Source of the DNA: Atribacterota bacterium
GTDB lineage: Bacteria > Atribacterota > Phoenicimicrobiia > Phoenicimicrobiales > Stramentimicrobiaceae
Assembly: GCA_040774925.1 (NCBI GenBank)
Contig: JAXGTM010000002.1
Span: 1 to 36,965, forward strand
Length of the DNA stretch: 36,965 bases
Direction of reading: 5' to 3'
Within the stretch, counting starts at the first letter, position 1. Each line of letters opens with the position of its first letter. The translations under genes and the position numbers were made by a program. Shown here piece by piece: positions 1 to 36,965 of the stretch. The notes beneath the pieces are model-generated. The model was not told where the DNA came from and made no database searches. It saw only the letters and a program-made list of their open reading frames with translations.

Positions 1-154
1 AAATAAAAATAAAAAAGAGCATAATTAAAGAAGAAATTTCTATAACAAAATTTAATATTTTTAAAAAAATGGACAGGAGGAGCAGATAAGATAGAACATA
101 CAATGAGTGTATGATGTGCTAATTATATAGTAATATTCGTATCATTGAGAAAAA

Positions 155-781
155 TTATTTTTGATGAGCGGTTTTTTTCTTTTTTAATATTTTCAGACGG
201 AAAAAGTCTTCTCTTTCCTTTTCTTCCAGTTCTTCGGTGATTTTCTTTACTATTAATTCATATTTTGGAATCTGAATATTCTTCAAGGCATTTGCTCTTT
301 TCTGTGTTCTTTTAATTTCAGCAGCCAGCTTGAATATTGAGTCCTCAATTTCAGCCAGATCATAGACTAGATATTTTACCGCTTGAAATTTTTGTAAAGC
401 CACATCTAAAGCAGTATTTGTGTGATAGAAGCTATAGCTTGGTTCAATCTGATGCCGTTCATATTTTAATTGAGGTATTTCAACACCCATTACGCTCTGT
501 GAAAGAACATTAAATTCTGTTGCCTGAGGAATTGATTTTGCAATTTCAGTCACTTCATTTATTCCTAAAGTTATATTAGCAGCAGTCAGTGCTTCATATG
601 CCTCTTTAAATGTATTTCTTAATCTTTGCTGTGCCTCTTTTGCCCTTTCGACATAATCCATCATGCTGTTAATAAGAACATTTCTCTTTTTGTCTAATAA
701 TTCGAACCCTCTTTTAGAGAAATCGAGTGCGGTTTGTGCAGCAATCAGATTAGTTTTAGTGGCAGCAATGCTTACTTTCAT
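155..781 (-). CDS. ntpD: V/A-type ATP synthase subunit D (central stalk)
   Basis: 208-aa ORF starting at an ATG. The N-terminus MKVSIAATKTNL...LDFSKRGFELLDKKRNVL and the long coiled-coil character fit subunit D. It is the last gene, directly after the B and A subunits (5-nt gap to B). Confidence 0.92.
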   Translation of the reverse strand: MKVSIAATKTNLIAAQTALDFSKRGFELLDKKRNVLINSMMDYVERAKEAQQRLRNTFKEAYEALTAANITLGINEVTEIAKSIPQATEFNVLSQSVMGVEIPQLKYERHQIEPSYSFYHTNTALDVALQKFQAVKYLVYDLAEIEDSIFKLAAEIKRTQKRANALKNIQIPKYELIVKKITEELEEKEREDFFRLKILKKKKTAHQK

Positions 782-786
782 AAAGT

Positions 787-2160
787 TTACTTCCCAAGAA
801 ATTTCTCAAGTATAGCGGGATCTATCCTGTTTAGTTCCTGTTCGGGCAGAATTTTAACAAGTTCCCACATCAGATCGAGTGTTTGATTGAGGTCACGGTA
901 CTCTTCAAAACCCTGTTTAACAAATTTTCCTTCAAATTGTCTGCCAAATTCCATATAACTCTGGTCTGTATAGGAAAGGTCGTCTTCACCTATAATCTGG
1001 GATAAAGCTCTTATCTCATGTACTTTGGAATAAGAGGAAAAGACCTGATTGGCTATATCAGCATGGTCTTCTCTGGTGAACTTTTTTCCAATTCCATCTT
1101 TCATTAAACGGGATAGTGAGGGCAATATATTTATAGGAGGATTTATTCCGAGCTGATGTAAAGAACGACTCAGCACTATCTGTCCTTCGGTGATATAACC
1201 GGTAAGATCTGGCACAGGATGGGTAATATCATCATTTGGCATCGTTAATATTTGAATCTGCGTAATACTCCCATTAGAACCGGTCAGCATACCAGCCCTT
1301 TCATAGAGGCTGGCTAAATCAGAATAGAGATATCCAGGATATCCTTTACGGGAAGGAACCTCCTCTCTTGCAGAGGAAATCTCTCTTAATGCCTCACAAT
1401 AATTAGTCATATCGGTCATAACCACCAGCACATGTTTATTGCATTCAAAAGCGAGATATTCAGCTACTGTTAACGCACATCTGGGCGTTATTATTCTTTC
1501 CATAACCGGATCATCTGCCAGATTTAAAAACATGGTTATTCTGTCTATCACTCCAGAATCATCGAATACTTTGTAAAAAAAATCAGCTTCATCGTATTTT
1601 ATACCTATGGCAGCAAAAACAATGGCAAAATCACTCGATTCCTCTTCAGAGATACGTGCCTGTTTAACAATCTGTGCAGCTAATTCGTTATGAGGAAGTC
1701 CATCTCCTGAAAATATGGGTAATTTTTGTCCTCTGATTAAAGTCATAAGGCCATCGATGGTGGATATTCCAGTCTGTATATAGTTTCTGGGGTAAAGTCT
1801 GGCGATGGGATTCATAGGCCTGCCATTGATATTGTAATTCTTCTTTGAATATATTTCTCCTGCGCCATCGATAGGTTTTGCCAGACCATTGAAAGTTCTG
1901 CCCATTACTTCCAGTGAAACAGGTATTTCCATAGGTTTTCCAGAAAAACTTACCGCAACATTATTCAATGAAATTCCTGATGACCCCTGAAAAACCTGTA
2001 TAATTACTTTATCATGATCTATCTGTACCACCTGCCCTGTCCGATATCCTTTTTCTGGTATTTCAATCTCTACAATCTCTCCATATGATGCATTTAAAAC
2101 TTTATGCATTATTATCAACGGACCTTCTGCTTTATCTAACTTGAGATACTTAATCTTCAT
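787..2160 (-). CDS. ntpB: V/A-type ATP synthase subunit B (non-catalytic V1 subunit)
   Basis: About 457 aa with V1-B hallmark blocks: [67 protein letters not shown]. The ORF track opens at TTG 2163, but the adjacent in-frame ATG at 2160 is the more likely start. It overlaps the end of subunit A. Confidence 0.97.
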
Positions 2161-3937
2161 CAACAGAACCTTCTTTATACATATTTTCTAAATTATCATA
2201 ATATTTATTAATTTTCTTTATCATCTCTAAAAATAAACCATCTGCTTCAGTACTTATGTTATATTTCATCATAATTACTTCAGAATACAATTCTTCATTT
2301 TTTACCTGAGAAAGTGGAATATTCTTTTTAATACATGAATACGCTCTGTTGTGAAGGGTATCAATTACCTTTAACATATTGTATTGATCGGGTAAAATTG
2401 TGTACCGGTCCTGTATATGAAAAGCATTCTGCTGCAAATAACCAACCTTTATTATTCTGGCAATTTCCAGTATTATTCTCTGTTCATCAGGTAAAACATC
2501 TTCTCCGATCAGTTTTACAATATCCATCAGCTTGTTTTCTTCAATGAGAATACTCATAAATTTATTTCTAATATCCATCATTTCCGGAGATATGTTTTCT
2601 TTAAACCAATCTCCCAATATAGAAATATAGCTACTGTATGATAAGAGCCAGTTTATGGAAGGAAAATGTCTGGCATATGCTAATTCACGGTCTAAACCGA
2701 GAAATGCGCCTACAATTCTTTTGGTAGAGGTGGTAACAGGTTCAGAAAAATCTCCTCCTGCAGGGGACACTGCACCTATAATGGTAACCGAGCCCTCTGA
2801 ATTATTGAGGTTCTGACAATACCCTGCTCTTTCATAAAAAGCTGCCAATCGTGACGAGAGATAAGCCGGATACCCTTCCTCAGCAGGCATCTCTTCTAAC
2901 CTGCCCGAAATTTCTCTCAAAGCTTCTGCCCAACGGGAAGTTGAATCAGCCATTACTGCTACATTGTATCCCATATCTCTGAAGTACTCTGCTATGGTAA
3001 TCCCGGTATAGATAGATGCTTCACGTGCAGCGACAGGCATATTGGAAGTATTTGCAATAAGTATAGTACGGTCCATTAAAGGGTTATCTGTTTTTGGGTC
3101 GTTTAATTTAGGGAAGTCCTCTAGGACTCCTGTCATCTCATTTCCTCTTTCACCACAACCGATATAGACAATCAAATCTGCGTCACTCCATTTAGCCAGC
3201 TGATGCTGTGTGATGGTTTTACCTGTACCGAATCCACCTGGAATAGCAACAGTACCGCCTTTGGCTAAAGGGAAAAAAGTGTCTATAATACGTTGACCTG
3301 TTATGAGCAGTTTTTCCAGAGAAAGCCTCTGTGTTATTGGCCTTGGTTCTCTTATCGGCCACTCCTGAGCAAGCTTTATTTCATGGCTTTGTCCTTCTTC
3401 GTCAACTACTGTAAGCAGATTATCCTGAATAGTATAATGACCATCCGCCACTACCCTAACTACCTCTCCGCGGATATTTGTGGGAACCATTGCTTTATGT
3501 ATTATCAGAGTAGTCTCCTGTATTTCGGCAAAAATACTGCCAGGCTCTAAAAAGTCTCCCTCTTTTACTATTATTTTAGTATCCCATAATTTTTCAGTAT
3601 CCAGTGTAATCAACCCGATACCTTCTGGAATGAACTTATTTCCCATCTCATATATTTTAGAAAGAGGCCTTTCAATACCATCGAATATCTGTCCTATTAT
3701 GCCTGGACCTAATTTTACAGATAGGGGTTTACCGGTTCCATTCACCTCTTCTCCGATTTTCAGACCGATAGTCTCTTCATATACCTGAATTGTGCCTACT
3801 TCACCTTCCAGAGAGATTATCTCTCCAATAAGTTTTTTATTCCCCACTGTTACCATCTCACGCACCTGAAACCCCTCTAAGTGGTCTGCTTTTACTACAG
3901 GTCCATTAATATAAATCACATGTCCTAAACCTGGCAT
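2150..3937 (-). CDS. ntpA: V/A-type ATP synthase catalytic subunit A
   Basis: 595 aa with Walker A GGFGTGKT. Other V1-A blocks are [22 protein letters not shown] and [21 protein letters not shown]. The N-terminal beta-barrel and the insert typical of V-type A subunits are present. ATG start lies 1 nt after the subunit E stop. Confidence 0.98.
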
Positions 3938-3938
3938 C

Positions 3939-4571
3939 TCAACTCACCTTAACCCCTTCCAGATATGGAGAAAGAACCTCTCCAATAATCTTTTGGCTAT
4001 CTTCCAGAATTGTATCGATGGTATAATCAACCTCCAGGCGGCCATCTCCGCTTTTCACAAAAACACCGCCTAATAAATGATTCTCAGCATCAATCTGGTA
4101 GGAATCTTTATTTCTTAAAGAATTTACAGCATCAAGAATTATTTCACCTCTATTATTAATATCATTTTTATTAAACTTAATATAGATGAATTGCTCTTCA
4201 GAACACATTGCTAATACTTTATCTATTGCTCCTATCAGAAAGCTGGTATATTCTTCTGATTGCATGAAAATTCTAACTTTTTTCTTCACTTCAGTATTTA
4301 CAATTTCTATCAATTCTGTTCTTTTTTTCAACAATGCTCTGCGCATGTTAGATTTGCCTTTTAAAATGAGATGTTGTTTACGATTTTGAATCTCTTTAGT
4401 AGCTTTATCTATTTCTCTTTTTTTCTTCTCTTCATATTCATCAATTATTTTCTTTATCCTATTTCCGTGATTTTCGATTAAAATGTCCTGTTTTCTTTGA
4501 AAATCGGCTTCTATTCTTTCTATAATAATTTTGGTAAAGAGTGAATTTTTATCTTCGATTGTATTTGGCAT
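3939..4571 (-). CDS. ntpE: V/A-type ATP synthase subunit E (peripheral stalk)
   Basis: 210 aa with a long charged N-terminal helix (KKIIDEYEEKKKREIDKATKEIQNRK). The C-terminal globular part is LLGGVFVKSGDGRLEVDYTIDTILE, typical of subunit E. A GAGGTG Shine-Dalgarno sequence lies upstream of the ATG. Confidence 0.85.
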   Translation of the reverse strand: MPNTIEDKNSLFTKIIIERIEADFQRKQDILIENHGNRIKKIIDEYEEKKKREIDKATKEIQNRKQHLILKGKSNMRRALLKKRTELIEIVNTEVKKKVRIFMQSEEYTSFLIGAIDKVLAMCSEEQFIYIKFNKNDINNRGEIILDAVNSLRNKDSYQIDAENHLLGGVFVKSGDGRLEVDYTIDTILEDSQKIIGEVLSPYLEGVKVS

Positions 4572-4585
4572 AATAATTTTTCACC

Positions 4586-4894
4586 TCAAATCTTGAGCCC
4601 TATGGAATCTCTAATAAACCCGGTTAATACATCTGGAGGACGCCTGCTTCCATGTCGGTCAGGTATTTCTACCACTATAGGGAGTTTTACGGACAGTTTT
4701 ATTTCATTTATTTCTTCCTGTACCCTCTCAACCAGTAATTCCGTAATAAGAAGGATACCGAGGTCCTCTTTCTCTTTAATTTTTTCTAATTCTTTTAGTA
4801 TTTCTTCTCTTTCATGTACTACTACACCTTCTACACCAGCCAATCTCATTCCTGCTAAGGTGTGTGTATTATCACTAATTAAAAAGATTTTCAT
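4586..4894 (-). CDS. ntpF: V/A-type ATP synthase subunit F
   Basis: 102 aa. MKIFLISDNTHTLAGMRLAGVEGVVV...LGILLITE matches the small Rossmann-like subunit F pattern, and the operon position fits. Confidence 0.85.
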   Translation of the reverse strand: MKIFLISDNTHTLAGMRLAGVEGVVVHEREEILKELEKIKEKEDLGILLITELLVERVQEEINEIKLSVKLPIVVEIPDRHGSRRPPDVLTGFIRDSIGLKI

Positions 4895-4935
4895 TTTCTA
4901 ACCTTTTAAAATACTTAAACTATGTGCTAAAAAAT

Positions 4936-5355
4936 TTATAATCTGCCCAGTATCATAATAGAGACAATTAAGCCGTAGATAGCTATGCCCTCTGCAAGGC
5001 CGACAAATATTAGAGTTTTTCCCAAAATATCAGGATCTTCTGATACAGCACCCAGGGCTGAAGAACCGACTGCTCCAACAGCATAACCGGCACCGATAGT
5101 AGCCAATCCAGTAGAGAGCGCCGCTGCTAAAAATCCCATCCCTGAATGAGAATCTGATGAGGACTGTGCTCTGGCAATATCTGGAATTAAGAAAAAAATA
5201 AAACCTACTACTATAACAAGATAAGTTATCATAGATACTTTTACTATCTTTCTTATTCTAAATAAATTACTACAATCCTTTTTTAGGGTGAGGTAAAGCC
5301 CGCCTGCTATAGTTAATCCTGATATGGCCATCGCAATAAATAATATTATGTACAT
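4936..5355 (-). CDS. ntpK: V/A-type ATP synthase proteolipid subunit K (c) with an N-terminal two-helix extension
   Basis: The C-terminal ~70 aa form a single Gly/Ala-rich c-subunit hairpin (GLATIGAGYAVGAVGSSALGAV...FVGLAEGIAIYGLIVSIMIL) with one conserved Glu. The ATG at 5355 is preceded by GGAGG 9 nt upstream, which supports the long 139-aa form. Confidence 0.9.
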   Translation of the reverse strand: MYIILFIAMAISGLTIAGGLYLTLKKDCSNLFRIRKIVKVSMITYLVIVVGFIFFLIPDIARAQSSSDSHSGMGFLAAALSTGLATIGAGYAVGAVGSSALGAVSEDPDILGKTLIFVGLAEGIAIYGLIVSIMILGRL

Positions 5356-5444
5356 CTAACTAAACCTCCGTTTTTTGAATTGATATAATTACAAAATTTA
5401 TTTTTGACAGAATTAATAAAACAAAATAGTTTATAACTAAAATT

Positions 5445-7424
5445 TTATTTCTCTTTTTGAGGATTAGCAAATATAACCTTTGCCGGAATATATTCAATCC
5501 CATCTCCTCTATAAAACTTTGTGAACATCTCGTAATACTCCAAACGCAAAGCCTGAATAAATACAATCAGCCCTTCCAGTGATAGAATGACAAGGTTGCC
5601 AATAAATAAGACAGTCCAGTTACCCCAGGCACTTGACATCATATTTGCCAGAGTCAGAAATGCAATAAACAATCCTACATGATTGAGGGCAAAGGCACCA
5701 ACCCTGAGAAAAGAGATGGTGTTGGAAAGCATTGATAAGAGCATCTCTATCAGGCCAAACCCGCCTTCGATATATTCGTTAGCAGAAAGTTTTTTAAGTG
5801 ATCTATTTGAAATAAATAATCTTTTTGCAATTGCTTCTTTAAAGAACATGATAGATAGGAGTGCTAATAGAGTTATTGTTATGATGAGAGCAAAATCTTT
5901 ATGCTGAATGAAAACCCTATAGACGGTATAAAGCAGTAAAAGGTAAAAAAGAAATCCTGTCAGACCGTTTTCTCCCAGTATGGCATCTTTTAGATTATTT
6001 TCTTTTACAGAATTTACAATACCTAAAATATAGCTGAACAGAATAAAGAATATGCCAAATAATACTGCAATAATTAACATATTATCAATATTGGACATCG
6101 GTCTGATAACCATTGCAGGAAGAATCTCTTCTGAACCAAAAACACTACCGTAAATAAAACCAAAAATTATTGAACTTAATCCCAGCCTATTCAGTAATCC
6201 GCCAAAATCTACCTTTTTATAGACATATTCCAGGATTATACCGGCTAACAGCATAACTAACCCCTGCCCTACATCTCCAAACATCGCTCCGAAGATGAAC
6301 ATATAGGTTAAAGCAAAAAATACTGTAGGGTCCTTTTCCTGATAGGAGGGTATACCGTACATTTTTACTAAACTTTCAAAAGGTTTAAATAACTTTATAT
6401 TGTTCAGTTTGGTGGGAGGAGTAGCAGAGCAAGGCTTTTTAACAGGGTCGACTACAATGATCAATTTATCATTAAATCTTCTTTCCAATTCCTCTTTTAG
6501 CCTTTCTATCTCGTCAGCAGGTATAAACCCGAATAGGAAAAATAATTTTTTACCTATGGCAACTTTTGGTTTTAATTCTTCAATTTTTTTCTCCATTTCC
6601 AATCTGGAGAACATCTTTTCCAATTCATCCTTGTACTGAACTTTATAGTTTTCAATAGTTTCTTTTGATGCTTCGATCATTTTTTGGTCATGTTCGATGC
6701 TGCTGGTTAATTCCGCTAATATATCCTCAATATTGCCTTTAAGGTCGTAAGGAATGGGTAAAATAGTATAATTAAGTGAACTGAATATTCTTTTCAATGT
6801 TTCTTCTAAAGTAAGGGGCGCTATATAGAGCAAAGTAACATATTTACCTTCTGTTGCTAATCTAAGTACTACCGCCGGAATATTAAAATAATTTTTTTTA
6901 AGTTTGTCATAATTTTCTCTCGTAATTCGAATTAATCTAAAAACCAGGTATTTCATACCGAAAAGGCGTTCAACATCCAGGTCTAATCCGGAAAGGTATC
7001 TCAAGTTGTTAATATATTCTCTTTTTTTGTCAATCTCCTTCTGTCTTTCTTCTATATCCTGAACCGTCTTTTCAATTACTTTATATATCCCTAAAAACTG
7101 TTTCATGAAATTATCATAATCATATTCTTCTTTTAAAACATCTTCTTTCAAAAAAGGTTTTATATCAAAAAGATCATGAAAAAGATTGACAATTTTTTCT
7201 TCTTTAGCAAGATTTCTTCTTTCTGAATAATGTTTTAAATAGGGCTCTTCTTCTAATGCCTCAATATTTCTTTCAGTGGGAGGAAGAAAAAAATCGGCTG
7301 AGTTAACTCTTGCTAAAGCATCTATCATATGGACATTGCTCTGTAAGATAATTGAACGCATGACAACATTTAAGATGCTCTTTGGCCCAATAACCCCGAC
7401 AATTTTCATTTCTGCTACACTCAT
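5445..7424 (-). CDS. ntpI: V/A-type ATP synthase subunit I (a-subunit homologue, stator/ion channel)
   Basis: 659 aa. A soluble coiled N-terminal half is followed by a polytopic C-terminal half containing the LRVGAFALNHVGL and ALRLEYYEMFTKFY blocks typical of V0-a/I subunits. AAGGAG Shine-Dalgarno sequence upstream. Confidence 0.92.
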   Translation of the reverse strand: MSVAEMKIVGVIGPKSILNVVMRSIILQSNVHMIDALARVNSADFFLPPTERNIEALEEEPYLKHYSERRNLAKEEKIVNLFHDLFDIKPFLKEDVLKEEYDYDNFMKQFLGIYKVIEKTVQDIEERQKEIDKKREYINNLRYLSGLDLDVERLFGMKYLVFRLIRITRENYDKLKKNYFNIPAVVLRLATEGKYVTLLYIAPLTLEETLKRIFSSLNYTILPIPYDLKGNIEDILAELTSSIEHDQKMIEASKETIENYKVQYKDELEKMFSRLEMEKKIEELKPKVAIGKKLFFLFGFIPADEIERLKEELERRFNDKLIIVVDPVKKPCSATPPTKLNNIKLFKPFESLVKMYGIPSYQEKDPTVFFALTYMFIFGAMFGDVGQGLVMLLAGIILEYVYKKVDFGGLLNRLGLSSIIFGFIYGSVFGSEEILPAMVIRPMSNIDNMLIIAVLFGIFFILFSYILGIVNSVKENNLKDAILGENGLTGFLFYLLLLYTVYRVFIQHKDFALIITITLLALLSIMFFKEAIAKRLFISNRSLKKLSANEYIEGGFGLIEMLLSMLSNTISFLRVGAFALNHVGLFIAFLTLANMMSSAWGNWTVLFIGNLVILSLEGLIVFIQALRLEYYEMFTKFYRGDGIEYIPAKVIFANPQKEK

Positions 7425-7439
7425 AAATTACTCCTTGGA

Positions 7440-8486
7440 TTAAGCAACCCTTACTAAATATTTTTTAGCTTCTTCTCCTGGCAGTTTGTATCTTATGCTC
7501 TCAACAATCGAAATAATATCTTTTATTTCCATCTCCAGCTGCCAGATATAAGCAATTGTTTGAATAATGCTATGCGGAAATTTTCTGTTTAATTGCCCAA
7601 GCTGTTTGTAAATAAATCTATTTATATGTCTTTCCATATATATATCTGTAGAAAACTCTTCTTTTCCGAACAAAGAGCCATAGTATGAGCCGGATATTAA
7701 ACGATTGAGATTTTCTAAGCTCTTTGTATAACACATTCTTTGCCTATCTTTATAAGACAATTTATCGCCAAAGTTTATTGTATAGTTGAGCAATTCTTCA
7801 GGTGATAGCTGATAAAATTTTTTACCTCTGTATATCCACTGTATATTATACAAATCAGCTAATAAGCCCTCCCATTTTCTTATTAAAGATCTGTCTGTTG
7901 ATAAGAGATTCAATCTTTTTTGTTGGGTAATATTGTAATAGCTGTTATCCAGAACCATTTCGAAACGAAAAAGATTTTCTCTCTTTCCATCAATGAGCGG
8001 TATTACATACTCGAAAAATTCTGTTCCTTCGAGTAGAAATATCAAATCTCTGACAGTTTTTGCTTTAAAGAGTTTTTCAGGAACAATCTCACTATGTTTT
8101 CCTAAAAAAGAGAGTGGCTTCCCTATTTCTCTGGGATTTTCTCCATTAAAAATACTTCTAGCCAGTATTTTTAAATCTCTTATTTCATGTTTCAAATAAA
8201 ATGAACGTACCAGTGTTCGATAATCATCCCTGAAATAGAAGATTAATTTATCGATATTGGCAACCATTTTTTTTATCAGAATATCTTCAATATCCCGTCT
8301 GCTGATTGTTTCAATCGTTATTTCTTCAAAAAGTTTCTGATAGGAAGTGTAATCTTTCAAATAGCCAGCTGCCTCTGGTACAGAGGTCATTTTAAGCATG
8401 TCCAGATAATTCTGCTTATTCAAAAATTCTCTTTCCAGGACTTTTATCTTTGTATTTACGGCCGAAAATAATACGATTCTATCCAT
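7440..8486 (-). CDS. ntpC: V/A-type ATP synthase subunit C (V0 d-type)
   Basis: 348-aa all-helical ORF of the size and N-terminal pattern of the AC39/d family (FSAVNTKIKVLEREFLNKQNYLDML). It lies within the operon and overlaps the upstream gene by 8 nt. Confidence 0.82.
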   Translation of the reverse strand: MDRIVLFSAVNTKIKVLEREFLNKQNYLDMLKMTSVPEAAGYLKDYTSYQKLFEEITIETISRRDIEDILIKKMVANIDKLIFYFRDDYRTLVRSFYLKHEIRDLKILARSIFNGENPREIGKPLSFLGKHSEIVPEKLFKAKTVRDLIFLLEGTEFFEYVIPLIDGKRENLFRFEMVLDNSYYNITQQKRLNLLSTDRSLIRKWEGLLADLYNIQWIYRGKKFYQLSPEELLNYTINFGDKLSYKDRQRMCYTKSLENLNRLISGSYYGSLFGKEEFSTDIYMERHINRFIYKQLGQLNRKFPHSIIQTIAYIWQLEMEIKDIISIVESIRYKLPGEEAKKYLVRVA

Positions 8487-8814
8487 TATCTTCCTTATTC
8501 AGATTGAAAATTCGTCTAATTATTTCTTCAAGAATGTAATCTAAATCTTCTTCAAATTTCTGCTGCATATCCTCTATTATTCTTTTATTCTCAGCTCTAA
8601 GTTCCTTAATTTCCTGTTTTGCTTCCTGTTCTATCTTCTTTTTAATACAATTGCTCTCATCTTCAATCTGTTTCTTATAATTTCTGGTAATTTCCAATTC
8701 CTCTTCTCTAAATTTGCTAGCCAGTTCACGCAATTGTTCTTTCCTGTTCTCATTAATTTTAATTGCCTGATAATCAAGGTTTATCAGGTTTTTAATTATT
8801 TCAATATCTTCCAA
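8479..8814 (-). CDS. Probable V/A-ATPase peripheral-stalk subunit (G/H-like coiled-coil protein)
   Basis: 111 aa, almost entirely charged heptad-like sequence (KEQLRELASKFREEELEITRNYKKQIEDE...). It is the first gene of the operon. TTG start with AAGGAG 7 nt upstream. Assignment rests on size, composition and position only. Confidence 0.55.
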   Translation of the reverse strand: MEDIEIIKNLINLDYQAIKINENRKEQLRELASKFREEELEITRNYKKQIEDESNCIKKKIEQEAKQEIKELRAENKRIIEDMQQKFEEDLDYILEEIIRRIFNLNKEDNG

Positions 8815-9027
8815 AACAGTACTCCTTTTAGAAAGATAAATATTTTTCTATTTCAATTTAATTGTACATTTATATGTCTATAATTTAAATAATTTAACAA
8901 CAATAATTATGAGGTCTAATATTTTTGACCATATACAAAATAAAATATTTTTTATTCCCTTTAAAAGCTGAAACCATATTTAAAATTTTATAAATTAGTT
9001 AGAAGAAATTTTTACTTTTTAAATAGT

Positions 9028-9756
9028 TCAGACACTCTCGGTAAAAACAATAAACAGGGCTACTATGATTCCTGCCACAAAGGTCAATAATGAATGCTTT
9101 TTTTCATGCCCCCTTGCCTCTGGTAACAGATGAGATGCTGACAGATATATTAATACTCCTACCACAAAACCGAGCAGTATTCCCAGGACAGATGTATTTA
9201 GTCTGGAAATAAAAGGATATGCAATCAATGCCCCGAGCGGGGTAGTCATCCCAGAAACTAAAAAGGCAAAGAAAAAAGCTTTTCTTCTGCTAATGTTGCT
9301 TTCTGTTAAAACAGAAAAAGTAATAACACCTTCTGCAAACTCATGAACTACCAGACCTATTCCGGCTAAAAACCCGGTAAGAATTCCATTGCTAAAAGTA
9401 ATAGTATATATTATGCCATCAATAAAAGAATGCAGGGCTATCCCCTCGATAGCTGTAATTCCAAATGCCAGTGATTTCTGTTTGAATTTATATTGAAATA
9501 GTCTATTACTGGAAAACATAAATAAAAAACCTAATAAAGCAGCAAAACCGGCATAAGAGGTCTTTCCCACTGCCTCTGGAAAAACCAGCACCAGGGGTAC
9601 TGTAATCAATATACCTGCAGCAAAACACATAAAATAAGTGTTGGCCCTTTCAGCCAACCCCTTGTTTTTATATATGGTTATTATGCCAAGGGTATTGATA
9701 GTTAAAGCAAACAGGGCAAAAAGGACAATCCAGGCAAATACGCCCAATTCATACAT
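9028..9756 (-). CDS. ZIP-family divalent metal (Zn/Fe) transporter
   Basis: 242-aa polytopic membrane protein with the two ZIP signature helices ALHSFIDGIIY and VVHEFAEGVITF. Confidence 0.85.
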   Translation of the reverse strand: MYELGVFAWIVLFALFALTINTLGIITIYKNKGLAERANTYFMCFAAGILITVPLVLVFPEAVGKTSYAGFAALLGFLFMFSSNRLFQYKFKQKSLAFGITAIEGIALHSFIDGIIYTITFSNGILTGFLAGIGLVVHEFAEGVITFSVLTESNISRRKAFFFAFLVSGMTTPLGALIAYPFISRLNTSVLGILLGFVVGVLIYLSASHLLPEARGHEKKHSLLTFVAGIIVALFIVFTESV

Positions 9757-10059
9757 AGGTTTTTTTCTTCCAATTAAAAAGTAGTTGTAAAATTTTAATT
9801 ATCGGTAAATGTGGAATTCTTAAATATACGGGAGGTATCTTTTCTCTTTCTTCTGTCACTGTATCAATTACAGTTCATCACTCATGAATAAATTCACTAA
9901 AAACTCACTTAAAAAGAAAGAGATACGGGCTGTAATTCAAGGACTCTAAACAAAAATTTACTACTACATTATAATAAAATATTTCAGCTATAATATCAAG
10001 CTATATTTGAAAAAACATAAATATCAGAATTGTATAAAGCAAAAGTTCAGTTATCATTA

Positions 10060-10105
10060 TGTATTTGCTATATTTTACCTTATTAGCAAATACATGGTAA
10101 AATAA
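10060..10105. promoter_or_regulatory. Two interleaved perfect palindromes (candidate operator or RNA switch) upstream of the dehydrogenase gene
   Basis: ATGTATTTGCTA (10060-10071) is the reverse complement of TAGCAAATACAT (10085-10096). TATTTTACC (10072-10080) is the reverse complement of GGTAAAATA (10097-10105). I verified both base by base. Confidence 0.4.
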
Positions 10106-10205
10106 TAGTAGTTATAATTAGTTATAAGATAAAAAAAATAAAATTCTATTAATAGAACCGCTATTTTCATTAGAATGGAGGTTTATTTCTATTAAAAATA
10201 TAATT

Positions 10206-11390
10206 ATGAATAAATATTTTTTAATCTTCCCGATATTATTTAGTCTTTTGCTTTTGTCTCTAGTACCAGTAAGTGCAATAGCTGAAAATGATGGCACTGA
10301 AGTAGTATCACCTATTCTAGGAGGAGTACCGCAAACTGTTGAAGATAACTTTATCCTTGAACCGGAAGAATATCTGGTAGAAGTGTGGATTGAAAATCTC
10401 CGTATCCCCTGGGAACTTGTCTTTTTATCTGATAAGAGAGCTCTTCTTACTGAAAGAGCTGGTTCAGTCAGACTTATCGACAACGGTATTTTAGAGGAAA
10501 AACCTTATGTAACAATAGCCGAAGTTGAACATATAGGGGAAGGTGGCTTAATGGGTCTTGCTAAACACCCTGATTACCCCGAACAGAAATATCTTTACGT
10601 TATGTATACTTATCGAGAAGATGGGGCTCTCTTTAACAGGGTTGCCCGCTATTACGATACTGACAGTTCCATGGAATTTGATAGAATTATTATTGATAAA
10701 CTTCCTGCTTCCAATGTACATAATGGTGGACGAATAGCTTTCGGACCTGATGATATGCTCTATATTACTACCGGTGATACCTGGCATTCAGCTATAGCCC
10801 AGGATATAAACATTTTAGGAGGAAAAATTCTACGTCTCACACCTGAAGGAAAAATCCCTCTTGATAATCCTTTTCCCGACTCACCGGTATTCTCTTTCGG
10901 CCATCGTAATCCGCAAGGGTTAGCATGGCACCCCGAAAGCGGAATTCTATTCTCTTCTGAACATGGTCCTACAGGTGAGTTCGGTTTATATAGCAGAGAT
11001 GAGATCAATATCATTGAAAAAGGTGGAAATTATGGCTGGCCTCTAGCTGTGGGGGCAGCAGGAGTTGAACCATATAAAGATCCCCTGGTCATGTGGATGA
11101 AAACTACCCCTCCTTCCGGCATGTCTTTCTGGAATGGTTATTTATTTGTATCGACTTTGCGCAGTCAGACTCTATTAAGAATTGGATTGGTACAGAATGA
11201 AAACGAATCGTATAAAGTAGAAAGCATCGACAGATTATTTGCTGATGACTGGTCTATCGGTTCATATGGTCGCCTTCGCAGTGCTGTAACAGGATATGAT
11301 AATGCATTGTATGTATTGACCAATAATTATGATGGGAGAGGTTGGCCACTGGAAGGTGATGATAAAATATTGCGTATTACTACAAAATAA
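10206..11390 (+). CDS. Secreted PQQ-dependent sugar (glucose/sorbosone) dehydrogenase, beta-propeller family
   Basis: 394 aa with an N-terminal signal peptide (MNKYFLIFPILFSLLLLSLVPVSAIA). Soluble glucose dehydrogenase blocks present: HNGGRIAFGPDDMLYITTGD, GHRNPQGLAWHP, EHGPTG, GGNYGWP. Confidence 0.88.
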   Translation: MNKYFLIFPILFSLLLLSLVPVSAIAENDGTEVVSPILGGVPQTVEDNFILEPEEYLVEVWIENLRIPWELVFLSDKRALLTERAGSVRLIDNGILEEKPYVTIAEVEHIGEGGLMGLAKHPDYPEQKYLYVMYTYREDGALFNRVARYYDTDSSMEFDRIIIDKLPASNVHNGGRIAFGPDDMLYITTGDTWHSAIAQDINILGGKILRLTPEGKIPLDNPFPDSPVFSFGHRNPQGLAWHPESGILFSSEHGPTGEFGLYSRDEINIIEKGGNYGWPLAVGAAGVEPYKDPLVMWMKTTPPSGMSFWNGYLFVSTLRSQTLLRIGLVQNENESYKVESIDRLFADDWSIGSYGRLRSAVTGYDNALYVLTNNYDGRGWPLEGDDKILRITTK

Positions 11391-11506
11391 AACAGAGTAG
11401 TTTTATTTCTCATAAAAATATTTTTAGAAATTCTCTTATTACATATTGCAACCTTTTATCATTACTTTTTTTAATTTAGTTAAAGCTAAAGGTATTGGAG
11501 GAAATT

Positions 11507-12829
11507 TTGTTAAAAAGAATATTAATTTTATTAATTTTTCTCATAGTTCCTTTCTTTATATTGCCATGCGATATTCACTCAGTATCTGAATCTGTTTATA
11601 TTATTCCCGTTAAAGGGCAAATTGAACCGGGATGGTTATTATTCTTAAAACGCTCTCTAAAAGAAGCTGAGGAGGCAGGAGCAAAAGCCATTATTCTGGA
11701 TATGGACACACCCGGGGGATTTATAGATACAGCTCGTGAAGCTAAAAAACTATTTGGTGAATTGACCATACCCATTTATAGTTTTGTTCATAATGACGCC
11801 CTTTCTGCAGGGGCTTATCTGGCACTTGCTACTGATGGATTTTATATGGCACCCGGCTCTACCATAGGTGCAGCTGAGCCTGTTCTTTTAACCGGGAAAC
11901 AGGTAGATGAGAAGATACTCTCTTTCTGGGAAGCTGAGATGAGGAGTACAGCTGAAAGGCAGGGAAAAGACCCTTTGATTGCAGCAGCCATGGTGCGTAG
12001 AGAGTTAGTATTAGAAGGTTTAGTTAAAGAGGGAGAATTATTGACACTGACTACTCAGGAGGCAGAAAGGTTATCCTTCAGTAATGGTACAGTAAATTCT
12101 ATAACAGAGCTGTTAGAAATAATTGGTTTACCCGCTAATGAGATAATTTATAGCTCCGCTACTTTCTGGGAAAAATTGAGTGGATGGGTGATTAATCCAA
12201 TTGTAGCTACTGTGCTATTAATGTTGGGCTTTTTCTTTCTGGCAGTTGAATTGATGGTTGCAGGATTTGGTATAGGGGGATTTTTGAGCATATTAGCCTT
12301 CAGTCTCTATTTTGGTGGTCGTTTTTTAACCGGTATCAGCGGATGGCCAGCGCTTCTACTCTTCATTCTTGGTATTGTTTTACTATTAATAGAAGCATTC
12401 ATTCCTGGTTTTGGTATCTTTGGTATAAGTGGATTAACTGCTGTAATTATTGCTATTGTACTGTCTGCGGCTTCAGCTGCTGCAGGAATATATATGCTAT
12501 CACTCTCTCTCTTTACTGCTGCTATTGCCAGTTTTCTGGCTTTCAAATATTTTCAGAAAAGAGGAGCTTTAAGAAAATTTGTATTAACAGAGTCTGCTAC
12601 CAGAGAAGCGGGATACAGTTCTTCTGCAGACTATAGTTATCTGGTAGGTAAATCAGGTACAACACTTACCCCTCTGCGTCCATCTGGAATTGTTGAAATA
12701 GATGGGCAGAGGTATGATACAATCAGTTTAGATGGTTTTATAGAACCAGATGAAACAGTTGAGGTAAAAAAAGTAGAGGGCTATAAAATAATTGTAGCTC
12801 AGGAAAAGAAGAGAAAAAAAGATAAATAA
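11507..12829 (+). CDS. nfeD: NfeD-family membrane-bound ClpP-class serine protease (long form)
   Basis: An N-terminal ClpP-like domain (ILDMDTPGGFIDTAREA, ALSAGAYLALA) is followed by a multi-TM block and a C-terminal OB-fold tail (TLTPLRPSGIVEIDGQRYD). The ORF track opens at TTG 11495. The in-frame TTG at 11507 sits 5 nt after GGAGG (11497-11501) and is preferred, though the start is uncertain. Confidence 0.85.
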   Translation: MLKRILILLIFLIVPFFILPCDIHSVSESVYIIPVKGQIEPGWLLFLKRSLKEAEEAGAKAIILDMDTPGGFIDTAREAKKLFGELTIPIYSFVHNDALSAGAYLALATDGFYMAPGSTIGAAEPVLLTGKQVDEKILSFWEAEMRSTAERQGKDPLIAAAMVRRELVLEGLVKEGELLTLTTQEAERLSFSNGTVNSITELLEIIGLPANEIIYSSATFWEKLSGWVINPIVATVLLMLGFFFLAVELMVAGFGIGGFLSILAFSLYFGGRFLTGISGWPALLLFILGIVLLLIEAFIPGFGIFGISGLTAVIIAIVLSAASAAAGIYMLSLSLFTAAIASFLAFKYFQKRGALRKFVLTESATREAGYSSSADYSYLVGKSGTTLTPLRPSGIVEIDGQRYDTISLDGFIEPDETVEVKKVEGYKIIVAQEKKRKKDK

Positions 12830-12844
12830 AATGGAGGATTAAGA

Positions 12845-13858
12845 TTGATTATGGTAAATATGGTAAGTTTATTACCGTTTTTGGTATTAGTATTTCTTCT
12901 TGTTTTTGTTTTTTCAGTAATTTTCAGCTTTATCCCTTTAAGATTATGGATTGCTGCACTGGCAGCCGGTGTTAAGGTAGGCCTTATAAATTTAATTGGA
13001 ATGAGGCTACGACGGGTTGTTCCTTCTAAGGTAGTAGAGCCTTTAATTAAAGCCACTAAGGCTGGACTGGAAGATGTTAATGTTAACAAACTGGAAGGTC
13101 ATTATCTAGCCGGAGGAAATGTAGATAATGTCATTAATGCTCTTATAGCTGCACAGAGGGCAAATATAGACCTTGGATTTGAAAGAGCAGCTGCAATTGA
13201 CCTGGCGGGCAGAGAAGTTTTACAGGCAGTTCAGATGAGTGTAAATCCAAAAGTAATCGAAACGCCTGTGGTAGCAGCGGTAGCCATTAATGGTATTGAG
13301 GTAAAAGCAAAGGCACGAGTAACAGTGAGGGCTAATATTGAACGATTAGTCGGAGGAGCGGGTGAAGAAACTGTAATCGCGCGAGTTGGGGAAGGTATAG
13401 TCACTACTATCGGTTCAGCAAAAACTCATAAAGATGTTTTAGAAAATCCTGATGAGATATCAAAAACTATTCTTAAAAAAGGGCTTGACTCAGGAACTGC
13501 ATTCGAAATTTTATCTATTGATATTGCAGATGTAGATGTTGGAGAAAATATCGGTGCCCGATTACAGACCGATCAGGCTGAAGCTGATAAACGAATAGCA
13601 CAGGCTAAAGCTGAGGAGAGAAGAGCTATGGCTGCCGCACGTGAACAGGAAATGAAAGCATATGTTCAAGAAATGAGAGCAAAAGTAGTAGAGGCTGAAG
13701 CTGAAATCCCAAAAGCTATGGCCCAAGCACTCAAAGAGGGAAAGCTTGGTGTAATGGATTATTATAATCTGCAGAATATACAATCAGATACTCAGATGAG
13801 AAGTACAATCGCTAAAATGGGACCTGATAGTGAGAAGAAAGATCCCACTGGCCAATAA
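12845..13858 (+). CDS. floA: Flotillin-like protein FloA (SPFH/UPF0365 family)
   Basis: 337 aa with an N-terminal TM hairpin, then [29 protein letters not shown] core and Ala/Glu-rich coiled coil present ([27 protein letters not shown]). TTG start 7 nt after GGAGG. It follows nfeD, as in the Bacillus yqeZ-yqfA arrangement. Confidence 0.9.
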
Positions 13859-13917
13859 TAGCAGATGAGGTATTAAGGAAAAAATATCTCTACTAAAAAA
13901 GATACAGGTGCAGGAAA

Positions 13918-14454
13918 ATGGAATTTTTAATATTTGTATTTGTAATTGTGTCAATTCTGTCTTCTTTGAATGATTGGGCAAAGAAAAAAAGAGAGAAAAA
14001 AAGAGAAAAATTCTTTGACCCATGGTCATTTGAAAGAGATTCACAGATAGAAAGATTAAAGAAAATTGGTAAGAAAGAAGACAGCTTCAAGAAAACATCT
14101 GATAAAACGAAAACTTCATTGTCAAAAGATGAAATAGGTGATGGAGTTCTGGAAAAAGAAGAGTATTTCGTGGATCATCTTATTTACCCTAAAGAGAGAG
14201 AAGAATTTATCTCCCCACCTATTGCAGGTAAACAGAAGACAAAGAAAAAGATTGTTCAGTCAATCTTATCTAAGAAAGATGAGAAAGAGGATATATTATC
14301 ACCTCCCCTGCCAGATTCATTTAATCTAAGAAAAGAAGTGGCAAAGATACTTAGTAGCAGTCAACTTCCTCAGGCAATTTTAATTTCAGAAATACTGGGA
14401 CCCCCTAGAGCTTTCAAACCACATAAAATAAATAATTACAAAAAATTTAATTAG
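13918..14454 (+). CDS. Hypothetical membrane-anchored Lys/Glu-rich protein (third gene of the nfeD-floA cluster)
   Basis: 178 aa with one N-terminal TM helix (MEFLIFVFVIVSILSSL), a highly charged low-complexity middle, and the C-terminal motif LPQAILISEILGPPRAF. ATG start. A strong terminator follows. I recognise no family. Confidence 0.6.
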   Translation: MEFLIFVFVIVSILSSLNDWAKKKREKKREKFFDPWSFERDSQIERLKKIGKKEDSFKKTSDKTKTSLSKDEIGDGVLEKEEYFVDHLIYPKEREEFISPPIAGKQKTKKKIVQSILSKKDEKEDILSPPLPDSFNLRKEVAKILSSSQLPQAILISEILGPPRAFKPHKINNYKKFN

Positions 14455-14492
14455 AGAATAAAGAGTTAAAGCATATTGGTCTTTTTCATATT

Positions 14493-14539
14493 AAAAAATA
14501 TCGTGATATCAGAGGTCTTCTGATATCACGATATTTTTT
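14493..14539. terminator. Bidirectional rho-independent terminator between convergent genes
   Basis: Perfect 16-bp stem ATATCGTGATATCAGA / TCTGATATCACGATAT with a 5-nt loop (GGTCT). It is flanked by A6 on the left and T6 on the right, so either strand reads hairpin plus U-tract. Confidence 0.88.
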
Positions 14540-14630
14540 GTTACTTTCTCTTAATTATAATGCTTTACAATTTTTGCCATCTGTTGCAACTGCTCTTTAA
14601 CCCACATATATTCTTTAATTTCAATTGTTA

Positions 14631-15572
14631 TTATTTTAATTTATTATATATCTCTTTAATATTGGGAATATCTACACTATTTTCTTCAGCCATACGTAAA
14701 AGTGTTCCACCAAAGATATCCCCTTCATTCCTCTCGTCTCCTCTGGAATAGTCCTTTTGATAAGAAGTTGTTGTATCATAGGGAAATCCGCTGGCAATCT
14801 TCATAGAATTGTCGATTACTTCTTCTTTTAAATCTATGTTTTTGGATTTTGCAATGAGGACGATTTCTTTCATAATACTCTCTGCTAAATCTTTCAGTGT
14901 TTTATCCTCCAAAACTCCGCCAATACTTTTGCCGGAATAAGCTGTTATTAAACCAAATGCTGCTATGAATACATATTTTTCCCATATTGTGACATAAGGA
15001 TTATCAAACCAATCTGCCCTTATATTCATTTCGGCAAACAATTCTTTCAGATTATTATAATCATAGTTTTTGTTTGCCGGGTCCGGGCCGTAAGCAATCC
15101 GTCCCTCTGGTCCTTTTTGCCTGATAACGCCGGGGCTTTCAATAGCGGAAGAAACATATACGGCTGCAGGGATAACTATCCCATCAGACATAATAATCCT
15201 AATTCGCTCATATATGTCGATACCATTGAGTAACGGTAGAATTATAGTATCAGAATTCATGTTTTTCCCTATTTCCATTACAGCATTATTGAGGTCATAA
15301 CCTTTTACACAGAGAAGATACAGGTCAGGGGTAGGAATATTTTTTATGTTATCTGTAGCAATATTCGGAAAACCTTTTATTTCTCCCTCATAAGTATCTG
15401 AAATTATACTTATCCCTTTTTCTTGAATTTTCGCTAAATGTCCACCTCTAGCAATAAAATAGACCTCATATTCGAGGTTATCCTTGTTAATTTTATTGGC
15501 AATTCTTCCACCAAAATATCCGCCAATACCGCCAATACCAAATACAGCTATTTTTTTAATTCTTTTCAACAT
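14631..15572 (-). CDS. panE: 2-dehydropantoate 2-reductase (ketopantoate reductase, ApbA/PanE family)
   Basis: 313 aa. The N-terminal Rossmann motif IAVFGIGGIGGYFGGRIA and the overall length and pattern fit the PanE/ApbA family (LLCVKGYDL, ...TSYQKDY). Confidence 0.8.
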   Translation of the reverse strand: MLKRIKKIAVFGIGGIGGYFGGRIANKINKDNLEYEVYFIARGGHLAKIQEKGISIISDTYEGEIKGFPNIATDNIKNIPTPDLYLLCVKGYDLNNAVMEIGKNMNSDTIILPLLNGIDIYERIRIIMSDGIVIPAAVYVSSAIESPGVIRQKGPEGRIAYGPDPANKNYDYNNLKELFAEMNIRADWFDNPYVTIWEKYVFIAAFGLITAYSGKSIGGVLEDKTLKDLAESIMKEIVLIAKSKNIDLKEEVIDNSMKIASGFPYDTTTSYQKDYSRGDERNEGDIFGGTLLRMAEENSVDIPNIKEIYNKLK

Positions 15573-15857
15573 TTTTTATTCCTTTCTCAATTTTTTTATT
15601 TCCTCCACTTTATTCAGTATAAATATTTTAGTAATCTGGGTCAAGCTTTCGAGCGAATATGGTAAAGTGATGAAAATTCGTTTATATGATTTATTTGCCT
15701 GAGAAAATTTTTCTATTATATATTATAATAATTATAGGTGCATAAATATTTTGCATATATATTTTAGAAATATTTTGTTATTTCTCTATTTCTATGTATA
15801 AACTATAAGAATTTGCTTTTAAAATACTTCAAAAATACAAAAGAAAGAAGTTATATT

Positions 15858-17540
15858 ATGAGTAATATAAAAAATAAAACAATTAACGTTGCCATTCTCC
15901 AGTTAAAAGCCTGGCCTTTTTCAAAACACGAAGAAAATAAAGAACATATTTTTCAATTTATTGAAAAGGCTTCTACTTTAAAACCAGATTTGATAGTATT
16001 GCCTGAATGTGTTTACCCCTGTTATTTTCTATCCCCCAGAATTATCCCTGATTACAAAGCATTAGGAATCCTTTGTGACAATTTTTTAACAGAAATAAAG
16101 AATTATGCAAAAAAATATGGCACTTTTTTAGCCCTTTGTTTACCGGAATATATTCCTGACAAAAATCTTCTGTATAATTCAGCTGTTCTGATTGATGATA
16201 AAGGAGAAGAGATTGGACGGACCAGAAAATCCTTTCTCTGGCATTTTGATAGTAAATGGTTTAAACCGGACTCTTATTATCCAGTTTTTGACACCAGAAT
16301 CGGTAAAATTGGAATGTTCATCTGTGCAGATGGTCGCCAACCGGAAATTGCCCGTTCTTTGTCCTTACAGGGTGCAGAGGTATTATTAGATTTTACCAAT
16401 CTTGTTACTACAGGGCTTGAGAAAAGGAATTGGACTAATCCACAAGTAGATTACATCATCCCTACCCGGGCATTAGAAAATAGAATTTGGATTGTGCTGG
16501 CAAATAAAGTGGGTTTTGAAGAAAACTCTATTCAGTGCTGTGGAAAAAGTGCATTCTTTTCACCTGATGGAGAAGCAGTGAAAATGGCTTCCTCTGACCA
16601 TGAAGAAATCCTGTTTAAAGAGATAGACCTCTCCCTGTCAAATCAGAAAAATATTAATAATGCTATTGACGTTTTTAAAGATAGAAGGCCTGAGTTGTAT
16701 GATTATATTACTTTGCCTACAAATAACCTTCCAGAAAAAGATATTTTCTTAAAGCCGTCTGATGCTAAAATTAAAAACCCATTTGCTGCAGTAATTCAAA
16801 TTAAGGGACAATCCAGTTCTTTAGAGAAAGATGATGATTTTTCTACCATTCTCTCCAGGATTGAATATTATTTTCATACTCTGGCAGAGCAGGATGTAGA
16901 TATACTCTCTTTTTCGCAGATAAATAATCTTTCCATTCAAAATAATACGATTATTTTAGATTTACTCAAAGAATTAACTAAAAATACTTCTCGGCTTTGT
17001 TCTTTTGTGTTAAAGGAAAATGAAGGCTCTGCTAATTATAAAACTATTTACCTCGTTCAATCTGGAAAGGTAATTGGTAGGTACAGTAAAACACATATAA
17101 AATTTCCTGAAAGAGATAATATTACTCCTGGAAAAGATGGTTTCCCGGTATATAAAACACAATTTGGCAATATAGGATTGCTCCTTGATTATGAAGGATT
17201 TTTTCCAGAAATTGCACGAATCCTGACTTTAAAAGGTGCGGATATTATTATCTGGGCAGGACAATTCGGTCTTGATGAACATATTAAGATCTGCCAAACC
17301 AGAAGTGCAGAAAACAAAATATTTACCATATGCCTTAACTCAATTGAGCAGAACGGTAACGGACATAGTGTGATAGTTTCACCATCAGGCCAGATTATAG
17401 CAGGTTGTTTAGAAAATCAGGAGATTGCCAGTGCCACCTCAATATCTATCTGCATGTCCCGAGATAAAGTAATTGTACCCAACACTAATGCCATTTTGAA
17501 CAGGCTACCGGAATCTTATTATCGATTGACTTCTTTATAA
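15858..17540 (+). CDS. Tandem carbon-nitrogen hydrolase (nitrilase superfamily) protein: active N-terminal domain plus degenerate C-terminal domain
   Basis: Domain 1 has the Glu-Lys-Cys triad context (LIVLPECV, GRTRKSFLW, GMFICADGRQPE; Cys codon 16323-16325). Domain 2 is collinear, but the same positions read ILSFSQIN, RYSKTHIK, GLLLDYEGFFPE. The ORF track opens at TTG 15813; the ATG at 15858 (MSNIKNKTINVAILQ) is preferred. Confidence 0.85.
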   Translation: MSNIKNKTINVAILQLKAWPFSKHEENKEHIFQFIEKASTLKPDLIVLPECVYPCYFLSPRIIPDYKALGILCDNFLTEIKNYAKKYGTFLALCLPEYIPDKNLLYNSAVLIDDKGEEIGRTRKSFLWHFDSKWFKPDSYYPVFDTRIGKIGMFICADGRQPEIARSLSLQGAEVLLDFTNLVTTGLEKRNWTNPQVDYIIPTRALENRIWIVLANKVGFEENSIQCCGKSAFFSPDGEAVKMASSDHEEILFKEIDLSLSNQKNINNAIDVFKDRRPELYDYITLPTNNLPEKDIFLKPSDAKIKNPFAAVIQIKGQSSSLEKDDDFSTILSRIEYYFHTLAEQDVDILSFSQINNLSIQNNTIILDLLKELTKNTSRLCSFVLKENEGSANYKTIYLVQSGKVIGRYSKTHIKFPERDNITPGKDGFPVYKTQFGNIGLLLDYEGFFPEIARILTLKGADIIIWAGQFGLDEHIKICQTRSAENKIFTICLNSIEQNGNGHSVIVSPSGQIIAGCLENQEIASATSISICMSRDKVIVPNTNAILNRLPESYYRLTSL

Positions 17541-17947
17541 TTAAATAGATGCTACAAGTATTGCCAATAGTTATTAAGTCAATTATAATGTTGTTTAAAT
17601 AATTAAAATACCGGTTTTTTGGAAACCGTCTTTAGTATTAAGATATATGTTATTTAATTATTATTTTCAATCGTATTGCTATATTTGAGAGTTTTAACTT
17701 TTTAGTAATGTTTTAGCTTATTTATTTACTCCCAACAAAATATTTCTATATCCTTTTACAGTTGATATCTTATTGATGTTTAATAAGAACAATATACATC
17801 GTTTGATTTTTTGTTATGAAATAAAAATCTCTCTATTTTTTGCCATTTCATAACTGGAAAAGATGGAGTATATTCAGGAAAATGAGAGACAGTAAGTATA
17901 TTTATTATTATTGCAACTAACCAATATTGTTTATTAGGAGTAAATTC

Positions 17948-18850
17948 TTGAAAGCAGAACTGATTGTCAACCGTACTGCTGGTGGCGGAAAACCAAAGAA
18001 GCATATTTCAGAAATTTTAGATTATTTTGATCGGGTAAATTTTGACTATCATATTAGCTGGACACCATATTCAGGGAGCGCTCCATTGCTGGTACAGCAG
18101 GCTATAGAACGTGGCGCTGACTCAATAATCTCTGTCGGTGGGGATGGCACTATAAATGAGGTTATTAATGGTATTATTCAATCACCTGGGGAACCGACAT
18201 TTGGTATAATACCGGCTGGCTGGGCAAATGATTTTATAAAGAGTACCTCTATACCTAAAGACATTATTGAGGCATGCAAGACCATTACTAATCAAAAAAC
18301 TAAAATGATAGATATAGGTTTAATCAATGAAAAAACCTATTTTGCTAATGTATGTGGAATAGGCTTTGATGCTGAAATAGCAGCCCTGGCAAATAAGATG
18401 AAAACAAACCACCCTAACTGGGAAATATTGAGTGCATATGTTTATGTTTTCGCTACCATTCAGAAACTGCTTTCTCCCTTACCCTCTTTTCAGGCAAAAA
18501 TCACTATTGACGGACAAACTATAGAAGGAGAGATGTTACTAATTGCAGTTGCTAATGGCAGAATCGAGGGTGGAAAGTTTAATATTACTCCATCTGCAAA
18601 AATTGATGATGGCCTACTGGATATATGCGTTATAAGAAAAATGAACAGACTTCGCTGTCTTTACCTTTTACCAAAAGCGATAAAAGGAACACACCATGAA
18701 ATATCAGAGGTTTCCTTTTTCAAAGGAAAGGACATATTAATAGAACTGGATAAGCCAGTAACTGCGCAGGTTGCAGGTGAAATATTACCAGAAGAACAAA
18801 ATTATCATATTAAAATTTTGCCACAAAAGCTTAAATTGATTGTCCCCTGA
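17948..18850 (+). CDS. Diacylglycerol-kinase-family lipid kinase (YegS/BmrU-like)
   Basis: Motifs AELIVNRTAGGGK and SVGGDGTINEVING fit the DAGK catalytic domain. The ORF track opens at TTG 17927. The in-frame TTG at 17948 lies 7 nt after AGGAG (17936-17940) and is preferred. Confidence 0.85.
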   Translation: MKAELIVNRTAGGGKPKKHISEILDYFDRVNFDYHISWTPYSGSAPLLVQQAIERGADSIISVGGDGTINEVINGIIQSPGEPTFGIIPAGWANDFIKSTSIPKDIIEACKTITNQKTKMIDIGLINEKTYFANVCGIGFDAEIAALANKMKTNHPNWEILSAYVYVFATIQKLLSPLPSFQAKITIDGQTIEGEMLLIAVANGRIEGGKFNITPSAKIDDGLLDICVIRKMNRLRCLYLLPKAIKGTHHEISEVSFFKGKDILIELDKPVTAQVAGEILPEEQNYHIKILPQKLKLIVP

Positions 18851-18898
18851 TTTCTTTAATTTTTTCTTTCTAACCCAGCCCATTATATCTAATTGTAA

Positions 18899-19849
18899 TT
18901 ATACAATTCTTAATGCAAAGACCGGGCAATGTGGTATGCAATAGCCACAGGTCAGGCACAAATTATAATCAACATTAGCCTTACAGTTTCTTATAGACAG
19001 GGCATAGTTTGGGCACACATCGACACAAGTTCCGCATCCCTCACAAAAACTTGAAACAAATAGTTTCTTTCTGGTAAAACTCTCTTGAAATAATTCTTCC
19101 TGGGTAACTTTTTGGTCTTCAAATATTTTTAGGTTTATTTCTAACTCCCTTTGGTTCACCATCCCTATTGAGATAGATTGTATTTCCTCAATATTCCTGA
19201 CAAAACTAATCGCCGTTACTAATTTAGAAAAGAGATAGCCACCTGCCAGGACTTTCATTGCATAGATCCCTTTACTATTTTTATATGCTTTTTTTATTGC
19301 CCCAACCATATCTTCTGGTTGTCCGCCTACGATTCCCAATCCCAGCAGATTAATAATAGGAAAAATAATATCAATTTCTTCTCTTTTAGCAGACTCTTCA
19401 ACTACTTCAACGGCATGTGCAGAAACACCAATAGCTCTTATCAAGCCTTTCTTTTTCAGATCTTTCAGTGCTGATAATGCACCTGCTCTTTTTTGAAAAA
19501 TTAATTTATCTTCCCTTGCTGCATGCAGATGAAAAATATCAATATAATTCCTGTTCAACTCTCGACAGGCTTCTACAACTGCCTCTTCCATCTCCTGATA
19601 AGTAATGGCATGGGATTTACTGGAAATAACTACATCTCCTTGATAACCAGCAAGAGCCTTCTTAATGTAGGGGTAGGTCTGATAAGCCTGTGCAGTGTCT
19701 AGAAAATTAATACCGGAATCCAGCCCTTTCCTTATTATGTCGGCACCTTCATCGAGCGGCATATTTATTTGTAACGGTCCCATAGGTAGAGTCCCAAAGC
19801 ATAGTTCACTAACCCTTATTCCCGTATTACCCAGAACATTATATTTCAT
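18899..19849 (-). CDS. Aldo/keto reductase fused to a C-terminal 2x[4Fe-4S] ferredoxin domain
   Basis: The N-terminal ~260 aa are AKR-like (GNTGIRVSELCFGT, INFLDTAQAY, IDIFHLH). The C-terminus carries two CxxCxxCxxxCP clusters (CEGCGTCVDVCP, CLTCGYCIPHCP). ATG start with GGGAGGAG upstream. Confidence 0.85.
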   Translation of the reverse strand: MKYNVLGNTGIRVSELCFGTLPMGPLQINMPLDEGADIIRKGLDSGINFLDTAQAYQTYPYIKKALAGYQGDVVISSKSHAITYQEMEEAVVEACRELNRNYIDIFHLHAAREDKLIFQKRAGALSALKDLKKKGLIRAIGVSAHAVEVVEESAKREEIDIIFPIINLLGLGIVGGQPEDMVGAIKKAYKNSKGIYAMKVLAGGYLFSKLVTAISFVRNIEEIQSISIGMVNQRELEINLKIFEDQKVTQEELFQESFTRKKLFVSSFCEGCGTCVDVCPNYALSIRNCKANVDYNLCLTCGYCIPHCPVFALRIV

Positions 19850-20166
19850 AATTCCCTACTCCTCCCTCTCGTTACTACTATCCTTTCGAGAGTAATATTA
19901 ATATTATTGTGATATTTAAATAGTTATATTTTCAAAGTAAAACATTTTATGAACCAACCAGGAGTCATTTGAATAAAATTTTTTATTAATAGCAATTATG
20001 GTTAAAATAGTATATTATAAAAAATGTTTTTTCTTAATACTGTTAATAAATAATTTCCAAAAAAATAAGCAGTTAACAAATCAGAATATTTGATTAAAAA
20101 TTAATTAACAAAACTAATTTTACTTTTACTATGGTTTTAAGATTTTACAGGAATTAAGTATTTTTA

Positions 20167-20853
20167 TTATCCATTATTAATACTGTCCAGATAGGTACAG
20201 TAAGCAGAGCCGGTTTCGGTAATAACTATTTCTTCTTCCTGTCTTCGAATAAATTTTAAAAACTTCAATATTTCTAGAATAGCCTCACCTTCTTTTTCAT
20301 CAATAGCCATTTCTCGAACAGTTTCCTGAAAAGATTTTTCTGTAACATAATGTTTTTCATAAATATCATAGAGCACATTTTTACTGTTTGGAACTAAAAG
20401 ATTATCAGCAAGAAGAAATAACCATTTCACATTTTCTTTTTTCTCTTTTTTTAACCGCTCCAGTATCCTGGAAATGTCTTCTTCTCTAAGTTTTTCCTCT
20501 TCTTTCTCCAGATTTATCTTATCAATCCAGGCCATAACTGTTCCAGAAATTATCTCCTGAAATCTCCTCTCATCTTTAAATACATCTGGAATTGTATGAT
20601 GCTTTTGCAGTGATACGGGAGCCATCAGAAGGTTGCTCTTGACCTTTTTATCTAAAAAATGAAAAATGTTTTCTTGATACAAGAAGATAGCACAAAACGC
20701 GGAAACAAAGAATAGAGCAATCTCTGAATTAGTCAACTCTACCCATCCCGCTTTATCAAAGGGCCAGAAAAGTACAGCTAATAACATGGTAAGCAGGCAT
20801 AAAATTCCATAAGGCAGGATAGTCAATAATATTTTGCGTATATGGTTTTCCAT
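20167..20853 (-). CDS. Hypothetical membrane protein (2 TM N-terminus, charged cytoplasmic C-terminal domain)
   Basis: The ORF track opens at TTG 20862; the in-frame ATG at 20853 (MENHIRK...) is preferred. There are two hydrophobic helices, then a Glu/Lys-rich segment and an alpha-helical tail. I recognise no family. Confidence 0.55.
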   Translation of the reverse strand: MENHIRKILLTILPYGILCLLTMLLAVLFWPFDKAGWVELTNSEIALFFVSAFCAIFLYQENIFHFLDKKVKSNLLMAPVSLQKHHTIPDVFKDERRFQEIISGTVMAWIDKINLEKEEEKLREEDISRILERLKKEKKENVKWLFLLADNLLVPNSKNVLYDIYEKHYVTEKSFQETVREMAIDEKEGEAILEILKFLKFIRRQEEEIVITETGSAYCTYLDSINNG

Positions 20854-20894
20854 TTTTCTCAAACCATTAATTTTTATTTTTCTTAAATACAGAA

Positions 20895-21413
20895 TTATAA
20901 TTCATCTAATACTTTTATTATTGCAGATAGAAATACAGGTAAGTCTTTAGGCATTCTTGATGAAACCAGATGGTGGTCTATAACAACTTCTTGATCTAGA
21001 TAATTGGCTCCTGCATTTATGAGGTCATCTTTGATGGCAAAGACACAGGTAGCATCTTTTTCATTTAGAATCCCTGCCGAAATAGCTACCCATGCTGCAT
21101 GGCATATAATGGCAACCAGACCATCTCTTTCAAATATTTTACGGACAAAGCTGAGTATCCTGGGATATCTGCGCAGGTGATCAGGTGCATAGCCGCCCGG
21201 AATAACTACTCCAATATAGTCTTCTGCATTCACCTCGCTGATTGCAAAATCGGCATCTGCCGGATACTGATGTTTACTGAAATAGGTCTTTTTTTCAGGT
21301 CCGACAAGACATACATCATAGCCTTCCTCTTTAAGTCTGTAATAGGGGTACCATAATTCCAGGTCTTCATATAAATTTTCAACCAATATGGCAACTTTTT
21401 TAACGTTTTTCAT
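20895..21413 (-). CDS. DJ-1/PfpI family protein (class I glutamine-amidotransferase-like)
   Basis: 172 aa: VAILVENLYEDLELWYPYYRL, VVIPGGYAP, and the nucleophile-elbow Cys-His in VAIICHAAW. AGGAGGGG Shine-Dalgarno sequence upstream of the ATG. Confidence 0.88.
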   Translation of the reverse strand: MKNVKKVAILVENLYEDLELWYPYYRLKEEGYDVCLVGPEKKTYFSKHQYPADADFAISEVNAEDYIGVVIPGGYAPDHLRRYPRILSFVRKIFERDGLVAIICHAAWVAISAGILNEKDATCVFAIKDDLINAGANYLDQEVVIDHHLVSSRMPKDLPVFLSAIIKVLDEL

Positions 21414-21617
21414 TTTTGCCCCTCCTAAACTATATTACTCATATACTATTAATACTATCATAAAATAAAGTGATAAAAAAGTAATTTATAATCCTTTTCA
21501 AGCATATTGATAATATTTTCTTGATATTATGTAATAACTTTTTTATTGTTAAAAATAGAACAGCTTTTATAAAGAGGTTCTTTAAAAATGTTATTGAAAT
21601 AATATATTGAACAAGGA

Positions 21618-21694
<77 letters not shown>

Positions 21695-21723
21695 AATAAT
21701 AGGTATTTGTAAGAGGTATTATA

Positions 21724-22263
21724 TCATAACATCGGCAATGAAACCACAGATTTGATTCTAACAGCTAAAAAAGTTGCTGTTATTACTTTTAAACAATCAC
21801 CAGGTAAAAAGGGTACAATCCCTACCATGACAGCATCTTTTATTCCAATTTTGGCAAATAATATTAGTTGAGTTACTCCTGTAAGATATATAATTATCAT
21901 TCCCAAAATTCCTATTGAGAGGTATACATATACATTCATATTTTTTATGTTTTCAATTAACATACCAACTATATATGAAGATAGAACAAAGCCGATTAAA
22001 AACCCTCCGGTTGGACCCAACAATACCCCAGGACCAGCTCTAAACCCTGAAAATACTGGCAATCCGACTGTTCCGACAAATATATATATTAACTGGCTGA
22101 AAGCACCTAATTTGCCACCTAAAACCATTCCAGATAAAATAGTAAACATATTTTGCATACTTATTGGAACCATACCGATGGGAATTGTAACAAAAGCACC
22201 AACGGCAGTTAGTGCCGCAAAAAGAGAGACAAGTATCATCTGTCTGGTATTAATTTTTTTCAT
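21724..22263 (-). CDS. bioY: Biotin transporter BioY (ECF S-component)
   Basis: FAALTAVGAFVTIPIGMVPISMQNMFTILSGMVLGGKLG...GLPVFSG is the characteristic BioY N-terminal block. About 6 TM. The ORF track opens at TTG 22269; the ATG at 22263 is preferred. Confidence 0.9.
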   Translation of the reverse strand: MKKINTRQMILVSLFAALTAVGAFVTIPIGMVPISMQNMFTILSGMVLGGKLGAFSQLIYIFVGTVGLPVFSGFRAGPGVLLGPTGGFLIGFVLSSYIVGMLIENIKNMNVYVYLSIGILGMIIIYLTGVTQLILFAKIGIKDAVMVGIVPFLPGDCLKVITATFLAVRIKSVVSLPML

Positions 22264-22322
22264 TTGCAAGTCTTATATTTTCGCTTTCTTAAATATTTTC
22301 TTACGAAATTTTTTCCTTATAC

Positions 22323-23570
22323 TTATAATTTTTTATGTATGTAGCTGGATAATTTTCCTAGACAATGCACATAGCTTCCATATTCGTTGTCATACCAACC
22401 AAAAATGGTTAAATGGGTAATAGGGATATTTATCATCTTGGAGCTGTTTCCCATTCCTATCTCCCGGAGCATTTCAGGATCAAAACTGATAAAACTCGTT
22501 CTTGTATGAGTAGCATGTCCCTCTATGGTAACAGCGGCAAGCTTTCCTTTTAAATCAGACGATACATTCTGATTAGTGCTGAAACATAAGAGCTCTTTTT
22601 GTGGTCCTTGTGCAGCTTCCTGATATATATCATTTATAAGCTCTCTGTTTACAACAGAATTTCCCTTTTTATCTAATCTGCTGTGAAAGGTTAGATTCAA
22701 TATAATTAGTGAGACTGTATCAGTAGGGATTCGAACCGAATCTGCCATAAAACCAATTCTTTTTACTTCCGGTAATACTTTTTCCAGTGCACTTGCAGCT
22801 CCTGTAGTAGAAAGAATTATATTATTAAAGACCATCCTATTTTTTCTCAGATCTGTGTCACCAGCACCGGGCAGGGAATCGAGCACTCTTTGACTGTTAG
22901 TTGCAGCATGTATGGTAGACAATGATGCTGTTAAAATATTTCTGGTCTCTTCTCTCTCAAGCAAAGGCTTAACCATATGTGCCAGAGCTGTAGTTGTACA
23001 TGAAGCAGCAGAAACAATTCTATGTTTATCCTGAATAAAGGAAAAATGGTTTATACCATAAATAAGAGTGGTACAATCTTCCGGTAATTTTTTCGACTTA
23101 TCTTTTATTTTGAAAGGCGCACTATTAATAACTTTCTCAGCTCCAGCAAGAATATGTCCCCTAAGAGAACCTCTGTCATTATCTTCAAAAACACCAGGAT
23201 CGTTAAAAGCGCCTGTGGAATCAACAACTAATTTAACCCCGTATTCCTTCCAGTTGATATTTTTTGGATTCCTATCTTTGCAGAGAATTTTTACAGGTTT
23301 TCCAAATATTTCTAAAAGATTCTTCTCTTCATCAATAATTTTTATACCATTTTGTGCTTTTATTCCAAATAAGAATTTTTCCATAGGACCATAAGTCGAA
23401 TCAGACCCAATAAGATTAGCAATGTCTGTGAGACTCTTTCCTACAGAACGGCCAGTATTTATAACAAAGCTATCAAAATAATTTTCATGCAATTGATACC
23501 ATAGGGTTAATTTCCCAATTCTTCCCAATCCGTTAATGCCCAAACAACTTTTTTTATCTTTTAAATCCAA
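22323..23570 (-). CDS. Atypically long glyceraldehyde-3-phosphate-dehydrogenase-family oxidoreductase
   Basis: 415 aa. Rossmann motif GINGLGRIGKL. Catalytic SAASCTTTALAHMVKPL (Cys191 codon 22998-23000). TIHAATNSQRVLD (catalytic His plus Thr), DLRKNR, STTGAASALEKVLPE, SVRIPT and the C-terminal WYDNEYG are all present. There are several insertions relative to ~335-aa GAPDHs. The TTG start directly abuts the TGA of the upstream gene. Confidence 0.85.
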   Translation of the reverse strand: MDLKDKKSCLGINGLGRIGKLTLWYQLHENYFDSFVINTGRSVGKSLTDIANLIGSDSTYGPMEKFLFGIKAQNGIKIIDEEKNLLEIFGKPVKILCKDRNPKNINWKEYGVKLVVDSTGAFNDPGVFEDNDRGSLRGHILAGAEKVINSAPFKIKDKSKKLPEDCTTLIYGINHFSFIQDKHRIVSAASCTTTALAHMVKPLLEREETRNILTASLSTIHAATNSQRVLDSLPGAGDTDLRKNRMVFNNIILSTTGAASALEKVLPEVKRIGFMADSVRIPTDTVSLIILNLTFHSRLDKKGNSVVNRELINDIYQEAAQGPQKELLCFSTNQNVSSDLKGKLAAVTIEGHATHTRTSFISFDPEMLREIGMGNSSKMINIPITHLTIFGWYDNEYGSYVHCLGKLSSYIHKKL

Positions 23571-26500
23571 TCAAAGTGCCCCTCTTTCATTAAAGTAGGT
23601 GATTTGCTCCAGACCAATAGCATGATGACCCTTATAGATATTCCCAAGATAGGCATCTATAGCAATTTTATCACCTGTTTTAAATTCATTATTATTAATA
23701 AAACATCTTTTTTCCTTTTCTAATACTGTTAAATGCTTACAATTTACTATACAAATCTTCCCAAGCTGTGCTGCTGTAACAGCAGCATGAGATGTAACTC
23801 CTCCGCGTGCAGTCAAAAGTCCATCACAATCAAATATCATTTCTATATCATCGGGCACGGTATCTGGTCTGATTAATATCTTATTATCCTCAGGGTATCT
23901 TTCTGTAAGCATATTTATATCATCCAGATTAAAAGCTACCCGCCCATTTATTGCCCCTCTTCCTATACCAATTCCCATTCCAACAAGATAATTGAGGATT
24001 TCAGGGCTGGTAAAAATAGGGGTCTTCTCTTCTTCTTTTAACACATAGGGCCTGGTCTGTAATATATGTAAATCCTTTTTATGTTTAGATTTAAAGGTGA
24101 ATTCGATCTCTTGGTGCTCATATCCTTTTTCATAGATTAACTCCCTTGCTAATTTTAACAACCTCTGATAGATCTGGGGAAATTGTACTTCCAGAGATTC
24201 TCCTTTAAGGTGTGGGAATTTTTCATTTTGAAATTCAGATATTGGCAGGGTATAGACCAGTCCGGAAACAATATCCTCTCCCTGACTGCAAATAGTAAAA
24301 TCACCGTACAAGGTAACCTCAGGACTTTTTTCAAATGGAATTTTAGTAAAAATAACTCCTGCACCTGATCTGGTATTAATATTTCCTAAAACCATCTCCT
24401 GTACTATTACAGCTGTTCCCCATTCTTCGGCAATCTGAAGTTTTTTGCGAAATATCTGAGCCCTATCGTTGTACCAGGATTGAAATACAAACAATATAGC
24501 CTGAATCAATTGCTTGAAAGGATCTTCTTCTAATACAATCCCATGTTTTAACAACAATGTTTTGTAAGCAAAAGCAATCTCTTTCATCTGTTCTTTGCTA
24601 AAGTCTTTCTTTTCTTTAACCTGGTGAATTTTCTTATGCTTAAGAATAAGTTTATCAAATTCATCACGCTCAATCCCATTAGCCATTCCCCAGTTTTGTA
24701 ATAATCTTCTATATGAGTCCCATGCTGCCCAACCATATTTTGAAACTTTGCTTAAGCTTTCAGCAATCTCATCATTCATTCCTATGTTTAAAATGGAATC
24801 CATCGCTCCCGGCATAGGAATAACCGTACCAGAGCGAACTGCTAACAATAGTGGATTTTTAGGATCACCAAGTTTTTTCTTTGTAATTCTTTCTAATTCC
24901 ACAAGTTTCGCTCTAATCATCCCCAAAATGGCCTGATACATTTCCGGAAATTCCATGATGGCTTTTCTGTCTCTAAACCATTCTGTTGTTAAGACAAATC
25001 CTGGCGGTATGGGAAATTTGTAAGAGTACAATTTTTTTAAATAGTATGCTTTAGCTCCCAAAAATATCTGATTATCCACTTTGGGATTGGGTTTATGCAA
25101 AGAAGTTGATAATAATCTTGGATTATAATTTAACAGCATATGTATAACATCTGGCTTTAACCTTCCCAGCATATTCCTCAGTGTACTTAAGATTTTGGAA
25201 ACATAGTTATCCAGACTTTGCACTAAGAAGGACGATACTATCATCTCTCTGTAAAATTCTTCTGATCTTCTGTAAATAATGTGTTCACGGGAAACATTGT
25301 TTTTATTGCTGCTCTTTAATTTCTGCTCTATGATAGTCTTCAGTGAAGGATTGAATGGGAGTATGTAATAATTATCAATTATTTCTTTTATATTAAGAGT
25401 AATAAAAGAAAAAATATTTACAAACTGTTCCATTGAAAAAGTAGTGGTTTTAAAACTATAGTTTAGCATTTCTAAATGTGAATTAAAATTCTCATTGATA
25501 ATGCCATTTAGACTTAGTCCCTCTTTAAAAAGATCAAGAATTTTGGCTGCACTATGAAAGCCGTCAATAGTCATATAATCAAGATTTCTCTGGCTAATCA
25601 GCTTATGTATAAGATAATCGACAAGCTTCTCTAAACGCAATATTAATCCCATGGCTTCAAATTTTTTTTCATAGTATTGACCATACATGGATGGAATTCC
25701 AGATGCTATATGGCGTTTGAAATATAAACTCTCCTGGGCTTCACTTCTAGCAGGCTCCAGAATAATTTTTTTCAAATCAGAAATCATGCTGTAGACCAGT
25801 TTTATGGCAATATCATAATTGTTTTTTTTAATAAATCTTTTTAATTTATCTATTTCTTTGATAGAAAAAAAGTTTGATTGCAATAAATCGTGTGATATAA
25901 ACTTGTAATCAAGAGTGTATTTATGTTTTAAAAGTTGATATAATTCGATTAAATAGGCAACACGCTGGGTGACATCTGTTCTAACATTACTGATATGCGC
26001 TAAAGACTTTTGTATTTCATTTATGTCTTCTTCCAGAATATCTTCGGGACTCATTTTTAATCTATCACAAAGTGAATTAACAGTATGATGTATCTCATTA
26101 AACCATTCTTCTGAAGCAGGCAACTCATTTTGAACATCTCTTGGAAGGTATTTTAGAAGAGGCTGGCGGTTTTTATCATGCCAATAAAAAAAGATTTTTC
26201 TAATTAATTCAATCTGTGAGTTATTACTCTCTGTATGCACCTGTTTCCTTAAAAAATGAATCAGTCTGTCTTCACCATAGGAGAGTTTGTCAATTTCTGT
26301 GGATATTTCTCTAATCTTCCCTTCTGCACCAATGGTACTGAAATAGACCGGGAAAAGATTAAGCAACTGCTTTATTAAAACATAATTTGATCTGATATCA
26401 CTATTGAGCAGCTGGCTAATATCTCTTTGAAAAAGATCTTCATCACGTATAAGCACTCCACCTACTTTCAAATTAACAATTAAAGCTGATATTAATTTGC

Positions 26501-27686
26501 TGCTATATTTCGGTGAACATTTAATCAGGTTGAGCCAGACTCTAATCATTTTTAAATGATTATTATCAGTTTGAACCTGCCATTCGTCATTAATTTTCAT
26601 TTCGCTGGGATAGATAAACCCGAATTTAATGAGATATTCAATAAATATATCTATATATATCTGGTCTTCTGTTTGAAATATCTTCTTCCCTAAACTCAAT
26701 ATACATTCCAGTATTTTTTCGATACTTTCCTCTTTTAATCTATTGAAAAGAGTGAAAGTATTGTTAAGAAAATTATCTAAAGATAATACTTTTAGTTCAT
26801 TATTGGTAAACTTTGAATACAGATGAGATAATTCTACTAACAAGAGATCTCTAGAACCCATCATTACCGTTTCCAATAAATAGTAAAGAAAATAAACGCT
26901 TTCCTGAACCGGGGCATCTTTTTCTATTAAATCTGTTAATTTATCCAGGAATTCTTTAAAACCATCTATGCCCGTCAAATCTTTCCAGGTTTGAGCAGCA
27001 GATAACTCTTTTTGTATTTTGTTAATCAGTTCGATTTTTCTATTGGAAATATTAATTATACTGTCAGGATATCTATCAGAAAAATGTTTATCCTTCATCT
27101 GACACCATTCCTGAAAATTCAATTGCTTTTGCCACATATCAATATTTTCACTCAAAGAGTACTCGAGAAGTTTTTTTATTCTTATTGAACAGTCATTTTG
27201 TTTAATCAGCTCTATGGGGAACTTTTTAAGCAGGCCGGAGGAGTGCACCATAATATCAGAATTATTTAATAAAACATTCTCTAAAATAGTTACTATATCT
27301 TCACAATAGATATTGAGCTCTGTATTTATATCATCACTTTGTGTCAATTCTTGAACAAATTCTAACAGTGTGTTTAATAGACGCCACCTGCTCTGCCTGT
27401 TTAGATCTCTATTTAACTGTTCGCCAAATAACCACAGAATAGCTTTTAAAGCCCTGCTTGCTTCCACATGCGCTTTGTAAAACCAGATATCATTCAGAGC
27501 TATTTCTCTGAGGCCATCATGTATCTTCTTTATTTTGTAAGGTTTTTGATATATTTTTATTAAAAGATTTTCCATCCTCTGGTTTATGCCAAAATGAGAT
27601 GAAGATATATTCAAAAGCCATTTATTTTCTTCTGATAACTCTTTTTCAAGAGTTATTTGTATTTCACTTTTTTGAGGTATTTCCAT
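23571..27686 (-). CDS. Large PPDK-related dikinase-like protein: unknown ~868-aa helical N-terminal region, ATP-grasp nucleotide-binding domain and phosphohistidine swivel domain, no PEP/pyruvate domain
   Basis: Uninterrupted 1371-aa ORF with an ATG start 11 nt after the birA stop. The last ~503 aa (nt ~23574-25082) are collinear with the N-terminal two-thirds of pyruvate,phosphate dikinase, including RGGVTSHAAV (His1300 codon 23787-23789). The protein ends ~70 aa after that His. Confidence 0.88.
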   Translation of the reverse strand: MEIPQKSEIQITLEKELSEENKWLLNISSSHFGINQRMENLLIKIYQKPYKIKKIHDGLREIALNDIWFYKAHVEASRALKAILWLFGEQLNRDLNRQSRWRLLNTLLEFVQELTQSDDINTELNIYCEDIVTILENVLLNNSDIMVHSSGLLKKFPIELIKQNDCSIRIKKLLEYSLSENIDMWQKQLNFQEWCQMKDKHFSDRYPDSIINISNRKIELINKIQKELSAAQTWKDLTGIDGFKEFLDKLTDLIEKDAPVQESVYFLYYLLETVMMGSRDLLLVELSHLYSKFTNNELKVLSLDNFLNNTFTLFNRLKEESIEKILECILSLGKKIFQTEDQIYIDIFIEYLIKFGFIYPSEMKINDEWQVQTDNNHLKMIRVWLNLIKCSPKYSSKLISALIVNLKVGGVLIRDEDLFQRDISQLLNSDIRSNYVLIKQLLNLFPVYFSTIGAEGKIREISTEIDKLSYGEDRLIHFLRKQVHTESNNSQIELIRKIFFYWHDKNRQPLLKYLPRDVQNELPASEEWFNEIHHTVNSLCDRLKMSPEDILEEDINEIQKSLAHISNVRTDVTQRVAYLIELYQLLKHKYTLDYKFISHDLLQSNFFSIKEIDKLKRFIKKNNYDIAIKLVYSMISDLKKIILEPARSEAQESLYFKRHIASGIPSMYGQYYEKKFEAMGLILRLEKLVDYLIHKLISQRNLDYMTIDGFHSAAKILDLFKEGLSLNGIINENFNSHLEMLNYSFKTTTFSMEQFVNIFSFITLNIKEIIDNYYILPFNPSLKTIIEQKLKSSNKNNVSREHIIYRRSEEFYREMIVSSFLVQSLDNYVSKILSTLRNMLGRLKPDVIHMLLNYNPRLLSTSLHKPNPKVDNQIFLGAKAYYLKKLYSYKFPIPPGFVLTTEWFRDRKAIMEFPEMYQAILGMIRAKLVELERITKKKLGDPKNPLLLAVRSGTVIPMPGAMDSILNIGMNDEIAESLSKVSKYGWAAWDSYRRLLQNWGMANGIERDEFDKLILKHKKIHQVKEKKDFSKEQMKEIAFAYKTLLLKHGIVLEEDPFKQLIQAILFVFQSWYNDRAQIFRKKLQIAEEWGTAVIVQEMVLGNINTRSGAGVIFTKIPFEKSPEVTLYGDFTICSQGEDIVSGLVYTLPISEFQNEKFPHLKGESLEVQFPQIYQRLLKLARELIYEKGYEHQEIEFTFKSKHKKDLHILQTRPYVLKEEEKTPIFTSPEILNYLVGMGIGIGRGAINGRVAFNLDDINMLTERYPEDNKILIRPDTVPDDIEMIFDCDGLLTARGGVTSHAAVTAAQLGKICIVNCKHLTVLEKEKRCFINNNEFKTGDKIAIDAYLGNIYKGHHAIGLEQITYFNERGAL

Positions 27687-27697
27687 TTTCTCTTGTT

Positions 27698-28714
27698 TTA
27701 AATCCTCCCCTGCTCTTCCTTACCTGTTAATGTAGAGATAGTCCCTGATATTATCTCTTTGATCTTTTCATCTTTCGTCTTAATAATCAGAGCCCCTTTT
27801 TCGTTTATATCGATGGCTCTTCCTGTAATAATTTTATTTCCAGAGTTAACCTCAACATACTTTCCTATGATATTGTTATAGGATTTCCATTCTTCCAATA
27901 TTTCAGAAAAACCCTTTTCTTTAAAAACCCAGTAAGACTTCTCCAATTCACTACATAAATAATTTAATAATTTCAGACGTGAAACTGAATGGCCGACAGT
28001 TTCCTTTAAAGAAATAGAATCGTTACTGATGTGTCGGGGTAATTGAAAAGAACAATTATTTACATTTATCCCTATTCCAACTATAACCCATCTAATGTTT
28101 CTTCCTTCTGTGCTCATCTCTGTAAGTATACCACATACTTTTCTGCCACTTATTAAAATATCATTGGGCCATTTTATTTGCAATTCTATTTTAGGTAATA
28201 GTTTCTCAATTGCCTTCACCACTGCCACAGCTGTCATGAGGGTAATAAAAGACATATGAGAGGGGTCAAGTTCTGGGTAGAGTACAACTGAAAGCCATAT
28301 GCCCCCGGATGGGGAAAACCATTTTTTTCCTGATCTTCCTTTACCTACACTCTGCTTCTCAGCAATAACGATAGTACCTTCCGGTATTTTATTGGTATTT
28401 TCACGTAACAGTTCGCTTGCGATACTGTTGGTAGAGGTCAATTCGGTAAAATAAAAAATGTTTTTCCCAATATATCTCGTAGTTAAGTTTCTTTTAATTT
28501 CAAAAGGCAGCAAGATATCCGGACGATTGATTATACGATAACCACCCTGCCCATCAATACAAAATTCGTATCCCAATTCTTTTAATTGAAGTATCTGTTT
28601 TTTAATGTCTTGAATAGATGTTAAAAGTATTTCACTCAATTTTTCTTCTTTTATAAAAGAATCTTCTGACAGATGATCTATTATGGGGAAATTATTTTCA
28701 AGACCATTTTTCAT
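27698..28714 (-). CDS. birA: Bifunctional biotin--[acetyl-CoA-carboxylase] ligase / biotin operon repressor BirA
   Basis: N-terminal winged-HTH (LSEILLTSIQDIKKQILQLKELGYEFCIDGQGGYRI). Catalytic core with the biotin-binding loop QSVGKGRSGKKWFSPSGG and KWPNDILISGRKVCGILTE. C-terminal SH3-like tail. The ORF opens at GTG 28717; the ATG at 28714 is adjacent and preferred. Confidence 0.92.
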   Translation of the reverse strand: MKNGLENNFPIIDHLSEDSFIKEEKLSEILLTSIQDIKKQILQLKELGYEFCIDGQGGYRIINRPDILLPFEIKRNLTTRYIGKNIFYFTELTSTNSIASELLRENTNKIPEGTIVIAEKQSVGKGRSGKKWFSPSGGIWLSVVLYPELDPSHMSFITLMTAVAVVKAIEKLLPKIELQIKWPNDILISGRKVCGILTEMSTEGRNIRWVIVGIGINVNNCSFQLPRHISNDSISLKETVGHSVSRLKLLNYLCSELEKSYWVFKEKGFSEILEEWKSYNNIIGKYVEVNSGNKIITGRAIDINEKGALIIKTKDEKIKEIISGTISTLTGKEEQGRI

Positions 28715-28759
28715 CACTTTATTACATAATCCTCAGCACTTGCAATATTAAGAAGATAT

Positions 28760-29380
28760 TTATTCTATTTCTTTCAGTTTGTTTATAATCATTTCCGTTA
28801 CTAATTCAAGATGCTCAGCCGTTTTTACAAAATCGAGACAATCGATTGGAATAGACAAAATAGGGCAGAGAGAAAAATCCTTTACCCATTTACTGTATAA
28901 TCTGTTAAGCTGTTTCAGATAGTCTCTGGAAATACTCTTTTCATAATCTCTACCACGAAGAGCTATTCTTTGCTCTAGGGTCTCTATGGATGCTTCCAGA
29001 TACACAATAAGGTCAGGCGGAGAAAGATAGCTTATCATATTGTAAAATAACTCTCTGTAGCTTTGGTAATCTCGTTTTTCCATCAAACCTTGTTCATATA
29101 AATTTCTGGCAAAGATATCAACATCTTCATAAATACTGCGATCCTGAACAACTGAATTGGGATCCTGTAATATTCTTTGGTGGTGTTGAAAACGTTTAGA
29201 AAGAAAAAATACCTGTAAGTGAAAACTCCACTTTGACATATCTTTGTAAAAGTCTTCTAAATAGGGATTATTTTCTACCACTTCATAAAATGCTTTCCAG
29301 CCTAATTTTTCACTCAGAACTCTTGTCAGGCTTGATTTACCGCTTCCGATATTTCCAGATATAATAATGAATTTTTTCAT
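28760..29380 (-). CDS. Deoxynucleoside kinase (dAK/dGK/dCK family), second of a tandem pair
   Basis: P-loop IIISGNIGSGKSSL, plus YEVVENNPYLEDFY, QDRSIYED and RIALRGRDYE (LID). The ORF track opens at TTG 29434, overlapping the upstream gene by 23 nt. The ATG at 29380 (MKKFIIISG...) gives the usual short N-terminus and is preferred. Confidence 0.85.
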   Translation of the reverse strand: MKKFIIISGNIGSGKSSLTRVLSEKLGWKAFYEVVENNPYLEDFYKDMSKWSFHLQVFFLSKRFQHHQRILQDPNSVVQDRSIYEDVDIFARNLYEQGLMEKRDYQSYRELFYNMISYLSPPDLIVYLEASIETLEQRIALRGRDYEKSISRDYLKQLNRLYSKWVKDFSLCPILSIPIDCLDFVKTAEHLELVTEMIINKLKEIE

Positions 29381-29411
29381 TTTTTTCTGGTCATCTACTC
29401 TTTCCAATTCC

Positions 29412-30038
29412 CTATTCTCTATCTTTCTGCTCAATATTTTGACATATTATATTAAAGTCTTTACGGTTATCTACAAAATCCATTCCATCAGTATTAATTA
29501 CGAGGAGTTTGGTTCTGGTAAAATTACTCTGATCACTGAAATAATTTTCATAATGATTATTAAGATTTTCCATATATTGGTAAGAAATGTTCTGTTCAAA
29601 TGAACGAGCTCTTTGTCTTATCCTCTTCATCAATAGTTCTGTACTAGATTTTAAATAAATAATTATATCAGGGGACGGGATATCACGACTTATTATTCCA
29701 TACAGATGTTCATACATTTCTAATTCATTACCGGAAAGTGTCAGGTGGGCAAAAATTCGGTCTTTAGCAAACATATAATCCGAAAATGACAATTGTCTGA
29801 AAAGGTCCTGTTGAGCAGCCTTTACCTGCTGGTCATATCGACTTAATAAAAAGAAAATCTGAGTTCGAAAAGCATATTCTGCGATATTGTCATAAAAATG
29901 TGTTAAGAAAGGGTTTTCTTCAACTACTTCTAACAGAGCCCTTGCATTATATCTCTTACTTAGTTGGAGAACCAGGCTGGTTTTCCCTGCTCCGATAGCT
30001 CCTTCAACAGCAATATACTTACTTTGAAATGAATACAT
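29412..30038 (-). CDS. Deoxynucleoside kinase (dAK/dGK/dCK family), first of a tandem pair
   Basis: P-loop IAVEGAIGAGKTSL, plus LEVVEENPFLTHFY, SDYMFAKD and RIRQRARSFE (LID). ATG start. Confidence 0.88.
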   Translation of the reverse strand: MYSFQSKYIAVEGAIGAGKTSLVLQLSKRYNARALLEVVEENPFLTHFYDNIAEYAFRTQIFFLLSRYDQQVKAAQQDLFRQLSFSDYMFAKDRIFAHLTLSGNELEMYEHLYGIISRDIPSPDIIIYLKSSTELLMKRIRQRARSFEQNISYQYMENLNNHYENYFSDQSNFTRTKLLVINTDGMDFVDNRKDFNIICQNIEQKDRE

Positions 30039-30275
30039 TTAATGTAATCTCTTCTTTATTAGAATGAAAATAGGTTAGATCCTATCTTAATTTATATTTT
30101 TACAATTGGATATATTGATAAAATAAAAAAATTGTTGGATTAATTTCAAATATTAACCTTATCTATTATACTAATGTAATTATTATTTATATTATTTATA
30201 TTCCAGGATTTGGGGCATTAATTTCTTTTCCTAAAATATGTTTCTTTACTCTCTGCTTACTCTGTACCTAATTGA

Positions 30276-31895
30276 CTATTTAACATTAACTGTTTCTATT
30301 CTATCCCTTAATCTCCCCAGAGCTTTAAATCCGTTATAAACAACGAAACTTGCCAGCACCAGAAGCAGTATAGAAATTGACCCTAGAAGTATATTCCCTT
30401 TACCAAAATTGGTAAAGACCAGGTTGATAAGGGCAGCTACTGTAACCAGCATCATAAAAGCCATTGGGTAGTAGGTTACTTTGATGTTTTTGCCCAGATG
30501 TGCCAGCCATGCTGTTGCACTTAGTAAAGCTAATCCTGCCAGCAGCTGATTTGCCGAGCCAAAAATAGGCCAGATTGCTGACCACTGTCCGCTCATTGCT
30601 AAAGCGCCTCCGGCAACAACAGTAATAATAGTACCTGCATATCTGTTAGAGAGAGAAGGCATTTTTTCAGCAGTTAATTCTTCAAAACAATATCTACCTA
30701 AACGTGTAGCCGTATCCAGAGAGGTTATTAAAAACGCAGAAACAGTCAGAGAACCAAAAACAACACCTGTCTGCTCAGGGACACCAAAGCCGGCCATAAA
30801 CTTACTTAAACCATGTGCAAAAACTCCTACTGCACCGCCCCATTCAGCTAAGCCAGCCTTCATTCCTTCCTGGGTCAGAATAGCAGCTGCACCTAAAGAG
30901 ATCACTGCCAGAACACCTTCAATAAGCATGGCGCCATAGCCAACCAATCTGGCATCTTTTTCATTATCCAGCTGTTTGGCTGTAGTACCTGATGCAACCA
31001 TGGAATGGAAACCAGAAACTGCACCACATGCTATCGTTACAAACAGCATGGGGAATAAGAATCCTACCCCTGTTTTAAAACTAGTAAAGGTTGGGTAAAC
31101 TAATACTGGTCTAACTATAAAAACACCAACCACTCCACCTATTAAAGCAGCATAAAGTAAAAATGATGATAAATAATCTCTGGGTTGTAATAACATCCAC
31201 ACAGGTAATGTTGAAGCTAAAAAGATATATATAATTAAAAACCAGGTCCAGGTAATTTGGTTAAAGTATAAAAAGGGGTAATTAAGACCTATCCAGATAG
31301 CAACCATTAGCAACACTATTCCTATAAGGGTGACCAAAGGTAAGCTCATATTGGCTCGATACATAGCAAATCCCATGGCAACTGCAATAAAGATCATTAG
31401 AACACTTGTTGTAGCAACTGAGGCATTAGCTGCAAATGCCTGTGCAGTTAAAATTGCAAAAACGGCAACAACCAGTACAAGTGTTAGCCATGCAAATAAT
31501 AAAAACCAGGTACGGGCTTGTTTACCCACATATTGACCAATAATCTCACCAACAGATTTTCCCTTATGACGGGAAGAGGTAAGTAAGCCAAAATAGTCAT
31601 GAACACCTCCAACAAAAACAGAACCTAGCACGATCCATAAAAAGCAGGGTAGCCATCCGAACACGATTGCTGCAATAGGACCTGTTATTGGTCCAGCACC
31701 TGCTATTGATGCAAAATGGTGACCTAAGAGTACTGGCGCCTTGGCTGGAACATAGTCTACTCCATCTGTCATGGCATGAGCTGGAGTCTTATTTTTTCCA
31801 TCTACTCCAGCTAATTTTTCTAAAACATCTCCATAAATTTTATATGCAATCAAAAAAACAATTATTGCTAAAAGTAGTATAGTTAAAAGATTCAT
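30276..31895 (-). CDS. cstA: Carbon starvation protein CstA (peptide/pyruvate transporter family)
   Basis: 539-aa polytopic protein. IAYKIYG...DGVDYVPAKAPVLLGHHFASIAGAGPITGPI is the signature CstA N-terminal block. AAAGGAGG Shine-Dalgarno sequence upstream of the ATG. Confidence 0.9.
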   Translation of the reverse strand: MNLLTILLLAIIVFLIAYKIYGDVLEKLAGVDGKNKTPAHAMTDGVDYVPAKAPVLLGHHFASIAGAGPITGPIAAIVFGWLPCFLWIVLGSVFVGGVHDYFGLLTSSRHKGKSVGEIIGQYVGKQARTWFLLFAWLTLVLVVAVFAILTAQAFAANASVATTSVLMIFIAVAMGFAMYRANMSLPLVTLIGIVLLMVAIWIGLNYPFLYFNQITWTWFLIIYIFLASTLPVWMLLQPRDYLSSFLLYAALIGGVVGVFIVRPVLVYPTFTSFKTGVGFLFPMLFVTIACGAVSGFHSMVASGTTAKQLDNEKDARLVGYGAMLIEGVLAVISLGAAAILTQEGMKAGLAEWGGAVGVFAHGLSKFMAGFGVPEQTGVVFGSLTVSAFLITSLDTATRLGRYCFEELTAEKMPSLSNRYAGTIITVVAGGALAMSGQWSAIWPIFGSANQLLAGLALLSATAWLAHLGKNIKVTYYPMAFMMLVTVAALINLVFTNFGKGNILLGSISILLLVLASFVVYNGFKALGRLRDRIETVNVK

Positions 31896-32115
31896 TAAGA
31901 AACCTCCTTTAGATCTATTAATTTTTGCATACTTTAAAATAAATAATTATCAATCATTAGTATCTTTTTAATAGATTTAAACGTTTAGCATATACTTTTA
32001 CCGAAAAATTTTATTGAAAAATCAGATAATTAATGCCCCAACAAATAATTATAGCAGTAGTGTTTTAAAGATTAATATAATGGGATTTTTAAATATTTTA
32101 TCACCTCTCTTTTTT

Positions 32116-32625
32116 CTAAGGTTGAAAACTGTACACCTGTGCAATCTCCTTACCCTTGGCATTACAAAAAACAGCTTTGTTTTTAATATCAATCAATAAC
32201 AAACGTATATCACACCAACCTTTAATACCAAATAGGAATGTTTTGCTGTATTTGAACCTCTGAGAAGCTTGAATAGCTTCATCAGAAAAACCATTTTCAC
32301 CAATAATAATTCCATTAATAGTATGTGACATGACCTCTAAAGAAGGATTTGTTAATTCTAAAGCTGCCTTAACAATAAATTGAGAAAAATCGTTGATATC
32401 TCCTACTTCTACATATCTATCGAATCCGTTCACCAATATGATTTCTCTTTCCTGATAATGATCAATACGAATATTTTTGGTAAGTACACTGCGGTAATGC
32501 TCTGTAACAGAAAAAGCATAGATATCAACTTTACTATTCAGAATATGCTTGTTTATTTCTACATTATAATGCAACTGATATCTTTTTGACAATTCTTTAA
32601 GATATTCTGACAATTTTAGTTGCAT
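32116..32625 (-). CDS. Hypothetical protein (no recognisable family)
   Basis: 169-aa ORF with an ATG start and mixed alpha/beta-looking, non-repetitive composition. It is flanked by long AT-rich spacers. Coding status is inferred from ORF length in a stop-rich AT-rich background. Confidence 0.5.
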   Translation of the reverse strand: MQLKLSEYLKELSKRYQLHYNVEINKHILNSKVDIYAFSVTEHYRSVLTKNIRIDHYQEREIILVNGFDRYVEVGDINDFSQFIVKAALELTNPSLEVMSHTINGIIIGENGFSDEAIQASQRFKYSKTFLFGIKGWCDIRLLLIDIKNKAVFCNAKGKEIAQVYSFQP

Positions 32626-32962
32626 TTCTTTTTTCTATCCTTTTTATATTATAAATTTACTATATTTAATTATCCTCTTATTATTTTAACTATTTCAATT
32701 TTATTACATTAACTTTTATATTGCAATAACAAAGATGTCTACGTTTGTACCTGCATTAAAACCAGCGAATAAAAATGACATCAGAGATAATTGTCTATTA
32801 TTTTTTGGTAACTATTTTTAAATACTCATTTTTAATTATGCTCTGGAATATTATTTTTAACTAAAACACTTTAAGACATTATCAGTACTATTGTTGTTGT
32901 TATTTTCGTTAAAATATTATTGATAAAAATATATTGTCTTTTTCAGTCACATCTTAATTCTC

Positions 32963-32990
32963 TTGACATTTTTAATTCCTATGTTATATT
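32963..32990 (+). promoter_or_regulatory. Near-consensus sigma70-type promoter (TTGACA, 16-nt spacer, TGtTATATT extended -10)
   Basis: TTGACA at 32963-32968. TG at 32982-32983. TATATT at 32985-32990. It points toward the FmdE-domain gene, whose ATG is ~225 nt downstream. Confidence 0.4.
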
Positions 32991-33215
32991 GAAACATACT
33001 TTAAATGTTATATTTATTATAAACGTAACACTATTATATCTTATTTATATTTTATTTATTGGTATGATTTAAATTGATGGATTAAAATAAATTACTTGTA
33101 TTAACTTACTATTCTTTAGACTATTGGAATAATAGAAGATATTCCTGTACAAATCTTTGTCATTTCAACATCACACAAAAATACATATTTGCAATAATGG
33201 GGGTTACAAAAATAA

Positions 33216-33653
33216 ATGATAAAACTAACAATAGACCGCAATAGTATAGATGATATGCTGGAGAGAGGAATTAAGCTACATGGCCATTCGGGACCTTATC
33301 TTAACCTGGGGATCAAGATGGGATTATTGGCTCTTGAGTTGCTGGATGTAAAAGGGTATTTTGATTTGTCTACAGAGGTAGAGATGGAATATCGCAGACC
33401 AATGTCCTGTTTAATCGATGGTTTGCAAATCTCTACAGGCTGCACCATGGGAAAGGGAAATATCCATATAAAAGATAATCCTGGTTCTATTAATGTTCTT
33501 TTTAAATCAGACAATAAAATGTTATTTGTCAACTTGAAGCCAGAAATAAAGAACTTGATAGATTTCGAAAAGGAAAGTTGTGAGGATCTGGCTGAAAATA
33601 TTTTGAGAATGCCTGATAATCAGATATTCGATTATAAAATAGAAAGCATATAG
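33216..33653 (+). CDS. FmdE-domain protein (stand-alone, without C-terminal zinc ribbon)
   Basis: 145 aa. LHGHSGPYLNLGIKMG and CLIDGLQISTGCTMGKGN are the conserved FmdE/FwdE-family blocks. Confidence 0.78.
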   Translation: MIKLTIDRNSIDDMLERGIKLHGHSGPYLNLGIKMGLLALELLDVKGYFDLSTEVEMEYRRPMSCLIDGLQISTGCTMGKGNIHIKDNPGSINVLFKSDNKMLFVNLKPEIKNLIDFEKESCEDLAENILRMPDNQIFDYKIESI

Positions 33654-33904
33654 GTATTTATTTTTCAGATTTTATATTTAATAATATCTCAAATATTGAA
33701 TAATCTATTTTTTTAATATTCTACATTGTATCCATAAAATGGTAAAATCTAAGATTAAATTTTGTTTAGATTATTCTTAAAAATATTGTCCTTTAAACTC
33801 TTAATTTAACAGCTTTTCATATTTATATAAAGTAAATTATTAAATATTTCTATTTTTAATAATTTAAAAGTTGTTAATAATTTGTAAAAACTTGATATCA
33901 AATA

Positions 33905-34885
33905 TCAGACATCTCTTATTCGGGTAAGCTCTTTGTTCACTATAGTGCCAGGTATCTTGCCATTCAAAACATCCACAATAGCCTGAGCTGTTATCTCCTT
34001 ATAATATTGATATGATTCTTTTGTAAAGAATGCAGCATGCGGGGTAACTATAACGTTATCCAGCTTTAGTAAAGAATTGTCATCGTTAGGTGGCTCCTTC
34101 TCTAATACATCTAATGCAGCACCCGCAATAGTTCCATTCTTTAAAGCATTAAATAAATCATCTTCGTTTATTACTCCCCCTCTGGCTACATTTATTATGA
34201 CAGATGTTTTTTTCATGGCTTCCAATTCATTTTTTGCAAAACGATGTCTAGTTTCAGGAATTAATGGTGTATGAAGAGATAAATAGTCAGATTCCTTTAA
34301 TAATGTTTGGAAATCAACCAACTTTACCATATCATCTTTAGATTCTTTTACGTAAGGATCATGAGCAATTACAGAAAAACCCATGCATATTGCTCTCTTT
34401 GCAACTTCTCTGGCAATTTTCCCATAACCAAAAAGTCCTAAGGTTAACTTATTCAGCCGGGTTAAATGTGGCATTGATTGAAAGTTCCATATCTTTTTGG
34501 TTTTTATCATGTCATTGTATTGCACAATTCCTCTAGCAAAAGAGAGAATGAGAGCTATAGTATGTGTAGCTACCTCATCAGTACAATACTCTCCTGAATT
34601 AGTTATAATTATTCCATTTTCAGTTGCTGACTTCAAATCGATACCGTCTACACCTATACCATAACGGGCAATTACTTTACAATTTTTTAAATTATCCATA
34701 ACTTTTTTGGTTAAAGGAGCAAATTGACTTATTAATGCATCAGCCGAATGGCAATGTTCAATGACCTCTTCTTCTGTCTTACATTGAAATATCTTTAAAT
34801 CATGTGGTATCTGTTTTAAGATATTTTTTTCTATTTCTATTGAATCATGTGAGCAATCAGTAAACATGATCTGTCTTTTTTTCAT
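33905..34885 (-). CDS. D-isomer-specific 2-hydroxyacid dehydrogenase (PGDH/CtBP-like)
   Basis: NAD-binding LGLFGYGKIAREVAKRA, plus LHTPLIPETRH, INVARGGVINEDDL and the catalytic His in VTPHAAF. The ORF opens at TTG 34903, with in-frame ATGs at 34885 and 34867. I chose 34885, but the start is uncertain. Confidence 0.85.
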   Translation of the reverse strand: MKKRQIMFTDCSHDSIEIEKNILKQIPHDLKIFQCKTEEEVIEHCHSADALISQFAPLTKKVMDNLKNCKVIARYGIGVDGIDLKSATENGIIITNSGEYCTDEVATHTIALILSFARGIVQYNDMIKTKKIWNFQSMPHLTRLNKLTLGLFGYGKIAREVAKRAICMGFSVIAHDPYVKESKDDMVKLVDFQTLLKESDYLSLHTPLIPETRHRFAKNELEAMKKTSVIINVARGGVINEDDLFNALKNGTIAGAALDVLEKEPPNDDNSLLKLDNVIVTPHAAFFTKESYQYYKEITAQAIVDVLNGKIPGTIVNKELTRIRDV

Positions 34886-34961
34886 CTTTTTAAAAATCTC
34901 CAAAATTGATAATAAATTTTAAAAAAATTTTTACTTATCTATCTCCAGTAATTGTACTACG

Positions 34962-36260
34962 TTAAAAACCGAGTAATCTTGGAAACCATAAAGTCAATTG
35001 TGGAAAATAGGTTATTATAAATAAGACTGCAATATTCAATATTATAAATGGCATAATTTCTTTAATAATTAATTCTAATTTGACATCTGAAATAGTTGAA
35101 ACCGCATAAAGACACAAACCAACAGGTGGTGTAATTAATCCAATACAAAGGTTTACTACAAATACTATACCAAAATGCAATGGATCAAAACCCATGGCTA
35201 CCATAACAGGTCCAAATATGGGGGCAAATAGTATGTTTGCCGCTCCTGTCTCAAAAAACATCCCTACTACAAGTAAAGCAAAATTAACTAGAGTAATTAT
35301 TACCCATTTGTTATTAGATATTTGTAATAAAAAGTTAATAATCAATGATGGTATATTTAAAACTGCCAGTATATATTTGAAAGTAAAGGCTACCGCGATA
35401 ATAAGAAAAATATTTGAACAACTAATTGCTGTTCTTAGTAATATTTCTTTATAATCTTTCATTTTTAGATTTTTGTATACAAATCTTTCCAGAATAAAAG
35501 CATATGCAACAGCTATACAGGCCGCTTCGGTGGGGGTAAATATTCCTCCTAAAATGCCACCTATTATAATTATTGGTGTTGCCAGGGGAAAAGCCGCTTC
35601 TTTAGTAGAAATCATAATCCCTCTCAAAGTTCTTTTTTCATCACTTTTCGGATAATTTCTCTTTTTAGAAATATAGTAGACATAGGCAAAATCAACCAGG
35701 CAGAAAAGAACTCCTGGAACAAAACCAGCTGCAAATAATCCCGCAGTAGAAACCCCCATTATTGCACCATATATTACCATAGTAATACTTGGAGGAATAA
35801 TCGGACCCAACAGGGCTGATGCAGCAGTTACTGCAGCAGAAAATGGTTTATCATATCCCTGTTTAGTCATTGCCCTCATTTCAATTGGGCCAAGTGCTGC
35901 GACATCAGAAAGAGCTGCACCAGTAATGCCAGCAAAGAAAAAACTAGCTAAAATATTTGCATAAGCCAGGGCACCCCTGATGTTACCGGTAAGTTTTTCT
36001 GCAAAATCCATAATTCTGTCTGTAATTTCAGTTGCATTCATCAATTCACCTGCTAACAGAAAGAATGGAATTGCCATTAATACAAATGAATCCATTCCAT
36101 TAAACATAGTTTTTGGCAATAATAATAAAAATTTTTTATCTGATAATAAAAGGAAATAACTAAGAGAAGCCCAACCTAAACACAAAGCTATAGGCATCTT
36201 TAGTATCATTAATATTGCAAAAACAGCGACCATTATAGCTATCAACTCTAAACCCGACAT
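34962..36260 (-). CDS. dctM: TRAP transporter large permease subunit (DctM family)
   Basis: 432-aa protein with ~12 TM and a typical DctM N-terminus and length. GGAGGG Shine-Dalgarno sequence upstream of the ATG. It directly follows the small-subunit gene. Confidence 0.9.
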   Translation of the reverse strand: MSGLELIAIMVAVFAILMILKMPIALCLGWASLSYFLLLSDKKFLLLLPKTMFNGMDSFVLMAIPFFLLAGELMNATEITDRIMDFAEKLTGNIRGALAYANILASFFFAGITGAALSDVAALGPIEMRAMTKQGYDKPFSAAVTAASALLGPIIPPSITMVIYGAIMGVSTAGLFAAGFVPGVLFCLVDFAYVYYISKKRNYPKSDEKRTLRGIMISTKEAAFPLATPIIIIGGILGGIFTPTEAACIAVAYAFILERFVYKNLKMKDYKEILLRTAISCSNIFLIIAVAFTFKYILAVLNIPSLIINFLLQISNNKWVIITLVNFALLVVGMFFETGAANILFAPIFGPVMVAMGFDPLHFGIVFVVNLCIGLITPPVGLCLYAVSTISDVKLELIIKEIMPFIILNIAVLFIITYFPQLTLWFPRLLGF

Positions 36261-36329
36261 ACGACCCTCCGATTTTGGTTAACATTAAGTATAAAAGAAA
36301 TAGTCAATATTTGTAATTTCTGTTAATAC

Positions 36330-36809
36330 CTATTCATTTTTAAAACTATGAATTAAGTTAAATAAAATTTGAATAAAACACGCCAAACAACCAATGGGAA
36401 TACCTAAAAATGGATAGAACATCTTTATACCAGTAGCAGGGGAAACCATCCTAAAACCGCTAATAGCAGAAATAATTCCATATTTTATTACATAAGCAAA
36501 AAATATCAAAGAGAGGATATCAGTAAACCTAGTTACCATTTTTTGAGTCTTTTCAGACATTTTATTGGTAAAATATTCTACGGCTGCATGCTCACGGTTA
36601 CTAAAAGCCAGGCTTGCTCCTAGTAGTGAAACCCAAACTAAGATATAACGGGAAATTTCTTCTCCCCAAAAAGGTGCGGATTTAAATATATAACGCATTA
36701 TAACGCTATAAAAAACTATACAGGTCATTATAAATATCGCCACAATGCAAATCTTTGATATAACCTGGTGGAAAGCTTTTTCAATACTGTCAATTTTTTT
36801 TACTATCAT
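36330..36809 (-). CDS. dctQ: TRAP transporter small permease subunit (DctQ family)
   Basis: 159-aa, 4-TM protein immediately upstream of dctM. The size and topology fit DctQ. Confidence 0.8.
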   Translation of the reverse strand: MIVKKIDSIEKAFHQVISKICIVAIFIMTCIVFYSVIMRYIFKSAPFWGEEISRYILVWVSLLGASLAFSNREHAAVEYFTNKMSEKTQKMVTRFTDILSLIFFAYVIKYGIISAISGFRMVSPATGIKMFYPFLGIPIGCLACFIQILFNLIHSFKNE

Positions 36810-36852
36810 ACTACCTACCTGTCATCTCATAGAATAGTGATGTTATGGTTAC

Positions 36853-36890
36853 AATTATACCACCTCCTTATAGAGGGAGGTGGTATAATT
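36853..36890. repeat. 15-bp perfect palindrome upstream of dctQ, carrying SD-like/anti-SD-like arms and TGGTATAAT on both strands
   Basis: AATTATACCACCTCC (36853-36867) is the reverse complement of GGAGGTGGTATAATT (36876-36890), with an 8-nt centre TTATAGAG. I verified this base by base. Confidence 0.6.
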
Positions 36891-36965
36891 TTTAATGTAT
36901 TATTTACAAAATATTTTTTGCATAAAAATAAATTTTAGTGTATTTATTTTATTCGTATCCAAATT

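Follow-up and report, generated by a model that had tools for sequence, protein, structure and literature searches.

A PPDK-like protein with a novel helical domain is paired with a long GAPDH paralogue across anaerobic bacteria

Organisation of the locus

The window (the whole 36,965-nt stretch of an Atribacterota bacterium contig that was analysed) contains a minus-strand gene for a 1371-aa protein, followed by a long glyceraldehyde-3-phosphate dehydrogenase (GAPDH) paralogue, here called gapL. Both lie between two biotin-related genes:

27698–28717, minus strand: birA (biotin ligase/repressor), 11 nt upstream of the large gene; cluster found in nine loci, all Atribacterota
23571–27686, minus strand: large-protein gene, an ORF of 1371 aa with a three-part product (novel N-terminal domain, PPDK-type ATP-grasp, phosphohistidine swivel)
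23568–23584, minus strand: junction, comprising GAGGGG (23579–23584), an 8-nt spacer, TGA (23571–23573) and TTG (23568–23570)
22323–23570, minus strand: gapL, the long GAPDH paralogue, an ORF of 415 aa with Gp_dh_N and Gp_dh_C
21724–22269, minus strand: bioY (biotin transporter), 53 nt downstream of gapL; cluster found in seven loci, all Atribacterota

The minus-strand sequence reads ...GAA AGA GGG GCA CTT TGA|TTG GAT TTA..., which confirms the observation of an earlier note that the TGA of the large gene directly abuts the TTG of gapL, with GAGGGG upstream. Domain searches likewise bear out its domain calls: the large protein has PPDK_N and the PEP-utilizers mobile domain, and the small one Gp_dh_N and Gp_dh_C. 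The TTG start of gapL is backed by its homologues, which align from residue 1 and share the same leader of about nine residues before LGINGLGRIGK. Relatives within Atribacterota also have TTG starts here.

Stop/start junctions of 0 nt are common in operons, and on its own such a junction is not noteworthy. Exact abutment is limited to close Atribacterota relatives: it recurs in locus L004, while spacing in other Atribacterota ranges from −14 to +26 nt and that outside the phylum from −1 to +252 nt, with one locus at 714 nt. The stop/start junction, whose presence in other genomes the earlier note had proposed to check, is therefore not conserved. Co-transcription of the large gene and gapL is well supported. 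The roughly fixed stoichiometry that the earlier note read from translational coupling would apply to this lineage alone, as the spacing varies elsewhere and many loci have their own AGGAGG-type site. Promoter and terminator scans of the locus gave scores at shuffle level. The birA gene is probably on the same transcript as the large gene; as neighbours of the pair, birA, bioY and dNK are found in Atribacterota only. In one Bacteroidales clade lepA lies downstream of the pair, and this neighbour is incidental.

Conservation of the gene pair

The large-protein family comprises at least 545 loci in a one-genome-per-species collection, under about ten phylum labels, and its carriers include Atribacterota, Geobacteraceae, Syntrophomonadaceae, Cloacimonadota and Bacteroidales. 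Full-length homologues are about 1360 aa long and share 42–84% identity across many phyla. Pairing was counted over 75 informative homologous loci from anaerobic bacteria, again with about ten phylum labels. The gapL gene is directly downstream on the same strand in 61 of these 75 loci, and in a further nine a classical gap gene is the sole family member within the flank, so that a GAPDH-family gene of either kind accompanies the large gene in 70/75. Where gapL is missing, it is the ordinary classical gap gene that occupies the adjacent position. The reverse also holds: three long GAPDH paralogues were picked from other phyla, and all three come after a homologue of the large protein. The pairwise divergences of the large protein and gapL are correlated (r = 0.94). 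By gene cluster, GAPDH adjoins the large gene in 66 loci and the second-best neighbour cluster in 11; a cross-phylum search for further conserved neighbours of the large gene returned none besides the GAPDH gene.

The pair is thus a conserved, co-inherited two-gene module, a strongly positive outcome of the comparison that the earlier note had proposed. The pairing cannot be chance, because it is seen in 70 of 75 loci with about ten phylum labels and otherwise unrelated flanks. It suggests that central sugar metabolism has a reaction, or a point of control, that is yet to be described.

Gene order at some loci bears on which part of metabolism is concerned. The order gap-BIG-gapL (BIG denoting the large gene) is found in five loci. 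One locus, L089, has gap-BIG-gapL-pgk-tpi, so that the pair sits between gap and pgk, and is the only one with pgk and tpi near the pair. Another, L090, has gap-BIG with a 21-nt gap.

Domain architecture of the large protein

The large protein divides into a PPDK-like C-terminal half, to which all Pfam, NCBIfam and PDB matches are confined (aa 871–1354), and an N-terminal domain:

25077–27686, minus strand: N-terminal domain, aa 1–870, predicted all-alpha solenoid of no known family
25629–25736, minus strand: most conserved N-terminal motif, YFKRHIASGIPSMYGQYYEKKFEAMGLILRLE, aa 651–686, on a predicted beta-hairpin
24051–25076, minus strand: PPDK-type ATP-grasp (nucleotide-binding) domain, aa 871–1212, matching TIGR01828 positions 13–334 and PPDK residues 18–307
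23625–23990, minus strand: phosphohistidine swivel domain, aa 1233–1354, with PF00391 at aa 1266–1347, matching PPDK residues 390–509

The relationship to pyruvate, orthophosphate dikinase (PPDK; EC 2.7.9.1) is clear in both sequence (phmmer against C. symbiosum PPDK, E = 2e-66) and modelled structure (Foldseek against PPDK structures, E = 1e-22, about 30% identity). The ATP-grasp domain, aligned to C. symbiosum PPDK residues 18–307, retains the K, RSG, PMPGAMD and QEMVxGN elements, and the EFTF...LQTR segment is present and invariant across the large-protein family. The predicted catalytic His1300 lies in GGVTSHAAV (nt 23787–23789, minus strand), and T1298-S1299-H1300 is conserved in all large-protein relatives. 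The residues of the ATP/His half-reaction, on which ATP- and Mg-dependent autophosphorylation of the His would depend, are intact. When the AF2 model is superposed on PPDK, its C-terminal half fits, and the His domain points towards the nucleotide domain, the placement known from PPDK's nucleotide-facing conformer.

Unlike PPDK, the large protein has no C-terminal PEP/pyruvate TIM barrel (PF02896 was absent in a profile search) and ends at aa 1371, 17 residues past the swivel domain; it also carries the unrelated 870-aa helical domain. Where the earlier note spoke of a dikinase, the protein is more exactly one half of a PPDK: the ATP-grasp and His domains are there, but the PEP/pyruvate domain is not. 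The public annotations, ‘pyruvate, orthophosphate dikinase’ for the large protein and ‘glyceraldehyde-3-phosphate dehydrogenase’ for gapL, would suit an ordinary gap gene lying by chance beside a mis-annotated or split PPDK with its PEP/pyruvate domain encoded elsewhere. This explanation is very improbable and close to refuted. The TIGR01828 whole-protein score is 337.6 bits, against a PPDK cut-off of 843.45, and the extra 870-aa domain is strongly conserved. Near the large gene, no stand-alone PF02896 gene recurs from locus to locus, which rules out a split PPDK, and a complete, separate PPDK is found on the same contig in L003. The breadth of the pairing, with flanks otherwise unrelated, also speaks against it. 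Both proteins are mis-annotated at present as ‘PPDK’ and ‘GAPDH’. An anti-phage defence system was ruled out, as PADLOC returned no match for the large protein or gapL.

Sequence searches of aa 1–870 against Pfam, NCBIfam and PDB returned no match. The AF2 model of this domain (pLDDT 86, pTM 0.78) has about 45 helices and one beta-hairpin. With Foldseek against PDB, the sole matches were generic karyopherin-like solenoids at a TM of about 0.18, and no enzyme fold was among them. An exhaustive HMMER search with the domain gave 391 clusters; among the near-full-length matches listed, lengths were 1350–1540 aa, and those scanned carry the PPDK half. About 22 polar residues of the N-terminal core do not vary even between the most distant subfamilies; they include D415, R459, D466, D473, R480, K481, H484, K589 and Y590, and also K657, H659, S666, E673, K675, R684 and E686. 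Within the aa 651–686 motif the residues invariant to the same depth are E652, Y655, K657, H659, S666, Y671, E673, K675, R684 and E686, and the motif is a candidate acceptor or ligand site. Its hairpin (651–672) has a low-confidence tip in the AF2 model; in a second AF2 run with aa 172–1371 it was no better ordered (pLDDT 68–69), and part of the ATP-grasp was poorly modelled. The earlier note had offered, as an alternative, that the N-terminal region may scaffold the dehydrogenase. The predicted all-alpha solenoid gives this some support, although the pattern of invariant polar residues is more what a ligand-binding or catalytic site would show than what a passive scaffold would.

Other known systems share part of this architecture. 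In rifampin phosphotransferase (RPH), a His swivel at the C-terminus moves phosphate back and forth between an ATP-grasp and a domain dedicated to the substrate (PMC4844700). The large protein follows the same three-part logic as RPH, PigC/RedH and other PEP-synthase-like small-molecule dikinases, which it matches weakly in NCBIfam (25–35 bits). In these dikinases, however, the domain order differs and the substrate domain is unrelated, the second acceptor of RPH is water rather than Pi, and none of them is known to be paired with a dehydrogenase. A truncated PPDK of M. tuberculosis, VadK (Rv1127c), autophosphorylates on its His, and enzymes of the methylcitrate cycle co-precipitate with it (bioRxiv 10.1101/2025.10.30.685616). 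As in the large protein, PPDK is here reduced to the ATP-grasp and His domains, and VadK is tied to central-metabolic enzymes rather than to pyruvate. In contrast, VadK is about 490 aa long with no further domain, where the large protein adds its conserved 870 aa, and it is actinobacterial and linked to the methylcitrate cycle instead of GAPDH. The short-PPDK model of the VadK type (NF004531-like, about 490–534 aa) scores 244.1 bits, below its cut-off of 456.

The main rival to a metabolic dikinase is a VadK-like regulatory kinase, in which the large protein would autophosphorylate on His1300, bind a GAPDH, whether gapL or classical, through its solenoid, and phosphorylate it or otherwise control flux through the GAPDH step. 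The architecture shared with VadK, which autophosphorylates on its His, is in its favour, as is the match to the 534-position NCBIfam model at 244 bits. The predicted alpha-solenoid is typical of protein-binding scaffolds, the large gene adjoins either long or classical GAPDH, and gapL might be modified at its H355-x-R357-T358 segment, with family-specific invariant His, Arg and Thr residues. It is not obvious, however, why a regulator should need a dedicated, co-diverging GAPDH paralogue, and the many invariant charged residues of the N-terminal core resemble a small-molecule site more. In addition, the distant subfamilies P0365 and P0350 keep the invariant core residues with no adjoining GAPDH gene, and VadK is itself an uncertain precedent as to substrates and mechanism. 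On balance, regulation of GAPDH is an unlikely though serious explanation; if true, it would provide a second PPDK-derived kinase controlling a core enzyme, after VadK.

The long GAPDH paralogue and the proposed reaction

The gapL clade (about 415 aa) has 53–87% identity within the family and 24–37% to classical GAPDH, from which it differs by eight insertions totalling about 80 extra residues (classical length about 330–340 aa). It scores 284.7 bits with TIGR01534, against a cut-off of 367.2. Residue conservation was assessed in 57 family members and in alignments to solved GAPDHs. Cys191 (nt 22998–23000) and His221 (nt 22908–22910), the equivalents of Cys149 and His176, are invariant in 57/57. 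So are Thr224, Arg242 and Arg280 of the Ps site (equivalents of Thr179, Arg195 and Arg231) and Ser190, Thr192 and Thr256-Gly257 of the Pi site (equivalents of Ser148, Thr150 and Thr208-Gly209), whose roles we take to be those of GAPDH structures. The Asp32-equivalent motif is N38-T-G-R41 (nt 23448–23459); position 39 itself is V, T, A, I or M in all 57 sequences, with no acidic residue in any, and an invariant Gly-Arg comes next. In GAPDH, Asp32 selects NAD over NADP. Because the catalytic and phosphate sites are invariant, Asp32 is lost and Gly-Arg is invariant, gapL is probably a working phosphorylating triose-phosphate dehydrogenase that accepts NADP(H), although we infer NADP use solely from the loss of Asp32.

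With type I GAPDH (GapA), gapL shares the fold and domain order, the catalytic Cys/His, both phosphate sites and WYDNE. It differs in its insertions, its family-specific invariant motifs (SAPFKIKDK, HTRTGF), the replaced Asp32, the sub-cut-off score and the tie to a large dikinase gene. In B. subtilis, GapB is a gluconeogenic, NADP-dependent paralogue that coexists with GapA, and gapL is likewise a second paralogue alongside a classical NAD-type gap. It lies beside one in at least six loci (L014, L047, L071, L081, L082 and L089). As a distinct clade that coexists with classical gap at these loci, gapL is not simply the ordinary glycolytic gene. ArsJ-type GAPDH identity was ruled out, since the match reaches 144 bits where the cut-off is 450 and an ArsJ gene is absent.

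The eight insertions, some of which are close in sequence to active-site segments (SAPFKIKDK; S-loop), and the sub-cut-off score could also indicate a different substrate. The dikinase would then phosphorylate another phosphorylated or anionic acid or metabolite, and gapL would be retuned to the matching aldehyde or acyl-phosphate, for example of a C4/C5 sugar-acid phosphate. GAPDH paralogues with altered roles are known (Epd, the ArsJ-associated GAPDH), and the GAPDH-less distant subfamilies suggest a broader acceptor range. Against this, all the residues for the C3-phosphate and inorganic phosphate of G3P/1,3-BPG are invariant in gapL, the neighbour is an ordinary classical gap gene where gapL is missing, and the operon context in L089 is gap-pgk-tpi. 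A change of substrate therefore appears improbable.

The reading we favour, if tentatively and at somewhat less than even confidence, is a dikinase at the 3-phosphoglycerate (3-PG)/1,3-bisphosphoglycerate (1,3-BPG) step coupled to a specialised GAPDH; we infer its acceptor, direction, cofactor and complex. The module would act at the glyceraldehyde-3-phosphate/1,3-BPG/3-PG node. The ATP-grasp would load His1300 from ATP (+ Pi), giving AMP + PPi, and the swivel domain would carry the phosphate to an acceptor bound by the N-terminal helical domain, not to pyruvate in a TIM barrel. With the 3-PG carboxylate as acceptor, the large protein would turn 3-PG and 1,3-BPG into each other at the AMP/PPi stoichiometry of a dikinase, as an alternative to phosphoglycerate kinase (PGK). 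In turn gapL, probably able to use NADP(H), would reduce 1,3-BPG or form it, and the two proteins may be physically complexed. The near-universal pairing, the correlated divergence, the glycolytic gene order of L089 and L090 and the intact catalytic residues are consistent with this reading. In its fullest form, a ‘3-phosphoglycerate, phosphate dikinase’ (3-PG + ATP + Pi <-> 1,3-BPG + AMP + PPi) complexed with an NADP-type GAPDH and using a novel-fold acceptor domain, the proposal is more doubtful.

The 3-PG/1,3-BPG dikinase would extend a familiar arrangement. As in PGK/GAPDH, aspartokinase/ASD, ProB/ProA and ArgB/ArgC, adjacent genes encode a phosphoryl-transfer enzyme and a Cys-dependent phosphorylating dehydrogenase, and by analogy an acyl phosphate from the large protein may be the gapL substrate. 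Those kinases transfer the ATP gamma-phosphate directly and release ADP, whereas the large protein would use phosphohistidine and release AMP + PPi. The activate-then-reduce chemistry put forward in the earlier note fits the intact GAPDH active site with its lost Asp32, the ATP/His residues and the insertion between gap and pgk, its acceptor and direction staying conditional. Several observations weigh on the choice of 3-PG. No 3-PG-binding fold or motif was recognised in the large protein, and an alpha-solenoid, as modelled here, usually serves protein–protein contacts. The module does not replace PGK in L089, since pgk is in the same operon. P0365 and P0350 keep the core without a GAPDH neighbour, and the core chemistry may therefore not be 3-PG-specific. 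VadK and RPH were the only relevant results of a literature search on this pairing and on a phosphoglycerate dikinase.

The triose-phosphate part of glycolysis is considered to be completely described. If the dikinase reading is true, the module would add a second PPDK-like, PPi-linked reaction to central metabolism, and estimates of ATP yield and gluconeogenesis would change in metabolic models of energy-limited carriers, groups that are important in subsurface, digester and gut carbon cycling. Were 3-PG the substrate, many anaerobes would gain a PPi/AMP-linked alternative to the PGK step in both glycolysis and gluconeogenesis. From textbook standard free energies, the reaction 3-PG + ATP + Pi -> 1,3-BPG + AMP + PPi comes to about +4 kJ/mol, against about +19 kJ/mol for PGK in the same direction. 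Such a step could run in either direction, and would make gluconeogenesis easier or save the energy of PPi, much like PPDK in comparison with pyruvate kinase.

Conservation of the gene pair

The gene of the large protein (1371 aa) and the gene of a long, 415-aa GAPDH paralogue (gapL) make up a two-gene module that is conserved and co-inherited. Full-length homologues of the large protein, sharing 42–84% identity, were found in MAGs labelled Atribacterota, Geobacteraceae and other Deltaproteobacteria, Clostridia, Chloroflexota and Dehalococcoidia, the closest relatives of the window being Atribacterota. A scan with the N-terminal domain, limited to one genome per species, recovered at least 545 loci, and the best 80 of these add Syntrophomonadaceae, Oscillospiraceae, Bacteroidales, Lentimicrobium, Cloacimonadota, Calditrichales, Fibrobacter and candidate division CSSED10-310. 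Acidobacteria and Elusimicrobia labels occur among the gapL homologues; all taxon labels are the depositors' own.

Neighbourhoods were tallied at 83 loci from other genomes (L-numbers below), three from an exact-protein look-up and the best 80 of at least 545 from the scan; 75 were informative, and a few are duplicates of one contig (e.g., L002 and L013). L033 comes from a cultured strain, NaphS2. In the comparison that the earlier note proposed, the two genes prove to be neighbours elsewhere: gapL lies directly downstream of the large gene on the same strand in 61 of the 75 informative loci, while nine have only a classical gap of ~335 aa within the flank, mostly just upstream, and five have no GAPDH gene in the flank. 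By ORF clustering, the GAPDH family was the sole neighbour common to phyla (66 loci, versus 11 for the next cluster, an Atribacterota-specific deoxynucleoside kinase, dNK). In the reverse look-up, all three chosen long paralogues (from an Acidobacteria MAG, an Elusimicrobia MAG and one further genome) directly follow a homologue of the large protein. Over 57 pairs, the pairwise divergence of one protein tracks that of the other with r = 0.94, a raw value that still includes shared phylogeny; this shows their co-inheritance. That the pairing is coincidental, or that the large protein is part of a split pyruvate phosphate dikinase (PPDK), is extremely improbable.

The order classical gap, large gene, gapL occurs at five loci. 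One Bacteroidales clade (L045, L063, L068, L070, L076, L078, L079 and L080) has lost gapL and has lepA (EF4) after the large gene. At L068, L078, L079 and L080, and also at L062, a classical gap lies divergently upstream of the large gene, an arrangement that suggests a shared promoter region.

The junction in the window comprises the following features.

23571–23573, minus strand: TGA stop of the large gene, closing the 1371-aa ORF 23571–27686
23568–23570, minus strand: TTG start of gapL, opening the 415-aa ORF 22323–23570
23579–23584, minus strand: GAGGGG, 8 nt ahead of the TTG

The minus strand reads ...GAAAGAGGGGCACTT TGA TTG GAT..., which bears out the abutting stop and start codons and the nearby GAGGGG described in the earlier note. 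The TTG is the true gapL start, because its homologues share the short leader ahead of the Rossmann motif LGINGLGRIGK and their alignment begins at residue 1. It is also the gapL start at all six gapL-bearing Atribacterota loci (L004, L005 and L008–L011); TTG and GTG starts are common among the window's long ORFs in a mechanical ORF listing. Junctions of 0 nt are routine in operons. The same junction did not recur generally: 0-nt spacing was found again only in close relatives (0 at L004; −14 to +26 nt in other Atribacterota), and beyond Atribacterota the spacer runs from −1 to +252 nt, with 714 in one locus. Many non-Atribacterota junctions carry their own AGGAGG-type site; the Bacteroidota ones do not. 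The translational coupling that had been read from this layout is thus a lineage-specific detail, the conserved feature being the gene pair. Promoter and terminator scans gave predictions at shuffle level.

Architecture of the large protein

Pfam, NCBIfam and PDB sequence matches of the large protein are confined to aa 871–1354, which hold an ATP-grasp nucleotide domain (TIGR01828 positions 13–334; C. symbiosum PPDK residues 18–307) and a phosphohistidine "mobile" domain (PPDK residues 390–509). The alignment with PPDK keeps the Lys of GAK, VRSG, PMPGAMD, QEMVLGN and GGVTSHAAV, the last containing the following residue.

23787–23789, minus strand: codon of His1300, from the translation

EIEFTF...ILQTR, just beyond the printed PPDK alignment, can be read in the translation and is conserved family-wide. 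The PEP/pyruvate TIM barrel (PF02896) was not found in the large protein, whose C-terminus lies 17 residues past the swivel domain, and the PPDK model score of 337.6 bits falls short of the cut-off, 843. Judged on these matches, the large protein is half a PPDK rather than a PPDK, with the residues of the ATP-to-His half-reaction intact and no recognised acceptor domain. In its presumed mode of working it groups with the PEP-utilising/dikinase superfamily, and it resembles RPH in its three-part plan, in which a domain reserved for the substrate is combined with an ATP-grasp domain and, at the C-terminus, a His swivel domain (PMC4844700). The missing barrel and the score under the cut-off place it outside PPDK, while an extra domain, again with a score under the cut-off, separates it from the VadK type. 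An AlphaFold2 model of aa 172–1371 (pLDDT 80, pTM 0.68) best fits, by Foldseek, the PPDK conformer with the His domain turned towards the nucleotide domain (~7 Å rmsd versus 14–15 Å for the other conformer).

The N-terminal part (aa 1–870) had no sequence match in Pfam, NCBIfam or the PDB, and no Pfam or NCBIfam model covers this domain. Its AlphaFold2 model, built from a 47-sequence alignment, is confident (pLDDT 86, pTM 0.78) and predicts ~45 helices and one beta-hairpin (651–672). Foldseek against the PDB matched only generic alpha-solenoids (CRM1, karyopherins; E ~6e-4, TM ~0.18), and the domain is therefore without a recognised known enzyme fold. Exhaustive HMMER searching of 1.84 billion representatives placed its homologues in 391 clusters; the near-full-length matches listed span 1350–1540 aa, shorter entries are likely fragments, and PPDK domains were also present in both divergent members scanned (n = 2). 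Among 14 sequences, including the most distant subfamilies (23–25% identity), ~22 polar N-terminal residues are invariant (D415, R459, D466, D473, R480, K481, H484, K589, Y590, E652, Y655, K657, H659, S666, Y671, E673, K675, R684, E686, Q754, R813 and D826), many of them in the hairpin motif KRHIAxGIPSMYGxYxExKFEAxG (nt 25629–25736). With such conservation, the domain seems to be more than a passive spacer.

gapL and a possible function of the module

gapL contains the Gp_dh_N and Gp_dh_C domains of the GAPDH superfamily and is set apart from the curated type I family by score (284.7 bits, under the cut-off of 367.2), by length (~80 residues longer than usual, with eight insertions in alignment with classical GAPDHs) and at Asp32. 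Asp32 is the NAD-selecting residue of GAPDH; its counterpart in gapL is V/T/A/I/M, acidic in 0 of 57 members, and an invariant Gly-Arg comes after it. All 57 members from the loci retain Cys191, His221, Thr224, Arg242, Arg245, Thr256-Gly257, Arg280 and WYDNE, which correspond, in phosphorylating GAPDH, to the catalytic pair and the two phosphate sites. Conserved motifs peculiar to the family include SAPFKIKDK and (E)GHxTHTRTGF, the latter followed by a 25-residue insert, and identity is 53–87% within the family across phyla and only 24–37% to classical GAPDHs. gapL resembles a GAPDH with catalytic competence and a shifted cofactor preference, and our inference is a functional phosphorylating triose-phosphate dehydrogenase, probably NADP(H)-capable. 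At L014 (a CSSED10-310 MAG), the "classical" gap upstream of the module (6930–7928) is aberrant, with 24% identity to gapL, CTGN for CTTN after the catalytic Cys and VWER for IND at the Asp32 position.

The module's link is with GAPDH generally and, at a single locus, with gap-pgk-tpi: a divergent 1426-aa member at L089 lies within a canonical glycolytic operon, between gap and gapL. Another divergent member begins 21 nt after a classical gap. The most distant subfamilies (1449–1462 aa; L087/L088 and L092/L093) have no GAPDH neighbour at their loci.

The whole L089 run (602–14475, single strand) is rpoN-hpf-ptsN(EIIA-Ntr)-rapZ-EIIA(Man)-GNAT-gap-large gene-gapL-pgk-tpi-secG, which ties the module there to a nitrogen-PTS/RapZ regulatory cluster; ATP sulfurylase and APS reductase genes come next, and the host is probably a sulfate reducer. 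At L087/L088 the distant member (6001–10389) is flanked on one side by a two-component system with CbbQ/VWA genes and on the other by a NiFe hydrogenase, and at L092 transaldolase and inositol-1-phosphate synthase genes are close by.

The earlier note's idea of a substrate activated by phosphorylation and then reduced fits the pairing and the intact catalytic residues of both proteins. A specific version, which we put forward tentatively as the best reading, is that the module works on GAPDH-step metabolites. The large protein would interconvert 3-phosphoglycerate (3-PG) and 1,3-bisphosphoglycerate (1,3-BPG), coupled to ATP + Pi <-> AMP + PPi, with gapL either consuming 1,3-BPG by reduction or supplying it. 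From textbook standard free energies, 3-PG -> 1,3-BPG with AMP/PPi costs about +4 kJ/mol, versus about +19 for phosphoglycerate kinase (PGK) in the same direction. If this reading is true, gluconeogenesis would be eased, or PPi energy conserved in reverse (cf. PPDK versus pyruvate kinase), by a module placed mid-glycolysis and widespread among anaerobes. Against it stand the PGK gene that coexists with the module in L089, the core residues retained by distant subfamilies without a GAPDH neighbour, and an N-terminal fold predicted to be a solenoid without a recognised metabolite site. Such a solenoid could instead serve for docking on GAPDH, the large protein being a regulatory kinase; this main rival is somewhat unlikely, and has a precedent in VadK/Rv1127c, a PPDK reduced to just these two domains, which undergoes autophosphorylation on its His and with which enzymes of the methylcitrate cycle co-precipitate (bioRxiv 10.1101/2025.10.30.685616). 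That the dikinase and gapL act on a different substrate pair is unlikely. PADLOC gave no match for either protein. Neither the pair nor a "phosphoglycerate dikinase" turned up in the literature searched, where the module is undescribed.

Other genes of the window

Scanned ORFs of at least 100 aa in the 37-kb window include no classical gap or pgk. The other features are as follows.

155–8814, minus strand: V/A-type ATPase operon, subunits D, B, A, E, c (K), I and C/AC39, with small ORFs
11495–13858, plus strand: gene pair for NfeD (membrane protease-like) and FloA flotillin
15813–17540, plus strand: 575-aa protein with two carbon-nitrogen hydrolase (nitrilase-superfamily) stretches
18899–19849, minus strand: 316-aa fusion of an aldo/keto reductase domain (aa 15–219) and a C-terminal 2x[4Fe-4S] ferredoxin domain
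21618–21694, minus strand: tRNA-Pro (CGG), between bioY and a PfpI-family gene, the sole Rfam match in the window
21724–22269, minus strand: bioY, biotin transporter
27698–28717, minus strand: birA, biotin ligase/repressor
28760–30038, minus strand: two tandem deoxynucleoside-kinase genes (208 and 224 aa, 23-nt overlap), upstream of birA
30276–31895, minus strand: CstA-family transporter, 539 aa

The best stretch of the CstA-family transporter covers Pfam model positions 3–357 of 560, and it may be a short form. Four ORFs of 111–231 aa (20167–20862, 13918–14454, 32116–32625 and 8479–8814) matched no Pfam family at E <= 1e-5; 20167–20862, the only one of them scanned against NCBIfam, had no match there. 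The order dNK-dNK-birA-large gene-gapL-bioY was seen again in Atribacterota loci only, where the module is inserted between birA and bioY, i.e. in the biotin operon. At L006 bioY directly follows the large gene, without gapL, and at L011 birA lies downstream instead of upstream.

Follow-up and report, generated by a model that had tools for sequence, protein, structure and literature searches.

A barrel-less PPDK derivative with an orphan all-helical domain forms a two-gene module with a long GAPDH paralogue in anaerobic bacteria

We found that a long dikinase gene and a gene for an approximately 415-aa GAPDH paralogue form a two-gene module, whose genomic neighbours tie it to central carbon metabolism at the triose-phosphate node. 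The module lies in a 36,965-nucleotide stretch of an Atribacterota genome (contig JAXGTM010000002.1; the window; Table 1). In the long dikinase, the half of pyruvate, phosphate dikinase (PPDK) that binds ATP and carries phosphate is fused to a large helical domain, and the protein may catalyse a step of central sugar metabolism that has yet to be described.

All of the PPDK motifs quoted in an initial annotation of this DNA were present in the translation. Consistent with its claim of an ATP-grasp domain and a swivel histidine without the PEP/pyruvate barrel, Pfam matched PPDK_N at aa 924–1144 (E = 3e-24) and PEP-utilizers at aa 1266–1347 (E = 2e-16), whereas PEP-utilizers_C had no Pfam match in the long dikinase, its neighbours or the other scanned window open reading frames of at least 100 aa. 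The match to the PPDK model TIGR01828 covered only model positions 13–334 of 865, at 337.6 bits against a cut-off of 843.45. In a phmmer search of the PDB, aa 875–1178 aligned with residues 17–306 and aa 1233–1354 with residues 389–508 of Clostridium symbiosum PPDK, and the alignment stopped where PPDK runs on into its TIM barrel; the swivel domain also aligned with the isolated domain 2fm4. Lys22, Arg92 (VRSG), the MPGxMD loop, EIEFTF/LQTR and the TSH motif of the C. symbiosum enzyme are kept. The ATP-grasp half, including its helical subdomain and the MPGxMD loop, specifically resembles that of PPDK and not those of PEP synthase or RPH. A 100% identical protein (P0001) had the same Pfam content.

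The predicted phosphocarrier, His1300, sits in LLTARGGVTSHAAV, and the protein ends 71 residues further on, where the initial annotation had counted about 70. This histidine is kept in 17 of the 18 aligned family members that reach the motif, a count that leaves out a nineteenth (P0211) that is unaligned there; a hemerythrin-fused variant (P0215) has tyrosine instead. With the truncated-PPDK model NF004531 the long dikinase scored 244 bits, below the cut-off of 456. Because it is closer to full-length PPDK than to this model, the long dikinase appears to be an independent derivative.

Table 1 Features of the dikinase–GAPDH module (positions in the window)
Feature	Position	Strand	Basis or detail
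Long dikinase, complete open reading frame	23571..27686	(-)	1371 aa, ATG start, TGA stop
Variable N-terminal helical arm, aa 1–299	26790..27686	(-)	AF2 all-helical; few invariant columns
Conserved core of orphan all-alpha domain, aa 300–868	25083..26789	(-)	AF2 pLDDT 86.4, pTM 0.87
Invariant basic motif DRLIHFLRKQVHTESNN, aa 473–489 (Arg480, Lys481, Gln482, His484)	26220..26270	(-)	Conservation
Sole beta-hairpin of the domain, aa 651–676	25659..25736	(-)	AF2 strands 651–657 and 666–672; conservation
PPDK-type ATP-grasp nucleotide-binding domain, ~aa 869–1215	24042..25082	(-)	Pfam PPDK_N, TIGR01828, C. symbiosum PPDK alignment
Phosphohistidine swivel (PEP-utilizers mobile) domain, ~aa 1229–1355	23622..24002	(-)	Pfam PEP-utilizers, PPDK alignment
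His1300 codon, predicted phosphocarrier histidine (GGVTSHAAV)	23787..23789	(-)	Aligns with C. symbiosum PPDK His455
Long GAPDH paralogue, 415 aa, TTG start	22323..23570	(-)	Pfam Gp_dh_N and Gp_dh_C

The architecture of about 1,360 aa is shared by at least 479 GTDB species genomes and 391 representative clusters, with all full-length matches measuring 1335–1540 aa. Among the first 83 related loci (3 looked up and 80 from GTDB species genomes), 75 carry it as a single unbroken reading frame of 1323–1468 aa. The hosts named among the 80 loci listed are strict anaerobes throughout and include Atribacterota, Geobacteraceae, Desulfobacteraceae, Syntrophomonadaceae, Anaerovoracaceae, Cloacimonadota, Bacteroidales and Dehalococcoidia. 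Public databases label family members 'pyruvate phosphate dikinase', and we found no published work on the family in the literature.

That database name would fit a pyruvate/PEP dikinase whose barrel has been functionally replaced by the helical domain or is supplied in trans; alternatively, the reading frame could be an assembly or fusion artefact of a normal PPDK. We consider both very improbable: PEP-utilizers_C is absent from the protein, its neighbours and the scanned reading frames of the window, the score falls far under the TIGR01828 cut-off, and full-length canonical PPDKs are found near the module or the GAPDH partner (L003 and L104). The long dikinase is not the cell's PPDK, as a canonical enzyme coexists with it at L003, and no all-alpha domain is known to bind PEP or pyruvate. 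The artefact explanation, which the initial annotation had named as a possible objection, is rejected by the spread of the roughly 1,360-aa reading frame across these species genomes and clusters: its homologues are a conserved full-length family.

The first 868 residues, described initially as helical and of no recognisable family, matched nothing in Pfam (even at E ≤ 1), NCBIfam, PADLOC or PDB sequences, and their model found no fold match in the PDB with Foldseek, the only hits being weak HEAT/ARM matches. AlphaFold (AF2) predicted this region with confidence to be all-alpha but for one beta-hairpin, with about 48 helices (pLDDT 84.5 and 86.4 in the two models), which upholds that description and argues that no barrel is hidden there. 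For the core (aa 300–868), a profile search of PDB sequences found nothing and the best Foldseek match in the PDB had E = 0.067, with TM ≤ 0.19. Across the 391 representative clusters, the domain was seen only joined to half-PPDK and in no other context.

Distant family members can be aligned only from about aa 300 onwards. At about 36% identity (26 sequences from several phyla), 77 columns are invariant, mostly in the core; many of them are Arg, Lys, His, Ser or Glu, including R421, R459, R480, K481, H484, K657, R658, H659, S666, E673, K675 and R813. The key residues survive in a subfamily of 27–34% identity. The hairpin bears the invariant loop YxKRHIAxGIPSMYGxYxExKF (Lys657, Arg658, His659, Ser666, Glu673 and Lys675), and its tip (656–667) has low pLDDT. 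This conservation suits an active-site role for the helical domain better than one as a passive scaffold, and the core is presumed to be the second-substrate (phospho-acceptor or donor) site. These results uphold the architecture given in the initial annotation, in which the protein would be an ATP-driven His-relay phosphotransferase and the N-terminal domain would hold its acceptor.

The neighbouring GAPDH gene had been singled out initially for a co-occurrence check, and the association was strong in both directions. The long GAPDH lies directly downstream in 59 of 64 dikinase loci, with gaps of 4–188 bp, and is absent at the other 5; conversely, the dikinase is adjacent in 50 of 53 long-GAPDH loci. 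The pairing still holds where the N-terminal regions share as little as 23% identity, and across 163 loci from many phyla the dikinase and the long GAPDH are the only recurring families. In the window, the GAPDH gene begins with TTG immediately after the dikinase stop codon, and a GAGGGG ribosome-binding site lies within the 3' end of the dikinase gene, so the two genes are probably co-transcribed and translationally coupled. Other genes of central carbon metabolism adjoin the module or its partner: the order at L168 is tpi<-pgk<- / ->gap->dikinase->long GAPDH, that at L104 is pgi-PPDK-PDRP-long GAPDH-pgm, and a canonical-length GAPDH stands beside the module at 12 loci besides L168 (the L022 copy is atypical).

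The long GAPDH scored 284.7 bits against TIGR01534 (cut-off 367.2). Aligned with 1vc2, it keeps Cys149 (Cys191, codon 22998–23000), His176 (His221), Thr179, Arg195, TGAA, Arg231 and WYDNE, with both the Ps and Pi anion sites intact. Thr39 stands at the position of Asp32, which is Val, Ala, Thr, Ile or Leu in 107/107 aligned members of the long-GAPDH family; the next position (Gly40) is Gly in all 107, and the one after it (Arg41) is Arg in 106. Canonical-length GAPDHs beside the module mostly keep Asp32. Loss of Asp32 goes with NADP(H) use in anabolic GAPDHs. The paralogue thus appears to be a catalytically complete phosphorylating GAPDH with an NADP-type signature, its probable preference for NADP(H) being read from a single sequence position.

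One possible explanation for the module, which we favour tentatively and at somewhat less than an even chance, is an AMP-forming His-relay phosphotransferase at the 3-phosphoglycerate/1,3-bisphosphoglycerate/glyceraldehyde 3-phosphate node with a dedicated reductase. As in PPDK, the ATP-grasp domain would (pyro)phosphorylate His1300 on the swivel domain with release of AMP; the swivel domain would then carry the phosphoryl group to a substrate held by the conserved basic site of aa 300–868, which would replace the PEP/pyruvate TIM barrel. The most likely chemistry would be an AMP-forming activation in which 3-phosphoglycerate becomes 1,3-bisphosphoglycerate, an acyl phosphate that the NADP-type partner, acting as a unit with the dikinase, would reduce to glyceraldehyde 3-phosphate. 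For this pair, we infer autophosphorylation, what the acceptor is and where it binds, which coenzyme is preferred and which way the flux runs. Such a pair would parallel the kinase/acyl-phosphate-reductase pairs ProB/ProA, ArgB/ArgC and aspartokinase/ASADH, and the outcome would be a gluconeogenic route that is PGK-independent and more strongly driven, much as PEP synthase or PPDK serves in place of reversed pyruvate kinase. Because PGK lies beside the module at L168, such a route would run alongside PGK instead of replacing it, and the argument that a cell would have a use for both is purely thermodynamic.

The pair could also run in the reverse direction, with the paralogue oxidising glyceraldehyde 3-phosphate to 1,3-bisphosphoglycerate and the dikinase forming ATP from AMP and PPi through His1300. 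PPDK works in the ATP-forming direction in many anaerobes, which favours this reading, as do the specifically PPDK-like ATP-grasp half and the strictly anaerobic hosts named among the listed loci. Such ATP-forming use is described for bacteria and protozoa (PMC5371819). If reversed, the module would stand in for PGK in a PPi-dependent way and raise the glycolytic energy yield of energy-limited anaerobes, a gain of the same kind as that from PPDK at the pyruvate kinase step. We nevertheless regard reverse flux as improbable, since the family-wide loss of Asp32 together with Gly-Arg suggests NADP(H) use in an anabolic setting, the second GAPDH beside the module is usually of the Asp32 (NAD-type) form and would serve glycolysis, and a rough standard-free-energy estimate puts ATP formation from the acyl phosphate near equilibrium, not strongly favourable.

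Several observations weigh against the favoured explanation. In the structural models, the 868-aa solenoid-like domain is far above the usual size for a small-molecule site and, given its weak HEAT/ARM matches, more closely resembles a scaffold for protein interactions. A distant subfamily of about 1,460 aa and the hemerythrin-fused variants keep the motifs in the absence of a GAPDH neighbour, and the 5 dikinase loci without the long GAPDH point the same way. By analogy, VadK, the sole characterised TIM-barrel-less PPDK, would suggest another role, as it is reported to be a regulatory kinase, a precedent available since 2025–26 (PMC13400623).

The main and serious rival is a VadK-like regulatory kinase, which we judge unlikely: His1300 would be autophosphorylated, the solenoid would bind proteins, and the dikinase would control the GAPDH paralogue or triose-phosphate flux by phosphorylation or sequestration, possibly in response to redox state or oxygen, without making a small-molecule acyl phosphate. 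Mycobacterium tuberculosis VadK (Rv1127c) autophosphorylates on its catalytic histidine, binds metabolic enzymes and tunes flux (PMC13400623). Besides this precedent and the HEAT/ARM-type matches, regulation would fit the N-terminal hemerythrin sensor domain of some distant members and the two-component systems that adjoin the distant subfamily at some loci. By contrast, the dense set of invariant Arg, Lys, His, Ser and Glu residues and the Gly/Pro-rich hairpin loop look catalytic, and operonic pairing that is strictly 1:1, translationally coupled and kept across phyla is commoner for enzyme pairs or complexes. The long dikinase is also nearer to full-length PPDK than to the NF004531 group, and the hemerythrin variant P0215, having lost the catalytic histidine, may be a degenerate offshoot. 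As refinements to the initial annotation, we note the complete NADP-type GAPDH partner, the triose-phosphate link and this VadK-like alternative, which was not considered there.

It is also possible, although quite unlikely, that the dikinase acts on an unrelated acceptor (a metabolite, a polyphosphate or glycan polymer, or a xenobiotic) and that the GAPDH serves another linked step, on the model of rifampin phosphotransferase, glucan water dikinase, HpeHI and PigC. By gaining new substrate domains, dikinase modules have repeatedly been turned to new acceptors (PMC4844700, PMC12167813, PMC13553574), the distant subfamily has variable contexts and no GAPDH neighbour, and the orphan fold of the acceptor domain gives no clue. 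However, carbohydrate-binding, antibiotic-resistance and defence signatures are absent (Pfam, NCBIfam and PADLOC), the GAPDH paralogue to which the dikinase is linked in both directions has intact Ps and Pi sites, and the module recurs beside canonical gap, pgk, tpi, pgi, ppdk and pgm genes.

The long dikinase is encoded by an ORF at 23571..27686 (-) that starts with ATG and spans 1371 codons, and its translation contains all of the peptide motifs quoted in the initial annotation. That annotation had described an ATP-grasp domain and a phosphohistidine swivel domain that lacked the usual TIM barrel. Consistent with the two domains, Pfam PPDK_N matched aa 924-1144 (E 3e-24) and PEP-utilizers matched aa 1266-1347 (E 2e-16). 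The barrel model, PEP-utilizers_C, did not match the long dikinase even at E<=1, nor did it match the neighbours or the other scanned ORFs of at least 100 aa in the 37-kb window. In a PDB sequence alignment, aa 875-1178 corresponded to residues 17-306 of Clostridium symbiosum PPDK and aa 1233-1354 to residues 389-508. The alignment with PPDK (1KBL) kept Lys22, Arg92 (VRSG), the MPGxMD loop and EIEFTF/LQTR, and the equivalents of Glu323, Gln335 and Arg337 as well as the TSH motif were also conserved. His1300, which lies within LLTARGGVTSHAAV (codon 23787-23789), is part of the GGVTSHAAV motif of the swivel domain (GGxTSHAAV type) and aligned to the catalytic His455 of PPDK. The ORF stops 71 residues further on, and this C-terminal end is the point where the PPDK linker to the TIM barrel starts. 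The observation of a PPDK half fused to a helical region, without a barrel, is thus confirmed.

With TIGR01828, the PPDK equivalog model, the long dikinase scored 337.6 bits against a cut-off of 843.45, and the best stretch covered only model positions 13-334 of 865. The models for PEP synthase (TIGR01418, 61.3 versus 739.75 bits; NF005057, 71.7 versus 598 bits), rifampin phosphotransferase (NF041857, 24.9 bits versus a cut-off of 999) and PigC/RedH all scored far below TIGR01828. The truncated PPDK model NF004531 (PRK05878) gave 244.1 bits against a cut-off of 456; the better match to full-length PPDK suggests, from sequence scores, that the barrel was lost independently in the two families. 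Compared with PPDK (TIGR01828; 1KBL/1DIK), the long dikinase has the same ATP-grasp domain, including the PPDK-specific helical subdomain, and the same swivel His (PPDK 17-305 and 389-508), but it has no C-terminal PEP/pyruvate TIM barrel, carries an 868-aa all-alpha domain before the ATP-grasp and is paired with a GAPDH paralogue. Because the barrel is absent and the helical domain lies upstream, the swivel domain is tethered on one side only. The long dikinase differs from PEP synthase (pyruvate, water dikinase) in the same absence of a barrel and in falling below both curated cut-offs.

When only the N-terminal 868 aa served as the query, 747 clusters were returned; the 120 listed of these are proteins of ~1360 aa with PPDK_N and PEP-utilizers, truncated fragments aside. 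Relatives are encoded in at least 479 GTDB species genomes. The 80 best loci are spread over Atribacterota (60-79% identity, best matches by which the window almost certainly belongs to this phylum), Geobacteraceae, Desulfobacteraceae including strain NaphS2, Anaerovoracaceae and other Clostridia, Syntrophomonadaceae, Cloacimonadota, Calditrichales, Bacteroidales, Dehalococcoidia and CSSED10-310; they include a cultured carrier, Sinanaerobacter chloroacetimidivorans BAD-6 (locus L049). When 1.84 billion representative proteins were scanned exhaustively with HMMER, 391 clusters emerged, whose full-length matches were all 1335-1540 aa long, so the helical domain is not seen outside its fusion to the PPDK half. 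The conserved architecture in these genomes and clusters excludes an assembly or fusion artefact. Family members outside Atribacterota share with the window proteins a median identity of 36.5% in the helical domain, 53.9% in the PPDK half and 57.9% in the GAPDH paralogue. Family members are publicly named 'pyruvate phosphate dikinase' or 'PEP/pyruvate-binding domain-containing protein', names that our membership tests show to be wrong or empty. Full-text literature searches turned up no publication that treats the family or describes a 'phosphoglycerate dikinase'; the sole match to that phrase, a rice proteomics paper, was irrelevant.

The first 868 aa had been called helical and without a known family, a description that held up. 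No Pfam domain was found there at E<=1, NCBIfam and PADLOC likewise gave no match, and the AlphaFold2 model was all-alpha, with ~48 helices and one beta-hairpin (strands 651-657 and 666-672; mean pLDDT 84.5, pTM 0.79). A single hairpin in an otherwise helical model leaves no barrel hidden in this region. Foldseek searches against the PDB returned only generic alpha-solenoids of the HEAT/ARM type, such as CRM1 and importin-beta (TM-scores <=0.19, best E 5e-4). Since the alignment of distant relatives begins only near residue 300, we modelled the conserved core, aa 300-868, separately (pLDDT 86.4, pTM 0.87), and Foldseek found nothing better than E=0.067 for it in the PDB. A profile built from 26 N-terminal sequences matched only designed helical repeats among all PDB sequences (E 0.04-0.15). 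Together, the profile, PDB-sequence, AlphaFold2 and Foldseek results exclude a hidden TIM barrel or known fold, and a PEP carboxylase-like helical barrel is excluded by a model with one beta-hairpin only. As modelled, the N-terminal region is a confidently predicted, compact all-alpha domain without a solved counterpart.

The family alignment behind the AlphaFold2 model comprised 31 members. Across 26 sequences of several phyla, at only ~36% identity, 77 columns of the helical domain are invariant. They include four motifs: D415-x-D-L-F-Q-R421; F445-P-x-Y-x(3)-I-G-A-E-G456, followed by R459, T463 and D466; D473-R-L-I-H-F-L-R-K-Q-V-H-T-E-S-N-N489; and Y655-x-K-R-H-I-A-x-G-I-P-S-M-Y-G-x-Y-x-E-x-K-F676. 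The last of these makes up the hairpin tip, where the low pLDDT fits a mobile loop. A paralogous subfamily at 27-34% identity keeps the Arg, Lys, His, Ser and Glu positions of the motifs. Such a pattern is not that of a plain scaffold, and we infer from it that the conserved motifs may bind an anionic ligand or act on it catalytically. The 570-residue conserved core combines a confidently predicted fold that is absent from the PDB with an obvious candidate active site.

The long GAPDH gene (22323-23570, -; 415 aa) lies directly downstream of the long dikinase gene. Its TTG start abuts the TGA stop of the dikinase gene, whose 3' end contains a GAGGGG ribosome-binding site. The initial annotation had raised the possibility that the dikinase and its GAPDH-like neighbour co-occur, and they did: of the 64 dikinase loci in which the sequence continued for 1.4 kb or more downstream, 59 had the long GAPDH as the next gene in the same orientation, with gaps of 4-188 bp. 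For the reverse test, we fetched 80 metagenome loci with the GAPDH paralogue as the query, 53 of which had at least 4.4 kb of upstream DNA. A full-length long dikinase was directly upstream in 45 of the 53; it was one gene away in 2, with a canonical GAPDH between, convergent downstream in 3 and absent in 3. When all ORFs from 163 loci were clustered, only the dikinase and long GAPDH families recurred (136 and 133 loci, respectively). The next commonest were BioY (21), BirA (20) and deoxynucleoside kinase (16), all in Atribacterota only, so birA and bioY, which flank the module in the window, are lineage noise and no part of it. The pairing was kept in members with 23-29% N-terminal identity (L166-L168). 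Promoter and terminator scans around the window operon gave counts at chance level. Neither protein had a PADLOC-DB match at E<=0.01, which ruled out a defence system.

The gene order in the window (21724-28717) is birA, dikinase, long GAPDH, bioY. Two other Atribacterota loci (L006:6001-10702 and L007:3067-7793) carry the dikinase directly between birA and bioY and are missing the GAPDH paralogue, indicating that the partner was lost or moved in some Atribacterota.

The long GAPDH is itself divergent, with ~30-35% identity to solved GAPDHs. It scored 284.7 bits with TIGR01534, the type I GAPDH equivalog model (cut-off 367.2), and four insertions make it ~80 residues longer than canonical GAPDH. 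In an alignment with the Thermus thermophilus enzyme (1vc2), it keeps INGxGRIG, Thr179, Arg195, Thr208-Gly209 (TGAA), Arg231 and WYDNE; the catalytic Cys149 and His176 correspond to Cys191 and His221 of the window protein. These catalytic hallmarks and the residues of the Ps and Pi anion sites are invariant in 107 family members. With its hallmarks intact, the long GAPDH should form or reduce the acyl phosphate of a phosphorylated, three-carbon-type substrate, and GAP/1,3-bisphosphoglycerate (1,3-BPG) would be the parsimonious substrate pair. A conserved HTRT motif, considered as a candidate phospho-acceptor site, aligns by eye with the canonical xSS(T/I) before the WYDNE strand and is probably not new.

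The cofactor site is where the family departs from NAD-specific GAPDHs, in which Asp32 binds the adenosine ribose. The window protein has Thr39 at this position, and the 107 family sequences have Val, Ala, Thr, Ile or Leu, never Asp. The next residue is an invariant Gly, followed by Arg in 106 of the 107. Most of the canonical-length GAPDHs encoded beside the module keep Asp32, and in several loci the long GAPDH coexists with such an Asp32-bearing, type I enzyme. Bacillus subtilis has a catabolic NAD-type GapA and an anabolic NADP-type GapB, and on sequence the long GAPDH and its Asp32-type neighbour appear to resemble pairs of this kind.

A central-carbon setting was seen in L168, where tpi and pgk run leftwards and gap (334 aa), dikinase (1422 aa) and long GAPDH (429 aa) run rightwards. 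PGK, an Asp32-type GAPDH and both module proteins are all encoded within 9 kb (L168:1662-10564), and the module stands back to back with canonical tpi-pgk, directly after canonical gap. A canonical-length GAPDH adjoins the module in 12 further loci; the one in L022 is atypical in that it matches Pfam only weakly and lacks the Asp32 motif. In L003 and L057, the long GAPDH is missing and a canonical-length GAPDH is adjacent instead. L104:5-9175 encodes pgi, a canonical PPDK (894 aa), the PPDK regulatory protein (Kinase-PPPase), the long GAPDH and pgm (phosphoglucomutase), here without a long dikinase. These glycolytic neighbours place the module in glycolysis/gluconeogenesis. In L003, a canonical PPDK coexists with the long dikinase, and this coexistence, together with the neighbourhoods, argues that the long dikinase is not the PPDK of the cell. 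That the protein is still a pyruvate/PEP enzyme, or an artefact, is highly improbable given this coexistence, the lack of PEP-utilizers_C, scores below the cut-offs and the spread of the family over at least 479 species genomes and 391 clusters.

The best explanation that we can offer, tentatively and with somewhat less than even confidence, is that a His-relay dikinase and its reductase partner carry out the gluconeogenic conversion of 3-phosphoglycerate (3-PG) to 1,3-BPG and then to GAP. His1300 would be pyrophosphorylated or phosphorylated by ATP with release of AMP, and the swivel domain would take the phosphoryl group to a site in the helical domain. The acceptor at this site would be 3-PG, yielding 1,3-BPG, which the long GAPDH would reduce to GAP with NADPH. 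The outcome would be a PGK-independent and more strongly driven gluconeogenic step, by the logic that sets PEP synthase or PPDK beside pyruvate kinase. Pairs of a kinase and an acyl-phosphate reductase are well known (PGK/GAPDH, aspartokinase/ASADH, ProB/ProA and ArgB/ArgC). The module resembles them in encoding an ATP-dependent phosphotransferase with an NAD(P)H-dependent, Cys-based, GAPDH-type reductase of acyl phosphates and, in the proposed scheme, in passing a labile acyl phosphate between partners. The known kinases transfer phosphate directly from ATP to give ADP, whereas the module would use a His-relay dikinase (ATP to AMP), and its acyl-phosphate chemistry is predicted.

The specific chemistry, an AMP-forming '3-phosphoglycerate dikinase' that makes or consumes 1,3-BPG, accounts for most of this confidence and by itself is possible but rather doubtful. 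In full, it would hand 1,3-BPG directly to a dedicated NADP-type GAPDH and provide a PGK bypass in many energy-limited anaerobes, through a reaction that charts of central carbon metabolism do not yet show and a protein fold without a solved counterpart. Textbook free energies place the Pi/PPi-type reaction, as a rough estimate, near equilibrium, which makes the reverse (1,3-BPG + AMP + PPi to ATP) a live variant; we consider it improbable that the same chemistry runs mainly in this ATP-forming, PPi-dependent direction.

VadK (Rv1127c) offers a different precedent. This M. tuberculosis PPDK without a TIM barrel undergoes Mg-ATP-dependent autophosphorylation on its catalytic His, the equivalent of His1300, for which mass spectrometry and the mutant His422Ala are the evidence (PMC13400623). 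It binds methylcitrate-cycle enzymes and tunes flux, and is a proposed regulator of that cycle (PMC13400623). VadK and the NF004531/PRK05878 family share with the long dikinase a PPDK-derived pair of ATP-grasp and His domains, but they are two-domain proteins (~490 aa for the actinobacterial VadK, ~490-534 aa for the family) with no extra domain, whereas the long dikinase adds the conserved 868-aa N-terminal domain and has a GAPDH paralogue as its partner. The solenoid-like appearance of the N-terminal domain would suit a VadK-like regulatory kinase, as would distant variants fused to hemerythrin; yet the dense, catalytic-looking conservation, the strict 1:1 operon with a GAPDH paralogue and the loss of the catalytic His in one of these variants (P0215) count against such a role, and we judge it unlikely, though the most serious rival to the gluconeogenic relay.

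Two distant members, P0215 (L164:1166-5788) and P0211, carry an N-terminal hemerythrin (HHE cation-binding) domain. In P0215, Tyr replaces the catalytic His (TSYAAL), the hairpin motif is degraded and there is no GAPDH neighbour; this protein may be a non-catalytic sensor derivative.

More broadly, the dikinase superfamily attaches an ATP-grasp and swivel-His cassette to differing acceptor domains (PMC4844700, PMC12167813, PMC13553574), and by analogy the long dikinase is expected to work in the same way. RPH, HpeHI, CreHI and PpsAB combine this cassette with a non-barrel domain for the second substrate and form AMP (PMC4844700, PMC12167813). The long dikinase follows a like domain logic, and its His domain is C-terminal as in RPH, but RPH has the order ATP-grasp, substrate domain, His, whereas the long dikinase has no insert between ATP-grasp and His. 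Sequence similarity to this group is very low and the substrate domain is unrelated, with no Foldseek match; RPH was not among the matches listed for the N-terminal domain. The context of the long dikinase is central metabolism, that of RPH and the small-molecule dikinases xenobiotic or aromatic metabolism. GWD and PWD share large size (GWD ~1400 aa), a big N-terminal region and a His relay (PMC13553574). In GWD, however, the nucleotide-binding domain is C-terminal and follows the His domain, and the N terminus carries carbohydrate-binding modules, whereas in the long dikinase the ATP-grasp precedes His and the N terminus is an all-alpha orphan with no CBM or starch-related domain by Pfam. As far as comparison of sequences can tell, what is new here is a widespread, uncharacterised family with an acceptor domain of unsolved fold and a dedicated GAPDH paralogue.

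These systems also illustrate how the acceptor could be unrelated to 3-PG, as it is for RPH, GWD, HpeHI or PigC. This is quite unlikely in our estimation, although a subfamily of ~1460 aa keeps the motifs without GAPDH or any other recurring neighbour, which shows that a dedicated partner is not essential to the fusion. These paralogues (L165, L169-L172; P0268, P0276, P0296 and P0286) have an extra N-terminal extension of ~110 aa and retain the N-terminal motifs and the catalytic His. They occur beside two-component systems, NiFe hydrogenase, sulfatase and cytochrome P460; neighbour comparison found no recurring partner for them or for the hemerythrin-fused proteins. Within the reach of sequence analysis, the initial interpretation, a His-relay phosphotransferase whose acceptor is specified by a novel N-terminal region, is supported; the GAPDH module extends it.

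Whatever the acceptor, hundreds of 'pyruvate phosphate dikinase' database entries are misannotated, and metabolic reconstructions based on them would credit the genomes of uncultured anaerobes with an extra PPDK. The family is also, beside the recently described VadK, a widespread and independent re-use of the PPDK module after barrel loss. If the proposed chemistry is true, it would add a new enzyme to lower glycolysis/gluconeogenesis, among the best-studied stretches of metabolism, and account for the way in which anaerobes short of energy drive the 3-PG/1,3-BPG step or harvest energy from it. Among the hosts are Atribacterota, syntrophs, sulfate and metal reducers, and Dehalococcoidia, groups that dominate sediments and digesters. 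Two soluble proteins and a cultured host, S. chloroacetimidivorans BAD-6, make the system open to direct tests.

Other features found in the window are collected in the table.

Further features of the window, with positions and strand
Feature	Position	Strand	Remark
V/A-type ATPase operon, complete	155-8814	-	D, B, A, E, c proteolipid, I, C/AC39 and small unassigned ORFs
Aldo/keto reductase fused to C-terminal double 4Fe-4S ferredoxin domain	18899-19849	-	316 aa
ORF of 231 aa	20167-20862	-	No Pfam/NCBIfam match
tRNA-Pro (anticodon CGG)	21618-21694	-	Immediately downstream of bioY; only Rfam/ARAGORN match in the window
Two tandem deoxynucleoside kinase paralogues	28760-30038	-	224 and 208 aa, with a 23-nt overlap between the ORFs; upstream of birA
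Low-GC stretch	32000-34000		GC 0.27 versus ~0.34 elsewhere
ORF of 169 aa	32116-32625	-	No Pfam/NCBIfam match

The tandem arrangement of the deoxynucleoside kinase genes upstream of birA is kept in related Atribacterota loci.
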